Translations under genes and position numbers: made by a program | Notes under the pieces: generated by a model | What the model saw: the letters and a program-made list of their open reading frames with translations, nothing else | Database searches by the model: none | What the model was told of the DNA's origin: nothing | NCBI GenBank assembly: GCA_963663165.1 | Contig: OY760175.1 | Location: 5,120,001 to 5,184,000, forward strand | Length of the DNA: 64,000 nucleotides | From: an uncultured Desulfospira sp. | GTDB taxonomy: Bacteria > Desulfobacterota > Desulfobacteria > Desulfobacterales > Desulfobacteraceae | Direction of reading: 5' to 3' | In this document: piece by piece, positions 1 through 64,000 of the stretch | Layout: every line of letters begins with the position of its first letter | How positions within the stretch are numbered: the first letter of the stretch is position 1

Positions 1-1
1 C

Positions 2-541
2 AACGGGGCTTCGGTTGAGCGGGAAATCCCCTTCAGACTGGATGGCAAGAAAAAACTGGTGCTTTCGCTGTTCAGGCCGGATTTTACTACGGCAAGGCGG
101 ATGGCCGATACCATTAACGCGTCTTTGGGGCAGGACATCGCCAAGACCGTTGATGCCGGGACCATCAACCTGAATGTACCTGAATTTATGCAGGAGGCAA
201 AAGTTGCGGAATTTATATCCGATATTGAGCGGCTGACCGTGATTCCCGATGCCGTGGCCAAGGTGGTCATCAACGAAAAAACCGGGACCGTGGTTATTGG
301 CAGCGATGTCACCATCTCAAGTGTTGCCATTGCCCACGGCAACCTTTCCGTGACCATAGAAGATGAAGAAGGGGGCGGACCGGGAAATGAAGAACGGGTC
401 ATGACTCTGGACGGCACCGCCACCATCGGTGAACTGGTCCGGGGGCTCAACTCTCTTGGCGTGGCGCCAAAGGACCTTATTGGTATTTTGGAAAGCATCA
501 AGGCGGCCGGGGCACTGCAAGCCGAAATTGAAATATTATAA
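2..541 (+). CDS. flgI: Flagellar P-ring protein FlgI, C-terminal part (5' end outside window)
   Basis: Frame is open from the window start (NGASVEREIP...). Motifs PDFTTA, AKVVINEKTGTVVIG, AIAHGNLSVTI and the C-terminal LNSLGVAPKDLIGILESIKAAGALQAEIEIL are typical of FlgI. Confidence 0.95.
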   Translation, partial: NGASVEREIPFRLDGKKKLVLSLFRPDFTTARRMADTINASLGQDIAKTVDAGTINLNVPEFMQEAKVAEFISDIERLTVIPDAVAKVVINEKTGTVVIGSDVTISSVAIAHGNLSVTIEDEEGGGPGNEERVMTLDGTATIGELVRGLNSLGVAPKDLIGILESIKAAGALQAEIEIL

Positions 542-613
542 ATAGACTGAAGGCAGAAGGGGTTTAGGCCGGAGGTGCCGGTTTTTTCTTTTAACCCGGT
601 GAGGAGTTAAAAA

Positions 614-922
614 ATGGATATCAACAGTATTAATCAGGGTCTTGCGGTGGACCGGGTAAAAAATCTTGGCGGTAAGGCCGATGAGGCCGCTAAAGACAAG
701 GCCCTTAAGGAGGCATGCCAGGGGTTTGAGGCCATGTGGATCAATTCTATGGTCCAGGCCATGAGGGCCAGCCTGCCCGGGAATGCGCTTTTTCCTGAAA
801 CCAATGAATCGGATATCTTCCAGTCCCTTTCCGATCAGTATCTTTCCGATGAACTGGCCAAAGGAGACAACAGCCTGGGGTTTAAAGAGTATCTTTTCGA
901 ACAGCTCAGAGACGACATTTAG
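614..922 (+). CDS. flgJ: FlgJ N-terminal (rod-binding) domain protein, no muramidase domain
   Basis: LKEACQGFEAMWINSMVQAMR motif, 102 aa, follows flgI; GAGGAG RBS. Confidence 0.85.
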   Translation: MDINSINQGLAVDRVKNLGGKADEAAKDKALKEACQGFEAMWINSMVQAMRASLPGNALFPETNESDIFQSLSDQYLSDELAKGDNSLGFKEYLFEQLRDDI

Positions 923-931
923 CGGGGCTGG

Positions 932-1894
932 TTAACGGCCGAAGAATGCCGCTGTATATTTTAAGGCTGTAAACAGAATAATGCCAACCAGCATCCACTT
1001 GATTGCCCTGGCCGGAACAAATTTTTGACAGTATGCCCCAAGGTACATTCCCGCCATTCCCCCCAAACCAAATAAAGCACCGAGTAACCAGTCCGGCGCC
1101 ACGGATACATCAGGGTAGAACGGCGCAATGGCCTGGTAAAATATGACACCGGCCACCGAAGTCATGAGGGTTCCCATCAGGGCGGCGCCGGCCACCATAT
1201 AAACGGGCAGATTCCAGATCGCCACAATAAAGGGCGCGATGATGGCGCCTCCGCCAATTCCATAAATGCCGCCGATGATGCCGACAACAAAGCTAAGGGC
1301 AAAGATATTTATAAAAGGAATCTCAAACGTTTGGCCATAAAAACGGCCGCTGATCCGTTTGAAATCAAAGCGGTTTATGGTTACTTTTTCCAGGGATGTT
1401 GGATTGGAAACGTCCTGACCCACCGCATTATTATGAAAATGCCTGACCATCTGTTGAAATCGTTTCTCACTGTCGGCACCGCCCGTCTGTCCATTGTTTT
1501 TTCTTAGCAAACTCACGCCCATTTTAAGCCCGATATACCCCAGTATCATAGCGGCAAAAAGTTTAAATCGGGCGGGGTCCGGAAGATAAGAAATCCTTAT
1601 GAAGGCGCCGATAAACACCCCCGGCAGGGTACCCAGGACAATTCCCCAGGCCAGCGGCCAGAACATCCGGCCCTCTTTATAGTAGCGGTAAACACCGCTG
1701 GGGATGGCCACCAGGTTATACACTTGATTGGTTGCGCTGACGGACGGATTGACATAGCCAAGAACTGACATTTGAAAGGGCAACAGAAGAAAGGCCCCTG
1801 ACACCCCGGCCATGGATGTAAAAAATGAGATCCCAAATGCCACAAGGGGCGGCAGCCATGGGCTCACTTCAATTCCGGCGGTTTGAAAAATCAT
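932..1894 (-). CDS. TSUP (TauE/SafE) family membrane transporter
   Basis: Two hydrophobic halves with GVSGAFLLLPFQ and GGIYGIGGGAIIAP motifs. Start moved to ATG 1894 (MIFQTAG), which follows GGAGG. Confidence 0.85.
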   Translation of the reverse strand: MIFQTAGIEVSPWLPPLVAFGISFFTSMAGVSGAFLLLPFQMSVLGYVNPSVSATNQVYNLVAIPSGVYRYYKEGRMFWPLAWGIVLGTLPGVFIGAFIRISYLPDPARFKLFAAMILGYIGLKMGVSLLRKNNGQTGGADSEKRFQQMVRHFHNNAVGQDVSNPTSLEKVTINRFDFKRISGRFYGQTFEIPFINIFALSFVVGIIGGIYGIGGGAIIAPFIVAIWNLPVYMVAGAALMGTLMTSVAGVIFYQAIAPFYPDVSVAPDWLLGALFGLGGMAGMYLGAYCQKFVPARAIKWMLVGIILFTALKYTAAFFGR

Positions 1895-1918
1895 TTTTAC
1901 CTCCATGGGAAAATTTTT

Positions 1919-1957
1919 AACTAACACGATTATAATTATATTCGTGTTAGTTTGCAA
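1919..1957 (-). promoter_or_regulatory. Sigma70 promoter of the TSUP gene overlapped by an 11-bp-arm inverted repeat (operator)
   Basis: Minus strand reads TTGCAA-N17-TATAAT. Plus strand has AACTAACACGA-N12-TCGTGTTAGTT at 1919-1952, with perfect arms. Confidence 0.8.
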
Positions 1958-2097
1958 GCCCTCTGATGGTGATTGCCCGGAAAAATTTTAATGGGGTACC
2001 TTTCCGGTTCAATCATGATATAAGGATCAAGGATGTCCCGAGGTTATCCAATCGAATAACCGCTGTAACCCATATGGAAAATTAAATTCAGGAAAGC

Positions 2098-3144
2098 ATG
2101 AAACAACGGCAGATCACCTCAATCCCTGAAGAGAGCAGATATCTGAATTCCGCTCAACTTGACTTGATAGAGCAGTCATTCCGGGAATGGGCGGAGAAGA
2201 CCCCGCGCAAAGATGTCCGCCTGGCCCGGCAGCGGATTTTAATTATTTTCTTATTAATCCGGTACACCGGGGCGCGGTTGAATGAAGTTCTCGCCCTTAA
2301 CCCTTTCACGGACATTGATTTTAGTCAACACCTGGTGACTTTTGGCAGTGAAGGTCCGGAGATCAAAGGCGGGCCACGAAAGGTTCGAATTTCCACAAAG
2401 CTTTCTGCTGAGTTGAAAGACACCTTTGCGAATCCTTATTTTAAAACCTCTTTCAAAAGCCGGTTTAATGTAGACCCCGGGTTTGTCCGGCGAAAATTCT
2501 ATGAACGAGCCCAGGCCTGTGGTTTCCCCAAAAATCTTGGCGGCCCGGACGTGATTCGAAAATCCCGGGCCGTGGAGTTGATGCAGGGCAATATGCCCCT
2601 GCCGGCCGTCCAAAAGATGCTGGGCCATTCCACCCTTAACCCGGCGACTTCCTATGTGTCCTTTTCAACGGACGATATTCAGCGGGTCACGGAACTGTTC
2701 CTTGAAAGAGAGGCATCCCGGAAAACCAGTGCCCGCAATGCGTTTTTCGGTAAAATTGAAACCCTGCAAAAGGGGGATATCCAGACCCGGGTCACTTTGA
2801 CATCCATTGGCGGTTATGCCGTAACCACCGTGATCACCAATGACAGTGCCGAACAACTGGGATTAAAAAAGGGATTGTTGGTGACAGCACAAATCAAAGC
2901 CCCATGGGTTATTCTGTACAAAGGGGAAAAAGAGCCCCGGTGCAGTGCCGAGAATAAATTTTCCGGAACCGTTGAGCAGATCAGTGAAGGCAAAGTGAAT
3001 ACGGAATTTATTGTCCGCATAACCGACGGGACCCAATTGTGCGCGCTGGTTTCCACCAAAGGGGCCCGGCCGCTTGGCCTTGAGACCGGTGCACCGGTCT
3101 GGGCGGTCTTTAACTGTTTTGCCGTTATTCTGGATGTGGATTGA
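2098..3144 (+). CDS. TunR-family molybdate/tungstate-responsive regulator (XerC/D-like DNA-binding domain plus two TOBE domains)
   Basis: Recombinase boxes YTGARLNE and VQKMLGH...Y, then the ModE-like motifs TSARN and SAENKFSGTV with two TOBE repeats. Divergent from a TSUP gene, as known for the repressor subgroup of TunR. Confidence 0.8.
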   Translation: MKQRQITSIPEESRYLNSAQLDLIEQSFREWAEKTPRKDVRLARQRILIIFLLIRYTGARLNEVLALNPFTDIDFSQHLVTFGSEGPEIKGGPRKVRISTKLSAELKDTFANPYFKTSFKSRFNVDPGFVRRKFYERAQACGFPKNLGGPDVIRKSRAVELMQGNMPLPAVQKMLGHSTLNPATSYVSFSTDDIQRVTELFLEREASRKTSARNAFFGKIETLQKGDIQTRVTLTSIGGYAVTTVITNDSAEQLGLKKGLLVTAQIKAPWVILYKGEKEPRCSAENKFSGTVEQISEGKVNTEFIVRITDGTQLCALVSTKGARPLGLETGAPVWAVFNCFAVILDVD

Positions 3145-3145
3145 T

Positions 3146-3184
3146 AGGGAGACCGCAGACGGGAGACGGGAGACCGGATGCGGA
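3146..3184 (+). repeat. GGAGACS heptamer array (left arm)
   Basis: gggagaccgcagacgggagacgggagaccggatgcgg. Confidence 0.7.
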
Positions 3185-3436
3185 ATCACCAGTTATCGCC
3201 TGTGAAGCGTCTGTTTTCAAAATGTTGGCAGGAATTATTTTACGTTAAGGCTTAAATTGAAATACGAAAATTCATAATTCAAAAATTAAAATAAACGCAT
3301 GAACATGTACCTAAAAAGCCAATATATCAACATGAGGACAAATGGGGCAGATTACTATAACCATTTGATAGTATTCAAATATTTACGGTTCACAAATCCG
3401 TTGGGCATAAAGAAAAGTATTGAATAGGTTTTTGTC

Positions 3437-4177
3437 ATGAAAATAAACATTATCGGCATTGATTGTGCCACTGATCCCAAAAACGTGGGCATCGCATTTG
3501 GTACGTTCTCTAATGGGCATACCGTCGTGAAACGAGTCAAACAGGGAACTCGTCAAGAAGAACCTGTTGAGATTGTGGCCTCTTTTCTCGGGGGTCAAAA
3601 GGCCCCAACACTGCTTGCATTGGATGCACCTCTTGGTTGGCCCAATGCATTGGCTGAAGAGTTACAGAACCATACTGCAGGGGAAAAATTTAAGGTCTCA
3701 GCCAATTCACTGTTCCGACGATATACAGACCTGTTTATCAAAGAGAAGATAGGGAAACAATCTCTTGATGTTGGTGCCGATCGAATCGCCCGTACGGCAT
3801 ATTCTGCTTTGGATTTATTGGATCGTTTGAGCCAGATTCTTGGACAAAACATTAGGTTGGCATGGGAGCCGGAGATTAATGGGGTGAGAGCTATAGAAGT
3901 CTATCCTGCCGCTACTCTCATTGCCCATGGAATTGATACACGAGGGTATAAAGCAGCGAATGGTAAGGCTGAACGACAAAAAATTATTGAGGCCCTTAAA
4001 TTACGTTTAACCGTTTCAGTCGAAATTCCTAACATAGAAAAGAGTTCTGATAGTGTGGATGCAGTGGCATGTGTACTTGCTGGGCAGGATTTCCTTTCTG
4101 GTCTTACCTTTCTACCATCTGGTGATAAACCAGTAGTTAAAGAGGGGTGGATTTGGGTCCGTCAACCTAGTGCCTAA
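3437..4177 (+). CDS. DUF429-like predicted RNase H-fold nuclease; AT-rich gene
   Basis: Motifs IIGID, LDAPLGWP, R.TD, IEVYPAATL and DAVACVLA. Codon usage is visibly more AT-rich than in the flanking genes. Confidence 0.75.
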   Translation: MKINIIGIDCATDPKNVGIAFGTFSNGHTVVKRVKQGTRQEEPVEIVASFLGGQKAPTLLALDAPLGWPNALAEELQNHTAGEKFKVSANSLFRRYTDLFIKEKIGKQSLDVGADRIARTAYSALDLLDRLSQILGQNIRLAWEPEINGVRAIEVYPAATLIAHGIDTRGYKAANGKAERQKIIEALKLRLTVSVEIPNIEKSSDSVDAVACVLAGQDFLSGLTFLPSGDKPVVKEGWIWVRQPSA

Positions 4178-4265
4178 TTGAACGTTTCCAACCGATACAA
4201 ATTAGTACTGATTCCATTTGTCTGTAGGGTAGAAGTTAACTTATCCCAACCATTCCCCTAAATAA

Positions 4266-4338
4266 CCGCAACATCCGGTCTCCCACTTCCCGGTCTCCCG
4301 TCTCCGTTTTTCGGTCTCACGTTTCCGGTTTCCAGTCT
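4266..4338 (-). repeat. GGAGACC/GGAAACC heptamer array (right arm, inverted relative to 3146-3184)
   Basis: ccgcaacatccggtctcccacttcccggtctcccgtctccg...cggtctcacgtttccggtttccagtct. Confidence 0.7.
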
Positions 4339-4347
4339 TCTCCCCTC

Positions 4348-4363
4348 CGGCATAATAGTTGCA
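4348..4363 (+). promoter_or_regulatory. Sigma54 promoter of flgN-flgK-flgL-csrA-fliW
   Basis: CGGCATAATAGTTGCA (GG-N10-GC). Confidence 0.7.
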
Positions 4364-4486
4364 ACATTTATAAATAAGCATGAAAAAACGGCCGAATCCG
4401 GGAAAAATTTTCCCGGCGATCCGGCTTAAAGGCGATGTAACCCCTTAATTATAAATGGGTATAGAAAGCAACAGGGAGAAAATGAC

Positions 4487-4984
4487 ATGGAAAAAATTGC
4501 CCGGGAAATAGAAAAGATCCTTGAAGAAAAGCAAGCCTGCTACGAGGAACTTAAAAACGTCCTGACCCAGGAAAAGGGCCATATTGCCGCCATGGATGTG
4601 GATGCCCTGTGGTCCACCACCCGGACCAAAAAAGAGCTGGGCCGGAAAATAGAAGCCTTACGGCAGGATATTCTTACCCTTGCCGGAAAAATTGACCCGG
4701 ACGGGGAGGTGCCTGACTTTTCCCTTGCCGATGTCATCAAGGCGCTTTCTGTTGGAAGTAAGATGAGGTCCAGGCTTCTTTCTGCCAAAGCCAGGCTGGA
4801 TGTGTCCAAAAAAGCCGTTGCCCAGTCTGCCCAGGCCAACCGGACCCATGTGTCCCGGTACCTGACCGTGGTGGACGAGGTAATGGGCATTATTGTGAAT
4901 CATTCCAAACAGGACCAGTATACCAGAAAAGGGGTGATTCCTGAAAACAGAGAGCGAAACCGCCTGTTTCAGGCAGAGGTGTAA
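4487..4984 (+). CDS. flgN: Flagellar export chaperone FlgN
   Basis: Helical 165-aa protein directly upstream of flgK, with a C-terminal Y...G motif. Confidence 0.75.
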   Translation: MEKIAREIEKILEEKQACYEELKNVLTQEKGHIAAMDVDALWSTTRTKKELGRKIEALRQDILTLAGKIDPDGEVPDFSLADVIKALSVGSKMRSRLLSAKARLDVSKKAVAQSAQANRTHVSRYLTVVDEVMGIIVNHSKQDQYTRKGVIPENRERNRLFQAEV

Positions 4985-4987
4985 ATT

Positions 4988-7900
4988 ATGTCCGGCTTAT
5001 CGTCTACCTTAAGCATTGCCAAAACCGCATTAAGCGCCCAGCAGTACGGGATCAATGTCACCGGTAACAACATTGCCAATGTCAACAACGAAGATTACAG
5101 CATTCAGAACGCCGATCATACCACCACGGCATCAGTTTTTTACAATGGCTATGTCCTCGGGACCGGTGTGGACGTTGAACAGGTGGAACAGACCGTTGAC
5201 CAGCTTCTGGAAAACCGGCTGACCGATGAACAGTCCACCCTGGCCGCCTATGAAGAAATGGCCTCTTATCTGGAAATTCTGGAAGGATACTTTGATGAGA
5301 GTTCCGATACCAGCCTGGCCAGTGTGTTAAGCGATTACTGGAATACCTGGCACGATCTGGCCGACAACCCTCTGGGCAGCGCGGAACGGAACCTGGTGTA
5401 TGAACAGGGCAATCTTCTGGCCGAGCGTTTCAACACCATCGGTACGGAGCTTGATGAGCTGGCCAATGATCTGACCAATGAAATCTCAACCGGGGTAAAC
5501 GATATCAATATCCTGGCCCAGGAGATTGCCAATTTAAACAAAGAGATCATCAACCTGGAGGGGAATACCGCCACGGCCAACGATTTAAGGGACCAGAGAA
5601 ATGCCCTGATCGATGAGCTCGGGGAGTTGATTGATGTGGATGTGATCACCGGTGAAGACGGGGATGTGATTATTAATGTGGCCAACGGGGCCCCCCTGGT
5701 CAACGGGGTGAATTATTACAGCCTGGTCATGGATGAAGGGCAGGTCATGTGGGTGGGCTCCACGGGGTACCGGCTGAATATCACCGATGATATTTCCGGC
5801 GGCAAGCTGGCCGGGTGGCTCAATATCCGGGACGAGACCATCCCCAAGTACCGGGCGGAAATCGACGAGCTGGCCTCTGAAATGATCTGGGCCATGAACT
5901 ATCAGCAGTCCCAGGGCGTGGGGCTGACCTATTACAACGGCTCTTTGACCGGCACCTATGCCGTGGACGACAGCGGATGGCTGTCCAGTTTCAGTTTCGG
6001 CAATAAAATTAACTATGACGGGGATACCACGGTCTGGGTGGAGGACAACTCTTCAGCGGAAACCGCCTACCGGAAAATCATGATTGACATGGGGATTTCC
6101 ACCGCATCTTTAAGCGACTGGGAAGGGACCACTCCCGGGGCCGGTGAAGTCAGCTATGAACTGACCGTGGTGGATGAAGGCGATATCGGTGACAAACTGG
6201 TGACCGAATCCTGTGCCGAAAACCTGGCCAAAGTCTGGGGAACCTCTTCAGGGGGCGCTGTCACGGTTCTGGACAGTATCCTGGCGGAGCAGACCATCAC
6301 CGTTTACGGGGCAGATGTGGGCACCCAGACCGTTAAGATTGCCGACAGCGGCGGAGATGCCATCCGGTCGGCCGCTTCCATTGCCGAGGCCTTGGATGCC
6401 CTGGACGGGGTGGCAGCCTATGCCTCTTCCAATTCCGTTGAATTTGATCTTTCCGGCATTTCAGGGGCTGAGGACGGGGATGAGGTCATATACTCCCTTT
6501 ATGTGGACGGAATTGTTTATGAACAAAGCTTTATTGTAGACTCCGGCGCAGGCACCCCTGATGAACAGTTTGAGGATTCACTGGTGGAAGCGGTCCAGGC
6601 ATTGAACGAATTAAACGGTGATACCGATCTTTATGCCGACGGCCTGGTGTTGACCAGCGATAAAGGGGCCACCTTAGGGATTCAGGATTTTGAAATTCAG
6701 GACAATGCGGGTATTGAGCTGGACAACTTTACCAATTTTGATGCCACCGATGTGGTGGAGCTGACCATTACAACCGATGGCGTTCCCACCACCAGCACCA
6801 CCATTTCAGTGGACCTTACCGGGGTGTCTGATATCACTGACCAGGACGAACTTTCCCAGGTGTTTTACGAGGCCTTTGCCGAGGCCCTGCCCGAAGGCAC
6901 CTTTACCGTTGAACTGAATACGGCCAGCGAATCCGTGATTATCAGGACCATTGACGGGTCTAATATTACCCTGTCCGGCGCCACTGACGACACGGGCAAT
7001 GACGCCACCATTGATGTGGCCAACCTGGCCGGCACCACCTCCTCGGGCACCGGCAACTCCATTCTCGAATTTGACGCCACGGGCAGTGATGTGGAAACCT
7101 TTAATTCCGATACCAGCACAGCCGACACCTTGGCATTTTCCATGCTTTCCGCCGCAACGTCCATGGCCGGGGCCACGGCCGTGGTCAATGAGGCATCCTA
7201 CACCGGCGCCGGCGCCACCACAGCCGCCGCCATTATGGGTACGGTAACCATTCTGACCGATGACGGCATGGGCATGCAGTCTACCGCCAAAACCGCCCAG
7301 GGTCTGTTCGGCTCTTCGGGCACTGCTGAAACGGGAAGTTCCATCATGACCCTTGGCGGGGAGGGCGGATTTGAAGACTTTACAGCAGGGGAAACCATAT
7401 CCTTTGATGTGGACGGACAGACCGTCAGTTTTGTGGTGTCAACGGCGGCCGGCGGCACCACTGACTATGCCCTGGCCACCCAGCTGATGACGGCGCTTGG
7501 GGCGGTTTTAAGTTCAGAAGACTACGCCCTTGTCCAGAACGGCTGTTCCGTATCCATTATCAAGGATTCATCCCTGGAAGACCCCATTGAGATTACCGAT
7601 TTTGAGGAAACCGGCAGCGGAGATGCTGTGCTGGCCGTCTCAACCGGGGGGGGGACCGGAACCGAAGATCCGGAAAACGGGTCCCTGGAGTCAGGAAACG
7701 AGTATAAGAATTTTTCCACCGCCTCTTTGTATGACAACGAAGCCATCATTTACTGGCAGAAAAAAACCAAAGACGGCATATTGACCGGCGAGAGCGGCCT
7801 GGTTACGGTGACTGAAGAAGGCCGGGTGGAGATTGTGGAAGGGGGCGGGGTTACCCTTACCTTTGAGGTGGCCGACGGGAGTCTGGTGGCCGGCAATACC

Positions 7901-9241
7901 CTGACCGTGAATACCGATGTCAACGGGGAACCGGATCCTTTGGAGTTCACCGTGAGCAAGGAAGGCAACAGCGTCAACGATATTTACTATTTTGAAGTGG
8001 TCTCCGGGGGAACCGTGGGGGTTGAGGCTGCAGAAGATGAAGAGCCCCTGGTCATTCAATGGTCCAATTCCGTTTCTTCCGGCAGGTTTATCCTGGAAGG
8101 CGATGACCCGCCACGGACACCCGAGTCCCCCATAGAGGTGGAAGTGGACGGCATGACCTTAAGCTTTTATGACGGGACCTTGTTTACCGGGGATGTGTTC
8201 ACCGTTACCACGGATGAGTCCGGGGTGCCGGTGTCCTCTAACGGGGATGGAAAGGCCACCGGGGAAACCATGTCTGACTGGCACTGGACCCTGGAATCCT
8301 TTGCCGATCAGTTCAACCGGGAGGCCAGCGGGCTGACCGCCTCGGTCACTTCGGGCAGTCAGCTCAAGATCGAGGCGTCCCATGATTACCATGTGCTTGA
8401 AAATATCCAGTACTCGGGCCAGAACGGTTTCAGTGAGGACAATATCACCATTGAGGTTCTGAACTGGGCCGCCCTGGATTTTAATGCCAATGACCTGGAG
8501 TTTATCAGGAACGCCAACGGGGAATGGGGTATCTTAAGCGACGCCACCGGCGGCGTGGCTCAGCTCATGCCCGAAGGCGGGGATGACGACGGGTTTATGG
8601 TGGATCTGGACGGCGACGGGATCGGGGACCTTGAAATCAATTTTGCCAAAGCCATCACCGGCCAGGGGTCTGTCACTTTTGACCTGGTGTCCCGGGACGC
8701 AGCCGACATCAATTTTGCATTCGGGGATGATGAATCCACTGATTCAGGGCTGCTGGCGGCGGCCGGCATCAATACCTTTTTTGAGGGGTCTGATGCGTTG
8801 ACCATGGAAATGAACTCGGTGCTTCAGGATATCAACTATATTGCCGCCGGGGTGATTGATGCCAGCACCGGGAAGGTGACCCAGGGAAGCAACGAAAATG
8901 CCGTGGCCTTTACCGAATTACAGGATACCACCCTGACCATGAAACAATGGACCTTTACCCGGGGGGAATCGGCCACGTCAAGCCTGACCGACACCACCCT
9001 GGACAGCTATTACCATACCATTGTCAGTTCCCTTGGCCTTGAAGCCAGCAATGTTTATGGATCACTGGAGTATGCGGAACTGATGGTCAACCAGCTCACA
9101 GACCAGAGAAACACGGTGTCGGCGGTTTCCCTGGACGAAGAAATGGTCAACCTGATTAAATACCAGCAGGCGTTTTCAGCGGCATCCAAACTGCTCACCA
9201 CGGCGGATGACATGCTCAATACCCTGTTGTCTATTAGGTAA
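4988..9241 (+). CDS. flgK: Hook-associated protein FlgK, 1417 aa with large insertions
   Basis: N-terminal VTGNNIANVN and GTGV; NDLRDQR; C-terminal VSAVSLDEEMVNLIKYQQAFSAASK. Confidence 0.95.
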   Translation: MSGLSSTLSIAKTALSAQQYGINVTGNNIANVNNEDYSIQNADHTTTASVFYNGYVLGTGVDVEQVEQTVDQLLENRLTDEQSTLAAYEEMASYLEILEGYFDESSDTSLASVLSDYWNTWHDLADNPLGSAERNLVYEQGNLLAERFNTIGTELDELANDLTNEISTGVNDINILAQEIANLNKEIINLEGNTATANDLRDQRNALIDELGELIDVDVITGEDGDVIINVANGAPLVNGVNYYSLVMDEGQVMWVGSTGYRLNITDDISGGKLAGWLNIRDETIPKYRAEIDELASEMIWAMNYQQSQGVGLTYYNGSLTGTYAVDDSGWLSSFSFGNKINYDGDTTVWVEDNSSAETAYRKIMIDMGISTASLSDWEGTTPGAGEVSYELTVVDEGDIGDKLVTESCAENLAKVWGTSSGGAVTVLDSILAEQTITVYGADVGTQTVKIADSGGDAIRSAASIAEALDALDGVAAYASSNSVEFDLSGISGAEDGDEVIYSLYVDGIVYEQSFIVDSGAGTPDEQFEDSLVEAVQALNELNGDTDLYADGLVLTSDKGATLGIQDFEIQDNAGIELDNFTNFDATDVVELTITTDGVPTTSTTISVDLTGVSDITDQDELSQVFYEAFAEALPEGTFTVELNTASESVIIRTIDGSNITLSGATDDTGNDATIDVANLAGTTSSGTGNSILEFDATGSDVETFNSDTSTADTLAFSMLSAATSMAGATAVVNEASYTGAGATTAAAIMGTVTILTDDGMGMQSTAKTAQGLFGSSGTAETGSSIMTLGGEGGFEDFTAGETISFDVDGQTVSFVVSTAAGGTTDYALATQLMTALGAVLSSEDYALVQNGCSVSIIKDSSLEDPIEITDFEETGSGDAVLAVSTGGGTGTEDPENGSLESGNEYKNFSTASLYDNEAIIYWQKKTKDGILTGESGLVTVTEEGRVEIVEGGGVTLTFEVADGSLVAGNTLTVNTDVNGEPDPLEFTVSKEGNSVNDIYYFEVVSGGTVGVEAAEDEEPLVIQWSNSVSSGRFILEGDDPPRTPESPIEVEVDGMTLSFYDGTLFTGDVFTVTTDESGVPVSSNGDGKATGETMSDWHWTLESFADQFNREASGLTASVTSGSQLKIEASHDYHVLENIQYSGQNGFSEDNITIEVLNWAALDFNANDLEFIRNANGEWGILSDATGGVAQLMPEGGDDDGFMVDLDGDGIGDLEINFAKAITGQGSVTFDLVSRDAADINFAFGDDESTDSGLLAAAGINTFFEGSDALTMEMNSVLQDINYIAAGVIDASTGKVTQGSNENAVAFTELQDTTLTMKQWTFTRGESATSSLTDTTLDSYYHTIVSSLGLEASNVYGSLEYAELMVNQLTDQRNTVSAVSLDEEMVNLIKYQQAFSAASKLLTTADDMLNTLLSIR

Positions 9242-9252
9242 GCCACTATCTT

Positions 9253-9322
9253 TTAGCCGTTAGCCATTAGTTAACCGCAACTAAAAAGCTAACCGCTAAT
9301 AGCTAAAAGCTAATAGCTAACG
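9253..9322. repeat. Inverted TTAGCNN / GCTAANN heptamer arrays between flgK and flgL
   Basis: ttagccg ttagcca ttagtta ... gctaacc gctaata gctaaaa gctaata gctaacg. Confidence 0.7.
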
Positions 9323-9334
9323 AAAGGAGGACTC

Positions 9335-11653
9335 ATGCGGGTTCCAAATTTGTCATTATACAACAACACCACATACCAACTCAGTGTAATCACTACCCAG
9401 CTCAGTGATGCCAATGAGGTCATGGCCACCCAGAAACAAATGAATTCCATTTCAGATGATCCCGTGGGGACGGCCCAGGTTCTGGGCATCAATGCCACGC
9501 TGGCGAGCCTGGAACAGTATAACACTAATATTGACATGGGAATCACCTGGCTGGACAGCCAGGAAACCGCGATGGAGTCCATTCAGGACCAGATTCTGGA
9601 AGCCAAAACCCTGGCCCTCCAGCTGGCCAATGCTTCGGTGAGTGCATCGGAACGGACCGATGCCGTTGAAACTATTGAGGGCATCATTGATCAGATATTA
9701 GGACTGATGAACACACAGGTGAACGGGTCATATGTGTTTGGCGGCACGGATACGGATACGGTCCCCTTTGCCTATGATGATCCGGGAAATCCCGCGTCCG
9801 TGGTCTATCTGGGAAATTCAGACGCATTTACCATTTCCAGTTCCGACACCAGTCAGGTGGAGGTGGGAAGGGACGGCTCCACCGTGGTCACGGAAACCCA
9901 GATTATCGTGGACAGCACCAACAATAAAATATTTTTCCAGGAAGACCCGGGCCTGGGCGAAAACGCCAAGGTGATTCTGGATGCCACTATCCCTGACGGG
10001 GACTACACCCCGAAACAGCTGGCCTTAGCCGTTAAAAACGTCATGAACCAGGTATCCCAGGACGAGGGGTACGGGGTGACATATAAGGTTTCTTATGATG
10101 CAGAATCCGGCACATTTTCCTTTATCAATGACGGGGCCTATGACGGGTATATGGGGTTTGACCTGCTCTGGGAGTCCGGGGAATCTCCCCGGGTAGGCAA
10201 TATCAATACGGAAAATATTTTGCTGGAAGGGGTGGATCTCAGTCTGGTCAACGGGGACGCCCTGGTGCATGAGACGCCTGAACCGGACGGCACCGCCCCC
10301 CTTCGCCTGACCTGGGACGAAGACACCAGCACCTGGAGCGTTCTCAACGACCCGGGGTATGATCTGCCCCTGACCATAGACGGGAGCGATACCCATGTGG
10401 AGCTGGACCTGACCGGTAACGGTGTATCCGATCTGGTCATTGACCTGGAATCGGCGGCCATAGACGGCGGATATATCGAGTTTGACATTACCACCGCCTC
10501 CAATGAGCAGAGTATCGGACCGGATATGGGATTTGAAAGTGATGTGTCCTATACCCCGCCCCTTTCCGATACCCCGGTGGTTTTAAAAAGTTTTGACAAC
10601 ACAAACAATGTCATTGATTTTGTCGAATATGTGGGCGGGGTGCCGTCCTCCCAGCTGAGTGCGGCCATTCCTGAAGGCGACTATACGGACATGGAAAGCC
10701 TGGCCGCAGCCATTGAAGGCGCCATGGAAGATGCCTCGGTAAACGATGCCGATTATGAGGTGACCTATAACTGGAACTCAAATAAATTCATCATTGAAGA
10801 AGAATCCGGCCTGTTGAGTGAGGTGGCGCTGCTCTGGGCTTCCGGGACCAACAGCAGTATCAATGCCGGAACTGAGCTGGGGTTTGACACCTCTTTGGAT
10901 GATGCCGGTGATGTCTCTTATGTGGGAGATGACAAAGTGGCCCTGTTTACCATTACCGCCGGGGTCAACGATGCCATTAATTTTAAGGAAGTGCTTCCCG
11001 GCCTGACCGAAGATCAGGTTTCCGAGCTGACAGCGATAATCCCGGCCGGGCCTTATTATACCCCCCAAAGTTTTGCAAGGGCTGTTGAAGATGCCCTGGA
11101 AGATGCGTCCGAGGCAAACGGGAACAGGGTTGACTATGATGTGAGTTACGATTATAACTCTAGCAGGTTCAGCATAGAAGAAGACGGCTCCATAGAGCGC
11201 AAACTTGAAGAATTTTACCTGCTGTGGGAAAGCGGTTCCAATGCTGATACCAGCGCAGCCCAGGCCCTGGGGTTTTATGAAATCGATGCGGCATCTGCGG
11301 CAGTTGAAGGGGAAGAAGAGACCTGGGGAATATTTGAAACCCTGTTTGATTTAAAGGAATACCTGGCATCAGATGATGTGGACGGGATCCAGCGAACCAT
11401 CACCCGGCTGGACAATCATTACAACAGCATTACCTCCACCATCTCGGATACCGGTATGAAATACAACCGGCTGTTGATCAGCGAGCAGGTCATCCTGGAA
11501 ACCACTACCAGCCTCAAGGAAAGACGCTCTATGATTGAAGATGCCGATTATGTAGAGGCCACCATGGACCTTGCCGCCATCCAGACCGCATATGAGGCCT
11601 CATTGAACTCAAGCGCCCAGATTATCAATATCAGTCTGATGGACTATATGTAA
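9335..11653 (+). CDS. flgL: Hook-associated protein FlgL, 772 aa
   Basis: MRV start, SDDPVG, NGSYVFGG; C-terminal DADYVEA...YEASL...SLMDYM. Confidence 0.95.
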   Translation: MRVPNLSLYNNTTYQLSVITTQLSDANEVMATQKQMNSISDDPVGTAQVLGINATLASLEQYNTNIDMGITWLDSQETAMESIQDQILEAKTLALQLANASVSASERTDAVETIEGIIDQILGLMNTQVNGSYVFGGTDTDTVPFAYDDPGNPASVVYLGNSDAFTISSSDTSQVEVGRDGSTVVTETQIIVDSTNNKIFFQEDPGLGENAKVILDATIPDGDYTPKQLALAVKNVMNQVSQDEGYGVTYKVSYDAESGTFSFINDGAYDGYMGFDLLWESGESPRVGNINTENILLEGVDLSLVNGDALVHETPEPDGTAPLRLTWDEDTSTWSVLNDPGYDLPLTIDGSDTHVELDLTGNGVSDLVIDLESAAIDGGYIEFDITTASNEQSIGPDMGFESDVSYTPPLSDTPVVLKSFDNTNNVIDFVEYVGGVPSSQLSAAIPEGDYTDMESLAAAIEGAMEDASVNDADYEVTYNWNSNKFIIEEESGLLSEVALLWASGTNSSINAGTELGFDTSLDDAGDVSYVGDDKVALFTITAGVNDAINFKEVLPGLTEDQVSELTAIIPAGPYYTPQSFARAVEDALEDASEANGNRVDYDVSYDYNSSRFSIEEDGSIERKLEEFYLLWESGSNADTSAAQALGFYEIDAASAAVEGEEETWGIFETLFDLKEYLASDDVDGIQRTITRLDNHYNSITSTISDTGMKYNRLLISEQVILETTTSLKERRSMIEDADYVEATMDLAAIQTAYEASLNSSAQIINISLMDYM

Positions 11654-11655
11654 AT

Positions 11656-11904
11656 ATGCTTATTTTAACTCGAAAAGTCGGTGAAAGCATCGTGATCGGG
11701 GATGATATCGTGATCAAGGTGGTGGAAACCGGTAAGAACAGTATCCGTATCGGCATTGACGCCCCAAAGGATATATCCGTACTCAGAAAGGAAGTCTTCG
11801 ACTCCATCCAGCAGGAAAATATCCTTTCATCCAGGGGTGACAAGATCGATATCACCAAGGCGGCCAAACTGATCGGAAACAAGAAAACGGAAAAATTAGG
11901 GTAA
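11656..11904 (+). CDS. csrA: Carbon storage regulator CsrA
   Basis: MLILTRKVGESIVIGDDI...IRIGIDAPKDISVLRKEV. Confidence 0.97.
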   Translation: MLILTRKVGESIVIGDDIVIKVVETGKNSIRIGIDAPKDISVLRKEVFDSIQQENILSSRGDKIDITKAAKLIGNKKTEKLG

Positions 11905-12329
11905 TGAGAATCAAGACTAGACAATTCGGGGAAGTCAATATTGATGAGGATAAGATCATTAATATGCCGTGGGGGATTCCCGGGTTCAAAGACCAGAAAA
12001 AATACGTTGTACTCCAGACAGAGGAGACCATACCGTTTTTCCTCTTTCAGAGTGTGGATGATCCAAACCTGTCGTTTGTGGTTTTAGATCCCACAAAGGT
12101 CTTTCCCGATTATACCCTGGAAGAAAAAGATTTTGAGAAAACAATTGAATGGGACTTTGGAAACGAAGAAATTACCTGTTTTGTGATTGTGACCATTCCC
12201 CACGGGAGCCCGGAAAAAATGACAGCCAATTTTATGGCCCCCCTGGTGATCAATAACAACAAAAAAGAAGGGGTTCAACTGATCCGGCAGAACAGCCCTT
12301 ATTCCCACCAGCAGCGGATCTTAAGCTGA
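11904..12329 (+). CDS. fliW: Flagellar assembly factor FliW
   Basis: MRIKTRQFG, GIPGF, FQSVDDP, MTANFMAPLVIN; adjacent to csrA. Confidence 0.95.
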   Translation: MRIKTRQFGEVNIDEDKIINMPWGIPGFKDQKKYVVLQTEETIPFFLFQSVDDPNLSFVVLDPTKVFPDYTLEEKDFEKTIEWDFGNEEITCFVIVTIPHGSPEKMTANFMAPLVINNNKKEGVQLIRQNSPYSHQQRILS

Positions 12330-12359
12330 CCGCCAACGCATTTCATGAAACACCAATAG

Positions 12360-12389
12360 GCCTGGACACACCTGTCCAGGCTTTTTTTT
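12360..12389 (+). terminator. Rho-independent terminator after fliW
   Basis: gcctggaca-cacc-tgtccaggc followed by T8. Confidence 0.85.
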
Positions 12390-12446
12390 CTGCCAAAGCC
12401 AATAAAACGGTTCGGTTAATTCAAGACAGACCGGGGTGCCTTTGTT

Positions 12447-12830
12447 TTACGCATCCGTACTGAATAGAAATCCGGTCAGGTCCTGCATCTTCTCCTGAAG
12501 CTCCAGAAGCTCTTCCGGCGGGAACTGTTTGATCACCTTTTCGGTATCCTGCTCCAAAACCTTGACCACCAGACTGTTGGTGCCTTCGTTGATGCTGAAA
12601 TCCATTTTGGTTTGAAGGGTGGCCGTCATTTCTTTTAATGCGTCCACCATTTCTTCAACATCTTCCCGGGTAATCTCCTGAACCTGGGCTTCGGACTCCT
12701 GCGCCTGCGCCGGCTTAGGTTCCTGCACAGTGTCAAGCTCGGTCCGAACCGGTTCTGTCTTGGAAACAGAAGATGCCTGACTTACTGCGGCAGTCTCAGC
12801 GTTGACTGCGGCATTTCCTGTAATTTCCAT
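12447..12830 (-). CDS. flaG: FlaG family protein (copy 2)
   Basis: FSINEGTNSLVVKVLEQDTEKVIKQFPPEELL...GFLF. Confidence 0.9.
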   Translation of the reverse strand: MEITGNAAVNAETAAVSQASSVSKTEPVRTELDTVQEPKPAQAQESEAQVQEITREDVEEMVDALKEMTATLQTKMDFSINEGTNSLVVKVLEQDTEKVIKQFPPEELLELQEKMQDLTGFLFSTDA

Positions 12831-12875
12831 GATGCTTTCCTCCCTGTAATGATAATTTAAGGCCCTGGTGGCCTT

Positions 12876-13256
12876 TTAAACATCCACAGTGAACAGGAAT
12901 CCGGTCAGGTCCTGCATTTTTTCCTGAAGCTCTAAAAGCTCTTCTGCAGGGAACTGTTTGATGACCTTTTCCGTGTCCTGGTCTACAACCTTGACCACCA
13001 GGCTGTTGGTGCTTTCGTTGATGCTGAAATCCATTTTGGTCTGAAGGGTGGCGGTCATTTCCTTTAATGCTTCCACGGTGGCTTCCACATCTTCCCGGGT
13101 GATGTCGCGGGGTTCGGTTTCGGATGGCTGCAATGGGCGCAACCGGGTAATGGTGGTCTCCACTCCGGTTTCAATAGTGTCTGAAACCGAAGCCGAAGAT
13201 TCCCGGCTTACCGTTACGCTGTCTATGCTGACTGCGGCATTTCCTGAAATATTCAT
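12876..13256 (-). CDS. flaG: FlaG family protein (copy 1)
   Basis: C-terminal half near-identical to the neighbouring FlaG. Confidence 0.9.
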   Translation of the reverse strand: MNISGNAAVSIDSVTVSRESSASVSDTIETGVETTITRLRPLQPSETEPRDITREDVEATVEALKEMTATLQTKMDFSINESTNSLVVKVVDQDTEKVIKQFPAEELLELQEKMQDLTGFLFTVDV

Positions 13257-13292
13257 GGCTTAAGTCCTCCTTGCAAAAATTGGGGCCTTGGC

Positions 13293-13697
13293 TTATCTGC
13301 TGATACTCAACACCCTGGGGCGTCCTTTGGACAAGTTCAGGGGTTTGTAGCCCTGTATGGCTTTTCTGCCATGTTTTAATTGATTCAAACTTGTTCTCAA
13401 CCGTTCCTTATGGTTTTTTATCTCAAGGGCAATGGTGTCGTCAACTTTGAGAATGGCACCGAGCCGCTTTTCATACCGGGTCAGTACGGAAATATTCCCT
13501 TTACTGTTGTTTCCTGTAACGTTCAGGAACGTATTGAGGACCGACTTTAAGTTGTCGGAGGCCTGTCTCCTTTCTTGGGTCATCTTTGAGATATCGGGCA
13601 TTTCCAAGGTCTTCAGCTGATGCAGATGAGCCTTTTGAAGAGATTCATAGTCCATAAATCCCTTTTCAATGGTTGGTGTATGTTCCTTTGTGTTCAT
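13293..13697 (-). CDS. Hypothetical flagellar protein, possibly a FliT-like chaperone
   Basis: Helical 134-aa protein after fliS, with a KAIQGY motif near the C-terminus. The call rests on position only. Confidence 0.5.
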   Translation of the reverse strand: MNTKEHTPTIEKGFMDYESLQKAHLHQLKTLEMPDISKMTQERRQASDNLKSVLNTFLNVTGNNSKGNISVLTRYEKRLGAILKVDDTIALEIKNHKERLRTSLNQLKHGRKAIQGYKPLNLSKGRPRVLSISR

Positions 13698-13755
13698 GAA
13701 AATTTCCTATATCCTTTTCAGGCAGTTAAATAAAGTATCTTCCATTGGCCTTCGG

Positions 13756-14244
13756 TTAAACGGCTATTGAGGTCCTCAGGTTGGCATTTTGTCCATATCC
13801 GGCGGCGCCGTATGCCGGAAACGGTTTCGGGGAAGCCGGTGCTGCCGGTTCATCAACTGATTCGGCCGGCTGGTTCATCACCGTTGTTTCCCATATCCGT
13901 TTAAGTTCCATGGTGTACTTCTCAGCCCGGTCCAGGGTGGCGATGTCGTTGCTTACAGAGACCTTGGCCAGTTCGTTCATCATGGTCATGTAAAGGCTTC
14001 GCAGAAAGTTGATCTCATCGGTTTGTATGTTGCTGTCCAGGCAGGCATTAAGCTCGGATATAATGGCAATGGCTTTTCCTATATTTTCACCTCTTTGTTT
14101 GGGGTCATTGTGTTTTGCCCCTTCTCTGGCCAGGTTAATTCTTTTAATCGCCCCTTCATACAGCATGAGAATGAGTTTTTCAGGTGTAATATCAGCGCTC
14201 ATCTGGGCTTTCTGGTAAGAATTTAAGGCATTGCCGTTAACCAT
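13756..14244 (-). CDS. fliS: Flagellin chaperone FliS
   Basis: TPEKLILMLYEGAI...KAIAIISEL...L.SLY...ELKRIW. Confidence 0.95.
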   Translation of the reverse strand: MVNGNALNSYQKAQMSADITPEKLILMLYEGAIKRINLAREGAKHNDPKQRGENIGKAIAIISELNACLDSNIQTDEINFLRSLYMTMMNELAKVSVSNDIATLDRAEKYTMELKRIWETTVMNQPAESVDEPAAPASPKPFPAYGAAGYGQNANLRTSIAV

Positions 14245-14275
14245 AAAATGTTACTCCTTATCTGCGTTCCGCGGT

Positions 14276-16348
14276 TTAATCATCATCATCGGATGTTGCA
14301 CTGAAAATTTCGGCAACATAGGACTGCATGGATTCCATTTCCCGCATATAGGAATCCATTTCAACATATTGCAGGGTTAAAGTTTCATATTTTTTTTCGA
14401 TTCGTTCGGTTTCGTTTTCAATGGCATCTTCAAGGCTTTCAATTTTGTCGTCAATGGAACCGGTTTCACTTTCAATGTAACCCCCAAGTTTGGTCAGGTC
14501 TAACAGGTGGTCATTGAGCTGGTCTGCCAGGCCTTCAACATCGTCATTCCCAATAAAAAAGGCTTTGACGTCATCGAAATTACTGGACAACGCTTCGGTG
14601 AGCGTGTCCTCGTCCAGGCTGACACTGCCGTCTTCACTGATTTCAAATCCCAGATCAAAAAAAGTGGTGATGCTGCCGCCGGTATTTATCCTGGATTGAA
14701 GCAGGGAAAGCAAATTGCTTTTCATGGTGTCCACAGAGGAATATTTGGCCAGGGTCCCCCAGGTTTCTTCATCCTCGTCATAGTCATCGTTTGAATCAAT
14801 TTCCGTAAGCAGGTCGTTGAACAGGCTCACAATAGCGATGATATCTTCTTTAATGCTTTCGGTTTCCTCGGTCACCGTGATGTTGGCGGAGCCGGTTTCG
14901 GTAAGGTCAAGGGAGATGCCGGAAATCAGGCCGGACAGGTCTTCATTTCCCTGGCGCTGGTAGGTCACGTTATCTATGGTGACCTGGGAATTTAAAGACG
15001 ATGCGGCCGGGGTGATGGTCTGGTCTTCGGTAAATCCTAAGGTCGCTGCGGCGGTTGACCCGGCATCACTCCATTTGATGGTCAGGCTTTCAAGGGTTCC
15101 GGCTTCTGTAATTTCAAGTTTTCCCGTGCTTTCATTATAGGATACCTGATAGTCAATCCCGTTCCCGCTGTCGGCTGAGGCGTCTTCCAAGGCTTCTTCT
15201 ATGGCTTCAGCCAGGTCTTCTCCGTTGCTGAAGACCGCCGTATCAATGGTGGCGGTCAGCTGCGATATGTCCCCGTCGGCGGTTTCTTCTTCAAAAACGA
15301 TCTGAGTGTTGTTGTTGGCCGGGCGGATAACCAGAGGGGTATCAAAATCAATGGCGCTTTCCGATGTCATGACATACCCGGACCCGTTCTGTTCGGTCAA
15401 GGTCAGGTCGGCAAGCCCCTGGGTGATGGTGATCCGGTTGTCTTCACCCGTGCTGTCTGCGGTTAACACCAGCTGATAGGGATTGTCACCGTATCCCGTG
15501 TCCACCACGGATGCGGTGACACCGGGATTGTCTTCGTCGTCGTTGATCAGCTCGGCCAGCTCTTCAAGGCTGGTGTCGGCGGAAACCGTAAGGGAAACTT
15601 GTGTCTCCCCGACGGCATAGGAAAATGTGGTGTCCGGGGCAGAAAAATCCATGGATTCCGGGGGCACGGTAACCATGACCCGGTTGTCTTCTCCGGTTCC
15701 CCCGGCCGTGGACGCAATCTGGAGGTGAAAGTTTCCCTCATCATCTTCGATAACGGAAGCGGTGACATAAGTTCCCCCGTCTCCGTCATCATTGGCCGCA
15801 TCGTTGTTGATGGCATCCGCCAGATCGTCCAGGGTATATCCGCCGGCACCCCCGGTGATGGTAATAACCTCCCGGTCGTCACCGGTGCCGTAGGTGATGC
15901 TCATTTCTTCATCTTCTTCCAAAACAACCGTAGTGTCGGTGTCGGAAAACCCGTCGTCAGACTGCTGGGAGGTGGGAACATAGACGGTGCTGGTGGTGGC
16001 GGATTTGCCCGAGGAGGTAAAAGAACTTTTGGAGGCCAGCTGGTCAACCTCAATACTGTAGGTGCCGGTTTCAGCACCATCTGATGAGGATACTCTCAAG
16101 ATTTCCGATGATACACTCACGGAACGGGAAAGGAAATTTGAACTCAATGACAGGGAGGATGCACTGGACTTCATATCCAGCAGGATAGCGTTAAGGACAT
16201 TGAATTCATCCTGAGAGGCCTGAAGCTCGGTAATGGTTTCTTCTTTTGCGGTGATAGTGACTTCATCCGCCTCTTGAAGACTTTCAAGAATGCTTGTTAT
16301 GTCCAGGCCGGAGCCCAGCCCCATTGAAGTAATGGTACCTGTTCCCAT
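14276..16348 (-). CDS. fliD: Filament cap protein FliD, 690 aa
   Basis: GLGSGLD N-terminus, GTYSIEVDQLA, GVTASVVDTG, C-terminal coiled coil. Confidence 0.93.
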   Translation of the reverse strand: MGTGTITSMGLGSGLDITSILESLQEADEVTITAKEETITELQASQDEFNVLNAILLDMKSSASSLSLSSNFLSRSVSVSSEILRVSSSDGAETGTYSIEVDQLASKSSFTSSGKSATTSTVYVPTSQQSDDGFSDTDTTVVLEEDEEMSITYGTGDDREVITITGGAGGYTLDDLADAINNDAANDDGDGGTYVTASVIEDDEGNFHLQIASTAGGTGEDNRVMVTVPPESMDFSAPDTTFSYAVGETQVSLTVSADTSLEELAELINDDEDNPGVTASVVDTGYGDNPYQLVLTADSTGEDNRITITQGLADLTLTEQNGSGYVMTSESAIDFDTPLVIRPANNNTQIVFEEETADGDISQLTATIDTAVFSNGEDLAEAIEEALEDASADSGNGIDYQVSYNESTGKLEITEAGTLESLTIKWSDAGSTAAATLGFTEDQTITPAASSLNSQVTIDNVTYQRQGNEDLSGLISGISLDLTETGSANITVTEETESIKEDIIAIVSLFNDLLTEIDSNDDYDEDEETWGTLAKYSSVDTMKSNLLSLLQSRINTGGSITTFFDLGFEISEDGSVSLDEDTLTEALSSNFDDVKAFFIGNDDVEGLADQLNDHLLDLTKLGGYIESETGSIDDKIESLEDAIENETERIEKKYETLTLQYVEMDSYMREMESMQSYVAEIFSATSDDDD

Positions 16349-16381
16349 TTGTTCACTCCTTTTATTATCTGCTTAAATTAA

Positions 16382-16409
16382 GTATCGGTAATTTGGGCTT
16401 AAAACTTAA
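16382..16409 (-). promoter_or_regulatory. Sigma28-like promoter of the fliD operon
   Basis: Minus strand TAAG-N15-ACCGATAC versus consensus TAAA-N15-GCCGATAA. Confidence 0.6.
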
Positions 16410-16421
16410 CCTTAATGATAT

Positions 16422-16471
16422 AAAAAAAACGCTTCCACTAAGGTGCGTGGTCCTGCCCTCGTGGAAGCGTT
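16422..16471 (-). terminator. Terminator-like hairpin after the 960-aa flagellin
   Basis: aacgcttccac...gtggaagcgtt stem next to an A8 run (T-tract on the minus strand). Confidence 0.7.
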
Positions 16472-16502
16472 CCGGTTTTTCAGCCTGGTTCAAGGCGGTT
16501 GG

Positions 16503-19385
16503 TTACTGAAGCAGGCTCATGATATTCTCTGCTGTGGCATTGGCCTGGGCCAGGGCATAGGAGCCGGTCTGGGCCAGAAGCGACAGGTTGGAAAAGGTCA
16601 TGGACTCTTCGGCAAAATCGATATCCCGGATGGTGGATTCCGATGCCAGGATATTGGTCTTGGTCACCGACAGGTTGGAGATGGTGGAAGATAGCTGATT
16701 CTGGACAGAACCCAGGCTGGCCCGGGTTTCATCCAGAGCGGCCAGGGCTGCCTCGGCAATGCTGATGGCCCTCTGGGCGCTTTCAGAATCCAGTACGCTG
16801 AGGTCCGCAAGGTTGTAGGATTCCACCTCGCTTAAGCCCACGGTGCCGGCATTGGCGGTATTGACCGCCAGAATAGAGCCGCCTTTAATGGTGCTGCCCT
16901 CTTCAATCATCATATCTTCGGACAGGGTGGTGTTGGCATTCACATACAGATCCGATGTCAGAACGTCGCCTGCCTGGACTTCCACCTCTGTTGCCGACCC
17001 GAGGCCGGAATCAGAGTTTAGGACCATATCCTGGGAAATGACGGTGCCGGCTTTCAGGATGGTGCCGGCCGCCAGGATACTGCCTGCGGTGGCGGTCATG
17101 TCGCTGTCCAGTATTTCATCTCCCGACAGGGTAATGGAACCGCCGATGGTGGAGCCTTCGGCAATGATGCTGCCGCTTTCAAGGGTGGAGCCGGCTTCAA
17201 GCTGGGTCAGCTTATAGGTCTCCAGAGCCGTTGCGGTATCATTTAGCTCACCGCCCATGACATAGGTGGAGTCGCCCAAGGTGGAGCCGGCAATCAGTTT
17301 GGAGCCGGCGGCCAGCTCAGATCCGGATTCAAGGGTCATGTCATCGGCCATGGTGGCATTGGACAGGGTGACGGTGCAGCCGCCGGTGCTGGCAATGGCG
17401 GTACTGCCGTTTTCAAACCCGGCGGTCAGGATGGAACCGGTTGCCAGGGAAAAGGTGCCGGTTGCGGCGGTGGTAAAATCCTCTGACAGAATTTGGTCTT
17501 CACTTAAGGTATAGACCGCGTCCTCAGTGATGGTGTCTCCGCTGACAATGACACCGGATGTGGTAATGAGGGTGGGGCCGCTGTAAGTGGTGGACCCGCC
17601 GGTAGTGACCAGAACCAGCGTGGTGTTTTCGGTCAACAGACTGCCGGACTGGATCGTAAAGGAATTATCAGTGGTGCTCAAGGTGTTGTTGAGCATGATA
17701 TTGGTGGTGGTGGTTCCGTCAATGGCCGTTGTCCCGGCGCCGTCGGTGGCGTTGTAAATGGCCCCGATCTCAAAGGTGGCCCCGAGCTGGGAGCCGTTGG
17801 TCAGGATGGAACCGGCCTTGATTTTGGTATTGTCCGTGGCCGTTGAATTGTAGGTTAAGGTCATATCCTTGGCCAGGGTGATGTCCCTGGAGAGTACCAC
17901 GGAGGATGCCAGGACATCGCCCACATTGTAAGTCACCACAGACCCGCTGGAAGATGTGGTAAACTGGGTGGTCACAATGGTGCCTTTGCCAAGGGTGGTA
18001 TACTTGTCCAGTGTAGACCCTGCGGTTACCAGCATGTCCTGCTCTAAAACGGTTACCCCGGTTCCGGCGCTGGCAAAGGTGGAGCCTGCCACCGTGACGG
18101 AGCCGCCGATCACGGATCCTTTTGCGATTTCCGTGGTGGCGTACAGGGTGGACCCGGCCATGATTTCGTAATCCAGCTGGGTGCGGGAAACCGAGGATTC
18201 CACAATGGCATCTCCGCCCACAATGGTGCCGGCGGCCAGAACAGAACCGGCTTCAATGGTTGAGCCTGCCGCCAGGATAGAATCCTCTACCGTGGTCATA
18301 TCGGCGTCAATCTGGATGTCTCCGCCCACAGCCCCGGCCCCGATGCCGTTGATCTGGAACTGGCTGACCCCGCTCTGGGTTAACTGCAGATACCCGATGG
18401 TGGACATCTGGCCGGCCGTGCTGCCGAATACCCCTGAGACACTGCCGTCCACTTCAATGGCACGGCCGTCAAGGGAACTTAAGGTCAGGGAGCCGTCCGA
18501 AGAAATATAGGCCTCAACCCCGGTTTCAGAAGATTTGTCGTTGATGGCGGTGACCAGGGCGCCGTCGGCATCATTGGCTTCCACCTGGATATCGCCGATG
18601 GATACCCCGTTAATGGCGAAACTGTCCCCGGTGGAGCCGGCCTGGATCTCTGTGGTGGTGGTGGTTTCCACAATGGCGTTGGCGGAGATGCCGGTCACCG
18701 AGGTGTATTTGTTGATTTCATCTTCCAAGGCCCCCATGCCGTTGTCCCGGTCATTGTTATACTGGATGTCAATGGTGCTTAAGGTCAGTTCCTCACCGGT
18801 AATGGACGATGTGATGGTGAGCTGGACCTCTCCGCCGCTGTCGCTGGACAGGGACAGGTTGGCCTGGGAAATGTGGCCGATGCTGTTGGATTCTGCAGAA
18901 CCAATGGAAATGCTGGCCGTTTCATTGGCAAAGGCCCCGATCTGGATGACCTTGTCTGAAAAGGCGCCGGACAGCAGTTTCTGCCCGTTATAGGAGGTGG
19001 TCTTGGCGATGGCATCCAGCTCTTCGAGGAGTTTGTCAATGTCATTCTGGATGGCCCGCCGGGTGTCTGTGGTCTGTCCGTCCGAGGCGGCCTGGATGGC
19101 CTTGGTTTTAATGGTGTTGACGATGTTGATGGATTCCTGGAGTGCGCCGTCGGCTGTCTGCACCATGGAAATTCCGTCGTTGGCGTTTCTGACGGCCTGG
19201 CCAATCCCCAAGGACTGGGCTTTCAATGAATCGGCAATGGCCATCCCCGACGAATCGTCGGCCGCTTTGTTGATCCTTAAGCCCGTTGAGAGCCGTTCTA
19301 AAGACTCGCTCAGTGCCGTATCATTGGAAACCATACTGCGGTGGGCATTCAGTGCGGCAATGTTGGTGTTGATTTTTAAGGTCAT
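16503..19385 (-). CDS. Flagellin, 960 aa (sigma54-dependent, FlaB-like)
   Basis: INTNIAALNAHR, LERLSTGLRINKAADD, RASLGSVQNQL, SESTIRDIDFAEE. Confidence 0.97.
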   Translation of the reverse strand: MTLKINTNIAALNAHRSMVSNDTALSESLERLSTGLRINKAADDSSGMAIADSLKAQSLGIGQAVRNANDGISMVQTADGALQESINIVNTIKTKAIQAASDGQTTDTRRAIQNDIDKLLEELDAIAKTTSYNGQKLLSGAFSDKVIQIGAFANETASISIGSAESNSIGHISQANLSLSSDSGGEVQLTITSSITGEELTLSTIDIQYNNDRDNGMGALEDEINKYTSVTGISANAIVETTTTTEIQAGSTGDSFAINGVSIGDIQVEANDADGALVTAINDKSSETGVEAYISSDGSLTLSSLDGRAIEVDGSVSGVFGSTAGQMSTIGYLQLTQSGVSQFQINGIGAGAVGGDIQIDADMTTVEDSILAAGSTIEAGSVLAAGTIVGGDAIVESSVSRTQLDYEIMAGSTLYATTEIAKGSVIGGSVTVAGSTFASAGTGVTVLEQDMLVTAGSTLDKYTTLGKGTIVTTQFTTSSSGSVVTYNVGDVLASSVVLSRDITLAKDMTLTYNSTATDNTKIKAGSILTNGSQLGATFEIGAIYNATDGAGTTAIDGTTTTNIMLNNTLSTTDNSFTIQSGSLLTENTTLVLVTTGGSTTYSGPTLITTSGVIVSGDTITEDAVYTLSEDQILSEDFTTAATGTFSLATGSILTAGFENGSTAIASTGGCTVTLSNATMADDMTLESGSELAAGSKLIAGSTLGDSTYVMGGELNDTATALETYKLTQLEAGSTLESGSIIAEGSTIGGSITLSGDEILDSDMTATAGSILAAGTILKAGTVISQDMVLNSDSGLGSATEVEVQAGDVLTSDLYVNANTTLSEDMMIEEGSTIKGGSILAVNTANAGTVGLSEVESYNLADLSVLDSESAQRAISIAEAALAALDETRASLGSVQNQLSSTISNLSVTKTNILASESTIRDIDFAEESMTFSNLSLLAQTGSYALAQANATAENIMSLLQ

Positions 19386-19484
19386 GGTGCTGTTCCTCCT
19401 TGATGATGTTTATCCTTTTTGTTCTGTGGCGCTTGCCTTAAAAAATTGGGGTGAAAAGGCAAAATTGTTTTTAAAGGTGAAAAC

Positions 19485-19500
19485 AGCAATCCTTGTGCCA
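19485..19500 (-). promoter_or_regulatory. Sigma54 promoter of the 960-aa flagellin
   Basis: Minus strand TGGCACAAGGATTGCT, a consensus match identical to the site upstream of fliL. Confidence 0.9.
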
Positions 19501-19713
19501 TGAAGAAAAAATTTAATGCAACTTACTAATATCTCACATGATTAGTTTCGATATATGGGGCTGGTGGTGGAAGGTGGTATAGGGAAAAATAGAATTTTTT
19601 TTCCGGGTATCTACCTGAATATAGGCAATATTTTCCCAAGTGCCTAAGGGTTAAATTTTTTTGGGGTTAATTTTTTTGGGGAACTAAACAAAACTTTTCG
19701 GGCAATGGCATGT

Positions 19714-19748
19714 AACGGAGACCGGAAACCGGAGACCGCAGACCGGAT
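19714..19748 (+). repeat. GGAGACC heptamer array
   Basis: cggagac cggaaac cggagac cgcagac cggat. Confidence 0.65.
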
Positions 19749-19827
19749 AAAAAATCGGGGATTGGCATCTTGCTGCTGCTCTTGCTATAAACCATTTGAG
19801 CAAGAGCAAGAGGAAGAAAATCAGCCT

Positions 19828-19873
19828 TGTTGGAGCGGGCCATGCCCGCGAATCGTCGGCATGGCCCGCTACT
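19828..19873. repeat. REP-like inverted doublet
   Basis: AGCGGGCCATGCC-cgcgaatcgtc-GGCATGGCCCGCT, preceded by tgttgg. Confidence 0.65.
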
Positions 19874-19920
19874 CAAAATCGAAATTGGTCTTAAGATTCG
19901 TTGGATTTCGACGGCCTAAC

Positions 19921-19953
19921 AAAAAAAACCGGCAGGGGAAAATCCCCTGCCGG
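19921..19953 (-). terminator. Rho-independent terminator after the ~796-aa flagellin
   Basis: ccggcagggg-aaaat-cccctgccgg with an adjacent A run (T-tract on the minus strand). Confidence 0.85.
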
Positions 19954-19982
19954 AAATCAGATGTGATCTTATTTTTGGGTGT

Positions 19983-22373
19983 TTACTGGAGCAGGCTCAT
20001 CAGGTTCTGGGTGGATGCATTTGCCTGGGCCAGTGCGTATGAACTTGTCTGTGCGAGGAGCGACAGGTTGGAGTAGGTGGACGCTTCCTCGGCAAAGTCA
20101 ACATCCCGGATGGTGGATTCCGATGCCTGGATGTTGGTCTTTGTGGTTGACAGGTTGGCAATGGTTGAAGTGAACTGGTTCTGTACCGAACCCAGGTCAC
20201 TCCTCGTGGAGTCTAGATCCGCTAAAGCGGCCTCCGCAATGGAGATGGCAAGCTGTGCCCCCTCCTGGGTCAGGACGTTGAGGTCTGCCAGCCTCAGGTT
20301 CGTGGTCTCGCTTAAGCCCACGGTGCCTGCATTGGACGTGTTGACAGCCAGCACTGAACCAGAGGCCAGCATACTGTCTTCTTCCAGGGTCATGTCAGCG
20401 GACAGAGTAATGCTGTCACCTGCTGACAGGGTGACATCGTCGGTGAGTACAGTGCCTGCTTCATACTCTTCTCCGGCAATGGTCATGGTCTGGTTCAGCA
20501 GGGTCCCTGCGGCAATGACGGTATTGGAAGACAGGGTTGAGCCCGCTTTCAGGGTCATGTCACTTGCCAGTGTTTCATTGGTGTCAGATGTAAAAGTACC
20601 GCCGATGGTAGAGCCTTCAGCAATAATACTGCTGCTTGCCAGGGTTGACCCGGCCGCCACTTCTGTCGTCGTATATGTTTCTGCGTCATATTTTACATCA
20701 ACAGAATCCCCGAGCTCAGTTCCGGCCAGCAGTTTTGACCCGCTGGTAATGGTTGAACCGGCTTGAAGAGTCATATCCTCGGACAGGATGGCTTCTGCCG
20801 AGCCAATGGTGATGTCAGCCCCCATCACGGTACCGGCATTAAGAATGGAGCCGGAAGAAAGGATGCTGTCCTTTTCCAATGTCATGTCGGCATCAAGGGT
20901 CACATCGCTTGTCAGGGTCACATCATTGCTCAGCACATCCCCAACTTCATAGGTAACTGAATTGGCCGTGAATTCAGTGGTAATCACCGTACCGGATTCC
21001 AGAATCGTACCGCTGTCCAGGGTGGAGCCTTTGGTGATCAGCATATCACTGGTCAGCGTCGCGTTTGCGGTATCCATGGTGATCATTCCACCAAGTTCGG
21101 TCCCTTCGGCCAGAACAGAATGGCTGGCCAGGGTTGAACCAGCCGTGATTTCAAAATCAAGGGCCGATTCTGAAACGTCCATATCAAGGGTGATGTCTGC
21201 CCCGATGATGGTGCCGGCACCCAGGGTTGAATTGCTGGCAATGGTGGAGCCGGCGGCAAGGATGGAATCCTCAACCGTTGTCAGGTCATTTTCGTCCACG
21301 GTGATATCCATACCGGTTGCCCCTGAACCAATCCCGGAGATCTGGAAGGTGGCGGTCCCGGACTGGCTTAAGGTGATATACCCCAGGGTAGACATCTGGG
21401 TGGCTGTGGTCCCCATGACATCAGATACGGCTCCGGTAACCTTAATAGCCCTGCCGTCGGAAGAGGTCAGGGTCATGGTGCCGTCGGAATTCATGGTGGC
21501 GGTGACGCCGTGTTCCGTACTCTTGTCGTTGATGGCGGAAACCAGAGAACCGGTGGAATCGTTGGCCAGAACTTCAATCTCTCCAATGGTGATGCCGTTG
21601 ATGGCGAATTCGGAACCGGTGGTGCCGGCGGAAATGGCCGTCCTGGTGGTTGAAGAAACCACGGCATCGGCACTGATGCCGGTGACCGAAGTGTACTTGT
21701 TGATTTCATCGGCCAGGGCACCGATACCATTTTCAGCGGCATTGTTGGCCTGGATGTCGATGGTGGCCAGTTCAATTTTTTCGCCGGTAATGGAGCTGGT
21801 GATGGTCAGCTGGGTTTCCCCGCCGGACGCACTGGCCAGGGAGAGCTGGGCCGTGCTGATATGGCCGACCTTGGTGGATTCCGTGGAACCGATGGAGATG
21901 GATGCGGTTTCCCTGGCATAGGCACCAATCTGGATGGCCTTGTTGGTGAATACGCCCGAGAGCAGTTTCTGGCCGTTGTAGGACGTGGTCCTGGCGATAA
22001 CGTCCAGTTCTTCCATGAGCTTGTCAATGTCGGCCTGGATGGCTTTCCGGGTTTCCGAGGTCTGGGAATCCGAAGCCGCCTGGATGGCCTTGGTTTTAAT
22101 GGTGTTTACAATGTTAATGGACTCTTCAAGAGCGCCGTCAGCGGTCTGTACCATGGAAATGGCATCATTGGCGTTTTTAATGGCCTGGCCAATACCAAGG
22201 TGCTGGGCCCTAAGGGAGTCGGCGATTTTCATGCCTGAGGCGTCGTCAGCGGCTTTGTTGATCCGAAGACCCGTGGAAAGCCGGTTCAGAGACTCGCTCA
22301 ACTTATTGTCATTGGAAATCATCGACTGAAGAGCCGTTAAGGATGTTACATTGGTGTTAATACTAAATGCCAT
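19983..22373 (-). CDS. Flagellin, ~796 aa (sigma28-dependent, FlaA-like)
   Basis: MAFSINTN, LSTGLRINKAADDASG, RSDLGSVQNQ, SESTIRDVDFAEE. ATG at 22373 follows AGGAGG. Confidence 0.97.
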   Translation of the reverse strand: MAFSINTNVTSLTALQSMISNDNKLSESLNRLSTGLRINKAADDASGMKIADSLRAQHLGIGQAIKNANDAISMVQTADGALEESINIVNTIKTKAIQAASDSQTSETRKAIQADIDKLMEELDVIARTTSYNGQKLLSGVFTNKAIQIGAYARETASISIGSTESTKVGHISTAQLSLASASGGETQLTITSSITGEKIELATIDIQANNAAENGIGALADEINKYTSVTGISADAVVSSTTRTAISAGTTGSEFAINGITIGEIEVLANDSTGSLVSAINDKSTEHGVTATMNSDGTMTLTSSDGRAIKVTGAVSDVMGTTATQMSTLGYITLSQSGTATFQISGIGSGATGMDITVDENDLTTVEDSILAAGSTIASNSTLGAGTIIGADITLDMDVSESALDFEITAGSTLASHSVLAEGTELGGMITMDTANATLTSDMLITKGSTLDSGTILESGTVITTEFTANSVTYEVGDVLSNDVTLTSDVTLDADMTLEKDSILSSGSILNAGTVMGADITIGSAEAILSEDMTLQAGSTITSGSKLLAGTELGDSVDVKYDAETYTTTEVAAGSTLASSSIIAEGSTIGGTFTSDTNETLASDMTLKAGSTLSSNTVIAAGTLLNQTMTIAGEEYEAGTVLTDDVTLSAGDSITLSADMTLEEDSMLASGSVLAVNTSNAGTVGLSETTNLRLADLNVLTQEGAQLAISIAEAALADLDSTRSDLGSVQNQFTSTIANLSTTKTNIQASESTIRDVDFAEEASTYSNLSLLAQTSSYALAQANASTQNLMSLLQ

Positions 22374-22523
22374 GATCAATTCCTCCTTGAATTGTTTGCA
22401 AATCGGGCGTCACTGCCCTTTTTATGGACTTGGTTTAAATGGTTAAAGTTTTGTTGCTGTCGTAAATACTTTTTCCCGGCATACCTCCTTTCGTCAAATT
22501 GGTTTGTGTTTCATGTTCATACC

Positions 22524-22550
22524 TTATCGGGAAGAGCTGGGGAAACTTTA
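22524..22550 (-). promoter_or_regulatory. Sigma28 promoter of the ~796-aa flagellin
   Basis: Minus strand TAAA-GTTTCCCCAGCTCTT(15)-CCCGATAA. Confidence 0.85.
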
Positions 22551-22603
22551 AAAAAATAAAATGAAAAAATTAAAAAAGATTACATTAATTACACAAAATG
22601 CAT

Positions 22604-22639
22604 GGAAACGGGAAGCCGGAGACTGGAGACCGGATGCGG
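22604..22639 (+). repeat. GGAGACC heptamer array ending in ccggatgcgg
   Basis: ggaaacg ggaagcc ggagact ggagacc ggatgcgg; same terminus as 3146-3184. Confidence 0.65.
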
Positions 22640-22662
22640 TGCTTTCTTCTGTTCTTTTTTTT

Positions 22663-22745
22663 ATAAGAAAGTCTCACTAACAAGCTGAAAAGACTTTCAT
22701 TATTCGTTGTGGGCGGTGCTTGGTTGGATAACCAAGGCGGCCCGT
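22663..22745 (-). repeat. ~90-bp dispersed hairpin element, copy A
   Basis: gaaagtct...agactttc and cttggttggataaccaag; reverse complement of the copy at 40637. Confidence 0.85.
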
Positions 22746-22764
22746 TTTGAGTGTGGGGTGTTTT

Positions 22765-24855
22765 TTACATGCCGGTGCCCTGCATTTCCTGGGCCCGGGC
22801 CAGCCGGGCCTCGTCCAGCCGGGTCGGAGAGATTCCGTCCGCCTCATACAGCCGTGTTTCACTGTCCCAGAGGGTCCCGTGCCACCGGCCGAAAAACTCG
22901 ATGGCCTGGCCGGGGGAAAGGGGCGGCCTTGAAAGGTCCTGGAGCAGGGTGCATTGGGGGAGAAAAATACAGGTCTCCTTATTTTGGGTTTGCTCAGCGG
23001 CTTTCAGGCAGATGTCCATGAAAGCATGGGACCCTGTTTCGGGGGTAAATCCCCCTAAATTTGCGAAAAAGTCTCTTGAAAGGGCGATAAAACCGTCCAG
23101 CATCTGAAAAGGGCGTTCCCGGTTGGCCTCGGGAAAGTCGGCAGAAAGGTGTTGGTATGCTGATATCGGTGAATGGTTTGCGTCTAACACCATGCCGGCA
23201 TGGACAATGTTTTTGAATTTGTTGATGATTTTGGCCCCAAAGATTTTGTTTTCCCCCCAGGTGGCCATCCCTTTTTTTAAATGGGTGATCCAGTGGGGGA
23301 AAGGAAAAGTCAGTTCGGAAAAAATAACCAGGGTCTTTCCACGGGCCTCTATAAGCCCTTTTAGATTCACCGTGTCAAAAAAATGGCTTCCCGGATCTGT
23401 CTGTAGCCGGATGACGTCGCCTTCAAGGGAATTTAGAACCGTCAGGGTTTCGGACGACATGTCAGGGGGCTCAATGAGTAACACCTCAAAACTATCCAGT
23501 TCCTTGCAGGTTTCTGATATGGTTTGAAGCTCAAATAAGAAATTTTTGGGATCGTTGGCCGGTACCGGGATGATAAAGGCCCAGTCAAACTTAGCCTCTT
23601 TGCCGGAAACCAGGGAAGGGGCCGTTTTTTTCCGGCCGGCGCAAATGACCTTTTCCATGATGGCCACAATTCTGTCGGTGGCCCCGGCCGGATCGGTCAG
23701 TTCATTTTTTAAAAATAAGTCAATGTCCCTATGATCGAACCGGTTTGAAAAATCCGGGGTGCCTTTTAATGCGTCTGCCAGTTCTTCGGGGGTCATTTTC
23801 AAGGCAACCTTTTGCTCGGCAAAGGAGTAGGCTGCCGGCACCTTTGGATCAAGGTCCAGTTCCACCAGGGGTTTTCCCAGGGCAATGGATTCGATGCCGG
23901 TGGTGCTTGGCTCTGACAGGATGCACAAATCACTGGCCGACATCAGATCGTAGGTGTTTTCATGGGTATGGACAAAAAGGATCTTTTTTTTCAGGTTCGC
24001 GGGGATGGAGGCTTTCCAGGACTCAACCACCGGGGTTTTGCAGGCCGGATGAAATTTGATGATCAGTTTCAAGCGGGGCTGCCCGGCAATTTCCTTGAGC
24101 AGCGGAAAAAGTTTTTCTTTTTTACAGGGCCGTGCCGAAAACAGAATCAGGGGAACAAAATAGGAGTCAAGGTCGTGCCGGGCACGCATTTTTTCCCGGG
24201 ATTTGTTTTTTCCCTGGGCTTCTTTTTCTTTTGAAATATGGGTATTGCCCACAGGAATGATTCGTTCAACCGGGGCTTCGTAATCGGCAAATTTTTTCTT
24301 GATCCGTTCTCCCCAGACCAGCCCTAAGGTTGAGTTCTGCACATGGCCGATATACCCGAAACTTTCATTGTACCCCAACCCTTCCTGGAGGGTGATAAAA
24401 GGAATATTGAATTTTTTGGCCCAAAAGGAGAATACTTTTCCCCACCGGTTTAACTCATGAAGGGCAAAGCAGATGTCCGGCTGTTCTTTTTTAATCATAT
24501 TTTTAAAGCCTGTGTATTCCTGGGCGCAGGCATAAAGGGTCTTGTCCGTAACCGTTATCATCTGGGCGGCCAGGGCAAAATCACGGGTTATGGACCGGGC
24601 AAGGACCCGGCGTTCCCTTAAATAATTTTCCTGGATATCGTTAAAATCCTCAGGGCCAAGGTACTCAAAAATATGGGTATAATTCAGATGGCATTCCACG
24701 GCCGTGATCTCCTGGCTTCTTTCGGCCTGGGCCACCACATACCGGACATCGGCCCCAAGTTCTTCAAGCTTTTCCATGACCGGAATAATAAACCGGGTGT
24801 GATGCAGAAGGGCCACAAAGGCGATGACTTTTTTATCTTTCCAGAAATTATCCAT
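22765..24855 (-). CDS. Putative two-domain glycosyltransferase (GT-B-like N-terminus, GT2-like C-terminus)
   Basis: TLQEG, LIIKFHP, STTGIESIALGKP (GT-B or sialyltransferase-like); IVHAGM and LGGF (GT2-like). Start moved to MDNFWK at 24855. Confidence 0.6.
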   Translation of the reverse strand: MDNFWKDKKVIAFVALLHHTRFIIPVMEKLEELGADVRYVVAQAERSQEITAVECHLNYTHIFEYLGPEDFNDIQENYLRERRVLARSITRDFALAAQMITVTDKTLYACAQEYTGFKNMIKKEQPDICFALHELNRWGKVFSFWAKKFNIPFITLQEGLGYNESFGYIGHVQNSTLGLVWGERIKKKFADYEAPVERIIPVGNTHISKEKEAQGKNKSREKMRARHDLDSYFVPLILFSARPCKKEKLFPLLKEIAGQPRLKLIIKFHPACKTPVVESWKASIPANLKKKILFVHTHENTYDLMSASDLCILSEPSTTGIESIALGKPLVELDLDPKVPAAYSFAEQKVALKMTPEELADALKGTPDFSNRFDHRDIDLFLKNELTDPAGATDRIVAIMEKVICAGRKKTAPSLVSGKEAKFDWAFIIPVPANDPKNFLFELQTISETCKELDSFEVLLIEPPDMSSETLTVLNSLEGDVIRLQTDPGSHFFDTVNLKGLIEARGKTLVIFSELTFPFPHWITHLKKGMATWGENKIFGAKIINKFKNIVHAGMVLDANHSPISAYQHLSADFPEANRERPFQMLDGFIALSRDFFANLGGFTPETGSHAFMDICLKAAEQTQNKETCIFLPQCTLLQDLSRPPLSPGQAIEFFGRWHGTLWDSETRLYEADGISPTRLDEARLARAQEMQGTGM

Positions 24856-26056
24856 GGGCGTTTCCTTGGGGCAACGGGCTTTGGGGCGCCACGTTGCCCC
24901 TGGCCATATCAATGAGAATCCGGGAAAGTTCCGTGTCCCCGGCATGGGTATGGATCACATGGCTGACCAGTTTTAACAGCTGTGTATCCAGCTGGACCCA
25001 GGTTTTATATCCCACTTTCGCCGGCGGAACCATGGGATCGTATATAATAGCGGGGATGCCCATGGCCGATGACACCTCCGTGATATAGCAGTCCGAACAG
25101 GCCACTGCCGCATCGGCCATGGTGATTTCCCAGGGGCGGCTTAAGTCGTGAAAAGAATATGAAAAAGATGACAGTTGTGTTTTACAGACGGTTTCAATAA
25201 TCTGCTGGTGGGTATAGCCTCCCCTGATCTGGTCCTTCCCGTAAGAAAGCATTAAATGAAGCTTTTTGGCCGCAGGCTCAAGGATTTCAAGCAGGTTTTT
25301 ATATTCATAGGTCATGGCCACGTTGTGGGGTATATAGAGAATGGTTTTTTCCATGGGGACGTCCTGGTGCTGGTACCGGACCCCTAAGCCGTTGCGCCAT
25401 ATGGGATGGGTGGCCGGGGAAAAGAATTTGCCTTCAAAGGCCGGCAGCCGCCACAGCCTTGTGGGCAGATCGGCCACCGGGCCGGACAGGTAGGCGTGGC
25501 TCTCCTTTCGGGTGGTGATGATGGCGTCCACAAGAGACGGGGCCAGTGTCCACCGGGCGGCCAGTGGAAGCAGTTCATACCCCACTATGGGCGCACGGTT
25601 GATTTTGGCCAGATGAACCCAGGAATAGAAAATCCGCTCTTCGCTTTCCGATGATCCTAACGGGGAGGGAATTTGAAGCACGATGCCGGCCACACCAATA
25701 TCTTTGGGCGGATGGACCAGGGCCTGGTAAAGGTTCCCGGAACCAAGGTCGTCCAACAGCAGGGCCTGCCGGAAGGTTAAGCCTTGGGAAAAGCCGCTGT
25801 CGCCCAACTGGTCCCGTTTTCGGCAATACCCCTCATAGGAGTTCGGTTTGCTATGGGAGGAGATCTTGAACAATACGGGGCTCAGCTTGGCCGCCATTTC
25901 TTTGATTTTAAGGTCGGTTTCCGGCACCAGAAATGTCAGGGTTAAGAATTCAGAGACCCGCTGCCGGATAAGGTTCAGGAAATCAATCAGGTGGGGGGTC
26001 ACCTGGTTGTTCTGGAGGATCCAGTAGACCACGGGTTTTGTGTTTTGTTTTGCCAT
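24848..26056 (-). CDS. Hypothetical protein, possibly GT-B fold
   Basis: 402-aa ORF overlapping the next gene; C-terminal ADAAVA...EVSSAMGIP. Confidence 0.55.
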   Translation of the reverse strand: MAKQNTKPVVYWILQNNQVTPHLIDFLNLIRQRVSEFLTLTFLVPETDLKIKEMAAKLSPVLFKISSHSKPNSYEGYCRKRDQLGDSGFSQGLTFRQALLLDDLGSGNLYQALVHPPKDIGVAGIVLQIPSPLGSSESEERIFYSWVHLAKINRAPIVGYELLPLAARWTLAPSLVDAIITTRKESHAYLSGPVADLPTRLWRLPAFEGKFFSPATHPIWRNGLGVRYQHQDVPMEKTILYIPHNVAMTYEYKNLLEILEPAAKKLHLMLSYGKDQIRGGYTHQQIIETVCKTQLSSFSYSFHDLSRPWEITMADAAVACSDCYITEVSSAMGIPAIIYDPMVPPAKVGYKTWVQLDTQLLKLVSHVIHTHAGDTELSRILIDMARGNVAPQSPLPQGNAHG

Positions 26057-26083
26057 GGGGTCGAGGTTGCCTTTGTTTCAAGG

Positions 26084-26767
26084 TTAAGCCGTTATGGTCC
26101 GGATGATGGAAAAGGCCTCAGCGCTTTCCAAGCCTGCCATGCTCCCCCGAAGACCGGCAAGGTTTTTAATGGCATCGGCCGATCTGGGATGGGGGAAGGT
26201 GCGGATTTCTCCTTCATAGGCCTTAAGGGCCTTGATTTTTTGCGCCATGAATTCTTTGGTATTAATAAAGTACTGGGGGACAAAGCCGGGGCTGATCTGC
26301 CCAAAGGACCAGTCCGTGGCTGAAAGGACTTCAAAAGCGTACAGGTGTTTTACAGGGCAGCCCGGCATGGGGCGGGTGGCGGTCAGAACGGCCCTGGCCG
26401 TTATGGAATGGTCAATATTCAGATCGCCGCCATGGTGGGTAAAAATTACCGAAGGGCGGATGTTTTCAATATAGGATTCAATTGCCTTGACAATGTTAAG
26501 CAGGGGAACCGAATCAAACATATTGTCCGGAAATGACTCAAAATAGATTTGGGATGCCCCTAAGATTTTTCCGGCGTTCCGGCAGTTTTTCCTTAATTTT
26601 TCAATTTCAAGGGCCCGGGTGTTGTCGTCCCCGGTCTGCCGGGAGGTGATTCCCTGACCTAAAATCAAAATATGCACCGGTTGCTGCTCTTCACTGAACC
26701 TGGCAATGGTTCCCCCGCATCCTAAAGTTTCATCGTCCGGGTGGGCGGCAATAATAAGTATCGGCAT
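26084..26767 (-). CDS. PIG-L/LmbE family N-acetyl sugar deacetylase
   Basis: AAHPDDETLGCGGT, THH..D.NIDH, FPHPRS. Confidence 0.9.
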   Translation of the reverse strand: MPILIIAAHPDDETLGCGGTIARFSEEQQPVHILILGQGITSRQTGDDNTRALEIEKLRKNCRNAGKILGASQIYFESFPDNMFDSVPLLNIVKAIESYIENIRPSVIFTHHGGDLNIDHSITARAVLTATRPMPGCPVKHLYAFEVLSATDWSFGQISPGFVPQYFINTKEFMAQKIKALKAYEGEIRTFPHPRSADAIKNLAGLRGSMAGLESAEAFSIIRTITA

Positions 26768-26827
26768 AGGTGTCTCTTGAATAAACTGAGTTTAAAGCAT
26801 ACTATATCTTATTAATCTGAAGTTTGA

Positions 26828-26843
26828 AGCAAATTTGGTACCA
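26828..26843 (-). promoter_or_regulatory. Sigma54 promoter of the deacetylase/GT operon
   Basis: Minus strand TGGTACCAAATTTGCT. Confidence 0.75.
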
Positions 26844-26853
26844 AAACCGGCTC

Positions 26854-26869
26854 TGGTTTGATTTTTGCT
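26854..26869 (+). promoter_or_regulatory. Sigma54 promoter of the pseB operon
   Basis: TGGTTTGATTTTTGCT (GG-N10-GC). Confidence 0.6.
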
Positions 26870-26889
26870 TTATGTGTAAGCATCACGAT

Positions 26890-26965
26890 CAAGCTGAAAA
26901 GACTTTTATTTTTTAGTTGTGGACCGGTGCTTGGTTGGATAACCAAAAACGGTCCGTGACCGTTA
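26890..26965 (-). repeat. ~90-bp dispersed hairpin element, copy B (partial)
   Basis: aagctgaaaagactttt...gttgtggaccggtgcttggttggataaccaaaaacggtccgtgaccgtt. Confidence 0.8.
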
Positions 26966-27028
26966 ACAGAACATAAATATCAATTTAAATCAACGGTGAT
27001 CATGACCCATAATCCTAAGGATGATACC

Positions 27029-28009
27029 ATGTTTGATAAAAAGGTCATACTGATTACAGGCGGGACCGGCTCTTTTGGGAAGAAATGCACCCGGATGCTC
27101 CTTGAAAGATTTTCGCCGGCCAAGGTTATCATTTTCAGCCGGGATGAACTCAAACAGCATGAAATGCGGCAGATTTTTCCCGATGGCCCCGGGTCCAGCA
27201 TCCGGTATTTTATCGGGGATGTTCGGGATAAAGACCGGTTATACCGGGCCTTTTCCGATGTGGATATGGTCATTCATGCCGCCGCCTTAAAGCAGGTTCC
27301 GGCGGCGGAGTACAATCCCTTTGAGGCGGTGAAAACCAATATTATCGGTGCCCAGAACGTGATTGACGCGGCCATTGATCAGAAGGTTGAAAAGGTCATT
27401 GCCCTGAGCACGGACAAGGCGGCCAACCCCGTGAACCTTTACGGGGCCACCAAGCTTTGCTCGGATAAGATTTTCATTGCCGGAAATGCCTATACGGGAA
27501 AAAAGGTAAAGACCGCCTTCAGCGTGGTCCGGTACGGCAATGTGGTGGGCAGCCGGGGAAGCGTGATCCCCTTGTTTCTTGAGAAGAAAAAGACCGGGGT
27601 CCTGCCGGTGACGGATAAAAGAATGACAAGGTTCTGGATCACCCTTGAGCAGGCCGTAGAGTTTGTTTTCAGTTCTTTTGAGAGCATGACCGGCGGAGAG
27701 CTGTTTGTCCCGAAACTGCCGAGCATGAACATTATGGACCTTGCCAAAGCGGTCTGCCCGGACTGCGACATAGACGTTGTCGGCATCAGGCCCGGTGAAA
27801 AACTCCATGAGGTCATGATCCCGGCGGATGAATCCCGAATGGCCGTGGAATTAGAGGACCGGTATATCATACGGCCTGATTTTGCGTTTTATAAAACCTC
27901 AGCCCGGCAGTTGGGCGGAAAACCCGTTGAAGAGGGCTTTCAGTATTCATCGGGAACCAATTCCTGGACCTTGAGCGTCAAGGAAATGGCACAATTGATT
28001 CATTCGTGA
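27029..28009 (+). CDS. pseB: UDP-GlcNAc 4,6-dehydratase (inverting) PseB
   Basis: TGGTGSFG, FSRDELKQ, HAAALKQVPAAEYNP, LSTDKAANPVNLYGATK, GIRPGEKLHE. Confidence 0.93.
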   Translation: MFDKKVILITGGTGSFGKKCTRMLLERFSPAKVIIFSRDELKQHEMRQIFPDGPGSSIRYFIGDVRDKDRLYRAFSDVDMVIHAAALKQVPAAEYNPFEAVKTNIIGAQNVIDAAIDQKVEKVIALSTDKAANPVNLYGATKLCSDKIFIAGNAYTGKKVKTAFSVVRYGNVVGSRGSVIPLFLEKKKTGVLPVTDKRMTRFWITLEQAVEFVFSSFESMTGGELFVPKLPSMNIMDLAKAVCPDCDIDVVGIRPGEKLHEVMIPADESRMAVELEDRYIIRPDFAFYKTSARQLGGKPVEEGFQYSSGTNSWTLSVKEMAQLIHS

Positions 28010-28039
28010 CGGTTAACCCGGAATTTCAGGTAAAATTCA

Positions 28040-29077
28040 ATGACCCCTGCCCCCATTAAAACCCAATTTTCTGCCATCGGACCAGACCTTCCCGTCTATG
28101 TTATTGCCGAGATCGGAAGCAACCATAACCATAATTTTGATATGGCGTGCGAACTCATTGAAAAATCAGCCCATGCCGGCGTCAACGCCGTCAAGTTCCA
28201 GACTTTCAAAGCATCCTGCCATTATTCGAAATTTGTGGGCCCCATCAGTTTGTACAAAGAAAATATTTACAAGCTCATCGAAAAGCTTGAGATTGACAGA
28301 TCCTGGCATGCCCGCCTGGCAGCGGTCTGCCGGGACCTGAAAATTGATTTTCTTGATTCTCCGTCTGATGCCGAAGCGGTCCGGATTAACCGGGACCTGA
28401 ACGTCCCATTAATGAAGGTGGCCTCCTTTGATATGGTGGACCCGCTGCTGCTCGAACTCATCTGCAAGGGGGACAACGGGGTGATCCTGTCAACGGGCAT
28501 GGCCACCATGGGTGAGATTGAAACGGCGGTCAACCTGTGCCGCAAGTTTAACAATGAAAAAATTATCCTTCTTCAGTGTACATCTTTATATCCGGCACCG
28601 CCCGGGCTGTCCAACCTGAACGCCATGAAAACTTTGGCCGGCGCATTTAATGTGATCACCGGATATTCGGATCATACCATAGGGGATCACATCCCCGTTG
28701 CTGCCGTGGCCGCAGGGGCAAAGGTGATCGAAAAGCACGCCACCCTGGATAAAACCCTTCCCGGTCCGGATCATGGGTTTGCCATGGAACCTGAGCCGTT
28801 AAAACAGATGGTGGGCAAGATCCGGGAAGTGGAAGCGGCCATGGGCAATGGCATGAAATCAGGCCCAAGGCCTGAGGAAATGGAATTCTATGTAAATGCA
28901 AGGCGAAGCATTCATGCCGCTTGTGATATCCCCAAAGGCCATCTTATTTCAAAACAGGATCTGGTGGTTAAACGTCCCGGTTCCGGGATTCATCCCGCCC
29001 ATATTCACCTGCTGGTCAACCGGAAAGCCAAAGCCGCCATCCAAAAAGACAAACCCGTGACATGGGATGACCTTTAA
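28040..29077 (+). CDS. N-acylneuraminate synthase family protein (NeuB/PseI-like) 1
   Basis: IAEIGSNHN, VKFQ, LSTGMA, GYSDHT, IEKH, and a C-terminal SAF domain (KRPGSGI). Confidence 0.9.
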   Translation: MTPAPIKTQFSAIGPDLPVYVIAEIGSNHNHNFDMACELIEKSAHAGVNAVKFQTFKASCHYSKFVGPISLYKENIYKLIEKLEIDRSWHARLAAVCRDLKIDFLDSPSDAEAVRINRDLNVPLMKVASFDMVDPLLLELICKGDNGVILSTGMATMGEIETAVNLCRKFNNEKIILLQCTSLYPAPPGLSNLNAMKTLAGAFNVITGYSDHTIGDHIPVAAVAAGAKVIEKHATLDKTLPGPDHGFAMEPEPLKQMVGKIREVEAAMGNGMKSGPRPEEMEFYVNARRSIHAACDIPKGHLISKQDLVVKRPGSGIHPAHIHLLVNRKAKAAIQKDKPVTWDDL

Positions 29078-29080
29078 CAA

Positions 29081-30031
29081 ATGAAGAAGCTTTTGATATC
29101 AGGGCTTGGCGGATCACTGTTCCCGTATCTGGACAAGGCGTTGAACAAACAGTTTTCACTTTTTTATATCGATTCAAACCCTGATCTGAAAAATATATAT
29201 CCCGGCCTTAAGTTTTTTCCGGCCCCTCCGGTGAGGGATCCTGAGTATATTCCCTTTGTGAAAAAGATCGTGGCCGATCATGGGATTGACGCCTATATCC
29301 CCCTGATTGACGAAGAGATCCTTTTGGCCATTGATGCCTTTGAAGATCAGCCGTTTCCCATTGTTGCGGCACCGGACAGAAAATTTAGCCAAATCTGCCT
29401 GGATAAATGGCGGCTCATGTCGGAACTTGAAAAACATGGGGTGTCAAAACTCAAAACATTTCCTGCATCAGACCTTCCGGCTGATTTTAAATTCCCCGCC
29501 TTTATTAAACCAAGGACGGGCAGGGGCTCTAGAGGGATCAGCAGACTGGATTCCTTTGAGCAGCTTGAGGCTTTTTTGCTGCTTAATCCCGTCTATAAAC
29601 CTGAAGAGCTGATTGTTCAGCCCTTTATCGAGGGGCAGGAGTATACGGTTGGTGTGCTAACCAATAATTTGAATGATTTAATCTGTGTTTGCACCAAAAA
29701 GGTTTTCAGCAAAAAAGGCATCACCATGGCCGCGGTCACGGAAAACAATGACACCATCACCGCCCTTTGCCGGGATGTTGTTAAAAAAATGCAGCCCAAA
29801 GGGCCCCTGAACATCCAGCTGTTTCTCTTGCCTGACAACCGCATCCGGATTTTTGAAATTAACCCGAGGTTTTCCACCACCACCATTTTAAGTCTGGAAG
29901 CCGGGGTCAATAAAATGGCTTTGTACATGGATTTTTTTGACCGTCCCTTTGAAGCTGATCCGCTTTATCCTAAGACTGGCATTCATTTATATAGACGGTG
30001 GGACAGCGTTTTTTATGAACAGCCCGATTAA
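29081..30031 (+). CDS. ATP-grasp domain protein
   Basis: IKPRTGRGSRG, QPFIEGQEYTV, FEINPRFS. Confidence 0.85.
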   Translation: MKKLLISGLGGSLFPYLDKALNKQFSLFYIDSNPDLKNIYPGLKFFPAPPVRDPEYIPFVKKIVADHGIDAYIPLIDEEILLAIDAFEDQPFPIVAAPDRKFSQICLDKWRLMSELEKHGVSKLKTFPASDLPADFKFPAFIKPRTGRGSRGISRLDSFEQLEAFLLLNPVYKPEELIVQPFIEGQEYTVGVLTNNLNDLICVCTKKVFSKKGITMAAVTENNDTITALCRDVVKKMQPKGPLNIQLFLLPDNRIRIFEINPRFSTTTILSLEAGVNKMALYMDFFDRPFEADPLYPKTGIHLYRRWDSVFYEQPD

Positions 30032-30908
30032 ACATATTCTTCTGGTTGGGGGGACCGGGTATATTGGCCGGCATTTGGCTGTAGACCTTGGACAAACGTA
30101 TGATGTGTGGATAACCGGCCGGCATGAGCCGCCTTTCCCGGACAGCCGTTTTCTGGCGCTTGACCTTGAATCCCGGGAAACCTTTAAAGTCCTTGAACAG
30201 CAACCGTTTGACCTGATCATTTTTCTGGCCGCTTCTGTCTGCGGCCTTGACAGCACTTCACTGGCCCATCCCGTCTTTGATATCAACGCGGTTCGTTACA
30301 GGGAACTGCTGCAATTTATGGCGGATCAGGGCCTTTGTTCCCGGCTGCTGTACGTATCCTCCATGACGGTTTATGCTCACTGGAATGCTTCACCGGTTCC
30401 GGAATCCGCCCACACCCTTCCATTGCACAGTTACGGCCAAAGCAAGCTCATGGCCGAAACCCTTACCCGGTTTTTTTGCGTTAGAAATGCAATCCCCGGG
30501 ATGATTGTCAGGCTTCCGGGTATTTTTGGCGGGGACCGGCAGTCGGGGTATCTGTATAACATCGCCCGGGCCTGCATGAAAGATGAGCCAGTGAATATTG
30601 ATTCTTCAGGGCTTGGCTTCTGGGAGGCCATGGAGATGGAAGACCTTTGCCGGGCCCTTTTGCTGGTCATCGAAACATATGACTGGAACAAAGGCATTGA
30701 GGTGTTGAATATCTCTTACGGGGAAGAAATTGACTTTATAGAGGCGGCCTTTACCACCAAAAGGCTTTGCCGCTCAATAAGCCCGGTTACCGTTAAAAAA
30801 CCGGTGGGGTACCGGCCCTTTTACATGGACAATGCCCGGCTAAAAGCGCTGACCAATTTTCAGGGAACCTTTGAATCCGGTCTTGAGCGGTTCTTGGAAG
30901 GGGTTTAA
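30015..30908 (+). CDS. NAD-dependent epimerase/dehydratase (SDR)
   Basis: GGTGYIG, SSMTVY, YGQSK. Start moved to MNSPIK. Confidence 0.85.
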   Translation: MNSPIKHILLVGGTGYIGRHLAVDLGQTYDVWITGRHEPPFPDSRFLALDLESRETFKVLEQQPFDLIIFLAASVCGLDSTSLAHPVFDINAVRYRELLQFMADQGLCSRLLYVSSMTVYAHWNASPVPESAHTLPLHSYGQSKLMAETLTRFFCVRNAIPGMIVRLPGIFGGDRQSGYLYNIARACMKDEPVNIDSSGLGFWEAMEMEDLCRALLLVIETYDWNKGIEVLNISYGEEIDFIEAAFTTKRLCRSISPVTVKKPVGYRPFYMDNARLKALTNFQGTFESGLERFLEGV

Positions 30909-30911
30909 GCT

Positions 30912-31628
30912 TTGCTGTTTGCCATTGGTGATATTCACGGGGAATCTGAAAAACTTCACGCGCTGTTATCCCATATCCATGATCTGGATCACCACCCGGA
31001 ACTGGTTTTTCTAGGGGATTATATTGACAAGGGAAAAGATGCCTCAGGCGTGATGATGCTGCTCAAGGATACGGCGACCCGGATACCCTGCCGTTTTTTA
31101 ATGGGAAATCACGAGTATTTCTGGCTCAATCTCCATGAGAAGGGGGAATCGGCCAAAAGATTTCTTGAGCGATACGGGGGAAAGGCAACCGCGGCATCTT
31201 TGGGGTGCAGGGACCTGGCACACACCAGAGAGAAACTGTTGCAAAGCCATGGGGAAATTTTGCTGAATCTATCCCTTTATTATCAAACAGATCATTATAT
31301 ATTTGTCCACAGCGGGATTCCCGGCGAGAAATTCACCCACCGCCCCGAGGACCTGAACCCGGAGGACTTTTTATTCAACCGGTATGATTTTCTTTCACAG
31401 ATCAAAGCTTATGCCAGGCATACGGTTGTTTTCGGGCACACCGCCTTTTATTTCCCTTATGTGGATTCCGTAAAGATTGGAATTGACACGGCCGCCGCAT
31501 ATGCCCCGGATCAGCCCCTTACGGCCCTTTGCCCGGACAAACGGTTTTTCCTTGACTCAAAAGGCACTTTAAAAAAATTAGAACATTTTTTACCCCAGAC
31601 CAGATGCCCGGTAATTTACAGGGGATGA
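30912..31628 (+). CDS. Calcineurin-like metallophosphoesterase
   Basis: GDIHG, GDYIDKG, GNHE, HSG, FGHT, IDT. Confidence 0.88.
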   Translation: MLFAIGDIHGESEKLHALLSHIHDLDHHPELVFLGDYIDKGKDASGVMMLLKDTATRIPCRFLMGNHEYFWLNLHEKGESAKRFLERYGGKATAASLGCRDLAHTREKLLQSHGEILLNLSLYYQTDHYIFVHSGIPGEKFTHRPEDLNPEDFLFNRYDFLSQIKAYARHTVVFGHTAFYFPYVDSVKIGIDTAAAYAPDQPLTALCPDKRFFLDSKGTLKKLEHFLPQTRCPVIYRG

Positions 31629-31648
31629 AAAAAAGAGGGGTGTTCAGG

Positions 31649-33397
31649 TCACTCTTTTTTGATGCTCAGGATATATTTATGCCCGTTCATCTCAAAGAAT
31701 AACGGGTATGCGGTATTGTCTGCAACCCGCATCAGGTTAAACTGCTCTTTTATGGTTTTATTCACATCCAGACGGGAATCTTCAGGGGTTCTTCTGCTGT
31801 AATAAGACGGCTTTCCCTCTTGCTGTTTTGCCTTGGAGATAACCTCAGGGTAGGTGTCCATAAATTCCAGGCAGAGGTCGACGGAATATTGCCCTTGTTT
31901 CTTTCGCAGCGCGTCTGCCAGTTCGTCGCCTTTAAACTGCATCTGCCGTTGGAGGTAAATCTGTCCGCTGTCAACTTGCGGCCGGGCTTCAAAAAGGGTT
32001 ATGGGAATATGGTTTTTTCCTTCCAGGATCTGCCAGGTCAACGGTGACCATCCCCTGCCCGAAGGAAGGTTGCTTTCATGAACTACCAGGTTGTGGGTAT
32101 TCCTGGCCAGCAGATCGTGGGGGATCATCTGTCCGCAGCCTAAAAAAAATGCCGCGTCGCCTTCTTTCAGGTCCGAAACAAGGTGGCCGCTGTTGACCTG
32201 GTGTCCCCTGGCGGTAAGGTCGTGTTCAAGTTGCTGGACAAACGGGTTTATCCAGGACTCTTTGTCCGAGACAATATTAATTTTCAGGTTAAATCCCCGG
32301 GTGCCGTGCATCAGGGATAAAATGATTTTCTGCCTTCCTTTGCCGTCAATAAGGCGGCCTGCGTTATGACTGATTTTTTTTCTTAATTCTTTATTTCCCA
32401 GCAGGGAATTTATTTTTTTGGCCGCTGCTTCTATGGAAATGCTTTCGTGCCAGCCACCGTTTATGCCGGCATTGGCAGTTTCGATCTGTTCAACAATTCT
32501 TTTTTGATTATCGGCAATAACAAAGAAAAGCGTCGGAACGTTAAAATATAAAAGTTCCAACGCCGTGCTGCCCCCGGCAGAAATGGCCGCATCTGCCCAG
32601 ATCATAAGTTCGGGCATGTTGGATGCATTGTCAATCACCTCAATGTCGTGAACAGACGCCTCGGCTTCTTTGGCCACGGATTCATGGTTCTGATTTCCGG
32701 GACCTAGGGCCACTTTGATATTAAGGGTTAAGGCAGGTAACCGGTTTAGGGCTTTAATGGTTTTTAGAGTGACATTGTCAGGGTCAGATCCGCCCATGGT
32801 AACCAGGATATTGGCAATGGGTTCTGTTTTGGGTATATCCGGCCTGTCAGCTGCTAAAAATTCGTCTCTTAACAGGGTGAAATCCGAACCCAGTAATGGT
32901 ATGGTGCCGGGCAGGGTGTGGTAGGGGATGGTCTGTGCCCCGATATTCTGGTTTAACAAAATATCGGCATGGTAAAAGGGCAGGTGGTTATAATCATCAA
33001 TGAGCATCAGCTTTATGCCGTGTGTCCTGATTTTTTTATGATAATCGCAGGTGAACTGGTATCCATCCACCACCATAACCCTTGCGTCCCTTTGGGCGGC
33101 CATGGAAAGAGCGGTGTCAATGTCCGCGGGGTCAGGGCAGCTTTTTTCAATGAGGCAGGTTTCAAAATTCAAGGATTGAAGCCGTTGCAGCAAAGCCTCG
33201 TTTGACAGGCAGCAGATAAACAGCACCGTGCCGCCCTGCTTCACCCATTCCTGGGCCAGGGCAATGCACCGCATGATATGCCCTGTTCCCATTCTGTCAT
33301 CTGCATCGGCCCGGATAATAAGGGTGTTTTTGCCTGAGCGGCCGGGTTGCCCATTGGTCACGATATGCGCCCCTTTTTGGTCATGGGTTTTTAACAC
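31649..33397 (-). CDS. pseG: PseG-like UDP-sugar hydrolase fused to a formyltransferase domain
   Basis: RADA...MGTGHIMRC, TMGGSDP, AGGSTALE, ADNQ; C-terminal HESNLPSGRGWSP and VDSG. The real start may be the GTG at 33361. Confidence 0.82.
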   Translation of the reverse strand: MLKTHDQKGAHIVTNGQPGRSGKNTLIIRADADDRMGTGHIMRCIALAQEWVKQGGTVLFICCLSNEALLQRLQSLNFETCLIEKSCPDPADIDTALSMAAQRDARVMVVDGYQFTCDYHKKIRTHGIKLMLIDDYNHLPFYHADILLNQNIGAQTIPYHTLPGTIPLLGSDFTLLRDEFLAADRPDIPKTEPIANILVTMGGSDPDNVTLKTIKALNRLPALTLNIKVALGPGNQNHESVAKEAEASVHDIEVIDNASNMPELMIWADAAISAGGSTALELLYFNVPTLFFVIADNQKRIVEQIETANAGINGGWHESISIEAAAKKINSLLGNKELRKKISHNAGRLIDGKGRQKIILSLMHGTRGFNLKINIVSDKESWINPFVQQLEHDLTARGHQVNSGHLVSDLKEGDAAFFLGCGQMIPHDLLARNTHNLVVHESNLPSGRGWSPLTWQILEGKNHIPITLFEARPQVDSGQIYLQRQMQFKGDELADALRKKQGQYSVDLCLEFMDTYPEVISKAKQQEGKPSYYSRRTPEDSRLDVNKTIKEQFNLMRVADNTAYPLFFEMNGHKYILSIKKE

Positions 33398-33643
33398 ATC
33401 AAAGGATATTTAACGGTTGCCATATGCTATCAAACATACGGCCGTATATCAATAAATCGGTCATGACGTCTTTCGTTTGGGAGAAATGGCCGGAAATTCA
33501 ATTTTTTTCTTGTATTTTATCCGGGTTTTAATGATAACCCATAGGACGGGGAAAGACCTCTTATAAGAAACTGGAGACAAGAGACAAGAGGGCGGAGTAC
33601 CTGCGGTGCCCAATTTATAGCCTGCTGTTGCCGGTATCTTCAG

Positions 33644-33701
33644 TTTCATTATTTGTTGTGGGCGGGTCTTGATTGGATAACCAAGACGGCCCGTGGCCGT
33701 T
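33644..33701 (-). repeat. ~90-bp dispersed hairpin element, copy C (partial)
   Basis: tttcattatttgttgtgggcgggtcttgattggataaccaagacggcccgtggccgtt. Confidence 0.8.
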
Positions 33702-33737
33702 CAAAAGAAACGCCTGTTTGAAATATGGATGAATGAA

Positions 33738-34424
33738 ATGACCAATATCGCCATCATACCGGCCAGGGGCGGATCAAAACGGCTTCCCATGAAAAATATC
33801 CTGCCGGTGCTGGACCGGCCCATGCTGTCCTATCCGGTAAAAGCAGCCCTTGACAGCCATCTGTTTGATCAGGTGATTGTGTCCACGGAAGATGAAACCA
33901 TTCAGGCGGCCGCCCTTCAAAGCGGGGCACGTGTTCTGGTGCGCCCTGGCGAACTGGCCCGGGACCGTTCCACAGTTGCCCAGGTCTGCGAGCATGTCCT
34001 CAACACCCTTGCCGGGGAAGGCGTAAACCCGGCATGGTTCTGCTGTGTTTACGCCACGGCCCTGTTTTTAAAACCCGAGGATTTCAAGGCGTCTTTTAAC
34101 CTTGGGAAAACCGTTCCTCAAGCCGATGTCATCATGGGGGTTTCCCGGTTTAACCTCCAGCCGTTGCAGGCCATGGAAAGAAAAGACGGGTTTTTAAAGC
34201 CTAAATGGCCTGAATACAAGCTGCAATCCCAGTTTCATCCGGACCTTGTGGCCAGCAACGGCACCCTGTATTGGGCCAGAACAGATTCGTTTTTAAAGAA
34301 AAAAACCTTTTATACCGACCGGCTGACAGGGTATGAAATTCCCTGGATCCGGGCCATTGATGTGGATACCCCCGAAGATTATCAAAATGCCCAAATGCTG
34401 GCCCCCCTTATTTTGGACCGGTAA
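33738..34424 (+). CDS. Acylneuraminate cytidylyltransferase (PseF/NeuA-like)
   Basis: AIIPARGGSKRLPMKNI, VSTED, IDVDTPED. Start placed at MTNIAII. Confidence 0.9.
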   Translation: MTNIAIIPARGGSKRLPMKNILPVLDRPMLSYPVKAALDSHLFDQVIVSTEDETIQAAALQSGARVLVRPGELARDRSTVAQVCEHVLNTLAGEGVNPAWFCCVYATALFLKPEDFKASFNLGKTVPQADVIMGVSRFNLQPLQAMERKDGFLKPKWPEYKLQSQFHPDLVASNGTLYWARTDSFLKKKTFYTDRLTGYEIPWIRAIDVDTPEDYQNAQMLAPLILDR

Positions 34425-34482
34425 ATTTCAAGGGGACACACAGTAAAAGGGCGTTGGCAGAATTTTTTAAAAAAGAGGTCTC

Positions 34483-35547
34483 ATGAATGTTCAATTGGAA
34501 AACAAGACCATTGGGGACGGCAACCCCGTATTTATCGTGTTTGAGGCGGGCCCTACCCATGATGGCCTGGATTGTGCCAAAGCCCTTGTTAAACATGCCG
34601 CAGCGGCCGGGGCCGATGCGGTCAAATTCCAGATCCTGGACCCGGACCGGCTGGTGCCGGATAAAACCCAACGCTTTTCATATGACATCCTGCTGGACAA
34701 AGAGACCGGCCGGCGGGAAATCAAAACAGAACCCCTGTACGATATTTTAAAGCGGCGGTATCTGACATTTGACCAGTGGCGGCAGGTTAAAGCCTGTTGC
34801 GACGAGCTGGGAATCATCTTCTTTTCTACGGCCACGTTTAAAGAAGAAGTGGATTTTTTGAAAGAAATCGGTGCCCGGACCATTAAAATCTGTTCCGGGG
34901 ATATTAACCATCTTCCCTTTATCCGGTATTGCGCCGGGACCGGCATGGCCATCCAGCTGGATACGGGAAATGCCACCATTGGCGAGGTTGAACGGGCCTA
35001 TGACGAAGTGATCCGGGCCGGCAATCCCAATGTGATTATCCACAACTGCCCTTCGGGATATCCGGCCCGCCTTGAAAGCATCAATCTAAAGATGATTCCC
35101 ACCTTAAAACAGATGTTCGGGTGCCCGGTGGCTTTCTCAGACCACACCCCGGGATGGGAAATGGATATTGCCGCAATTGCTTTAGGGGCCAATATGGTGG
35201 AAAAAACCATTACCCCGGACCGGACCACCCCGAGTGTGGAACATCTGTTTTCCATTGAGCCCCATGAAATGAAAGCCTTTGTAACATCGGTCCGGGATCT
35301 TGAAACGGCCCTGGGAGATTCAAGAAGGTGTCTTAAACAAGAGGAGCGCCAACGGGGAATAGGCGTTCGCAGGTCCATTGTGTTAAACCAGGATGTCAAA
35401 AAAGGCCAGACAATAGACAGTTCAATGATCGATTATGCACGGCCCGGAACAGGGATCTCCCCTGACATGGCCGATGTGGTGGTGGGGAAAATATTGACCA
35501 AAGACCGGACCAAAGGGGGAATCCTCCAATGGGGTGACTTTGCGTAG
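34483..35547 (+). CDS. N-acylneuraminate synthase family protein 2
   Basis: FEAGPTHDG, DAVKFQ, FSDHT, VEKT, and a SAF domain (RPGTGI). Confidence 0.88.
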   Translation: MNVQLENKTIGDGNPVFIVFEAGPTHDGLDCAKALVKHAAAAGADAVKFQILDPDRLVPDKTQRFSYDILLDKETGRREIKTEPLYDILKRRYLTFDQWRQVKACCDELGIIFFSTATFKEEVDFLKEIGARTIKICSGDINHLPFIRYCAGTGMAIQLDTGNATIGEVERAYDEVIRAGNPNVIIHNCPSGYPARLESINLKMIPTLKQMFGCPVAFSDHTPGWEMDIAAIALGANMVEKTITPDRTTPSVEHLFSIEPHEMKAFVTSVRDLETALGDSRRCLKQEERQRGIGVRRSIVLNQDVKKGQTIDSSMIDYARPGTGISPDMADVVVGKILTKDRTKGGILQWGDFA

Positions 35548-35574
35548 CTTTAAAGATAAGAAAGAGGAATAAAC

Positions 35575-37050
35575 ATGTCCCTGGTGACCTTGGGTGACTT
35601 GCTTCAAAAAGGACTTGCCTGCCATACGGCAGGCAGATTACAGGAAGCCGAAAAAATATACCGGCAGATTCTCGCACAGGTTCCGGAACATCCAGACGCC
35701 ACCCATTTTATGGGGGTTCTGGCCTACAATGTCGGAAAAAATGATGTGGCCAAGATTTACCTTAGAAAAGCCATTGCGCTGATGCCTGAGAATTCCGCAT
35801 GCTATTGCAATATGGGCAATGTGTTTCAGCATGAAAAAGCGTACGCCAAGTCAATGGTATGGTATAAAATGTCCATTGAATTGAATCCTCAAAACCAAAA
35901 GGCCCACAGCAATCTGGGCGTGGCATATCTCAGGCTTGGGAAATTGGAAAAGGCCTTGAAATCTATTGAGACGGCCATTTCAATTGATCCTGAATACACC
36001 GATGCCCTGGTCAACTACGGTGAAACCCTTAAGGCCATGGGGGATTATGATAAGTCCCTGGACGCATATGATAGGGCCATTGCCATTTCCCCTGAATCCG
36101 TTGACGCCCACTGGAACCGGTCTATTATCTGGCTTACCAAGGGGAATTTCAGGGACGGGTGGCCGGAGTATGAATGGCGGTGGCGCCGTCCGACAACCCG
36201 TAAGCGGATGTTTGCCACGGGAACACTTTGGCAGGGGCAGCCCATTGCGGGAAAAACCCTGTTTGTTTTTGAAGAGCAGGGGCTTGGGGACACCATCCAG
36301 TTTGTCCGTTTCCTTCCCATGCTTAAACCATTGGGCTGCCGGGTGATTTTTGAGGTGGGGTTCCCCCTGATCCGGCTGATGAATGACACGAAATTATATG
36401 ACCGCCTCTGGGTTGGGCTCAAAGATGTGGATACCCGGCCTGTGGACCGGTTTGATTTTTACGCGCCCCTGTTGTCGTTGCCCGGGATTCTAAAGACAGA
36501 GGTTAAGACAATTCCAGCCCATATGCCATACCTTAAAGCGGACTTAAATCTTTGCCGTATCTGGAAAGGCCGGATGGCCCGGGATAACTCTTTTAAGGTG
36601 GGGCTTGTATGGGCAGGTCATCCGGATCATAATAACGATGCCAAGCGGTCCATTCCGTTACAGATGTTTCAGGAACTTGCCCATATTAAAGGCGTTTCTT
36701 TTTACAGCCTTCAAAAAGACAAGCATGACCAGTGGACGGATATGGACAGCCTGAAAATATTTGAAAAGGACTTTGGCCCTGAAATTTCAGACTTTGCAGA
36801 TACGGCCGCCATCATTGAGAATCTGGATCTTGTCATATCCGTGGACACGTCCGTGGTTCATCTGGCCGGTGCTTTGGGCAAACCTGTCTGGACCCTTATC
36901 CCGTTTGAACCTGACTTTCGCTGGCTGCTTGACCGGGAGGATTCCCCCTGGTATCCGACCATGAAACTTTTCAGGCAGCCGGGCTACGGGGCGTGGGAAC
37001 CGGTTTTAAAACGGGTTGCCCAGGCCCTTTCAAAAAAAATTCAGGGGTGA
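35575..37050 (+). CDS. TPR-repeat glycosyltransferase (GT9-like C-terminal domain)
   Basis: About 5 TPRs, then GWPEYEWRW, EQGLGDTIQFVR, VGLVWAG, LDLVISVDTSVVHLAGALG, SPWYP. Confidence 0.88.
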   Translation: MSLVTLGDLLQKGLACHTAGRLQEAEKIYRQILAQVPEHPDATHFMGVLAYNVGKNDVAKIYLRKAIALMPENSACYCNMGNVFQHEKAYAKSMVWYKMSIELNPQNQKAHSNLGVAYLRLGKLEKALKSIETAISIDPEYTDALVNYGETLKAMGDYDKSLDAYDRAIAISPESVDAHWNRSIIWLTKGNFRDGWPEYEWRWRRPTTRKRMFATGTLWQGQPIAGKTLFVFEEQGLGDTIQFVRFLPMLKPLGCRVIFEVGFPLIRLMNDTKLYDRLWVGLKDVDTRPVDRFDFYAPLLSLPGILKTEVKTIPAHMPYLKADLNLCRIWKGRMARDNSFKVGLVWAGHPDHNNDAKRSIPLQMFQELAHIKGVSFYSLQKDKHDQWTDMDSLKIFEKDFGPEISDFADTAAIIENLDLVISVDTSVVHLAGALGKPVWTLIPFEPDFRWLLDREDSPWYPTMKLFRQPGYGAWEPVLKRVAQALSKKIQG

Positions 37051-37144
37051 GGTTTTCAGGCGCTAACACTGACATGTTTTAAAAGAACAGCCGTGGGGTC
37101 TGAACCGGTTCCTGCAGGAAAATAACAAAAAACTAAAAAAACGG

Positions 37145-37173
37145 TTGACAATAAATATCAAAACATATAGATT
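37145..37173 (+). promoter_or_regulatory. Sigma70 promoter of the tRNA operon
   Basis: TTGACA-N17-TAGATT. Confidence 0.75.
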
Positions 37174-37198
37174 GCCCCTGTTTTTCGGAACCGCCTGC

Positions 37199-37274
37199 GG
37201 GCCGTTAACTCAGTTGGCAGAGTATCTGCCTTTTAAGCAGAGAGTCGCTGGTTCGAGCCCAGCACGGCCCACCA
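37199..37274 (+). tRNA. tRNA-Lys(UUU)
   Basis: GGGCCGT acceptor stem, anticodon arm TCTGC-CTTTTAA-GCAGA, GTTCGAG, encoded CCA. Confidence 0.97.
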
Positions 37275-37304
37275 GCACTACTAAGGTGAAGAAAAATCCA
37301 ATGC

Positions 37305-37382
37305 GTCCCCATCGTCTAGCCCGGTCCAGGACACCGGCCTTTCACGCCGGCGACAGGGGTTCGAATCCCCTTGGGGACGCCA
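37305..37382 (+). tRNA. tRNA-Glu(UUC)
   Basis: GTCCCCA acceptor stem, anticodon arm CCGGC-CTTTCAC-GCCGG, GTTCGAAT, encoded CCA. Confidence 0.97.
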
Positions 37383-37393
37383 CTTAGAAAATC

Positions 37394-37425
37394 AAGGCTT
37401 TCAGCAAATTGCTGAGAGCCTTTTT
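37394..37425 (+). terminator. Terminator after the tRNAs
   Basis: aaggctttcagc-aaatt-gctgagagcctt followed by a T-run. Confidence 0.8.
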
Positions 37426-37592
37426 GCTTTGTGGGAAATGTGAATCCCAACCTTCCGCTGCCCTCATACGGTAATATTTTCCCATAATCCTTGGCCAAAG
37501 GGAAATATCTTCCAGAAAAACCCAGATTAATAAAGCGATTTTGTTTTTTTAATGTGTTGATTTTATGTTGGATATTGTATTTTTGCCTTTTT

Positions 37593-37608
37593 TGGCATGA
37601 TCATTGCT
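37593..37608 (+). promoter_or_regulatory. Sigma54 promoter of fliK-flgD-flgE
   Basis: TGGCATGATCATTGCT. Confidence 0.85.
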
Positions 37609-37656
37609 CAATTGATCCTTAACAGGTTTTTCAACAGCTTTATTTGCAGGTGAGAA

Positions 37657-39432
37657 ATGAATTTTAATTTCGCAGACATAAACTCGCTGATGGACAATAT
37701 TATTCAGCATGGTCAGTCCCCAGGGATCAAAAAGGCCCTACCGGAAGGCGTTTCGTCTGATTCCCTGAATGAGTTTGAAAACGGGATTGCCGGGGCACTT
37801 GAAGGAAGCCGGGACAACGGTTCGTTCCATAGTTGCCTGAACCAGGCCATGGAAGGCAGTACGGTAAGCCAGGGCGGACAGAAGACAGTGATCCAGGAGA
37901 CCTTGAAAAAGGAAGCCATCCTGGACAGCATTAACGAAGCGTCCCTGAAAACCCTGGCAAGCTTAGAAGGGTTTAACTTTCTGATGGAGCTGAAAGAGGC
38001 TCTTTTATCTGCCGGCCAGGGAGATCTTAGCGAGATTACAATTGATGCTCAGGGGCTCCAGAATCTTGAAAGCATCTTAATTGAGGCCGGATTTGATTCC
38101 AATGAGGTTCAGGACCTTATAGCCGATCTTACCCTGACCCTGGAAGAAACCTCTACCCTTTCTTTTGCTGATTTTATGGATGACCTGTTTGAGCTGTCCC
38201 TTGCCGATGATTCACAGGATGATGCCCAGGCCGTGCTGGCGTCGTCTGCGGTTCCGTTTCTTCAAACCTTGCTGGTCAATCTCGGGATTGAATCAGCCCA
38301 GGCAGAGCAGGTGATTGCTCAGGCCATGCAAGGTGGCCAGGGCATCCGTCTGGATTCCCTGATTGATGAGCTCAAGGCCATTCAGGATGCCGCTCTGGTT
38401 TCAAAACAGTCTTACACAGCGCTTGAGGGAGAGGAGCCGTTTGCCGCCCTTTTAAAACAGCTTGGTATTGATTCCAGTCAGGTTTCAGGGACATCATCTG
38501 AGTCTGCGTCATTGGTTTTAGCATCGTCAGAATCTGCATCCAATTCCGTTTCCCAGGGGCTTAGCCTTACGGAATTGATTTCACTGCTTGAAGCAAAACA
38601 ACAGGAAATCACCGGTCAGACACCGGATCCTCAGACCGGCTCCGCACAGCAGGCGGGCCGTCTGGAAGCGTTGTTTCAACACCTTGAGACCGATGGGAAA
38701 TCCGCCACGGCCGCCGGGACCCTGGAAATGTCATGGGAACAGCCGCCGGATACCAGGGAATTGCCCCAGGCCGGCATAAAGGAAAATATGGGAACCCTTT
38801 CCCAGGTGATTGAGACCACCAGTGATTCAGGGCTTGGACAGGGAAGCACCAAAGACGGCTTCAAGGGGTTTGAATCTTCCACAGGGGAAAAATCAAATAC
38901 GGTAAACCTGGTTCAGATGGGGACGGCATCCGATTCAAATACCAGTGAAGCAAGCTTTGGCCGGGAAGTGTTAAAGTCGGCCTCACAATCCTTTAAAAGC
39001 CTTCCCAACCATGTCATCAACCAGGTGGGCAAAGGAATTGTCCGGGCTGCCAATCTTGGAGAGAAAACCCTTACCCTGAAATTAAATCCGCCCGAACTCG
39101 GGCGGGTGAATATGACCATTGAACATAACGGCAACAGTATGAAGGTCAATATTGTAACGGACAACCATGCGGCCAGGGAAATTCTGACATCCAATGTCAA
39201 TGAGCTCAAAACCGTGCTGGCCTCTTCAGGGATCAGTCTGGATCAGTTTGAAGTGGACATGAACAGCAACTTCAGACAGTCCATGGCCGATGCTCAGGAC
39301 GGCCAGTTTCAAAACAATCAGAATAAAAAACAAGGGGCATCGTTTGGGAACGGGGAAGCCGATGACACCGCCACCGAAGACATTGCCTTATCCGGAATGG
39401 AAACTCCGGGATCATACCATTTTGTAGCATAA
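37657..39432 (+). CDS. fliK: Flagellar hook-length control protein FliK
   Basis: LKLNPPELGRVNM...AREIL...LK..L...GI; upstream of flgD. Confidence 0.9.
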   Translation: MNFNFADINSLMDNIIQHGQSPGIKKALPEGVSSDSLNEFENGIAGALEGSRDNGSFHSCLNQAMEGSTVSQGGQKTVIQETLKKEAILDSINEASLKTLASLEGFNFLMELKEALLSAGQGDLSEITIDAQGLQNLESILIEAGFDSNEVQDLIADLTLTLEETSTLSFADFMDDLFELSLADDSQDDAQAVLASSAVPFLQTLLVNLGIESAQAEQVIAQAMQGGQGIRLDSLIDELKAIQDAALVSKQSYTALEGEEPFAALLKQLGIDSSQVSGTSSESASLVLASSESASNSVSQGLSLTELISLLEAKQQEITGQTPDPQTGSAQQAGRLEALFQHLETDGKSATAAGTLEMSWEQPPDTRELPQAGIKENMGTLSQVIETTSDSGLGQGSTKDGFKGFESSTGEKSNTVNLVQMGTASDSNTSEASFGREVLKSASQSFKSLPNHVINQVGKGIVRAANLGEKTLTLKLNPPELGRVNMTIEHNGNSMKVNIVTDNHAAREILTSNVNELKTVLASSGISLDQFEVDMNSNFRQSMADAQDGQFQNNQNKKQGASFGNGEADDTATEDIALSGMETPGSYHFVA

Positions 39433-39444
39433 AGGAGGCATAGC

Positions 39445-40602
39445 ATGGCCGTAGATTCAACAAGCAGCAGCACGCTTTCAAGTATCAGTTCATCCTATGT
39501 TTCGACAACCACGGAAGATACGAAAGATTCAGAATATCTGGGAAAAGAAGATTTTCTGTCTTTGCTGGTGGCCCAGCTTCAAAACCAGGACCCCTTAGAT
39601 CCCAGTGAAGGAACCGACTTTGCCACGGAACTGGCAGAGTATTCCCAGCTCGAACAATTGATGAACCTCAATGAAAATATCGAAACCCTGGTCACCACCC
39701 TGAGCAGCACAACCGACGGGGATGCCACCGATTACCTGGGGAAAACCGTAACCGGCAATGTCAATACCATGGATGTCAGTGACGGGGAGGTGACCAGCGG
39801 ATTCTATAACCTGGCCCAGGCCGCCGAAGTGATTGTGGATATTTACGATGCCGACGGCAATACCGTCAACCGTCTCTATCTGGGCCAGGAAGAGGCCGGC
39901 GGACAGCTCATTGCCTGGGATGGCACCGACAGTGACGGCAATGCCGTTGAAGACGGAACCTATACCTATAAGGTTCTGGCCGACTACGGCTCTGGATTCG
40001 AAGAGGTTGAAACCAGCGTGACCGGGACCGTTGACGGTGTGGTGGAAAACAATGGGAAGACCTATCTGGTGGTCCAGGGTGTTCTGGTGGCCCTTGAAAA
40101 CCTGACAGCTGTTACTGAATCCAATACAACAGATTCAGAATCCCTCCTGGATTACCTGGGACTGGAGGTGACCACCAATGCCCCCATCGTTCTGGTGGAG
40201 GACGGTGCGGTTTACGGTGAGGATTTAAGCTTTGAACTGGAAACGGCTGAAGATGTAACGATCCGGATTTATGATCCCTACGATGAACTGGTGAAGACCA
40301 TTACCGTTTCAGCGGATAAGCTTTCGGCAGGAACCAACACGGTTCACTGGGATGCGGTTGCCGAGAACGGTTATGCGGTTTCCGACGGGTTGTATTACTA
40401 TACGGTCATGACCGATTCGGGTGAGTATGCCGACACCATTGAGTCCGGGACCGCCGGCGCTATTTTAAACGTGAACAGCAGCCAGTACCTGAAGCTGGAT
40501 GAAACCGGCCGGCTGGTCGCTTTGACCGCCATTACCAAGGTACAGGAAATTGCGGGCGATGAGGAGACTCAAAGTGATGACACCGCAAGCGATAGTGAAT
40601 AA
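39445..40602 (+). CDS. flgD: Hook capping protein FlgD with a duplicated C-terminal module
   Basis: LGKEDFLSLLVAQLQNQDPLDP; WDG.D.DG..V.DG.Y-type motif occurs twice. Confidence 0.95.
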   Translation: MAVDSTSSSTLSSISSSYVSTTTEDTKDSEYLGKEDFLSLLVAQLQNQDPLDPSEGTDFATELAEYSQLEQLMNLNENIETLVTTLSSTTDGDATDYLGKTVTGNVNTMDVSDGEVTSGFYNLAQAAEVIVDIYDADGNTVNRLYLGQEEAGGQLIAWDGTDSDGNAVEDGTYTYKVLADYGSGFEEVETSVTGTVDGVVENNGKTYLVVQGVLVALENLTAVTESNTTDSESLLDYLGLEVTTNAPIVLVEDGAVYGEDLSFELETAEDVTIRIYDPYDELVKTITVSADKLSAGTNTVHWDAVAENGYAVSDGLYYYTVMTDSGEYADTIESGTAGAILNVNSSQYLKLDETGRLVALTAITKVQEIAGDEETQSDDTASDSE

Positions 40603-40636
40603 CCCGAAAGCAACACAGCACAAGAACGTAATATAA

Positions 40637-40814
40637 ATAACGGCCATGGGCCGTCTTGGTTATCCAGCCAAGAACCGCTCACAACAAAGAATGAAAGTCT
40701 TCTCAAGATGTTAGTGAGACTTTCATATAACGGTCACGGACCGTCTTGGTTATCCAACCAAGAACTGCCCACAACAAATATTGAAAGCACTCAACAGGTT
40801 GCTGAGTCTTTCAT
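40637..40814 (+). repeat. Two tandem copies (D, E) of the ~90-bp hairpin element
   Basis: Units 40637-40726 and 40727-40814: ataacggYca.ggRccgtcttggttatccaRccaagaac...acaacaaa...tgaaag...ctttcat. Confidence 0.9.
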
Positions 40815-40835
40815 ATAAAATTCAGGAGAAAAACA

Positions 40836-43631
40836 ATGTCTTTATCCAGCGCACTTTTCACAGGAACCAGTGGATTGAAGAATATGGGCAACGGCATGCA
40901 GGTGGTTGGTAACAACATTGCCAACACCAATACCGTTGGATTCAAGGGGGCTGCCTCCACGTTTGCTGATACCCTGTATGAAAATGTGGCCACCCAGGCC
41001 GGTACCGCACAGATGGGGCGAGGCATGTCCGTAGGGGATATTGCTACGGATTTCAGCCAGGGATCTTTTGAATCCACGGGCAATACCACGGACCTTTCCA
41101 TTGGCGGTGACGGGTTTTTTATCGTCAGCCAGCCCGATTCCGAAGAAAAATATTACACCCGGGCCGGTAATTTTTATTTTGATGAAGACGGTCAGCTGGT
41201 GAATCCGGAAGGGTATGTGGTCCAGGGCTGGGAACTGGATGAAGACACCGGAGAGGATGTCGGGGCCATCGGGGATCTGGTTCTTGAAGAGTTTACCTCT
41301 CCGCCAAAGGAAAGCACCACGGTTACCGCCATTACCAACCTGGATGCCGATGCGATTTCCCAGGCGGTTGTTTTGTCCAACGTCTGGGACTCTTCTGAAG
41401 ACGAATATATGGGGTCGGGCAATTATGAATACCAGACCGTTATCCAGGTATATGATTCCCTGGGGTCCACCCATGATGTGACCATTTATTATGATAAAAT
41501 TTCAGGCACGGAATGGGAGTACATCATTACCTGCAACCCGGAAGAAGACATGCGCAATCTGGTGCAGGGGACTGATGCCCAGGGCCTTTTGGCAAGAGGT
41601 TCCATTACCTTTAGTGAAAGTTCCGGTGATATCCTGGACCTGACCCTGGAGGAATTTACCGGCCGGATAGGGAATTTTACCGCCAACGGCCTGAACACAG
41701 TGGATGAAATTGAATACAATATTGTGGATTATGACGCCCTGTCTTTAGACGGTTACGGGTTCCAGTTCGAGTATGACGGCGCCAACTGGGGTTTTGCAGA
41801 CATTGATGGTGACGGCGTGGTCACCTCTGCGGATAAACCGGCCAACTATCCCAATGCTTATATTATCTATTCCGATGCCACTTCAGTTGAAATCTCATTT
41901 GACGGTTCAACTGATGAACCTGACCTGAAGATTGAGTTGTCCCAGCCGGCTGTGGCAACAGATTCATTCGGATTTGATATCAACGGGGAAGAAAGTATTC
42001 ATATTCAGGGCATTGAAGGGCTGACCTATACCGGAGATACGGCCAATGACAACACCAGCCTTTCCATTAACGATCCCGGGGTCATGACCCATGATACCGA
42101 GGATGTGGGGATTGTCTGGAATCCCGTGGCCCAGCAATGGTACTGGAGCAACCCGGAGCAGGCTGAAGATGAGGGCACCCTGCTAAGTGACGCCACCCTT
42201 GGCGGAGTGGACCAGGATGAAACCACATTTTTAAGCATAAAAAACGCATCGGAAATGGTCATGCTGGCCGATGACGTGACCCTTGCCGTGGACTACCGGA
42301 CCGGGGAATGGGACTGGAACATGCCGCTCAAAGCCGATGATTTTATAAATGAAACCTTTAATATCGGCCAGGGAAACAACAATCCCAGTGTCACTGTGGT
42401 GACTCAAGGAACCCAGGGCGCCATCGCCTCTACAGATGCCGGCGGCACATCCACTGCCGTCACCCTGACATGGGACGGGGCCGCCTGGGCGGCCAGTTCC
42501 GGCGGCGGACAGACCCAGATTGTCATTCTGACCTCCAGCAGCGACGATTCCACAGTTCAGTTCATGATCTGGGAAGCCGATGGGTCTACAACTCCCAGTA
42601 ACGGGGCATCCGTAGTCAAGTATTCCTTTAATACCCCCCTGACCACCACCGGCGGGGACACCATTGAGTTTACCATTGATCCGTCGCCTCCGGCAGAATA
42701 CCCCAATGCCGTGCTGACCACCTCCGGGGCCACCACCCTGGGCATCGGGATTGATCTGGACAATGATTCCAGTGTGGACCTGCAGATGATCACATCGGCC
42801 TCTGGTGCAGTTACAGTGCTTTCCGGCGGGCTGACCGCCACCTTTGACATTGACCCGGATACGGAACCGCCCAATTACTCGAATGCCACCCTGACCGGGG
42901 ACCAGACAGAGGTGATCATTGATCTTGACGGGTCCGGCAACGAAGGAGATGATGACGACATCGTCTTTACGTTTGAAAAGAACCTTGATTATGGTGCCAA
43001 CACGGATGTTTACGATAACCGGAGTGTTATTAATTTTGATATCCTGGGCTCTACGGCCTGGACCGCCATTGAAAAGGCCGGTATCACCAATACCGGGTAT
43101 TACTCGTTTACCGTAGATTTTCTGGGAGGCGATTACGGCACCACGGAAATGAACCTGGCCCTTGATTTCGGCACCCAGTTTGATGGTGAAAATTTTGTCA
43201 ACGACTCGTTATCCACCACCCAGTACGCCAAATCCTCTTCAACGGTATACCAGGACGCAGACGGGTATGCTGCCGGGGACCTGACCGGTGTGGATGTGAA
43301 TTCCGAAGGGGTGATTACCGGCATCTACTCAAACGGTCAGCTGATTCCGTTGTTCCGGGTGGGCCTGGCCAAGTTCTACAACAATTACGGGCTGTCCAAC
43401 GAGGGCGGCAACCTTTACTCCGAGACCAACGAGAGCGGCAACGCCATTACCAACAAGCCCGGAGAGAATGGCCTGGGCACCATTTCCCCCAATTCCCTTG
43501 AAATGTCCAATGTGGATATTTCAGACGAGTTCGTTGCCATGATCGAAATCCAGCGCGGGTACGAAGGAAACTCAAAAACCATCACCACCGTGGATGAAAT
43601 GATGGAAACCGTTATCAATATGAAACGGTAA
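40836..43631 (+). CDS. flgE: Flagellar hook protein FlgE, 931 aa
   Basis: GNNIANTNTVGFK, TDLSIGGDGFF, YTRAGNF, YDSLG, LEMSNVDISDEF. Confidence 0.96.
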   Translation: MSLSSALFTGTSGLKNMGNGMQVVGNNIANTNTVGFKGAASTFADTLYENVATQAGTAQMGRGMSVGDIATDFSQGSFESTGNTTDLSIGGDGFFIVSQPDSEEKYYTRAGNFYFDEDGQLVNPEGYVVQGWELDEDTGEDVGAIGDLVLEEFTSPPKESTTVTAITNLDADAISQAVVLSNVWDSSEDEYMGSGNYEYQTVIQVYDSLGSTHDVTIYYDKISGTEWEYIITCNPEEDMRNLVQGTDAQGLLARGSITFSESSGDILDLTLEEFTGRIGNFTANGLNTVDEIEYNIVDYDALSLDGYGFQFEYDGANWGFADIDGDGVVTSADKPANYPNAYIIYSDATSVEISFDGSTDEPDLKIELSQPAVATDSFGFDINGEESIHIQGIEGLTYTGDTANDNTSLSINDPGVMTHDTEDVGIVWNPVAQQWYWSNPEQAEDEGTLLSDATLGGVDQDETTFLSIKNASEMVMLADDVTLAVDYRTGEWDWNMPLKADDFINETFNIGQGNNNPSVTVVTQGTQGAIASTDAGGTSTAVTLTWDGAAWAASSGGGQTQIVILTSSSDDSTVQFMIWEADGSTTPSNGASVVKYSFNTPLTTTGGDTIEFTIDPSPPAEYPNAVLTTSGATTLGIGIDLDNDSSVDLQMITSASGAVTVLSGGLTATFDIDPDTEPPNYSNATLTGDQTEVIIDLDGSGNEGDDDDIVFTFEKNLDYGANTDVYDNRSVINFDILGSTAWTAIEKAGITNTGYYSFTVDFLGGDYGTTEMNLALDFGTQFDGENFVNDSLSTTQYAKSSSTVYQDADGYAAGDLTGVDVNSEGVITGIYSNGQLIPLFRVGLAKFYNNYGLSNEGGNLYSETNESGNAITNKPGENGLGTISPNSLEMSNVDISDEFVAMIEIQRGYEGNSKTITTVDEMMETVINMKR

Positions 43632-43852
43632 GATGGGTCGTTAGGCTGAAGACATTTTGACTGAAGGCTGGAGGATGTCCGTCCAAGGGGCATCCTTCAG
43701 TTTTTAATTTTTAACCCCGGTTCACCGCCTCCTTTTCATTGTCAAATCTTTGGCGTCTTTCGTTTGTTTCGCCAAAAAACCATCCATTCTTGCAGTGCCC
43801 CTGTGCCATTCGATCGCAACAATTTAAAATTTTGTTAAATTGCCCACCTAAA

Positions 43853-43876
43853 GGCGATTCATGAATCGCCCCTACA
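43853..43876 (-). repeat. GTAG-type REP palindrome
   Basis: Minus strand TGTAGGGGCGATTCATGAATCGCC, containing a perfect palindrome. Confidence 0.7.
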
Positions 43877-43900
43877 ACCGCCCCGATAACACCGCCAATT

Positions 43901-43960
43901 CGGTCTCCCGTTTCCGGTCTCCGGTCTCCGGTTTCTTGTTTCTTGTTTCTTGTCTTCTGT
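43901..43960 (-). repeat. Heptamer array mixing GGAGACC and AGAAACA units
   Basis: cggtctc ccgtttc cggtctc cggtctc cggtttc ttgtttc ttgtttc ttgtctt. Confidence 0.75.
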
Positions 43961-43987
43961 TGTCCTATAATTGAGCCATATCTTATC

Positions 43988-44003
43988 TGGCACAAGGATT
44001 GCT
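43988..44003 (+). promoter_or_regulatory. Sigma54 promoter of the fliL-fliA operon
   Basis: TGGCACAAGGATTGCT. Confidence 0.9.
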
Positions 44004-44129
44004 TAAATTCTTAATGAACTTGAATATGCGGTGACCTTTTAAGGCCTTTGGGCCGGATTGGCTCAACGGCAGCCCAACATGGGGCGGTGCCGGGAAATTT
44101 CCGGTATCCGGCCCGGATCGGGGGAGATT

Positions 44130-44723
44130 TTGTTTAAAAAGAAATCGAAAAAAGAAGCGCCTGAAGAAAATAAAGAAGAAAAGGCCGAGGATGCGCCGGA
44201 TCAGGAATCAGGAGAACAGCCGGAGAAAAAATCAATCATCAAACGGCTTCTTTCAAAAAAAATGATATTGATCATTGGGGGTGTCCTGATCCTTGGCTTA
44301 GCCGGGGGCGGGGCCTGGTTTTTCTTTTTTTCCGGGTCTCCTGAACCGGAAACGGAACCTGCGACTGAACAGGCGGCCGCCGGGCAGGAAGGGGAAACGG
44401 TCGTGCCCGAGATCCTGTTTGAAGATATTGTTACCCTGGAACCTTTTGAGATGATTCCATTAAAGTCGGGATCTTCCATGCGGTCTGTGACGTTGAATGT
44501 TTCCATTGAGATCTTGGACCCGGAATCCCGGGCACAGGTGTATTCAAGGGAAGACCGGATACGGATTATCATCCAGGATAAGGTCAGGGAATATACCTGG
44601 CTTGACCTGAGAAGTGCTGAAGGAAAGATCCGGCTCAAATACGATCTTCTCCAGAGTATCAATCACCTGTTTTCAAAACCCATGGTCAGAAATTTGTACT
44701 TTACAACCCTTATAATGCAGTGA
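44130..44723 (+). CDS. fliL: Flagellar basal body protein FliL
   Basis: Single TM (GGGAWFFF), LEPF, EGKIRLK, VRNLYFT. Likely start is the TTG at 44130 after GGGGAG. Confidence 0.88.
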   Translation: MFKKKSKKEAPEENKEEKAEDAPDQESGEQPEKKSIIKRLLSKKMILIIGGVLILGLAGGGAWFFFFSGSPEPETEPATEQAAAGQEGETVVPEILFEDIVTLEPFEMIPLKSGSSMRSVTLNVSIEILDPESRAQVYSREDRIRIIIQDKVREYTWLDLRSAEGKIRLKYDLLQSINHLFSKPMVRNLYFTTLIMQ

Positions 44724-44730
44724 CAATGCC

Positions 44731-45723
44731 ATGAGTGAAATTCTATCCCAGGACGAAGTTGACAGTCTATTAGACGGCCTTGATTCAGGAGAGGTAGAAA
44801 CTGAAAAGGACGTGGCGGAAGCCCCGGAGGCTTCCGACGGTGTCAGCGTCTATGATTTTACCAGTCAGGATAAGGTGGTCCGGGCCCGGATGCCCACCTT
44901 TGATGTCATCAATGAACGGCTGTCCAGAGAGGTTCGGGCCACGCTGTCCTCCTTGCTCCAGACCAATGTGGATGTGGGGGCCAATCCCTTTGACACCTTG
45001 AAATTTTCAGAGTTTGTCAGAAGCCTGCCCGTTCCCACAAGCCTTCATGTGTTCCGGTTGGAACCCTTGAGAGGGCACGGCCTGGTAGTGTTTGAAAGCC
45101 AGCTGGTTTACAACCTCATTGATACCTTTTTCGGGGGAGAGGCCCTTGGAAAGGCCAGGGTTGAAGGCCGGGAGTTTACCACCATTGAAGAGGTCATGAT
45201 CAAAAAGGCCGTGGTGGCGGTGTTAAAAAATATTGAAGCGTCCTGGGCCCCCATTGAACCGGTTAAAACCTCTTTGATCCGTTCGGAAATGAACCCTCAG
45301 TTCACCGCCATTGTTCTGCCCACGGACCTGGTCATTGTCACCCGGTTTGAAATTGAACTGGAGCAGGCCGCCGGAAACCTGGTGGTCTGTTATCCTTATT
45401 CCATGATCGAGCCCATGCGGCACAAGTTGTCTTCCGGGGTCCAGGCGGAGATTGAAGAAATCGATACCACCTGGCAGAAAATGATCCGGGAGGTCATTCT
45501 CAACTCGGAAGTCGATTTGAAGATTATGCTGGGCAAGACGGAAATTACCGGGGAACGGTTGCTTTACATGCAGAAAGGGGACGTGATCCAGCTGGATAAC
45601 GACGCGGCAGACCCCCTGACCTGCTATGTGGACGGTCTGGAAAAGCTTAAAGGGTATATCGGGGTCCAGAGGGGATTCCAGGCATTCCAGATTATCGAAA
45701 AATTAATAACGGAATGTGGGTAA
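44731..45723 (+). CDS. fliM: Motor switch protein FliM
   Basis: [33 protein letters not shown]. Confidence 0.97.
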
Positions 45724-45724
45724 A

Positions 45725-46063
45725 ATGGCTGAAGAAGATTTTGCAGAAGACCAGGAAGACAAAGGCGAGGAAAGGTCCGAGGAGCAGGGATCCAGGGAGC
45801 TGGATTTTATTTTAGATATCCCGCTTGAGCTTTCTGTGGAGCTGGGCAAGACCAAAATGCTGGTCAATGACCTGCTTCAACTGGGCCAGGGCTCTATTGT
45901 GGAGTTAAACAAACTGGCCGGAGAACCCCTGGAGGTGTATATCAACCGCAAGCTTATTGCCCGGGGGGAAGTGGTGGTGGTCAATGAAAAATTCGGGGTC
46001 AGGCTCACCGATGTCATTACCCCCATTGACCGGGTCAAGTCACTGGCGGCAGAGGAAGAATGA
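45725..46063 (+). CDS. fliN: Motor switch protein FliN
   Basis: [12 protein letters not shown]...[15 protein letters not shown]. Confidence 0.97.
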
Positions 46064-46455
46064 ACACGGATTCCGACATATGGCTGGCCTTTGCCCGGAC
46101 CTTTTCAATGCTGTTTCTGGTGCTGGCCCTTCTGGTCCTTGTGTTTTATCTGGTCAAACGGATTTCCAATTCAAAGGCAGGGGGCATGGGTGCCGGTCAG
46201 CTCATCAGTGTGCTGGCGGTTCATCATATCTCTCCTAAAGAAAAATTTGTCCTGGTCAAAGCCCTGGACGAGGTGGTGCTGGTGGGGGTCACCCCGGGCC
46301 ATATTTCCAGAATTTCGACATTGGATGCTACAGGCATGGGCCTGTCCGAAGGCGTAAACTCGTCCCCTGGTTCTTTTGCCGGGCTTTTAGGCCGGGCTAT
46401 GAAAAAAAAAGAGGCCGGCATTCCGGCGTTCAAAGGAGGACCGGATGACGCCTAA
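46060..46455 (+). CDS. fliO: FliO
   Basis: N-terminal TM, LVGVT..HIS; lies between fliN and fliP. Confidence 0.85.
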
Positions 46456-47230
46456 TCCTGTCATCTCCCGTCTTCTCCTGGCCTTCCGGCTCCTGGCCCT
46501 GGCCGGGCTTTTTCTGTCGCTTTTCAAGGGACCGGCCTTTGCCGTCAATTTCCCCATTCCGTCCCTTGAACTGAACGTCAAAACCGCCTCAGAACCCGAA
46601 GAAATCGCCGTTGTCCTTGAAATTATCGCGTTATTAACCATCATTGCCCTGGCACCGGCCATTCTGATCCTCATGACCCCGTTCACCCGGCTGGTGGTGG
46701 TGTTCCATTTTCTGCGCCAGGCCATGGGCATCCAGACAAGCCCGCCCAACCAGGTGATTGTGGGGCTGGCCCTGTTTATGACTTTTTTTATCATCAGGCC
46801 GGTGGCTGTAGAGGTTTACAACACGAGCCTGAACCCTTACCTGGAAAGGGAAATATCTTATGAAACCGCCTTTGAAGAGGCCCAAAAACCTATCCGCAAA
46901 TTCCTTTTGCTTAACACCCGGGAGGCGGATCTTGCCCTGTTCGTCAAAGAGGCCGGGCTCCAGAAACCGGAAAACCGGGACAATGTGTCGTTGCTGGCCC
47001 TGATTCCGGCCTATGTGATCAGTGAATTGAAAACCGCTTTTATCGTCGGGTTTATCCTTTACATTCCCTTTCTGGTTATTGACATGGTGGTGGCGTCGGT
47101 GCTGCTTGCCATGGGCATGATGATGCTGCCGCCCATCATGATCTCCCTGCCCTTTAAGCTGATGCTCTTTGTTCTGGTGGACGGGTGGCATCTGATTGCC
47201 GGCTCCTTGTTAAAAAGTTTTGGAGTGTGA
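46445..47230 (+). CDS. fliP: Export gate protein FliP
   Basis: PPNQV, PAYVISELKTAF, ISLPFKLMLFVLVDGW. Confidence 0.97.
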   Translation: MTPNPVISRLLLAFRLLALAGLFLSLFKGPAFAVNFPIPSLELNVKTASEPEEIAVVLEIIALLTIIALAPAILILMTPFTRLVVVFHFLRQAMGIQTSPPNQVIVGLALFMTFFIIRPVAVEVYNTSLNPYLEREISYETAFEEAQKPIRKFLLLNTREADLALFVKEAGLQKPENRDNVSLLALIPAYVISELKTAFIVGFILYIPFLVIDMVVASVLLAMGMMMLPPIMISLPFKLMLFVLVDGWHLIAGSLLKSFGV

Positions 47231-47233
47231 GAC

Positions 47234-47503
47234 ATGACCCCTGAATTTGTGGTTGAATTTGCCAAGCAGGCCATTACCTTGACCATCCTTCTATCTTTGC
47301 CCATGCTGGGTTTGGGCCTTGTGGCGGGGCTGATCATCTCCATATTCCAGGCCGTTACCCAGGTCCAGGAAATGACCCTGACCTTTGTGCCCAAAATTCT
47401 TGCCGTTTTCTTAGGCCTGCTGTTTGCCGCCCCCTGGATGCTGGAAAAACTGACCACGTTTACCACCCATGTGTTGGAGAATATTCCCATGTATATCAGG
47501 TGA
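47234..47503 (+). CDS. fliQ: Export gate protein FliQ
   Basis: FQAVTQVQEMTLTFVPK. Confidence 0.97.
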   Translation: MTPEFVVEFAKQAITLTILLSLPMLGLGLVAGLIISIFQAVTQVQEMTLTFVPKILAVFLGLLFAAPWMLEKLTTFTTHVLENIPMYIR

Positions 47504-47718
47504 CAAGAAACAAGAAACAAGAGACAAGAAACAAGAGACAAGAGACAAGAAACAAGAAACAAGAAACAAGAAACAAGAGACAAGAAACAAGAGACAAGAA
47601 ACAAGAGACAAGAGACAAGAGACAAGAGACAAGAAACAAGAGACAAAAGACAAGAGACAGGAAACAGGAAACAGGAAACAGGAAACAAGAGGCAGGAGAC
47701 AGGAAACAAGAGACACGG
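47502..47718 (+). repeat. Tandem heptamer array (RACARGA) x ~31 between fliQ and fliR
   Basis: GACAAGA/AACAAGA units, then GACAGGA/AACAGGA units; no T on the + strand across 217 nt. Confidence 0.95.
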
Positions 47719-47798
47719 GAGGAAACAGGTGACAAGGTTCAAAGAACAAAAATGCGGCAGCTTCTGGTATCAGGTATCTTCTTTATAGTTTCTTGAGC

Positions 47799-48587
47799 AT
47801 GGAAATCCTCAACATCATAGATCCCATCCGTTTCAGGACGTATATGCTGGTGCTGATGCGCATCAGCGTGATCCTTTATTTGATGCCTGTTTTTTCCTCC
47901 GAGGCGTTTCCCAGCATGCTTAAAACCGGGCTTGCCATGGTGGTTTCCCTGGCCTTGTATACGGTGGTCCCGGTGGATCTGTCACGGTTTCCCATGGATG
48001 TGGTGTCCACGGGTCTGCTGATAGGGGGCGAAGTCATGATCGGGATGACCCTGGGGCTTTGCATAAGGATTTTTTTCGGATCGGTTCAGCTGGCCGGCCA
48101 GGTCATCGGGTTTCAAATGGGGTTTGCCATGATCAATGTGGTGGACCCCCAGACCGGTTCAAATGTGTCCATCATGGACCAGTTGGGATACTGGGTCTGC
48201 CTGATCATTTTTCTGGCCTTTAACGGCCATCATGTCATGCTCACGGCCCTGGTGGACAGTTTTGACCTGGTTCCCATAGGTTTTTTTGCCCTGGACAAGG
48301 CCATGCTGGCAAAGATGACGGCTATGATGGCCCACCTGTTTGCCCTGGCCGTTAAAATCGGGGCACCGGTCATTGCGGCGTTGATTTTTGTATCTGCCGG
48401 GTTTGGGTTGGTTGCCAAATTTTCCCCCCAGATGAACGTCATGATCGTGGCCTTCCCCTTGAAAATAATCGGGGGGCTGGTGTTGTTCAGCCTTTCCCTT
48501 GAAATTATTGTCAGGGTCACCCGGGACTACGTCCAGGGGTTAAAACAGCTGTTGATGTCTTTTTTGTATATTATTGGCGGAGGGTAA
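47799..48587 (+). CDS. fliR: Export gate protein FliR
   Basis: AGQVIGFQMGF...DP, GHH, PQMNVM...FPLKI. Confidence 0.95.
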   Translation: MEILNIIDPIRFRTYMLVLMRISVILYLMPVFSSEAFPSMLKTGLAMVVSLALYTVVPVDLSRFPMDVVSTGLLIGGEVMIGMTLGLCIRIFFGSVQLAGQVIGFQMGFAMINVVDPQTGSNVSIMDQLGYWVCLIIFLAFNGHHVMLTALVDSFDLVPIGFFALDKAMLAKMTAMMAHLFALAVKIGAPVIAALIFVSAGFGLVAKFSPQMNVMIVAFPLKIIGGLVLFSLSLEIIVRVTRDYVQGLKQLLMSFLYIIGGG

Positions 48588-48590
48588 TCC

Positions 48591-49661
48591 ATGGCTGAAG
48601 ATCCCGAGAGCGGTGGAGAGAAAACCGAAGACGCATCGTCGCGAAAGCTTGACAAGGCCAGAGAAGAGGGGCAGGTTGCCAAAAGTACGGAGATTCCCTC
48701 CGTATTCGTCCTCCTGGCCGGGGTCACCTCTTTGTATATGGTGGCTTTTTATTCCTATGCCAATCTGACGAGCATATTCCGGTATGATTATATATTTGAA
48801 ACCATTCCGAACTTGACCCGTGTGGATGTGGTCCACCTGCTGTTTGTCCATGCCCAGCGCATGTTTTTGTTCTGCCTGCCCTTTTTTGCGGCCGTGGTGT
48901 TGGTGGCCCTTGCGGCCAATTTTGCCCAGGTCGGGTTTACCGTGTCCTGGAAATCCCTTGAACCCAAGTTCTCAAGGCTTAATCCCATTACCGGCTTCCA
49001 AAACAAATTTTCATCCAGGGCTGTGGTTGAATTTGTAAAAACCCTGTTCAAAATTGCGGTGATTTCCCTGGTGGCCTATTTTGCCATCAAAGGGGCGCTG
49101 ACCGATATTTTAAGGCTCCATGATACATCGGTGGGCTTTATTCTGTTGTTTATCCTTAAAAAGGTTTTCTGGATTGTTGTAAAGGTATGCCTGATCATGC
49201 TGGTTCTTGCTTTTCTGGACTATGCCTACCAGAAATGGAAATTTCTGGAAGACCAGAAGATGACCAAAAAAGAGGTCAAGGACGAACTCAAGCAGACAGA
49301 GGGTGATCCCATGGTCAAGTCCAGGATCCGGCAGCTTCAGCATCAGGCCGCCAGAAAACGGATGATGGCCAAGGTTCCCGAGGCCGATGTGGTGGTCACC
49401 AACCCCACACGGCTTGCCGTGGCCTTAAAATACGACAACGAGAGCATGGACGCTCCGGAAGTCCTGGCCAAAGGGGCCGGCCCTGTGGCAGAAAATATCC
49501 GGAAAATCGCCCGGGAAAATGATGTTCCTTTGGTGGAAAATAAAGAACTGGCCCGGAATTTGTATAGAACTGTAGATATCGGGCAGCAGGTGCCCATGGA
49601 ATATTACCAGGCCGTAGCGGAACTGCTGGCGTATGTGTATAAACTGAAACAGAACCGATAG
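48591..49661 (+). CDS. flhB: Export switch protein FlhB
   Basis: EKTE, KMTKKEVKDELKQTEGDP, VVVTNPTR. Confidence 0.96.
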   Translation: MAEDPESGGEKTEDASSRKLDKAREEGQVAKSTEIPSVFVLLAGVTSLYMVAFYSYANLTSIFRYDYIFETIPNLTRVDVVHLLFVHAQRMFLFCLPFFAAVVLVALAANFAQVGFTVSWKSLEPKFSRLNPITGFQNKFSSRAVVEFVKTLFKIAVISLVAYFAIKGALTDILRLHDTSVGFILLFILKKVFWIVVKVCLIMLVLAFLDYAYQKWKFLEDQKMTKKEVKDELKQTEGDPMVKSRIRQLQHQAARKRMMAKVPEADVVVTNPTRLAVALKYDNESMDAPEVLAKGAGPVAENIRKIARENDVPLVENKELARNLYRTVDIGQQVPMEYYQAVAELLAYVYKLKQNR

Positions 49662-49751
49662 CGGTGAACGGCAACTTTCTGGCACATCGGTGTCAATAGT
49701 TTAATCAGATTTGCCCCTTGAGGCGGAAAAACCCATAACCGGAAGAACTCA

Positions 49752-51857
49752 ATGGCAGCAGCAGAACAAACCGGATTTATAGCCGGATTAAAAAGAGAAT
49801 CATCAGACATTCTAATGGTTGTCGCCTTTATCGGCATTCTCATGGCCATGATTCTCCCGTTGCATCCCATTGTTCTGGACTTCTTTCTGGCTCTGAACAT
49901 TTCCCTGGCCATTGTGGTTCTCATTGCCACCATGTATACCACGGCCCCCCTTGAATTTGCCATTTTCCCCTCTCTGCTGCTGGTGCTGACCTTGTTCCGG
50001 CTGTCTTTGAACGTGGCGTCCACAAGGCTGATCCTGCTTCACGGCAGTGAAGGCCCTCTGGCGGCCGGTGCCATTATCATGTCGTTCGGCAACTTTGTGG
50101 TGGGGGGCAATTATGTGGTGGGGCTGGTTATTTTTGTGATTCTGGTGCTGATCAATTTTCTGGTCATTACCAAAGGTGCCGGAAGGATCGCGGAAGTGGC
50201 CGCCCGGTTTACCCTGGACGCCATGCCCGGCAAGCAGATGGCCATTGATGCCGACCTGAACGCGGGAATGATTGATGAGGTTGAAGCCGGAGAGCGCCGG
50301 GCTGCCATTGCCAGGGAATCGGAATTTCACGGGGCCATGGACGGTGCGTCAAAATTTGTCCGGGGGGATGCCATTGCCGGCATTGTAATTACCCTGATCA
50401 ATATTGTGGGCGGGTTTGTCATCGGCGTGGTCCAGCAGGGCATGGAAATGGGGGAAGCCCTGACCAACTATACCCTGCTCACCGTGGGTGACGGTCTGGT
50501 GTCCCAGATCCCGGCCCTGTTGATTTCAGCGGCGGCAGGCCTTCTGGTGTCACGGTCCGGGGCTGAGACCAAAATGGGCAAGGCCTTTGCCAAACAGCTG
50601 CTGTCCAGTTCCACCCCGGTGTTTATCGGTTCGGTGATTATCTTCTGCATGGGGCTGATTCCGGGGCTGCCCTCAATTCCCTTTATGACCTTAGGGTTAA
50701 CCATGGGAACCCTGGCCTGGTATTTTCTCAAAGGCGAGGAAGAAAAAAAGGTGGCCAAAGAGCTGGAAAAAGCCAAAGCCGAAGCCCAGCCTGAAGGAAC
50801 GGGGCAGCCTGAAAACGTGGACCACCTCCTGTCTTTGGACACCATCGAGCTTGAAGTCGGATACGGGTTGATTCCCCTGGTGGACAAGCAGCAGGACGGC
50901 ACCCTTCTGGGCCGGATCAGGGCCATCCGGCGGCAGTTTGCCACGGAAATGGGGATTATCGTTCCCCCCATTCATATCCGGGACAACCTGAATTTAAGCC
51001 CTGCCCAGTACCGGCTCATGATCAAGGGGGTTGAAGCGGCCGGGGCCGAACTTATGGTCAAGCATCTGCTGGCCATGGATCCCGGCGGGGTGGCCCAGAA
51101 AATTGAGGGGATCGAAACCATTGAGCCGGCCTTTAACCTGCCGGCCCTCTGGATTCCCACAAACCGGGAAGAAGAGGCCAAATTTGCCGGGTACACCGTG
51201 GTGGACAACTCCACAGTCATTGCCACCCATTTAACGGAGATTTTAAGGGCCAATGCCCATGATCTTCTGGGCCGGCAGGATGTCCAGCACCTTATGGACA
51301 ACCTGGCCAAGACCAGCCCCAAGGCCGTGGAGGAACTAGTGCCCAACCTCTTAACCATCGGGGCGGTTCAAAAGGTCCTCCAGAATCTGTTAAAAGAGCG
51401 GATTCCCATCAGGGATCTGCTGACCATTGTGGAAACCCTGGCCGATTTCGCTCCCAAGGGAAAAGACCCGGACCTGCTCACAGAGTATGTCCGGCAGCGC
51501 ATTGCAAAGGGGATGTTAAGCCCATATCTCCAGGAGGGGAAGGTGCTGCACGTCCTTACCCTGGACCGGAAGCTCGAAGAAATTTTAACCAAAAATGTCA
51601 AGCGCACGGACCATGGGGCCTATCTTGCCCTTGATCCGGGCATGGTCCATGAGGTGGTCCAGGCCATATCAAAGGCGGTTGAAAAGCAGATTGCCATCAA
51701 CACCCCGCCGGTGATCATGACCTCGCCGGTCCTGCGCCGTCATTTAAGAAAGCTCATTGAGGCATCCCTGCCGACTGTTTTTGTGGTATCCCACGCGGAA
51801 ATCGTGGATGATATTAATTTAAAGGCCAGTGGAAAGGTGGTTTTAAAAGATGAATAA
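49752..51857 (+). CDS. flhA: Export apparatus protein FlhA
   Basis: AEVAARFTLDAMPGKQMAIDADL, GAMDGASKFVRGDAIAG. Confidence 0.98.
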   Translation: MAAAEQTGFIAGLKRESSDILMVVAFIGILMAMILPLHPIVLDFFLALNISLAIVVLIATMYTTAPLEFAIFPSLLLVLTLFRLSLNVASTRLILLHGSEGPLAAGAIIMSFGNFVVGGNYVVGLVIFVILVLINFLVITKGAGRIAEVAARFTLDAMPGKQMAIDADLNAGMIDEVEAGERRAAIARESEFHGAMDGASKFVRGDAIAGIVITLINIVGGFVIGVVQQGMEMGEALTNYTLLTVGDGLVSQIPALLISAAAGLLVSRSGAETKMGKAFAKQLLSSSTPVFIGSVIIFCMGLIPGLPSIPFMTLGLTMGTLAWYFLKGEEEKKVAKELEKAKAEAQPEGTGQPENVDHLLSLDTIELEVGYGLIPLVDKQQDGTLLGRIRAIRRQFATEMGIIVPPIHIRDNLNLSPAQYRLMIKGVEAAGAELMVKHLLAMDPGGVAQKIEGIETIEPAFNLPALWIPTNREEEAKFAGYTVVDNSTVIATHLTEILRANAHDLLGRQDVQHLMDNLAKTSPKAVEELVPNLLTIGAVQKVLQNLLKERIPIRDLLTIVETLADFAPKGKDPDLLTEYVRQRIAKGMLSPYLQEGKVLHVLTLDRKLEEILTKNVKRTDHGAYLALDPGMVHEVVQAISKAVEKQIAINTPPVIMTSPVLRRHLRKLIEASLPTVFVVSHAEIVDDINLKASGKVVLKDE

Positions 51858-53217
51858 ACGGGTATTCAAAGCGGCTAATATCCAGGAGGCCATCGCCAGC
51901 ATTAAAGAGGAACTTGGACCGGATGCCATGATCCTGTCCACCCGAAAAGTGCCAAGGAAAATCAAAGATCCTTATGCCGGGGACTTAGTGGAGGTAGAAG
52001 CCGCCTTAGATGAAGAAGCGGCCGCTGCCGCCCCCATGAGACAAGGTGTCTTTAACAGATCCGAACCCCGCAGGTGGCCCCTCGGGGAACCCCTCAGGGA
52101 AACTTATAAGGAATCCCCCAGGGAACCCCGCAGGGATCCGTTCAAGGCGTCTTCCCGGGGGGCTGTTGAAGATCCTGTAAGGGGCAGCCGGACAGGGATG
52201 GGAACCTTTCCCCAGGATCTGCTGGACCAGGTCCGGGACGATATTTCCCAGATCAAGGATATGATCTCATTTGCCGGCTTAGGGTTCGGTATCGTGGACA
52301 TGGCGGCTGGCAATTTTGAAACCAAGGGGATTCTGGCCGCTTTCTTAAGGGCCGGGGTCAGTGAAACCCTTGCCTGTTCCCTGATCCGGGACGCAAGCCG
52401 GGCAACGGCCAGGAATGTTGATCCCAAAGCCTTATCCCCAAAGGACCGGTCAGAGCGGATACGGGAGATCAAGAAAAAGGTCATGGCCCTGTGCCTTTCA
52501 CGGATTCGTGCCGGGGAATGGTTTGAACAGCCCGGCAAAATCCCGGGAAGCCGGGTGGCGGCATTTGTAGGCCCCACAGGGGTGGGAAAGACCACCACCA
52601 TTGCCAAGCTGGCCGCATTTTTAAGTTTCAAAAAGAAGTACAGGGTGGGGCTGATTTCCATTGATAATTACCGGATCGGGGCATTTGAGCAGCTCAAGGC
52701 CTATGCGTCCATTATGGGGCTTCCCTGTGTCCAGGCCTTTAATGCCAGGGATCTGGCCTTAGGCGTGGACCGGATGGCATCCATGGATATGGTCCTGATT
52801 GATACGGCCGGCCACAGCCACCATGACCGGAAAAAACTGGATGAAATTTTAAACCTTATCCGGTCGGATTTTCCCATATCTGTTCATTTGGCCTTGAGTG
52901 TTACCTCTGAATTGATTAATATGAAAGAGGCGGTTTCGGCGTTTTCAGCTTTTGATCCGGATACCCTTGTATTCACCAAAATAGACGAGACCAGACGGTG
53001 CGGCAAAATACTGGATCAGCTGAATGCGGTGAATCTTCCGGTTTCCCTGGTGACCAACGGTCAGAAAGTGCCTGAAGATTTGATTATTCCCGACCGGCAG
53101 ACCCTGTTGAGAATCATTCTGGGGCAGGGCCCTTTATACGGGATTGACACCCTGGCACCGGCAATGGAACCATTTGGGGAAACCCAAAAGGGGCAGGCGT
53201 TACCCAAAGGAGCGTAA
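51850..53217 (+). CDS. flhF: SRP-type GTPase FlhF
   Basis: GPDAMILS, GPTGVGKTTTIAKLA, DTAG, TKIDE, GQKVPED. Confidence 0.95.
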   Translation: MNKRVFKAANIQEAIASIKEELGPDAMILSTRKVPRKIKDPYAGDLVEVEAALDEEAAAAAPMRQGVFNRSEPRRWPLGEPLRETYKESPREPRRDPFKASSRGAVEDPVRGSRTGMGTFPQDLLDQVRDDISQIKDMISFAGLGFGIVDMAAGNFETKGILAAFLRAGVSETLACSLIRDASRATARNVDPKALSPKDRSERIREIKKKVMALCLSRIRAGEWFEQPGKIPGSRVAAFVGPTGVGKTTTIAKLAAFLSFKKKYRVGLISIDNYRIGAFEQLKAYASIMGLPCVQAFNARDLALGVDRMASMDMVLIDTAGHSHHDRKKLDEILNLIRSDFPISVHLALSVTSELINMKEAVSAFSAFDPDTLVFTKIDETRRCGKILDQLNAVNLPVSLVTNGQKVPEDLIIPDRQTLLRIILGQGPLYGIDTLAPAMEPFGETQKGQALPKGA

Positions 53218-53222
53218 AACGA

Positions 53223-54104
53223 TTGGATCAGGCAAAAGGCTTAAGGGATTTGGCGAAAACCCGGCAACAAAAAAGGAGTGTTCACCCCATGGCAGCTCAA
53301 AATGCCCCCAGGGTCATTGCCGTCACCAGTGGAAAAGGCGGTGTCGGGAAAACAAATATTGTCGGTAACCTGGCGGTTTCCCTGGCCCGGAAGGGCAAAC
53401 GGATCGTTATTATTGACGCCGATGTCGGGCTGGCCAACATTGATATCCTTTTTAACCTGCGTCCCAAATACAGTATCCGCCACGTGGTGACGTCTGAAAA
53501 GCGCCTGGACCAGGTCATGGTCACCTCTGAGCACGGGATTAAAATCATTCCCGGCGGATCAGGGTTTGCCGACCTGACCAACCTTACCCAGGGAGAAAAA
53601 CTCAACCTGCTCAGTGAATTTGAAACCCTGGCCCCCCAGGCGGATCTGATCCTGGTGGATACCGGTGCCGGGATTTCTTCAAACGTTCTATACTTTAACT
53701 CAGCCGCCGATGACTGTGTGGTGGTTTCCACGGCAGAGCCCACATCCATTACCGATGCCTATGCCCTGATGAAAGTCATGTCCCAGGAATACGGGACAAG
53801 ACGGTTTAAGCTTATCGTCAATGTCGTAGAGTCTGAAAAAGAGGGCAAGCGGGTGTTTGCCACCTTAAGCCAGGCCCTGGACAAATTTTTGAAAAATGTG
53901 GTCCTGGAGTTTCTCGGATATATCCCTTTTGATAAACAGGTTCAACAATCGGTCCGCAAAAGGAGCCTGTTCATGGACATGGTTTCTGATACCCCGGCCG
54001 CTCTGGCCATGGACCGGATTGCCCGTGATCTTGAGAACAGTCCCAGCAGGGGTGACGGAAATTTGACGTTTTTTATGGACAAGGTGTTCCGGACCGGAAC
54101 CTGA
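53223..54104 (+). CDS. flhG: MinD-like ATPase FlhG
   Basis: DQA N-terminus, SGKGGVGKT, DADVGLAN, EPTSITDAYA. Confidence 0.95.
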   Translation: MDQAKGLRDLAKTRQQKRSVHPMAAQNAPRVIAVTSGKGGVGKTNIVGNLAVSLARKGKRIVIIDADVGLANIDILFNLRPKYSIRHVVTSEKRLDQVMVTSEHGIKIIPGGSGFADLTNLTQGEKLNLLSEFETLAPQADLILVDTGAGISSNVLYFNSAADDCVVVSTAEPTSITDAYALMKVMSQEYGTRRFKLIVNVVESEKEGKRVFATLSQALDKFLKNVVLEFLGYIPFDKQVQQSVRKRSLFMDMVSDTPAALAMDRIARDLENSPSRGDGNLTFFMDKVFRTGT

Positions 54105-54136
54105 TAACAAAATGTTATCTTCAGGGTTTGTTCAAA

Positions 54137-54227
54137 ATAACCGTCACGGACGGCTTGGATTATCCAACCAAGAACCGTCCGCAACAAGAAAATGAAAGTC
54201 TTCTCAGGATGTTAGTGGGATTTTCAT
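54137..54227 (+). repeat. ~90-bp dispersed hairpin element, copy F
   Basis: ataaccgtcacggacggcttggattatccaaccaagaacc...gcaacaa...tgaaagtc...gattttcat. Confidence 0.85.
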
Positions 54228-54252
54228 ATAAATTTTTAAAGGCTGTCAGCCC

Positions 54253-54294
54253 GCTAACAGCTAAAGGCTAACAGCTAATAGCTAAAAGCTGAAA
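54253..54294 (+). repeat. GCTAANA heptamer array x6
   Basis: gctaaca gctaaag gctaaca gctaata gctaaaa gctgaaa. Confidence 0.75.
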
Positions 54295-54296
54295 AA

Positions 54297-55046
54297 GTGA
54301 CCAGAACAGAGAAAAGCACATTAAAAAAGGATCATGCCTGGCGTCAGAACGCCATTGTTGAATATGCGTTTCTGGTGAAGCAGATTTCCTCCCAGTTTTC
54401 CATGAGACTGCCTTCCAGCGTGCTGTTCGACGAACTGGTGTCGGCCGGGTCCCTCGGCCTGATCGATGCTGTGGACAAGTTTGACCCTGAACGGCATGTC
54501 AGCTTGAAAACCTATGCCAAGTACCGGATAAAGGGTGCCATTCTAGATGAGCTTCGAAGCATGGATACCTATTCAAGATCCATGCGCAAAAAAATCCAGG
54601 ATATTACCAAAGCCGTAAAATTAATTGAGGACGAAAAGGGCGCGCCGGCCACTGATCAGGAAACAGCAAACGCCTTAGGCATTGATCTTGCATCTTATCA
54701 GGATATGTTAAGGGATATTCACAGTGCTGCGGTTTTGAGCCTTGATGAGTTCATTAAAACAAAGAAAAACGATACATCCTCCCAGACCCGGTTCCAGGTA
54801 GGGCTCAAGGGAGAAGAAAACCCGGCAGACGATCTGGCCAGAAAAGAACTCAAACAGGTTTTAGTGGATACCATAAAGACCCTGACCGAAAAAGAGCAAA
54901 TGGTGGTTTCCCTGTATTATTATGACGAGCTGACCTTAAAGGAAATCGGTGAAATGCTTTCTTTGACCGAATCCCGGATCTGTCAGATCCATACCGGCAT
55001 ACTGGTTAAAATGAAGGCCAGGATGCAGGGGTACTTAGGGGAATAG
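54297..55046 (+). CDS. fliA: Flagellar sigma factor FliA (sigma28)
   Basis: GLIDAVDKFDP, RIKGAILDELR, LYYYDELTLKEIG...ESRICQIH. Confidence 0.96.
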   Translation: MTRTEKSTLKKDHAWRQNAIVEYAFLVKQISSQFSMRLPSSVLFDELVSAGSLGLIDAVDKFDPERHVSLKTYAKYRIKGAILDELRSMDTYSRSMRKKIQDITKAVKLIEDEKGAPATDQETANALGIDLASYQDMLRDIHSAAVLSLDEFIKTKKNDTSSQTRFQVGLKGEENPADDLARKELKQVLVDTIKTLTEKEQMVVSLYYYDELTLKEIGEMLSLTESRICQIHTGILVKMKARMQGYLGE

Positions 55047-55174
55047 CCCGAAGGCTGAAGGTGGATAGGCAGACGGCTGGAGGCAGCTTACACGAGGGAA
55101 AAATCAGGCCATGAAAGTGATACCCTTCAGCCTAAACCCCTTCAGTCTAATAGACTAAAAAAAAGAGGTAAATC

Positions 55175-57052
55175 ATGCCCGAACAAGAAGAAGATCTAAT
55201 CTCCCAGGATGATATTGACGCGCTGTTGGATTCATCCCTTCTTGGGGGTGATGACGAAGACGAAAACTCGGATGAAGATTCGGCTGAAGATGAACTTGGG
55301 GAATTGTCCCAGGATGATATTGACAGCCTTCTCAACGGTCCGGGACCGGATTCGGGCGGTGATGGGGATGATTCTGGTGGCGATGATTCAGGCGAGTTAT
55401 CCCAGGATGACATCGACCGGATGATGGGCGGGAACTCTGAATCGGAGGCGGATACTGCAGAGGAAGAAGAGGCCGGGGAGCTGTCCCAGGATGACATTGA
55501 CCGGATGATGGGCGGGAACTCTGAACCGGAGGCGGATACTGCAGAGGAAGAAGAGGCCGGGGAACTGTCTCAGGATGACATCGACCGGATGATGGGCGGG
55601 AACTCTGAACCGGAGGCGGATACTGCAGAGGAAGAAGAGGCCGGGGAACTGTCTCAGGATGACATTGACCGGATGATGGGCGGGAACTCTGAACCGGAGG
55701 CGGATACTGCCGGGGAAGAAGAAGCCGGGGAACTGTCCCAGGATGATATCGACCGGATGATGAACTTTGATGCCCCGGCAGAAGAAACCGGGGAGGCTGA
55801 CGAAGAAGATGTGGAGCTGATCTCTCAGGAAGATATCCAGCGCCTGATGAATACTTCGGGTGATGACGCCGGGGAAGAACCGGCTGCCCAGGAAGATAAC
55901 CCGCCGGCTGATGAAGAAGACATGGAGTTAATCTCCCAGGATGATATTGACGGCCTGATTCCGGAGGATGCCCCCCCGGAACCCGAGAGTATTGTCCCGG
56001 AAAGTGAACCCGAGGAGGCGGTTGAGGATGATTTTATCATTGACGAATCTGAAGCCGTTGATCCCGCAGATGCCCTGATTACCCAGGAAACCATTGATGA
56101 ACTGCTTGCAAAGGGGCCTGAACCTGAACCGGAACCTGAGCCGGAAGAACCCCCTCAGGCTGAAGATTCAATTGAAGACTTGGGCGAAGACTCCAGTGAG
56201 CCCATTGTCCTGGACGGTGATGAAGCGCCTGATGATCTGGATGATCTGGACGGGGTGTCCCAGGATGATATTGACAGCCTGCTCCAGGATGAAGATGACG
56301 ACGCCATGGGGGATGATGACGATGATATTTTAATATCCCAGGACGATATTGATACCCTGCTCATGGCGGCGGATCAGGAGGATGAAGATGTCCTTGGCGG
56401 CTTATTGGACGAAGAAGACAAGTTAGAAGGCTTTGATGAAGACGATGTTTTAGACGGTGATGACGAAGGCGACCAGGTGGTCCTGGAAGGCGGTGACGAG
56501 GTCCTTGATAGGGAAGGGGATGATGCAGATGCGCCGGTCAAGAAACGTTGGTATAAATCCAAGCTCATGGTGGCCATGCTGTCGGGAGTTTTGGTTCTGG
56601 GCATCATGATTCCGGCGGCCTATTTCCTGTTTTTTTCAAAACCGCCGGTCAAGATTCCTGAAAACCAGCCCGTTCAAACGGCTGATGTTCAGGATGTGGC
56701 GGTTGAAACCGTTACCCTTGATCCAAAGCCCTACGTTGAAATAAAAAAATCAGGGTCCATTGAGTTGAACAGTTTTCTGATCCTGGCATCCGATGAAGCA
56801 AGCGGCATTGCCTATGTCCAGGCAGACGTCACCATTGATTATACCGATCAGCGGGCATACCATGAAATCCAGGGGAACCTGCCCTTTTACAGGGATTTGA
56901 TTTTCGAGTCCATTCAAAAAAGCCTGGACCGGGACAAGGAAAATAAAGTCACCAAATCGGATTTGATCTGGGAAGTGGAAAATACCTTGAAAAAGGTGTT
57001 GCCGGCCCATTATATAGAAAGGGTGAAGTTTACCGTATTTAAGACGACTTAA
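55175..57052 (+). CDS. Membrane-anchored FliL-like protein with a long acidic N-terminal arm carrying 12 SQDDID motifs
   Basis: Acidic repeat region, then KKRWYKSK, a TM helix, and a FliL-like C-terminal domain (IELNSFLI...YRDLI...IERVKFT). Confidence 0.75.
   Translation: MPEQEEDLISQDDIDALLDSSLLGGDDEDENSDEDSAEDELGELSQDDIDSLLNGPGPDSGGDGDDSGGDDSGELSQDDIDRMMGGNSESEADTAEEEEAGELSQDDIDRMMGGNSEPEADTAEEEEAGELSQDDIDRMMGGNSEPEADTAEEEEAGELSQDDIDRMMGGNSEPEADTAGEEEAGELSQDDIDRMMNFDAPAEETGEADEEDVELISQEDIQRLMNTSGDDAGEEPAAQEDNPPADEEDMELISQDDIDGLIPEDAPPEPESIVPESEPEEAVEDDFIIDESEAVDPADALITQETIDELLAKGPEPEPEPEPEEPPQAEDSIEDLGEDSSEPIVLDGDEAPDDLDDLDGVSQDDIDSLLQDEDDDAMGDDDDDILISQDDIDTLLMAADQEDEDVLGGLLDEEDKLEGFDEDDVLDGDDEGDQVVLEGGDEVLDREGDDADAPVKKRWYKSKLMVAMLSGVLVLGIMIPAAYFLFFSKPPVKIPENQPVQTADVQDVAVETVTLDPKPYVEIKKSGSIELNSFLILASDEASGIAYVQADVTIDYTDQRAYHEIQGNLPFYRDLIFESIQKSLDRDKENKVTKSDLIWEVENTLKKVLPAHYIERVKFTVFKTT
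55391..55762 (+). repeat. In-frame 84-bp tandem repeat x4.4
   Basis: Unit encodes GELSQDDIDRMMGGNSEPEADTAEEEEA; copies are near-identical at the DNA level. Confidence 0.95.
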
Positions 57053-57092
57053 ATTGCCGGAAAAGACGTAAATATCTGCTAAGGAGGGCACC

Positions 57093-57386
57093 GTGACAAC
57101 CATTCCGGGCCACAATCAGGTCCTGCAACATTCCGGGGCTGCCCAGGAAGCCAGCCAGCAGGCCCATTCCCCAAAACCATCCCCTGAGCATGCCGCCGGG
57201 ACGGCCCAGGCCCAGGAGGTTATCCGGAATTCAACCATTCAGGCATCTGACGAGTCTGAACGATTGAAAAAAGAAAAAAAAAAGGAACGGGCAGAAGCCG
57301 CTAAAAAGAAAGCCTCTGCTGACCCAAAGGAAGATCAGTTCCCGGATCCGGATGCCCCGGGAGGCCTGTTGGATACAATTATATGA
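57093..57386 (+). CDS. Hypothetical small flagellar-locus protein
   Basis: AAGGAGG RBS, 97 aa, C-terminal GGLLDTII. Confidence 0.65.
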   Translation: MTTIPGHNQVLQHSGAAQEASQQAHSPKPSPEHAAGTAQAQEVIRNSTIQASDESERLKKEKKKERAEAAKKKASADPKEDQFPDPDAPGGLLDTII

Positions 57387-57988
57387 CCCAGTTGCTCTCA
57401 ATTGAATTTTTAGTTGCCGCGTTAATAATTATAAACTGTTTTCTGGTTATTTTTATATGGATCATTATCCGGCGGGTCAACCGGATCTGTGTCGAACACC
57501 AGGCGGGCAGCAGGGCAGCAGAGAACCATGAACCGGATAAGGAGGGTTTAGAGGCGGTTTGCGGGTCTTCGAGAAAAGTGCTGGATCTTTTGGAATCCCT
57601 GGTCAGGGAGGCAACCGATGCGGCCCAAAATTTTGAAGATCAGATTAAAGAAAAACGGACCGTATCCAAAAAGTTGAACAAGGCCCTGGACTCACGGATT
57701 ATCAGTATCAACCTGCTGTTGTCCCGGTCCGAAGCTCTCCAGAAGAAGTTTGAGGAACAGCAGCTCAAATGGCTGGACCAGGCCGCCCTCAAAACAGCCT
57801 GCCAGCCCGTGCCTTTTTCAGGCAGCATGAACATCCTGGACCAGCAGAACCGGATTATTGACCTGTACCATGGCAATAAAGACGTGGATACTATTGCACA
57901 GACCCTTTCCATTCCCAAAGAAGAGGTCCGGCTTGTGATTGACCTTAAGGAAAAGTTCAGGGCAATGGAGCAGGAGACAAGAGAATAG
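57383..57988 (+). CDS. Membrane protein with coiled coil and C-terminal HTH (DUF2802/SwrB-like)
   Basis: N-terminal TM; C-terminal GNKDVDTIAQTLSIPKEEVRLV; downstream of fliA. Confidence 0.6.
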   Translation: MTQLLSIEFLVAALIIINCFLVIFIWIIIRRVNRICVEHQAGSRAAENHEPDKEGLEAVCGSSRKVLDLLESLVREATDAAQNFEDQIKEKRTVSKKLNKALDSRIISINLLLSRSEALQKKFEEQQLKWLDQAALKTACQPVPFSGSMNILDQQNRIIDLYHGNKDVDTIAQTLSIPKEEVRLVIDLKEKFRAMEQETRE

Positions 57989-58025
57989 AAACAAGAGACA
58001 AGAAACCAGATAGAAGAAGGGCAGA

Positions 58026-59657
58026 ATGATCCCGGGCATCCCTGTTGGAAAGGCTGATATGATCCTGGCCCGATCCGGATCTGCCGGGTTGGATACCCTG
58101 ACGGGGGGAAAGGAAAACGCTGTGCTGACCGCCAGGGTCATGGGGATGGCCAAAGGCCCCGGACAGGCCATGCTGATGATCAATGGTCAGGAAACGCTTG
58201 TTAAAACAGAGCTTTCCCTTGTGCCGGGCCAGAAGTTGCGGCTTACGGTTAGCCACCAGGCAAAGGATACCGTTGTTCTCAAGCCTGCAGAGCCTGTGGC
58301 GGTATCCGGAAAAGTAATCCTTGGAACCCAGATTCAACCATCCGATATCGTCCTGCCCCGGTCAGAAACAGCCGGATCATCGTCCCGGCAGATATTCAAG
58401 GAAAACACCGTCCTGACCGCCAACGTCCTGGAGCAGTCGCCCGGTTCCGGACAGGCCCGGCTGATGATCAATGGCCGGGAAATGGTGGTCAAAACCGGCC
58501 TTTCCCTGACACCGGGTCAGGACTTGCCCCTTAAGGTTTCCCAGACAACGGATACCGTTGTTTTCAAACCGGCTGGATCCATGGAGGCATCCGGAAAAAT
58601 GATCCTTGAAACGCATATGGGGAAGTCTGAAATTGTTCTGCCCCGGTCCGGAACGGCCGGATCACAACCCCTTCCGGTTTTTAAGAAAAACACGGTCCTG
58701 ACCGCCAGGGTCATGGGGCAGCCGCCCGGACCCGGACAGGCCCGGCTTATGATCAACGGCCAGGAACTGGTGGTGAAAACCGATCTTTCCCTTGCGCCGG
58801 GGCAGGATTTGCAGCTTCGGGTTTCACAGGCAACAGATACGGTTGTCCTTAAACCGGTGGGCCCCATGGATACCCCCGCCTCCCCGGGCCTTGGCCGGCT
58901 GCTTACCTTTTTTGCAAAAGAAACCGGAATTCAGGATATGTTCAAGGCAGATGATCCGTCCCTGCCGGCGGCCCTGGGCCGGACCGCCTTAAAATCCGAT
59001 AAGGCGGAGCCGGGTTTTCTGCCAAAACTGCTGGAAACCGGGGGATTGCTTCTGGAAAAAAAACTAAGCGCGTTTATCCGGGATGGCAAACTGGATGTGC
59101 TTGAAAAAAATTTTTCAGCCATTCTTGAACAGGATACCAAGGGTGGGGCCATGAAACTTGCCGGGGAGAGCGTGGCCAAAGGCGGTCAAAACAGCCCGGC
59201 AGCGGTCCTGCTGGATACCATTGAAAATCTTCAGATCATGAATAGCCAAGCGGATTCCGGGCGATATCTGCTCGCATTCCCCGTGTTAGAGGATTCCGGC
59301 TTTAATTTCGGGCAGATTTATTTTGATCTGGGCGGAAAAAAAGAAGCCAGAGACGGAAAAGAAGAAAAAAATATCAAGGTCTCTTTTCTTCTGGACATGA
59401 CCCGCCTTGGCCGGGTCCGGGCAGATTTTTCCATCCTGGACCGTGCGGTGAGCGGCCGGTTTCTGCTGGAGACTGAAGATATCTGCTCTTTTACGCAATC
59501 CAGGATATCCGATCTAGGCTCCAGACTTGAAAAAATCGGGTATCACCTGATTAACATAGACTGCCAGGTGGCCCAAAAAAATGAGCTGGCCCCTTATGTG
59601 TTCATGGAATCCATGCAGGAAAAACAGCCGGACCGGGTGGTCAATATTGTCATTTGA
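58026..59657 (+). CDS. FliK-like protein with three N-terminal repeats
   Basis: Three copies of VLTA.V...GQA.LMING....VKT.LSL.PGQ.L.L.VS; C-terminal LDMTRLGRVRA. Confidence 0.7.
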   Translation: MIPGIPVGKADMILARSGSAGLDTLTGGKENAVLTARVMGMAKGPGQAMLMINGQETLVKTELSLVPGQKLRLTVSHQAKDTVVLKPAEPVAVSGKVILGTQIQPSDIVLPRSETAGSSSRQIFKENTVLTANVLEQSPGSGQARLMINGREMVVKTGLSLTPGQDLPLKVSQTTDTVVFKPAGSMEASGKMILETHMGKSEIVLPRSGTAGSQPLPVFKKNTVLTARVMGQPPGPGQARLMINGQELVVKTDLSLAPGQDLQLRVSQATDTVVLKPVGPMDTPASPGLGRLLTFFAKETGIQDMFKADDPSLPAALGRTALKSDKAEPGFLPKLLETGGLLLEKKLSAFIRDGKLDVLEKNFSAILEQDTKGGAMKLAGESVAKGGQNSPAAVLLDTIENLQIMNSQADSGRYLLAFPVLEDSGFNFGQIYFDLGGKKEARDGKEEKNIKVSFLLDMTRLGRVRADFSILDRAVSGRFLLETEDICSFTQSRISDLGSRLEKIGYHLINIDCQVAQKNELAPYVFMESMQEKQPDRVVNIVI

Positions 59658-59669
59658 CAGGATGGAAAC

Positions 59670-59939
59670 GTGACCAGGAAACCGATAAAAAAGGCCGTGG
59701 CCTTAAGGTACGATAGAACAAAAGACCCGGCCCCGAGGGTAACCGCCAAAGGCAAGGGGCCGGTGGCACAAAAGATCATTGAGCTTGCCCAAAAACATGA
59801 TATTCCTATAAAAGATGACCCTGACCTTATCGAAGTCCTTTCCACTCTGGATATAGACCAGGAAATTCCCCCGGAACTTTATGTGGCTGTGGCCGAATTA
59901 TTGGCCTTTGTTTATTCCTTAAACAAGGAAAAAGGCTAA
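59670..59939 (+). CDS. Stand-alone FlhB C-terminal domain protein (EscU/YscU/HrcU family)
   Basis: KKAVALRYD...APRVTAKGKG..A..I...A; EIPPELYVAVAELLAFVY. Confidence 0.92.
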   Translation: MTRKPIKKAVALRYDRTKDPAPRVTAKGKGPVAQKIIELAQKHDIPIKDDPDLIEVLSTLDIDQEIPPELYVAVAELLAFVYSLNKEKG

Positions 59940-60631
59940 ACTGCGAGGAAAGAAGTGATTTTCTTTTCATCAATTGAGCCGCGGACGTCTTCATGAATAA
60001 ATTTTCCGGATTCAATGACCAGCATCCTGTCTGCAATGGCCATGGTAAAACTGAGCACCTGCTCTGTCACGATGATGGTCAGGTTTTTCATTATCTTAAT
60101 TTCATTGAGCATTCTGGCCATATCTTTAATAATTGAGGGCTGGATGCCTTCGGTGGGTTCATCGAGAATAAGCACTTTGGGCTCAGCCACCAAAGCCCTT
60201 GCAATGGCCAGCTGCTGTTGCTGCCCGCCGGAAAGGTTGCCCCCTTTTCGTTTTCTCATGTCATACAAAACATGAAATAAATTGTATACTTCGCTGAGCA
60301 GTTCGAATTTATTGTTCAGCGTATGTTCCATTCCTGTCAGGATATTTTCCTCTACGGTAAGGGATGAAAATATTTGCCGGCCCTGGGGCACATAGGCCAA
60401 ACCATTTTTCACCCTCATGTTGGCCGGAATGTTGGTCAAGTCGGTGTCCCCTAGCATAATGGAGCCTGATTTTGCCGGGTTGATGCCGATCAGGCTTTTC
60501 ATCAAGGTTGTTTTGCCCATACCGTTCCGCCCCATGATGGCCAGGACTTCTCCTTGGACCGCCTCGAAACTGATTCCGTGTATGACTTCACTCTGCCCAT
60601 AGGCTATATATAGATCATTTACTTTTAACAT
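59936..60631 (-). CDS. urtE: Urea ABC transporter ATPase UrtE
   Basis: GRNGMGKTT, YVPQGRQIF, LSGGQQQQLAIARAL, DEPTEGIQPSII. Confidence 0.92.
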   Translation of the reverse strand: MLKVNDLYIAYGQSEVIHGISFEAVQGEVLAIMGRNGMGKTTLMKSLIGINPAKSGSIMLGDTDLTNIPANMRVKNGLAYVPQGRQIFSSLTVEENILTGMEHTLNNKFELLSEVYNLFHVLYDMRKRKGGNLSGGQQQQLAIARALVAEPKVLILDEPTEGIQPSIIKDMARMLNEIKIMKNLTIIVTEQVLSFTMAIADRMLVIESGKFIHEDVRGSIDEKKITSFLAV

Positions 60632-60688
60632 CGCACTCTTATCCTTCCATCGGTAAAGGTGAAAGTTTATTGAACATCATGTGGCACA

Positions 60689-61432
60689 TCAGTGTCCCAG
60701 ATATACTTCGATAACTTTTTCATTTTTTTCAATATGTTCCATGGAACCTTCCGCAAGGATTTTCCCCTGATGCATAACAGTGACCCTGTCGGCAATTTCT
60801 TTTACAAAATTCATGTCATGTTCGATTATGAGAACGGAATGTTCCTTGCGGATTTTTTTTAATAATTCGCCGGTTTTCTTTCTTTCTTCCACACTCATTC
60901 CGGCCACGGGCTCATCCAGAAGCAGCAGTTTGGGATCAGCAATCAGCAACATGCCGATTTCAAGCCATTGTTTCTGGCCATGGCTGAGCAGATCTCCGGG
61001 AGTGTACAGCTGGTCTTTGAGAAAGATCAGCTCCGCCACTTCATGAATTCGATCAACAACCTCTTTGTCCTGTTTGAAGGTCAATGCCCCCCACACGCTT
61101 CTGCCCCGGGGATAGGAGACCTCAAGGTTTTCAAAAACGGTGAGTGCCGGATAGATGGAAGGGGTCTGAAATTTTCGCCCTACACCCGCCTGAACAATTT
61201 TTTGTTCCGGCAGCTTGCTGATTTCCTGGTCTAAAAAATTGATGGATCCTGCTGTTGACCGGGTTTTTCCGCAAATTAAATCCAGCAGCGTGGTTTTACC
61301 GGCACCGTTAGGGCCTATCACTACATGCAGTGCGCCCTGTTCCACATATAGTGAAACATCATCCACTGCTTTAAACCCATCAAACGAGACAGTCAGTCCT
61401 TCAATTGAAAGTACAAAATTGTTAAAAGCCAT
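60689..61432 (-). CDS. urtD: Urea ABC transporter ATPase UrtD
   Basis: VSFDGFKA, GRKFQTP, LSHGQKQWLEIGM. Confidence 0.93.
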   Translation of the reverse strand: MAFNNFVLSIEGLTVSFDGFKAVDDVSLYVEQGALHVVIGPNGAGKTTLLDLICGKTRSTAGSINFLDQEISKLPEQKIVQAGVGRKFQTPSIYPALTVFENLEVSYPRGRSVWGALTFKQDKEVVDRIHEVAELIFLKDQLYTPGDLLSHGQKQWLEIGMLLIADPKLLLLDEPVAGMSVEERKKTGELLKKIRKEHSVLIIEHDMNFVKEIADRVTVMHQGKILAEGSMEHIEKNEKVIEVYLGH

Positions 61433-61446
61433 TTTCTTTAGCCCTT

Positions 61447-61542
61447 TATAGGAAAGTCTTGCTTACAGTTTATAAAGACTTTCATTTTTCGTTGTAGCCC
61501 ACTGCTTGGTCGGGGAACCCAAGCCGGTCCGTTGCCGTTATA
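61447..61542 (-). repeat. ~90-bp dispersed hairpin element, copy G (diverged)
   Basis: gaaagtct...agactttca...gttgtagcc...cttggtcggggaacccaag...ggtccgttgccgttat. Confidence 0.75.
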
Positions 61543-61570
61543 TGGTAATGTTTTTACCGGTAGCCGGCAT

Positions 61571-62740
61571 TTAAGAATTCACTGATTCAGCCGGTGAAGA
61601 CATATCCTGACTTTTTTTTCCTGAAAAAAACTTTTTGATAAAAGCGGAGAAATGCGGCCCGTAATCCTCAATAATGCCGGCAACGCCATTGGGAAATGCC
61701 ATGGTCGTGAGAATAAAGGTGGCACCCATCAGGAACATCCACAATTCAGGGAATAACTCTGAAAAATAGGTCCTGCCAAAACAAACGATCAATGTTCCGT
61801 ATACGGCCCCGACCAGAGACAGACGTCCGCCAAGCGCACAGAATATAACCATATAGATGGATGGCTCAATGGTGACCAGTTTCGGCGACATAAAGCCCAC
61901 GTTAAAAACAAATAACGCGCCGCCGATAGCTGATATGACGGCTGAAAGAGTAAAAATAAATATCTGGAAATTGGATACGTCATACCCTGAAAACCTTACC
62001 CGGTATTCCATATCCCGCGCAGCAATCAGCAGCCTGCCAAGTTTGGAGCGCAAAATAAATTTTCCGACTATTATGACCGCCAGCAAAAGAATAACGGTTA
62101 AAAAATATAGGATATATTGTGCGGATACCGTTCTTATATCCCACCCCAGGCAGGTCCGCAAATCGGTAATTCCGTTAATCCCGCCAGTCCAGCCCTGCCG
62201 GGTGACAAACAAAATTTCCATAATCCAGCATAAGGCCTGGGTAATAATTGCAAAATATACGCCACTGACCCGCCGTTTGAATATGGCCACGCCTACTATG
62301 AGTGAAACCACACCTGGCAGAACGGCGACAAAGATAAGGGTTAAGGGAAAGCTTTTAAACGGGTACCAGATTAAGGGCAGTTCGGTAATCTGGTTCCAGT
62401 CCATGAAATCCGGCAGGCCGACGGTGGAAAGGGCCTTGATCTGATCCGTCCCGGCCTCTTTGGCGATATTGGCCGCCGCTTCCAGTTTGAGAAAAGCCGC
62501 CATGGCATAGCCGCCCAGGCCCCAGAAGACGCCTTGACCCAGGCTGAGAATTCCGCCGTATCCCCAGCATAGAACCAGCCCGACTGCGGCAAAAGCCAGG
62601 CTCAGATATTTACCGATCAGGTTAAGCCTGAAAATATCAAAGACCAGGGGAAATACGATAAACAAAATGAGTGCCAGAATCAGAAATGATATGCTCTGGC
62701 TTTTGTCTCCGGTTATTTTATTATCTAATAAATTCTTCAC
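61571..62740 (-). CDS. urtC: Urea ABC transporter permease UrtC
   Basis: WGYGGILSLGQG, LPDFMDWN, GVYFAIITQA. Confidence 0.92.
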   Translation of the reverse strand: MKNLLDNKITGDKSQSISFLILALILFIVFPLVFDIFRLNLIGKYLSLAFAAVGLVLCWGYGGILSLGQGVFWGLGGYAMAAFLKLEAAANIAKEAGTDQIKALSTVGLPDFMDWNQITELPLIWYPFKSFPLTLIFVAVLPGVVSLIVGVAIFKRRVSGVYFAIITQALCWIMEILFVTRQGWTGGINGITDLRTCLGWDIRTVSAQYILYFLTVILLLAVIIVGKFILRSKLGRLLIAARDMEYRVRFSGYDVSNFQIFIFTLSAVISAIGGALFVFNVGFMSPKLVTIEPSIYMVIFCALGGRLSLVGAVYGTLIVCFGRTYFSELFPELWMFLMGATFILTTMAFPNGVAGIIEDYGPHFSAFIKKFFSGKKSQDMSSPAESVNS

Positions 62741-62801
62741 GATACGTTTCCTTCTGAATGTTGCCGATAAAAATGATGTATTGCCTTTAACTGCTGATGG
62801 G

Positions 62802-63743
62802 TTATTGACGGATTTTGCTTGAGACCAGCCCCTGGGGACGGATCATGATGATTCCGATAACAATTAAAAGAACAAATACTTTAGCCAAAACTCCGGTGAG
62901 GAAAAATTCAAGAATTGATTGTGCCTGGGCAATGCCGAATGCGGATAAGATGGTGCCGATAATGCTTCCCGCACCGCCAAAGACAACCACGATAAACGTG
63001 TCCACAATGTACAAAGAGCCTGCCGAAGGAGAGACGGATCCAATGGTTGTGAATGCGGCGCCGGCAATCCCTGCCAGGCCGCAGCCCAGTGCAAAGGTGC
63101 CCCGGTCTACGGTTTTGCTGTTAATGCCCACAGCATTGGCCATTTCCCGATTCTGTACGGTGGCGCGGATCCGAAGGCCCCAGCGGGACCGATACATCAG
63201 GACAACCACGATAATGGTCATGATTATCGACATGGCAAAAAGAAAGAGCCCGTTAATAGGAATATCGATGGCATCTGTCGGGGACCAGGATCCCATGAGC
63301 CAGTCCGGCATGGTGGCACTGTCTTCACGGGCGCCGAAAATAAGCCTGACAGCCTGCTGAATTCCCATACTGATTCCCCAGGTGGCAAGCAATGTATCAA
63401 GGGGCCTGTGATAAAGATGGGAAACAACCAGGCGCTCCATGATGTAGCCCAGAATAAAAGAGACCAGAAAGGCCATCAGTATGGCTAAAAAGAAGTAATA
63501 CGGTAACATTGACGGCATGTATTTGGTGACCAGATCTGAGAGCATAACCGTCGTATAAGCCCCGGCTGTCAAGAATTCACCATGTGCCATGTTGATGACC
63601 TTCATTTGCCCGAAGATAATGGCAAGCCCGAGCGCCATCAGCAGGAAGACGGAGAATAAACTGATTCCGGAGAACCCTTGCATGATGAAAATACTGGTAA
63701 GTTCATCCGCGCTGTAATCTTTGAATATATCAAGAAAGAGCAA
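62802..63743 (-). CDS. urtB: Urea ABC transporter permease UrtB
   Basis: GLAIIFGQMKVINMAHGEF, LYHRPLDTLLATWG, RPQG. Confidence 0.92.
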   Translation of the reverse strand: MLFLDIFKDYSADELTSIFIMQGFSGISLFSVFLLMALGLAIIFGQMKVINMAHGEFLTAGAYTTVMLSDLVTKYMPSMLPYYFFLAILMAFLVSFILGYIMERLVVSHLYHRPLDTLLATWGISMGIQQAVRLIFGAREDSATMPDWLMGSWSPTDAIDIPINGLFLFAMSIIMTIIVVVLMYRSRWGLRIRATVQNREMANAVGINSKTVDRGTFALGCGLAGIAGAAFTTIGSVSPSAGSLYIVDTFIVVVFGGAGSIIGTILSAFGIAQAQSILEFFLTGVLAKVFVLLIVIGIIMIRPQGLVSSKIRQ

Positions 63744-64000
63744 TGGTATTCCTCCTGTGTAAGGCTGTTGACGTCTGTTTTAACAGCCTTGGTTGATTTG
63801 AGACAAAAATCTCCCCTTTTTAATATCTTGAACGTTTTTTTTCGGGGAGCACTCAGACTAAGAATTCACGAAAAGCCAAACCGCTTATTAATTGGTTAAG
63901 TCGCAACTCTCATCATAACTGCCAAGAAGGTTGATTCTCAGTTGTTTTTTGTGGGGTGCCCCTTTCAAAACGGGATTCGATGATCTGATTTATCAAGGGG

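Follow-up and report, generated by a model that had tools for sequence, protein, structure and literature searches.

According to the textbooks, the chemotaxis signal enters the flagellar motor through the single N-terminal peptide of FliM. In the window analysed here, a stretch of 64,000 nucleotides from the genome of an uncultured Desulfospira sp., an uninterrupted open reading frame (55175..57052, forward strand, as are all features of the window given below) encodes a protein of 625 amino acids (plus stop codon) in which peptides of this type are strung along an acidic arm in front of a FliL-like membrane anchor. The question raised by this gene, which was delimited from the reading frame and its homologues, is which ligand such an arm would serve and what it would do at the motor.

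Genomic setting and distribution of the FliL paralogue

The gene occupies position X in the operon order flhA-flhF-flhG-fliA-X. Directly upstream is fliA (sigma-28; 54297..55046), and two genes upstream in the same operon is flhG (53223..54104), which codes for a MinD/ParA-type ATPase and thus for a candidate alternative partner of the arm motifs. The canonical fliL (44058..44723; 221 aa; PF03748 match with E 8.8e-13) lies upstream of fliM, so that an earlier note on this DNA, which had described the gene as following fliA and as additional to a normal fliL, is borne out on both points. The surroundings represent a flagellar gene cluster, as seen in the window and from synteny across 30 loci, with the FliL-paralogue gene grouped with flhF, flhG and fliA and away from the che genes. 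Where upstream DNA is available, fliA is located immediately 5' of the gene in 25 of the 27 loci, and there are two loci (L014 and L022) where the gene is positioned directly 3' of flhG.

The distance from the fliA stop to the start codon of the paralogue is 10–25 nt in most loci, compared with a gap of 128 bp in the window. No convincing sigma-28-type promoter was seen by eye in this 128-bp gap, where a pattern scan of the window also had no match, and a sigma-70 promoter scan performed no better than it did on shuffled sequences. A separate promoter is unlikely because the gap is so short in most relatives.

The protein belongs to a family of the Desulfobacterales and was found in 86 of the 121 genomes sampled from its own taxonomic family. 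A carrier that can be cultivated is Desulfospira joergensenii DSM 10085 (L002). FliM was also present in 82 of these 86 carriers, the four exceptions being fragmented assemblies of 370–1180 contigs, and the gene is thus confined to flagellated genomes. In a phylum-wide search with a narrow profile (E<=1e-8; more distant members need a broader one), only 2 of 300 other genomes gave a match, which confines the close family essentially to its own order.

FliL-type anchor and membrane topology

Two features read from the sequence in the earlier note, a basic patch KKRWYKSK and one transmembrane helix behind it, were found at residues 456–463 (56540..56563) and 464–487 (56564..56635), respectively. 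The patch, on the cytoplasmic side of the helix, is lengthened to poly-K in some orthologues, while the helix is the only hydrophobic segment of the protein and is also modelled as a helix. It is followed by a periplasmic linker, modelled by AF2 with low confidence (residues 488–526; 56636..56752), and by a periplasmic domain with a FliL (SPFH-like) fold (residues 527–625; 56753..57049), assigned with AF2, Foldseek and hhalign. There are 5 K/R in the 15 residues preceding the transmembrane helix vs 2 after it, the FliL paralogue has no N-terminal signal peptide, and the homologous FliL domain is periplasmic. From these observations we infer that no topology other than one with a cytoplasmic arm is reasonable, as had been proposed from the positive-inside rule.

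The C-terminal domain is modelled with pLDDT values mostly of 84–92. When it was compared with the PDB by Foldseek, the top 10 matches were all FliL (7sgn, 9hmf_O, 6ahq/6ahp), with E-values of 1.8e-4 to 8.5e-4 and TM-scores, normalised by target, of 0.66–0.79; stomatin, erlin and HflK/C ranked below these chains. An hhalign comparison of the family profile with the genome's own FliL gave a probability of 95.1% (E 3.2e-8), the alignment being restricted to the transmembrane helix and the first portion of the domain. Matches to the curated family models stayed below their cut-offs: the full-length protein had no Pfam match at E<=1, the C-terminal 166 aa matched PF03748 with E 0.043 and 14.8 bits, below the cut-off of 24.6, and the NCBIfam FliL models scored 13–19 bits vs cut-offs of 131–197, although three of the four alignments ran nearly end to end. 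The sole match of a sequence-profile search against the PDB was again FliL (9hmf_O, E 0.8). The previous description of the C-terminus as FliL-like thus stands by fold and by profile comparison, while it falls short of the Pfam and NCBIfam cut-offs. Judged from its model, the C-terminal domain adopts a FliL fold and the protein is a second, divergent FliL, but its location at the stators rests on analogy because the FliL models match only below their cut-offs.

The known FliL structures (PF03748; 7sgn from H. pylori, 6ahq/6ahp from V. alginolyticus, 9hmf_O from C. jejuni) share with the paralogue the single transmembrane helix, the periplasmic SPFH-like alpha/beta domain and the encoding in a flagellar cluster. 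The paralogue differs in being an extra copy with an acidic cytoplasmic N-terminus of 455 aa and 12 docking-type motifs, whereas the genome's own FliL lacks such motifs and has ~64 residues before its transmembrane helix. Another case in which a divergent paralogue works next to FliL within one flagellar system is MotF of Sinorhizobium meliloti, which is reported to interact with FliL, MotA and MotB, is 187 aa long and mostly periplasmic in an AlphaFold description, and by that account has neither a cytoplasmic arm nor a motif array (PMC9541039).

Motif array of the acidic arm

The arm (residues 1–455; 55175..56539) contains 100 D, 84 E, 2 K and 7 R, which amounts to 40% D+E and a net charge of -175, in keeping with its earlier characterisation as extremely acidic. 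Disorder is predicted throughout the arm, interrupted by short helices at the motifs. In the AF2 model of all 625 residues, 321 have a pLDDT <50, as does most of the arm, and short helices are formed at 9 of the 12 motifs, so that the motifs combine a disordered environment with a tendency towards short helices, as expected of an accessible docking peptide.

The 12 copies of hSQ(D/E)(D/T)I(D/Q)xhh, which start at residues 9, 44, 75, 103, 131, 159, 187, 216, 253, 302, 361 and 387, are those listed in the earlier note, with exactly the sequences given there. Chance can be excluded as the origin of this array because 20,000 composition-preserving shuffles of the arm yielded a mean of 0.0001 full motifs, with a maximum of 1. 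A six-frame scan of the genome (6.74 Mb) returned 16 matches, of which 12 are in the FliL paralogue and 1 is at the N-terminus of FliM. The remaining 3 were ruled out as docking peptides, being located inside apparently globular proteins that resemble an HTH regulator, an acetyl-CoA hydrolase/transferase and HtpX.

Motif 1, ISQDDIDALL (residues 9–18; 55199..55228; 85% identity among orthologues), is placed at the start of the chain as in FliM. Motif 2, LSQDDIDSLL (residues 44–53; 55304..55333), identified by pattern scan and orthologue alignment, lies inside an invariant GELSQDDID and resembles the N-terminus of the genome's own FliM more closely than any other copy. Motifs 3–7 are five copies of LSQDDIDRMM (starting at residues 75, 103, 131, 159 and 187; 55397..55762) within units of 28 aa that are encoded by an 84-bp tandem DNA repeat (55400–55762; 4.3 copies, 95% matches). 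This repeat is recent, and since five copies derive from it, the 12 motifs represent 8 distinct sequences. The nearest relative (L001) has 3 units of this kind vs 5 in the window. Further downstream are motif 8, ISQEDIQRLM (residues 216–225; 55820..55849), and motif 9, ISQDDIDGLI (residues 253–262; 55931..55960). Motif 10 is a variant, ITQETIDELL (residues 302–311; 56078..56107), which is preceded on its 5' side by a conserved IDESEAVD block and represents a distinct motif class that is retained across genera. Motif 11, VSQDDIDSLL (residues 361–370; 56255..56284), is a member of another conserved class, V(S/T)Q(E/D)DIDALL. Motif 12 and its extension, ILISQDDIDTLLMAADQEDEDVLGGLL (residues 384–410; 56324..56404; identity 0.82–0.98), form the best-conserved block of the entire protein, and a conserved DQVVLEG patch follows at residues 433–439 (56471..56491).

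Among the 119 family proteins of at least 300 aa, 118 have at least one motif and 112 have at least two, with a median of 6 and a maximum of 16; full-length orthologues have 3–14 copies. Linker length and copy number vary freely among orthologues, and the variation in copy number arose through independent tandem expansions in different lineages, in which the duplicated unit always contains a motif. The earlier note had made its proposal dependent on an arm that is not periplasmic, with which the topology given above agrees, and on the motifs being better conserved than the linkers, and this is what was found: in 28 orthologues, identity among aligned residues reached 76% in the motifs, compared with 37% in the remainder of the arm and 51% in the folded domain. 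Across genera, the motifs that are not part of the tandem array show 65–98% identity, which the linkers do not, and motifs persist where the C-terminal domain is only 23–30% identical. Within the N-terminal 70 residues, every invariant column apart from the start Met falls within motifs 1 and 2. Information content in the motif logo is highest at positions -2 to +8, a result that is partly circular as the instances were chosen by pattern. Motif identity above that of the flanks indicates that the motifs are under purifying selection as a unit.

These data bear on the possibility that the arm does no more than serve as polyanionic spacer, entropic bristle or cation buffer, with the motif being a by-product of tandem duplication that has no specific ligand. 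Such a role would be compatible with the extreme charge, with the origin of five copies from a recent duplication and with the free variation of linker length and copy number. We nevertheless consider it very improbable, as it does not account for the conservation of the non-tandem motifs relative to their linkers, for the presence of a motif in every unit that was independently duplicated, or for the persistence of the motif when the anchor domain has diverged so far.

The sequence that the arm motifs appear to copy is the N-terminal docking peptide of FliM (44740..44772). Arm and FliM share the sequence pattern, the predicted short helix and the location of the first motif at the very N-terminus; they differ in that FliM carries one copy on a subunit of the C-ring while the FliL paralogue carries 12 on a membrane protein. 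ELSQDDIDSLL, for example, agrees with the N-terminus of the FliM encoded in the window at 8 of 10 motif positions, and the two differences are conservative (E to D, V to I). This difference is systematic: the FliM peptide reads SQDEVD without exception in the 20 of 20 family genomes that were read, whereas 712 arm motifs include 383 with DDID and 100 with EDID, and DEVD is absent from the 12 commonest forms. The arms may therefore be tuned to another affinity or to another reader.

Another reader would mean that the motifs bind a different CheY-like receiver, MotA, FliG or FliN, or that the arm condenses with itself, with different motif classes serving different partners and the likeness to FliM reflecting a shared type of helix rather than a shared ligand. 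Besides the systematic difference just described, the existence of distinct, positionally conserved classes, the length of the block 384–410, which far exceeds that of a FliM-type peptide, and the separate DQVVLEG patch would fit such an assignment, and two of the classes (ITQETxDxLI, and ISQDDIDTLL with its 15-residue extension) provide hints of more than one partner. However, the repeated GELSQDDIDxL(L/M) units are almost identical to the FliM peptide, the gene is restricted to genomes with flagella, and no specific alternative partner was identified, so that we regard this explanation as quite unlikely.

Candidate ligands and significance of the array

The EIDAL docking peptide occurs at the N-terminus of FliM and also in some FliY and FliN proteins. 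In FliM it is described as the high-affinity site for phosphorylated CheY (CheY-P) (PMC6946799; bioRxiv 10.1101/2022.04.21.489128), and in the latter also as a docking site for FlhG. Because the motif is also reported to bind FlhG and flhG is part of the operon, an antenna or sink for CheY-P is one of two well-founded readings, and sequence mimicry alone cannot separate CheY-P from FlhG as the partner.

We lean, with some reserve, towards CheY-P, and thus towards a second FliL that would be tethered to the motor and, with its cytoplasmic arm, mimic the FliM N-terminus in a multivalent manner, most likely capturing CheY-P. The FliL-fold domain and the transmembrane helix would place the protein where FliL is located, at the stator units around the motor. 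The disordered polyanionic arm of 455 residues would then hang in the cytoplasm beside the C-ring and display 12 short amphipathic helices that copy the docking peptide of FliM. By capturing CheY-P, the presumed ligand, it would act close to FliM as a concentrator or buffer of the switching signal, and it might also pass CheY-P on to the switch.

A candidate ligand is encoded ~120 kb from the paralogue gene, a distance that, like the position of the latter away from the che genes, counts against CheY-P. This CheY of 124 aa (L035:7503-7874; E 7.6e-43 to CheY from Salmonella and E. coli) retains D12, D13, D57, T87, Y106, K109, K119 and K122, and is a canonical motor-type CheY in which the FliM-binding face (alpha4-beta5-alpha5) is retained, with Y106, K119 and K122. 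The C-terminal docking peptide of CheZ likewise captures CheY-P by means of a short, acidic and amphipathic sequence that is flexibly tethered, and in this respect resembles the arm motifs, but it is present in one copy per chain and joined to a phosphatase, and the FliL paralogue has no CheZ domain. Indeed, CheZ (PF04344) had no match in the paralogue or anywhere in the genome, while the E. coli control was matched; the genome encodes CheX/CheC-type phosphatases.

The other well-founded reading is that the arm is a docking landmark for FlhG, which it would recruit or sequester at the finished motor or at the pole and so help to set the number and place of flagella, similar to the FliM N-terminus and to HubP, an acidic scaffold of the cell pole in Vibrio and Shewanella. 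FlhG acts with FliM early, during C-ring assembly, whereas a FliL-type anchor implies late arrival together with the stators, and 3–14 sites per molecule could titrate out FlhG instead of localising it. Set against this are the shared operon with flhF and flhG, including the two loci where the gene directly follows flhG, and the general layout, in which a membrane anchor is joined to an extended and strongly acidic cytoplasmic region made of repeats, as in HubP/FimV; some members of the family are in fact labelled 'FimV' by JGI. FlhG is reported to lose its polar localisation without the FliM motif (bioRxiv 10.1101/2022.04.21.489128) and to interact with HubP (bioRxiv 10.1101/2022.04.21.489128; PMC8789113). 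The acidic region of HubP/FimV recruits ParA/MinD-type ATPases, FlhG among them. The FliL paralogue is nevertheless opposite to HubP/FimV in orientation (arm N-in, domain C-out), its anchor is a FliL fold rather than a LysM or FimV domain, for which there was no Pfam or NCBIfam match in the protein, and its repeats are of the FliM type. A search of the genome with TIGR03505 (FimV) also gave no match, although the same was true of the control genomes. Prediction of a complex between FlhG and arm residues 1–70 scored 0.00 in a run without controls, and so speaks neither for nor against binding. Overall, a role as FlhG landmark is a serious rival that we judge to be rather unlikely.

Capture of CheY-P by the arm can be extended to the level of the whole motor. 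Rings of the FliL paralogue around the stator units would carry a polyanionic brush in which FliM-N mimics, hundreds to thousands in number, surround the C-ring, and this brush would act as a previously unknown, compartment-like control layer that concentrates CheY-P and possibly, via separate motif classes, FlhG. Such a layer could present tethered CheY-P in trans to the switch sites of FliM/FliN, its gain being tuned in evolution by expansion and contraction of the array. As a whole, this picture is rather doubtful.

The earlier note knew of no description of such a protein, and likewise no protein of the FliL type in which EIDAL or CheY-binding motifs are repeated was found in open-access papers and bioRxiv. 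A FliM-type peptide multiplied 3–16 fold on a FliL-type membrane anchor would be new. The finding also draws attention to the conserved and unstudied tail of this operon, which has four more genes 3' of fliA in Desulfobacteraceae. The natural variation in copy number, which extends to the closest relative with its 3 vs 5 units, could directly serve as a dose series. If CheY-P is the ligand, the array would be a means of adjusting the local pool of CheY-P and the sensitivity of the motor; if it is FlhG, the array would be a way to couple the finished motor to the control of flagellar number. In either case, the array on the FliL paralogue points to an undescribed layer in the control of the flagellar motor of sulfate-reducing bacteria.

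The motif array and its conservation

The target gene (55175-57052, + strand) is an intact ORF encoding 625 aa, in which the earlier note had listed twelve copies of a peptide resembling the FliM N-terminus, hSQ(D/E)(D/T)I(D/Q)xhh. A pattern scan returned exactly those twelve, starting at residues 9, 44, 75, 103, 131, 159, 187, 216, 253, 302, 361 and 387. They lie in an arm (residues 1-455) containing 100 Asp, 84 Glu and 9 Lys+Arg (net charge -175), which is directly followed by a basic patch, KKRWYKSK (residues 456-463), and by the sole hydrophobic segment of the protein (residues 464-487), with 138 residues remaining C-terminal to it. A chance origin of the array can be excluded, as shuffling the arm with its composition kept (20,000 runs) gave a mean of 0.0001 full motifs versus the 12 observed, and as a six-frame scan of the entire 6.74-Mb genome returned 16 matches, 12 being those of the target and one the FliM N-terminus. 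The remaining three are inside globular-looking proteins resembling an HTH regulator, an acetyl-CoA hydrolase/transferase and HtpX. A young tandem repeat with an 84-bp unit (55400-55762; 4.3 copies, 95% matches) accounts for five of the motif copies, so that the array comprises eight distinct motif sequences. In the full-length AF2 model, 321 of 625 residues have pLDDT <50, and short helices are modelled at 9 of the 12 motifs.

The window protein was aligned with 28 full-length orthologues, leaving out the truncated loci L007 and L015. At aligned positions, identity reached 76% in the motifs (120 residues), 51% in the folded domain and 37% across the remaining 335 residues of the arm, the last value being already inflated by D/E composition. 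Apart from the start Met, every invariant column in the first 70 residues falls within motif 1 or motif 2, and the linker between these two varies in both length and sequence. The alignment points to the motifs as the selected part of the arm; that the arm is an acidic spacer without a ligand is highly unlikely. Copy number ranges from 3 to 14 in the full-length orthologues as a result of independent tandem expansions, with eight LSQDDIDGLM in L012 and five LSQDDIDSLL in L013. LSQDDIDRMM occurs five times in the window protein versus three times in L001, where the anchor domain is 91% identical.

Judged from the aligned sequences, the motifs are not interchangeable but fall into several positionally conserved classes: an N-terminal ISQDDIDKLL (residue 12), the recurring GELSQDDIDxL(L/M) units, a central ITQETxDxLI with a conserved IDESEAVD block in front of it, V(S/T)Q(E/D)DIDALL, and finally ISQDDIDTLL, which is joined to a conserved MAADQEDEDVLGDL extension. 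This last motif and its extension are the best-conserved stretch of the entire protein, and a DQVVLEG patch comes after them. Distinct classes would suit partners other than the two candidates discussed below (CheY-P and FlhG), or several partners at once, a reading we regard as rather unlikely. In some orthologues (L026, L019, L023, L025) the basic patch ahead of the TM helix has grown into long poly-lysine runs (at most about 12 K, in L026), and the adjoining acidic segments are also longer.

A divergent FliL domain as anchor

Pfam gave no match for the full-length protein; its C-terminal piece matched PF03748 at E 0.043 (14.8 bits, below the cut-off of 24.6). NCBIfam FliL equivalogs matched at E about 1e-3, far under their cut-offs, with three of four alignments nearly end to end, and the sole match of a PDB sequence-profile search was C. 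jejuni FliL (9hmf_O, E 0.8). An AF2 domain model built on a 31-row alignment (mean pLDDT 74.8, domain mostly 84-92) shows the TM helix, then a disordered linker, then an alpha/beta domain. When this model was compared with the PDB by Foldseek, the top 10 matches were all FliL periplasmic domains (7sgn, 9hmf_O, 6ahq, 6ahp; E 1.8e-4 to 8.5e-4, TM-score normalised by target 0.66-0.79), and the wider SPFH group ranked after them. The canonical fliL of the window lies upstream of fliM (44058-44720; PF03748 E 8.8e-13), and profile-profile comparison aligned its product with the target over the TM helix and first strands (95.1% probability, E 3.2e-8). The modelled fold and this profile homology identify the target as a FliL paralogue, extra to the normal fliL.

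Canonical FliL has its N-terminus inside and its domain in the periplasm. In the target, five Lys/Arg directly precede the helix and two follow it, neither an N-terminal signal nor a second hydrophobic segment was found, and translocation of an N-tail of 455 residues at charge -175 does not appear plausible. For these reasons we infer that the arm is cytoplasmic.

Genomic setting and distribution

The window is flagellar along nearly its entire length. The order is flgI (partial), flgN, flgK, flgL, fliW, two flaG, fliS and fliD, followed by two flagellins and a sugar-modification island, and then by fliK, flgD, flgE, fliL, fliM, fliN, fliO, fliP, fliR, flhB, flhA, flhF, flhG, fliA and the target gene. 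The axial proteins are unusually large: FlgK has 1417 aa (4988-9241), FlgL 772 aa (9335-11653), FlgE 931 aa (40836-43631) and the flagellins 960 and 798 aa (16503-19385, 19983-22379), with central inserts matching hexapeptide/left-handed beta-helix repeats. The island (26084-37050), located between the flagellin genes and fliK, encodes two NeuB-type synthases, a PseB-like dehydratase, an ATP-grasp enzyme, a cytidylyltransferase, a PIG-L deacetylase and a TPR-glycosyltransferase, and probably serves flagellin glycosylation. Between flagellin and sugar genes are two large ORFs on the - strand (22765-24945, 726 aa; 24848-26056, 402 aa), neither having a Pfam match at E<=1e-6.

Synteny was compared in 30 loci of other species, all from Desulfobacteraceae-type genomes and including Desulfospira joergensenii DSM 10085. 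The gene immediately upstream is fliA in 25 of the 27 loci with upstream DNA; in L014 and L022 the target gene immediately follows flhG, with no fliA in between, and a search of these two for the 97-aa downstream ORF found no match. As the distance from fliA stop to target start is 10-25 nt in most loci, the 128 nt in the window being an exception, the target gene is a member of the flhA-flhF-flhG-fliA operon. Directly 3' of it are two small conserved ORFs whose stop and start codons overlap: one of 97 aa (57093-57386) without a family match, and one of 201 aa (57383-57988) that starts with a hydrophobic segment and weakly matches DUF6115/DUF2802. Both look like so far unstudied genes of the operon. 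Next come a second FliK-like protein (58026-59657, 543 aa), which matches Flg_hook weakly (E 2e-4, under cut-off) and shows three internal repeats of about 95 aa each, and an 89-aa protein matching the C-terminal part of FlhB only (59670-59939; PF01312, E 2.7e-23). The FlhB-like gene was found in 25 of the 30 related loci.

The C-terminal 171 aa were used in a full HMMER search against 1.84 billion representatives, which gave 116 clusters at E<=1e-3, most of them 350-950 aa long with the FliL-like domain at the extreme C-terminus. Among family proteins of at least 300 aa (n=119), 118 have at least one motif and 112 at least two (median 6, maximum 16), and the motif is present even where the anchor domain is only 23-30% identical. 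Distant members (Desulfamplus, Desulfobacterium, Desulfobacterales MAGs) carry the database names 'hypothetical' or 'FliL family protein', with some JGI labels reading 'FimV'. In 121 genomes sampled from the window's own family, the target protein was found in 86 and FliM in 96. FliM accompanies it in 82 of the 86, and the four exceptions are assemblies split into 370-1180 contigs. Among the 14 genomes that have FliM but lack the target, six encode a divergent FliM of 324 aa, the rest being fragmented MAGs. These six are G310, G338, G347, G356, G359 and G364 (five from one genus, plus G359), and the two FliM N-termini read (G310, G364) retain the docking-peptide start. In an even, phylum-wide sample of 300 genomes, only two others match the narrow profile at E<=1e-8.

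Candidate partners of the arm

The FliM N-terminal peptide of the window is the same in 20 of 20 other family genomes read, and differences between it and the arm units (ELSQDDIDSLL) are limited to E to D and V to I. DDID (383) and EDID (100) are frequent among 712 arm motifs, and the FliM-type DEVD is absent from their 12 commonest forms. The difference is systematic, and the arms are therefore under a constraint of their own and are not homogenised with fliM.

A CheY of 124 aa is encoded about 120 kb from the target gene (L035, a stretch of the same genome: 7503-7874), adjoining a CheX-type phosphatase. Against Salmonella and E. coli CheY it scores E 7.6e-43, and it retains D12, D13, D57, T87, Y106, K109, K119 and K122, which we take to have roles in FliM binding. 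A second CheY, within a che operon, is most similar to PDB entries 4hnr and 4h60. CheZ was not found in the genome, which has three CheX/CheC-type loci.

Two reports describe the FliM N-terminal motif, termed EIDAL, as the high-affinity CheY-P site (PMC6946799; bioRxiv 10.1101/2022.04.21.489128). We tentatively favour CheY-P as the most likely candidate ligand of the arm motifs, at somewhat short of an even chance, and the arm would then act as antenna, buffer or sink. A strong rival, possible if doubtful, is FlhG, because it reads the same motif and because flhG, two genes upstream, shares the operon with the target gene; in Shewanella putrefaciens, according to the second report, the EIDAL motif is both required and sufficient for FlhG to bind and to localise at the pole (bioRxiv 10.1101/2022.04.21.489128).

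The literature search yielded no account of a FliL-type protein in which EIDAL or CheY-binding motifs are repeated. The interpretation with the best support is that of a multivalent mimic of the FliM N-terminus, lying in the cytoplasm and anchored at the motor. FliL itself, and MotF, a FliL paralogue reported to bind FliL, MotA and MotB (PMC9541039), suggest by analogy that the anchor would bring the protein to the stator units; the arm would then array many docking helices around the C-ring. The target can be described as a FliL paralogue carrying a known docking peptide in many copies.
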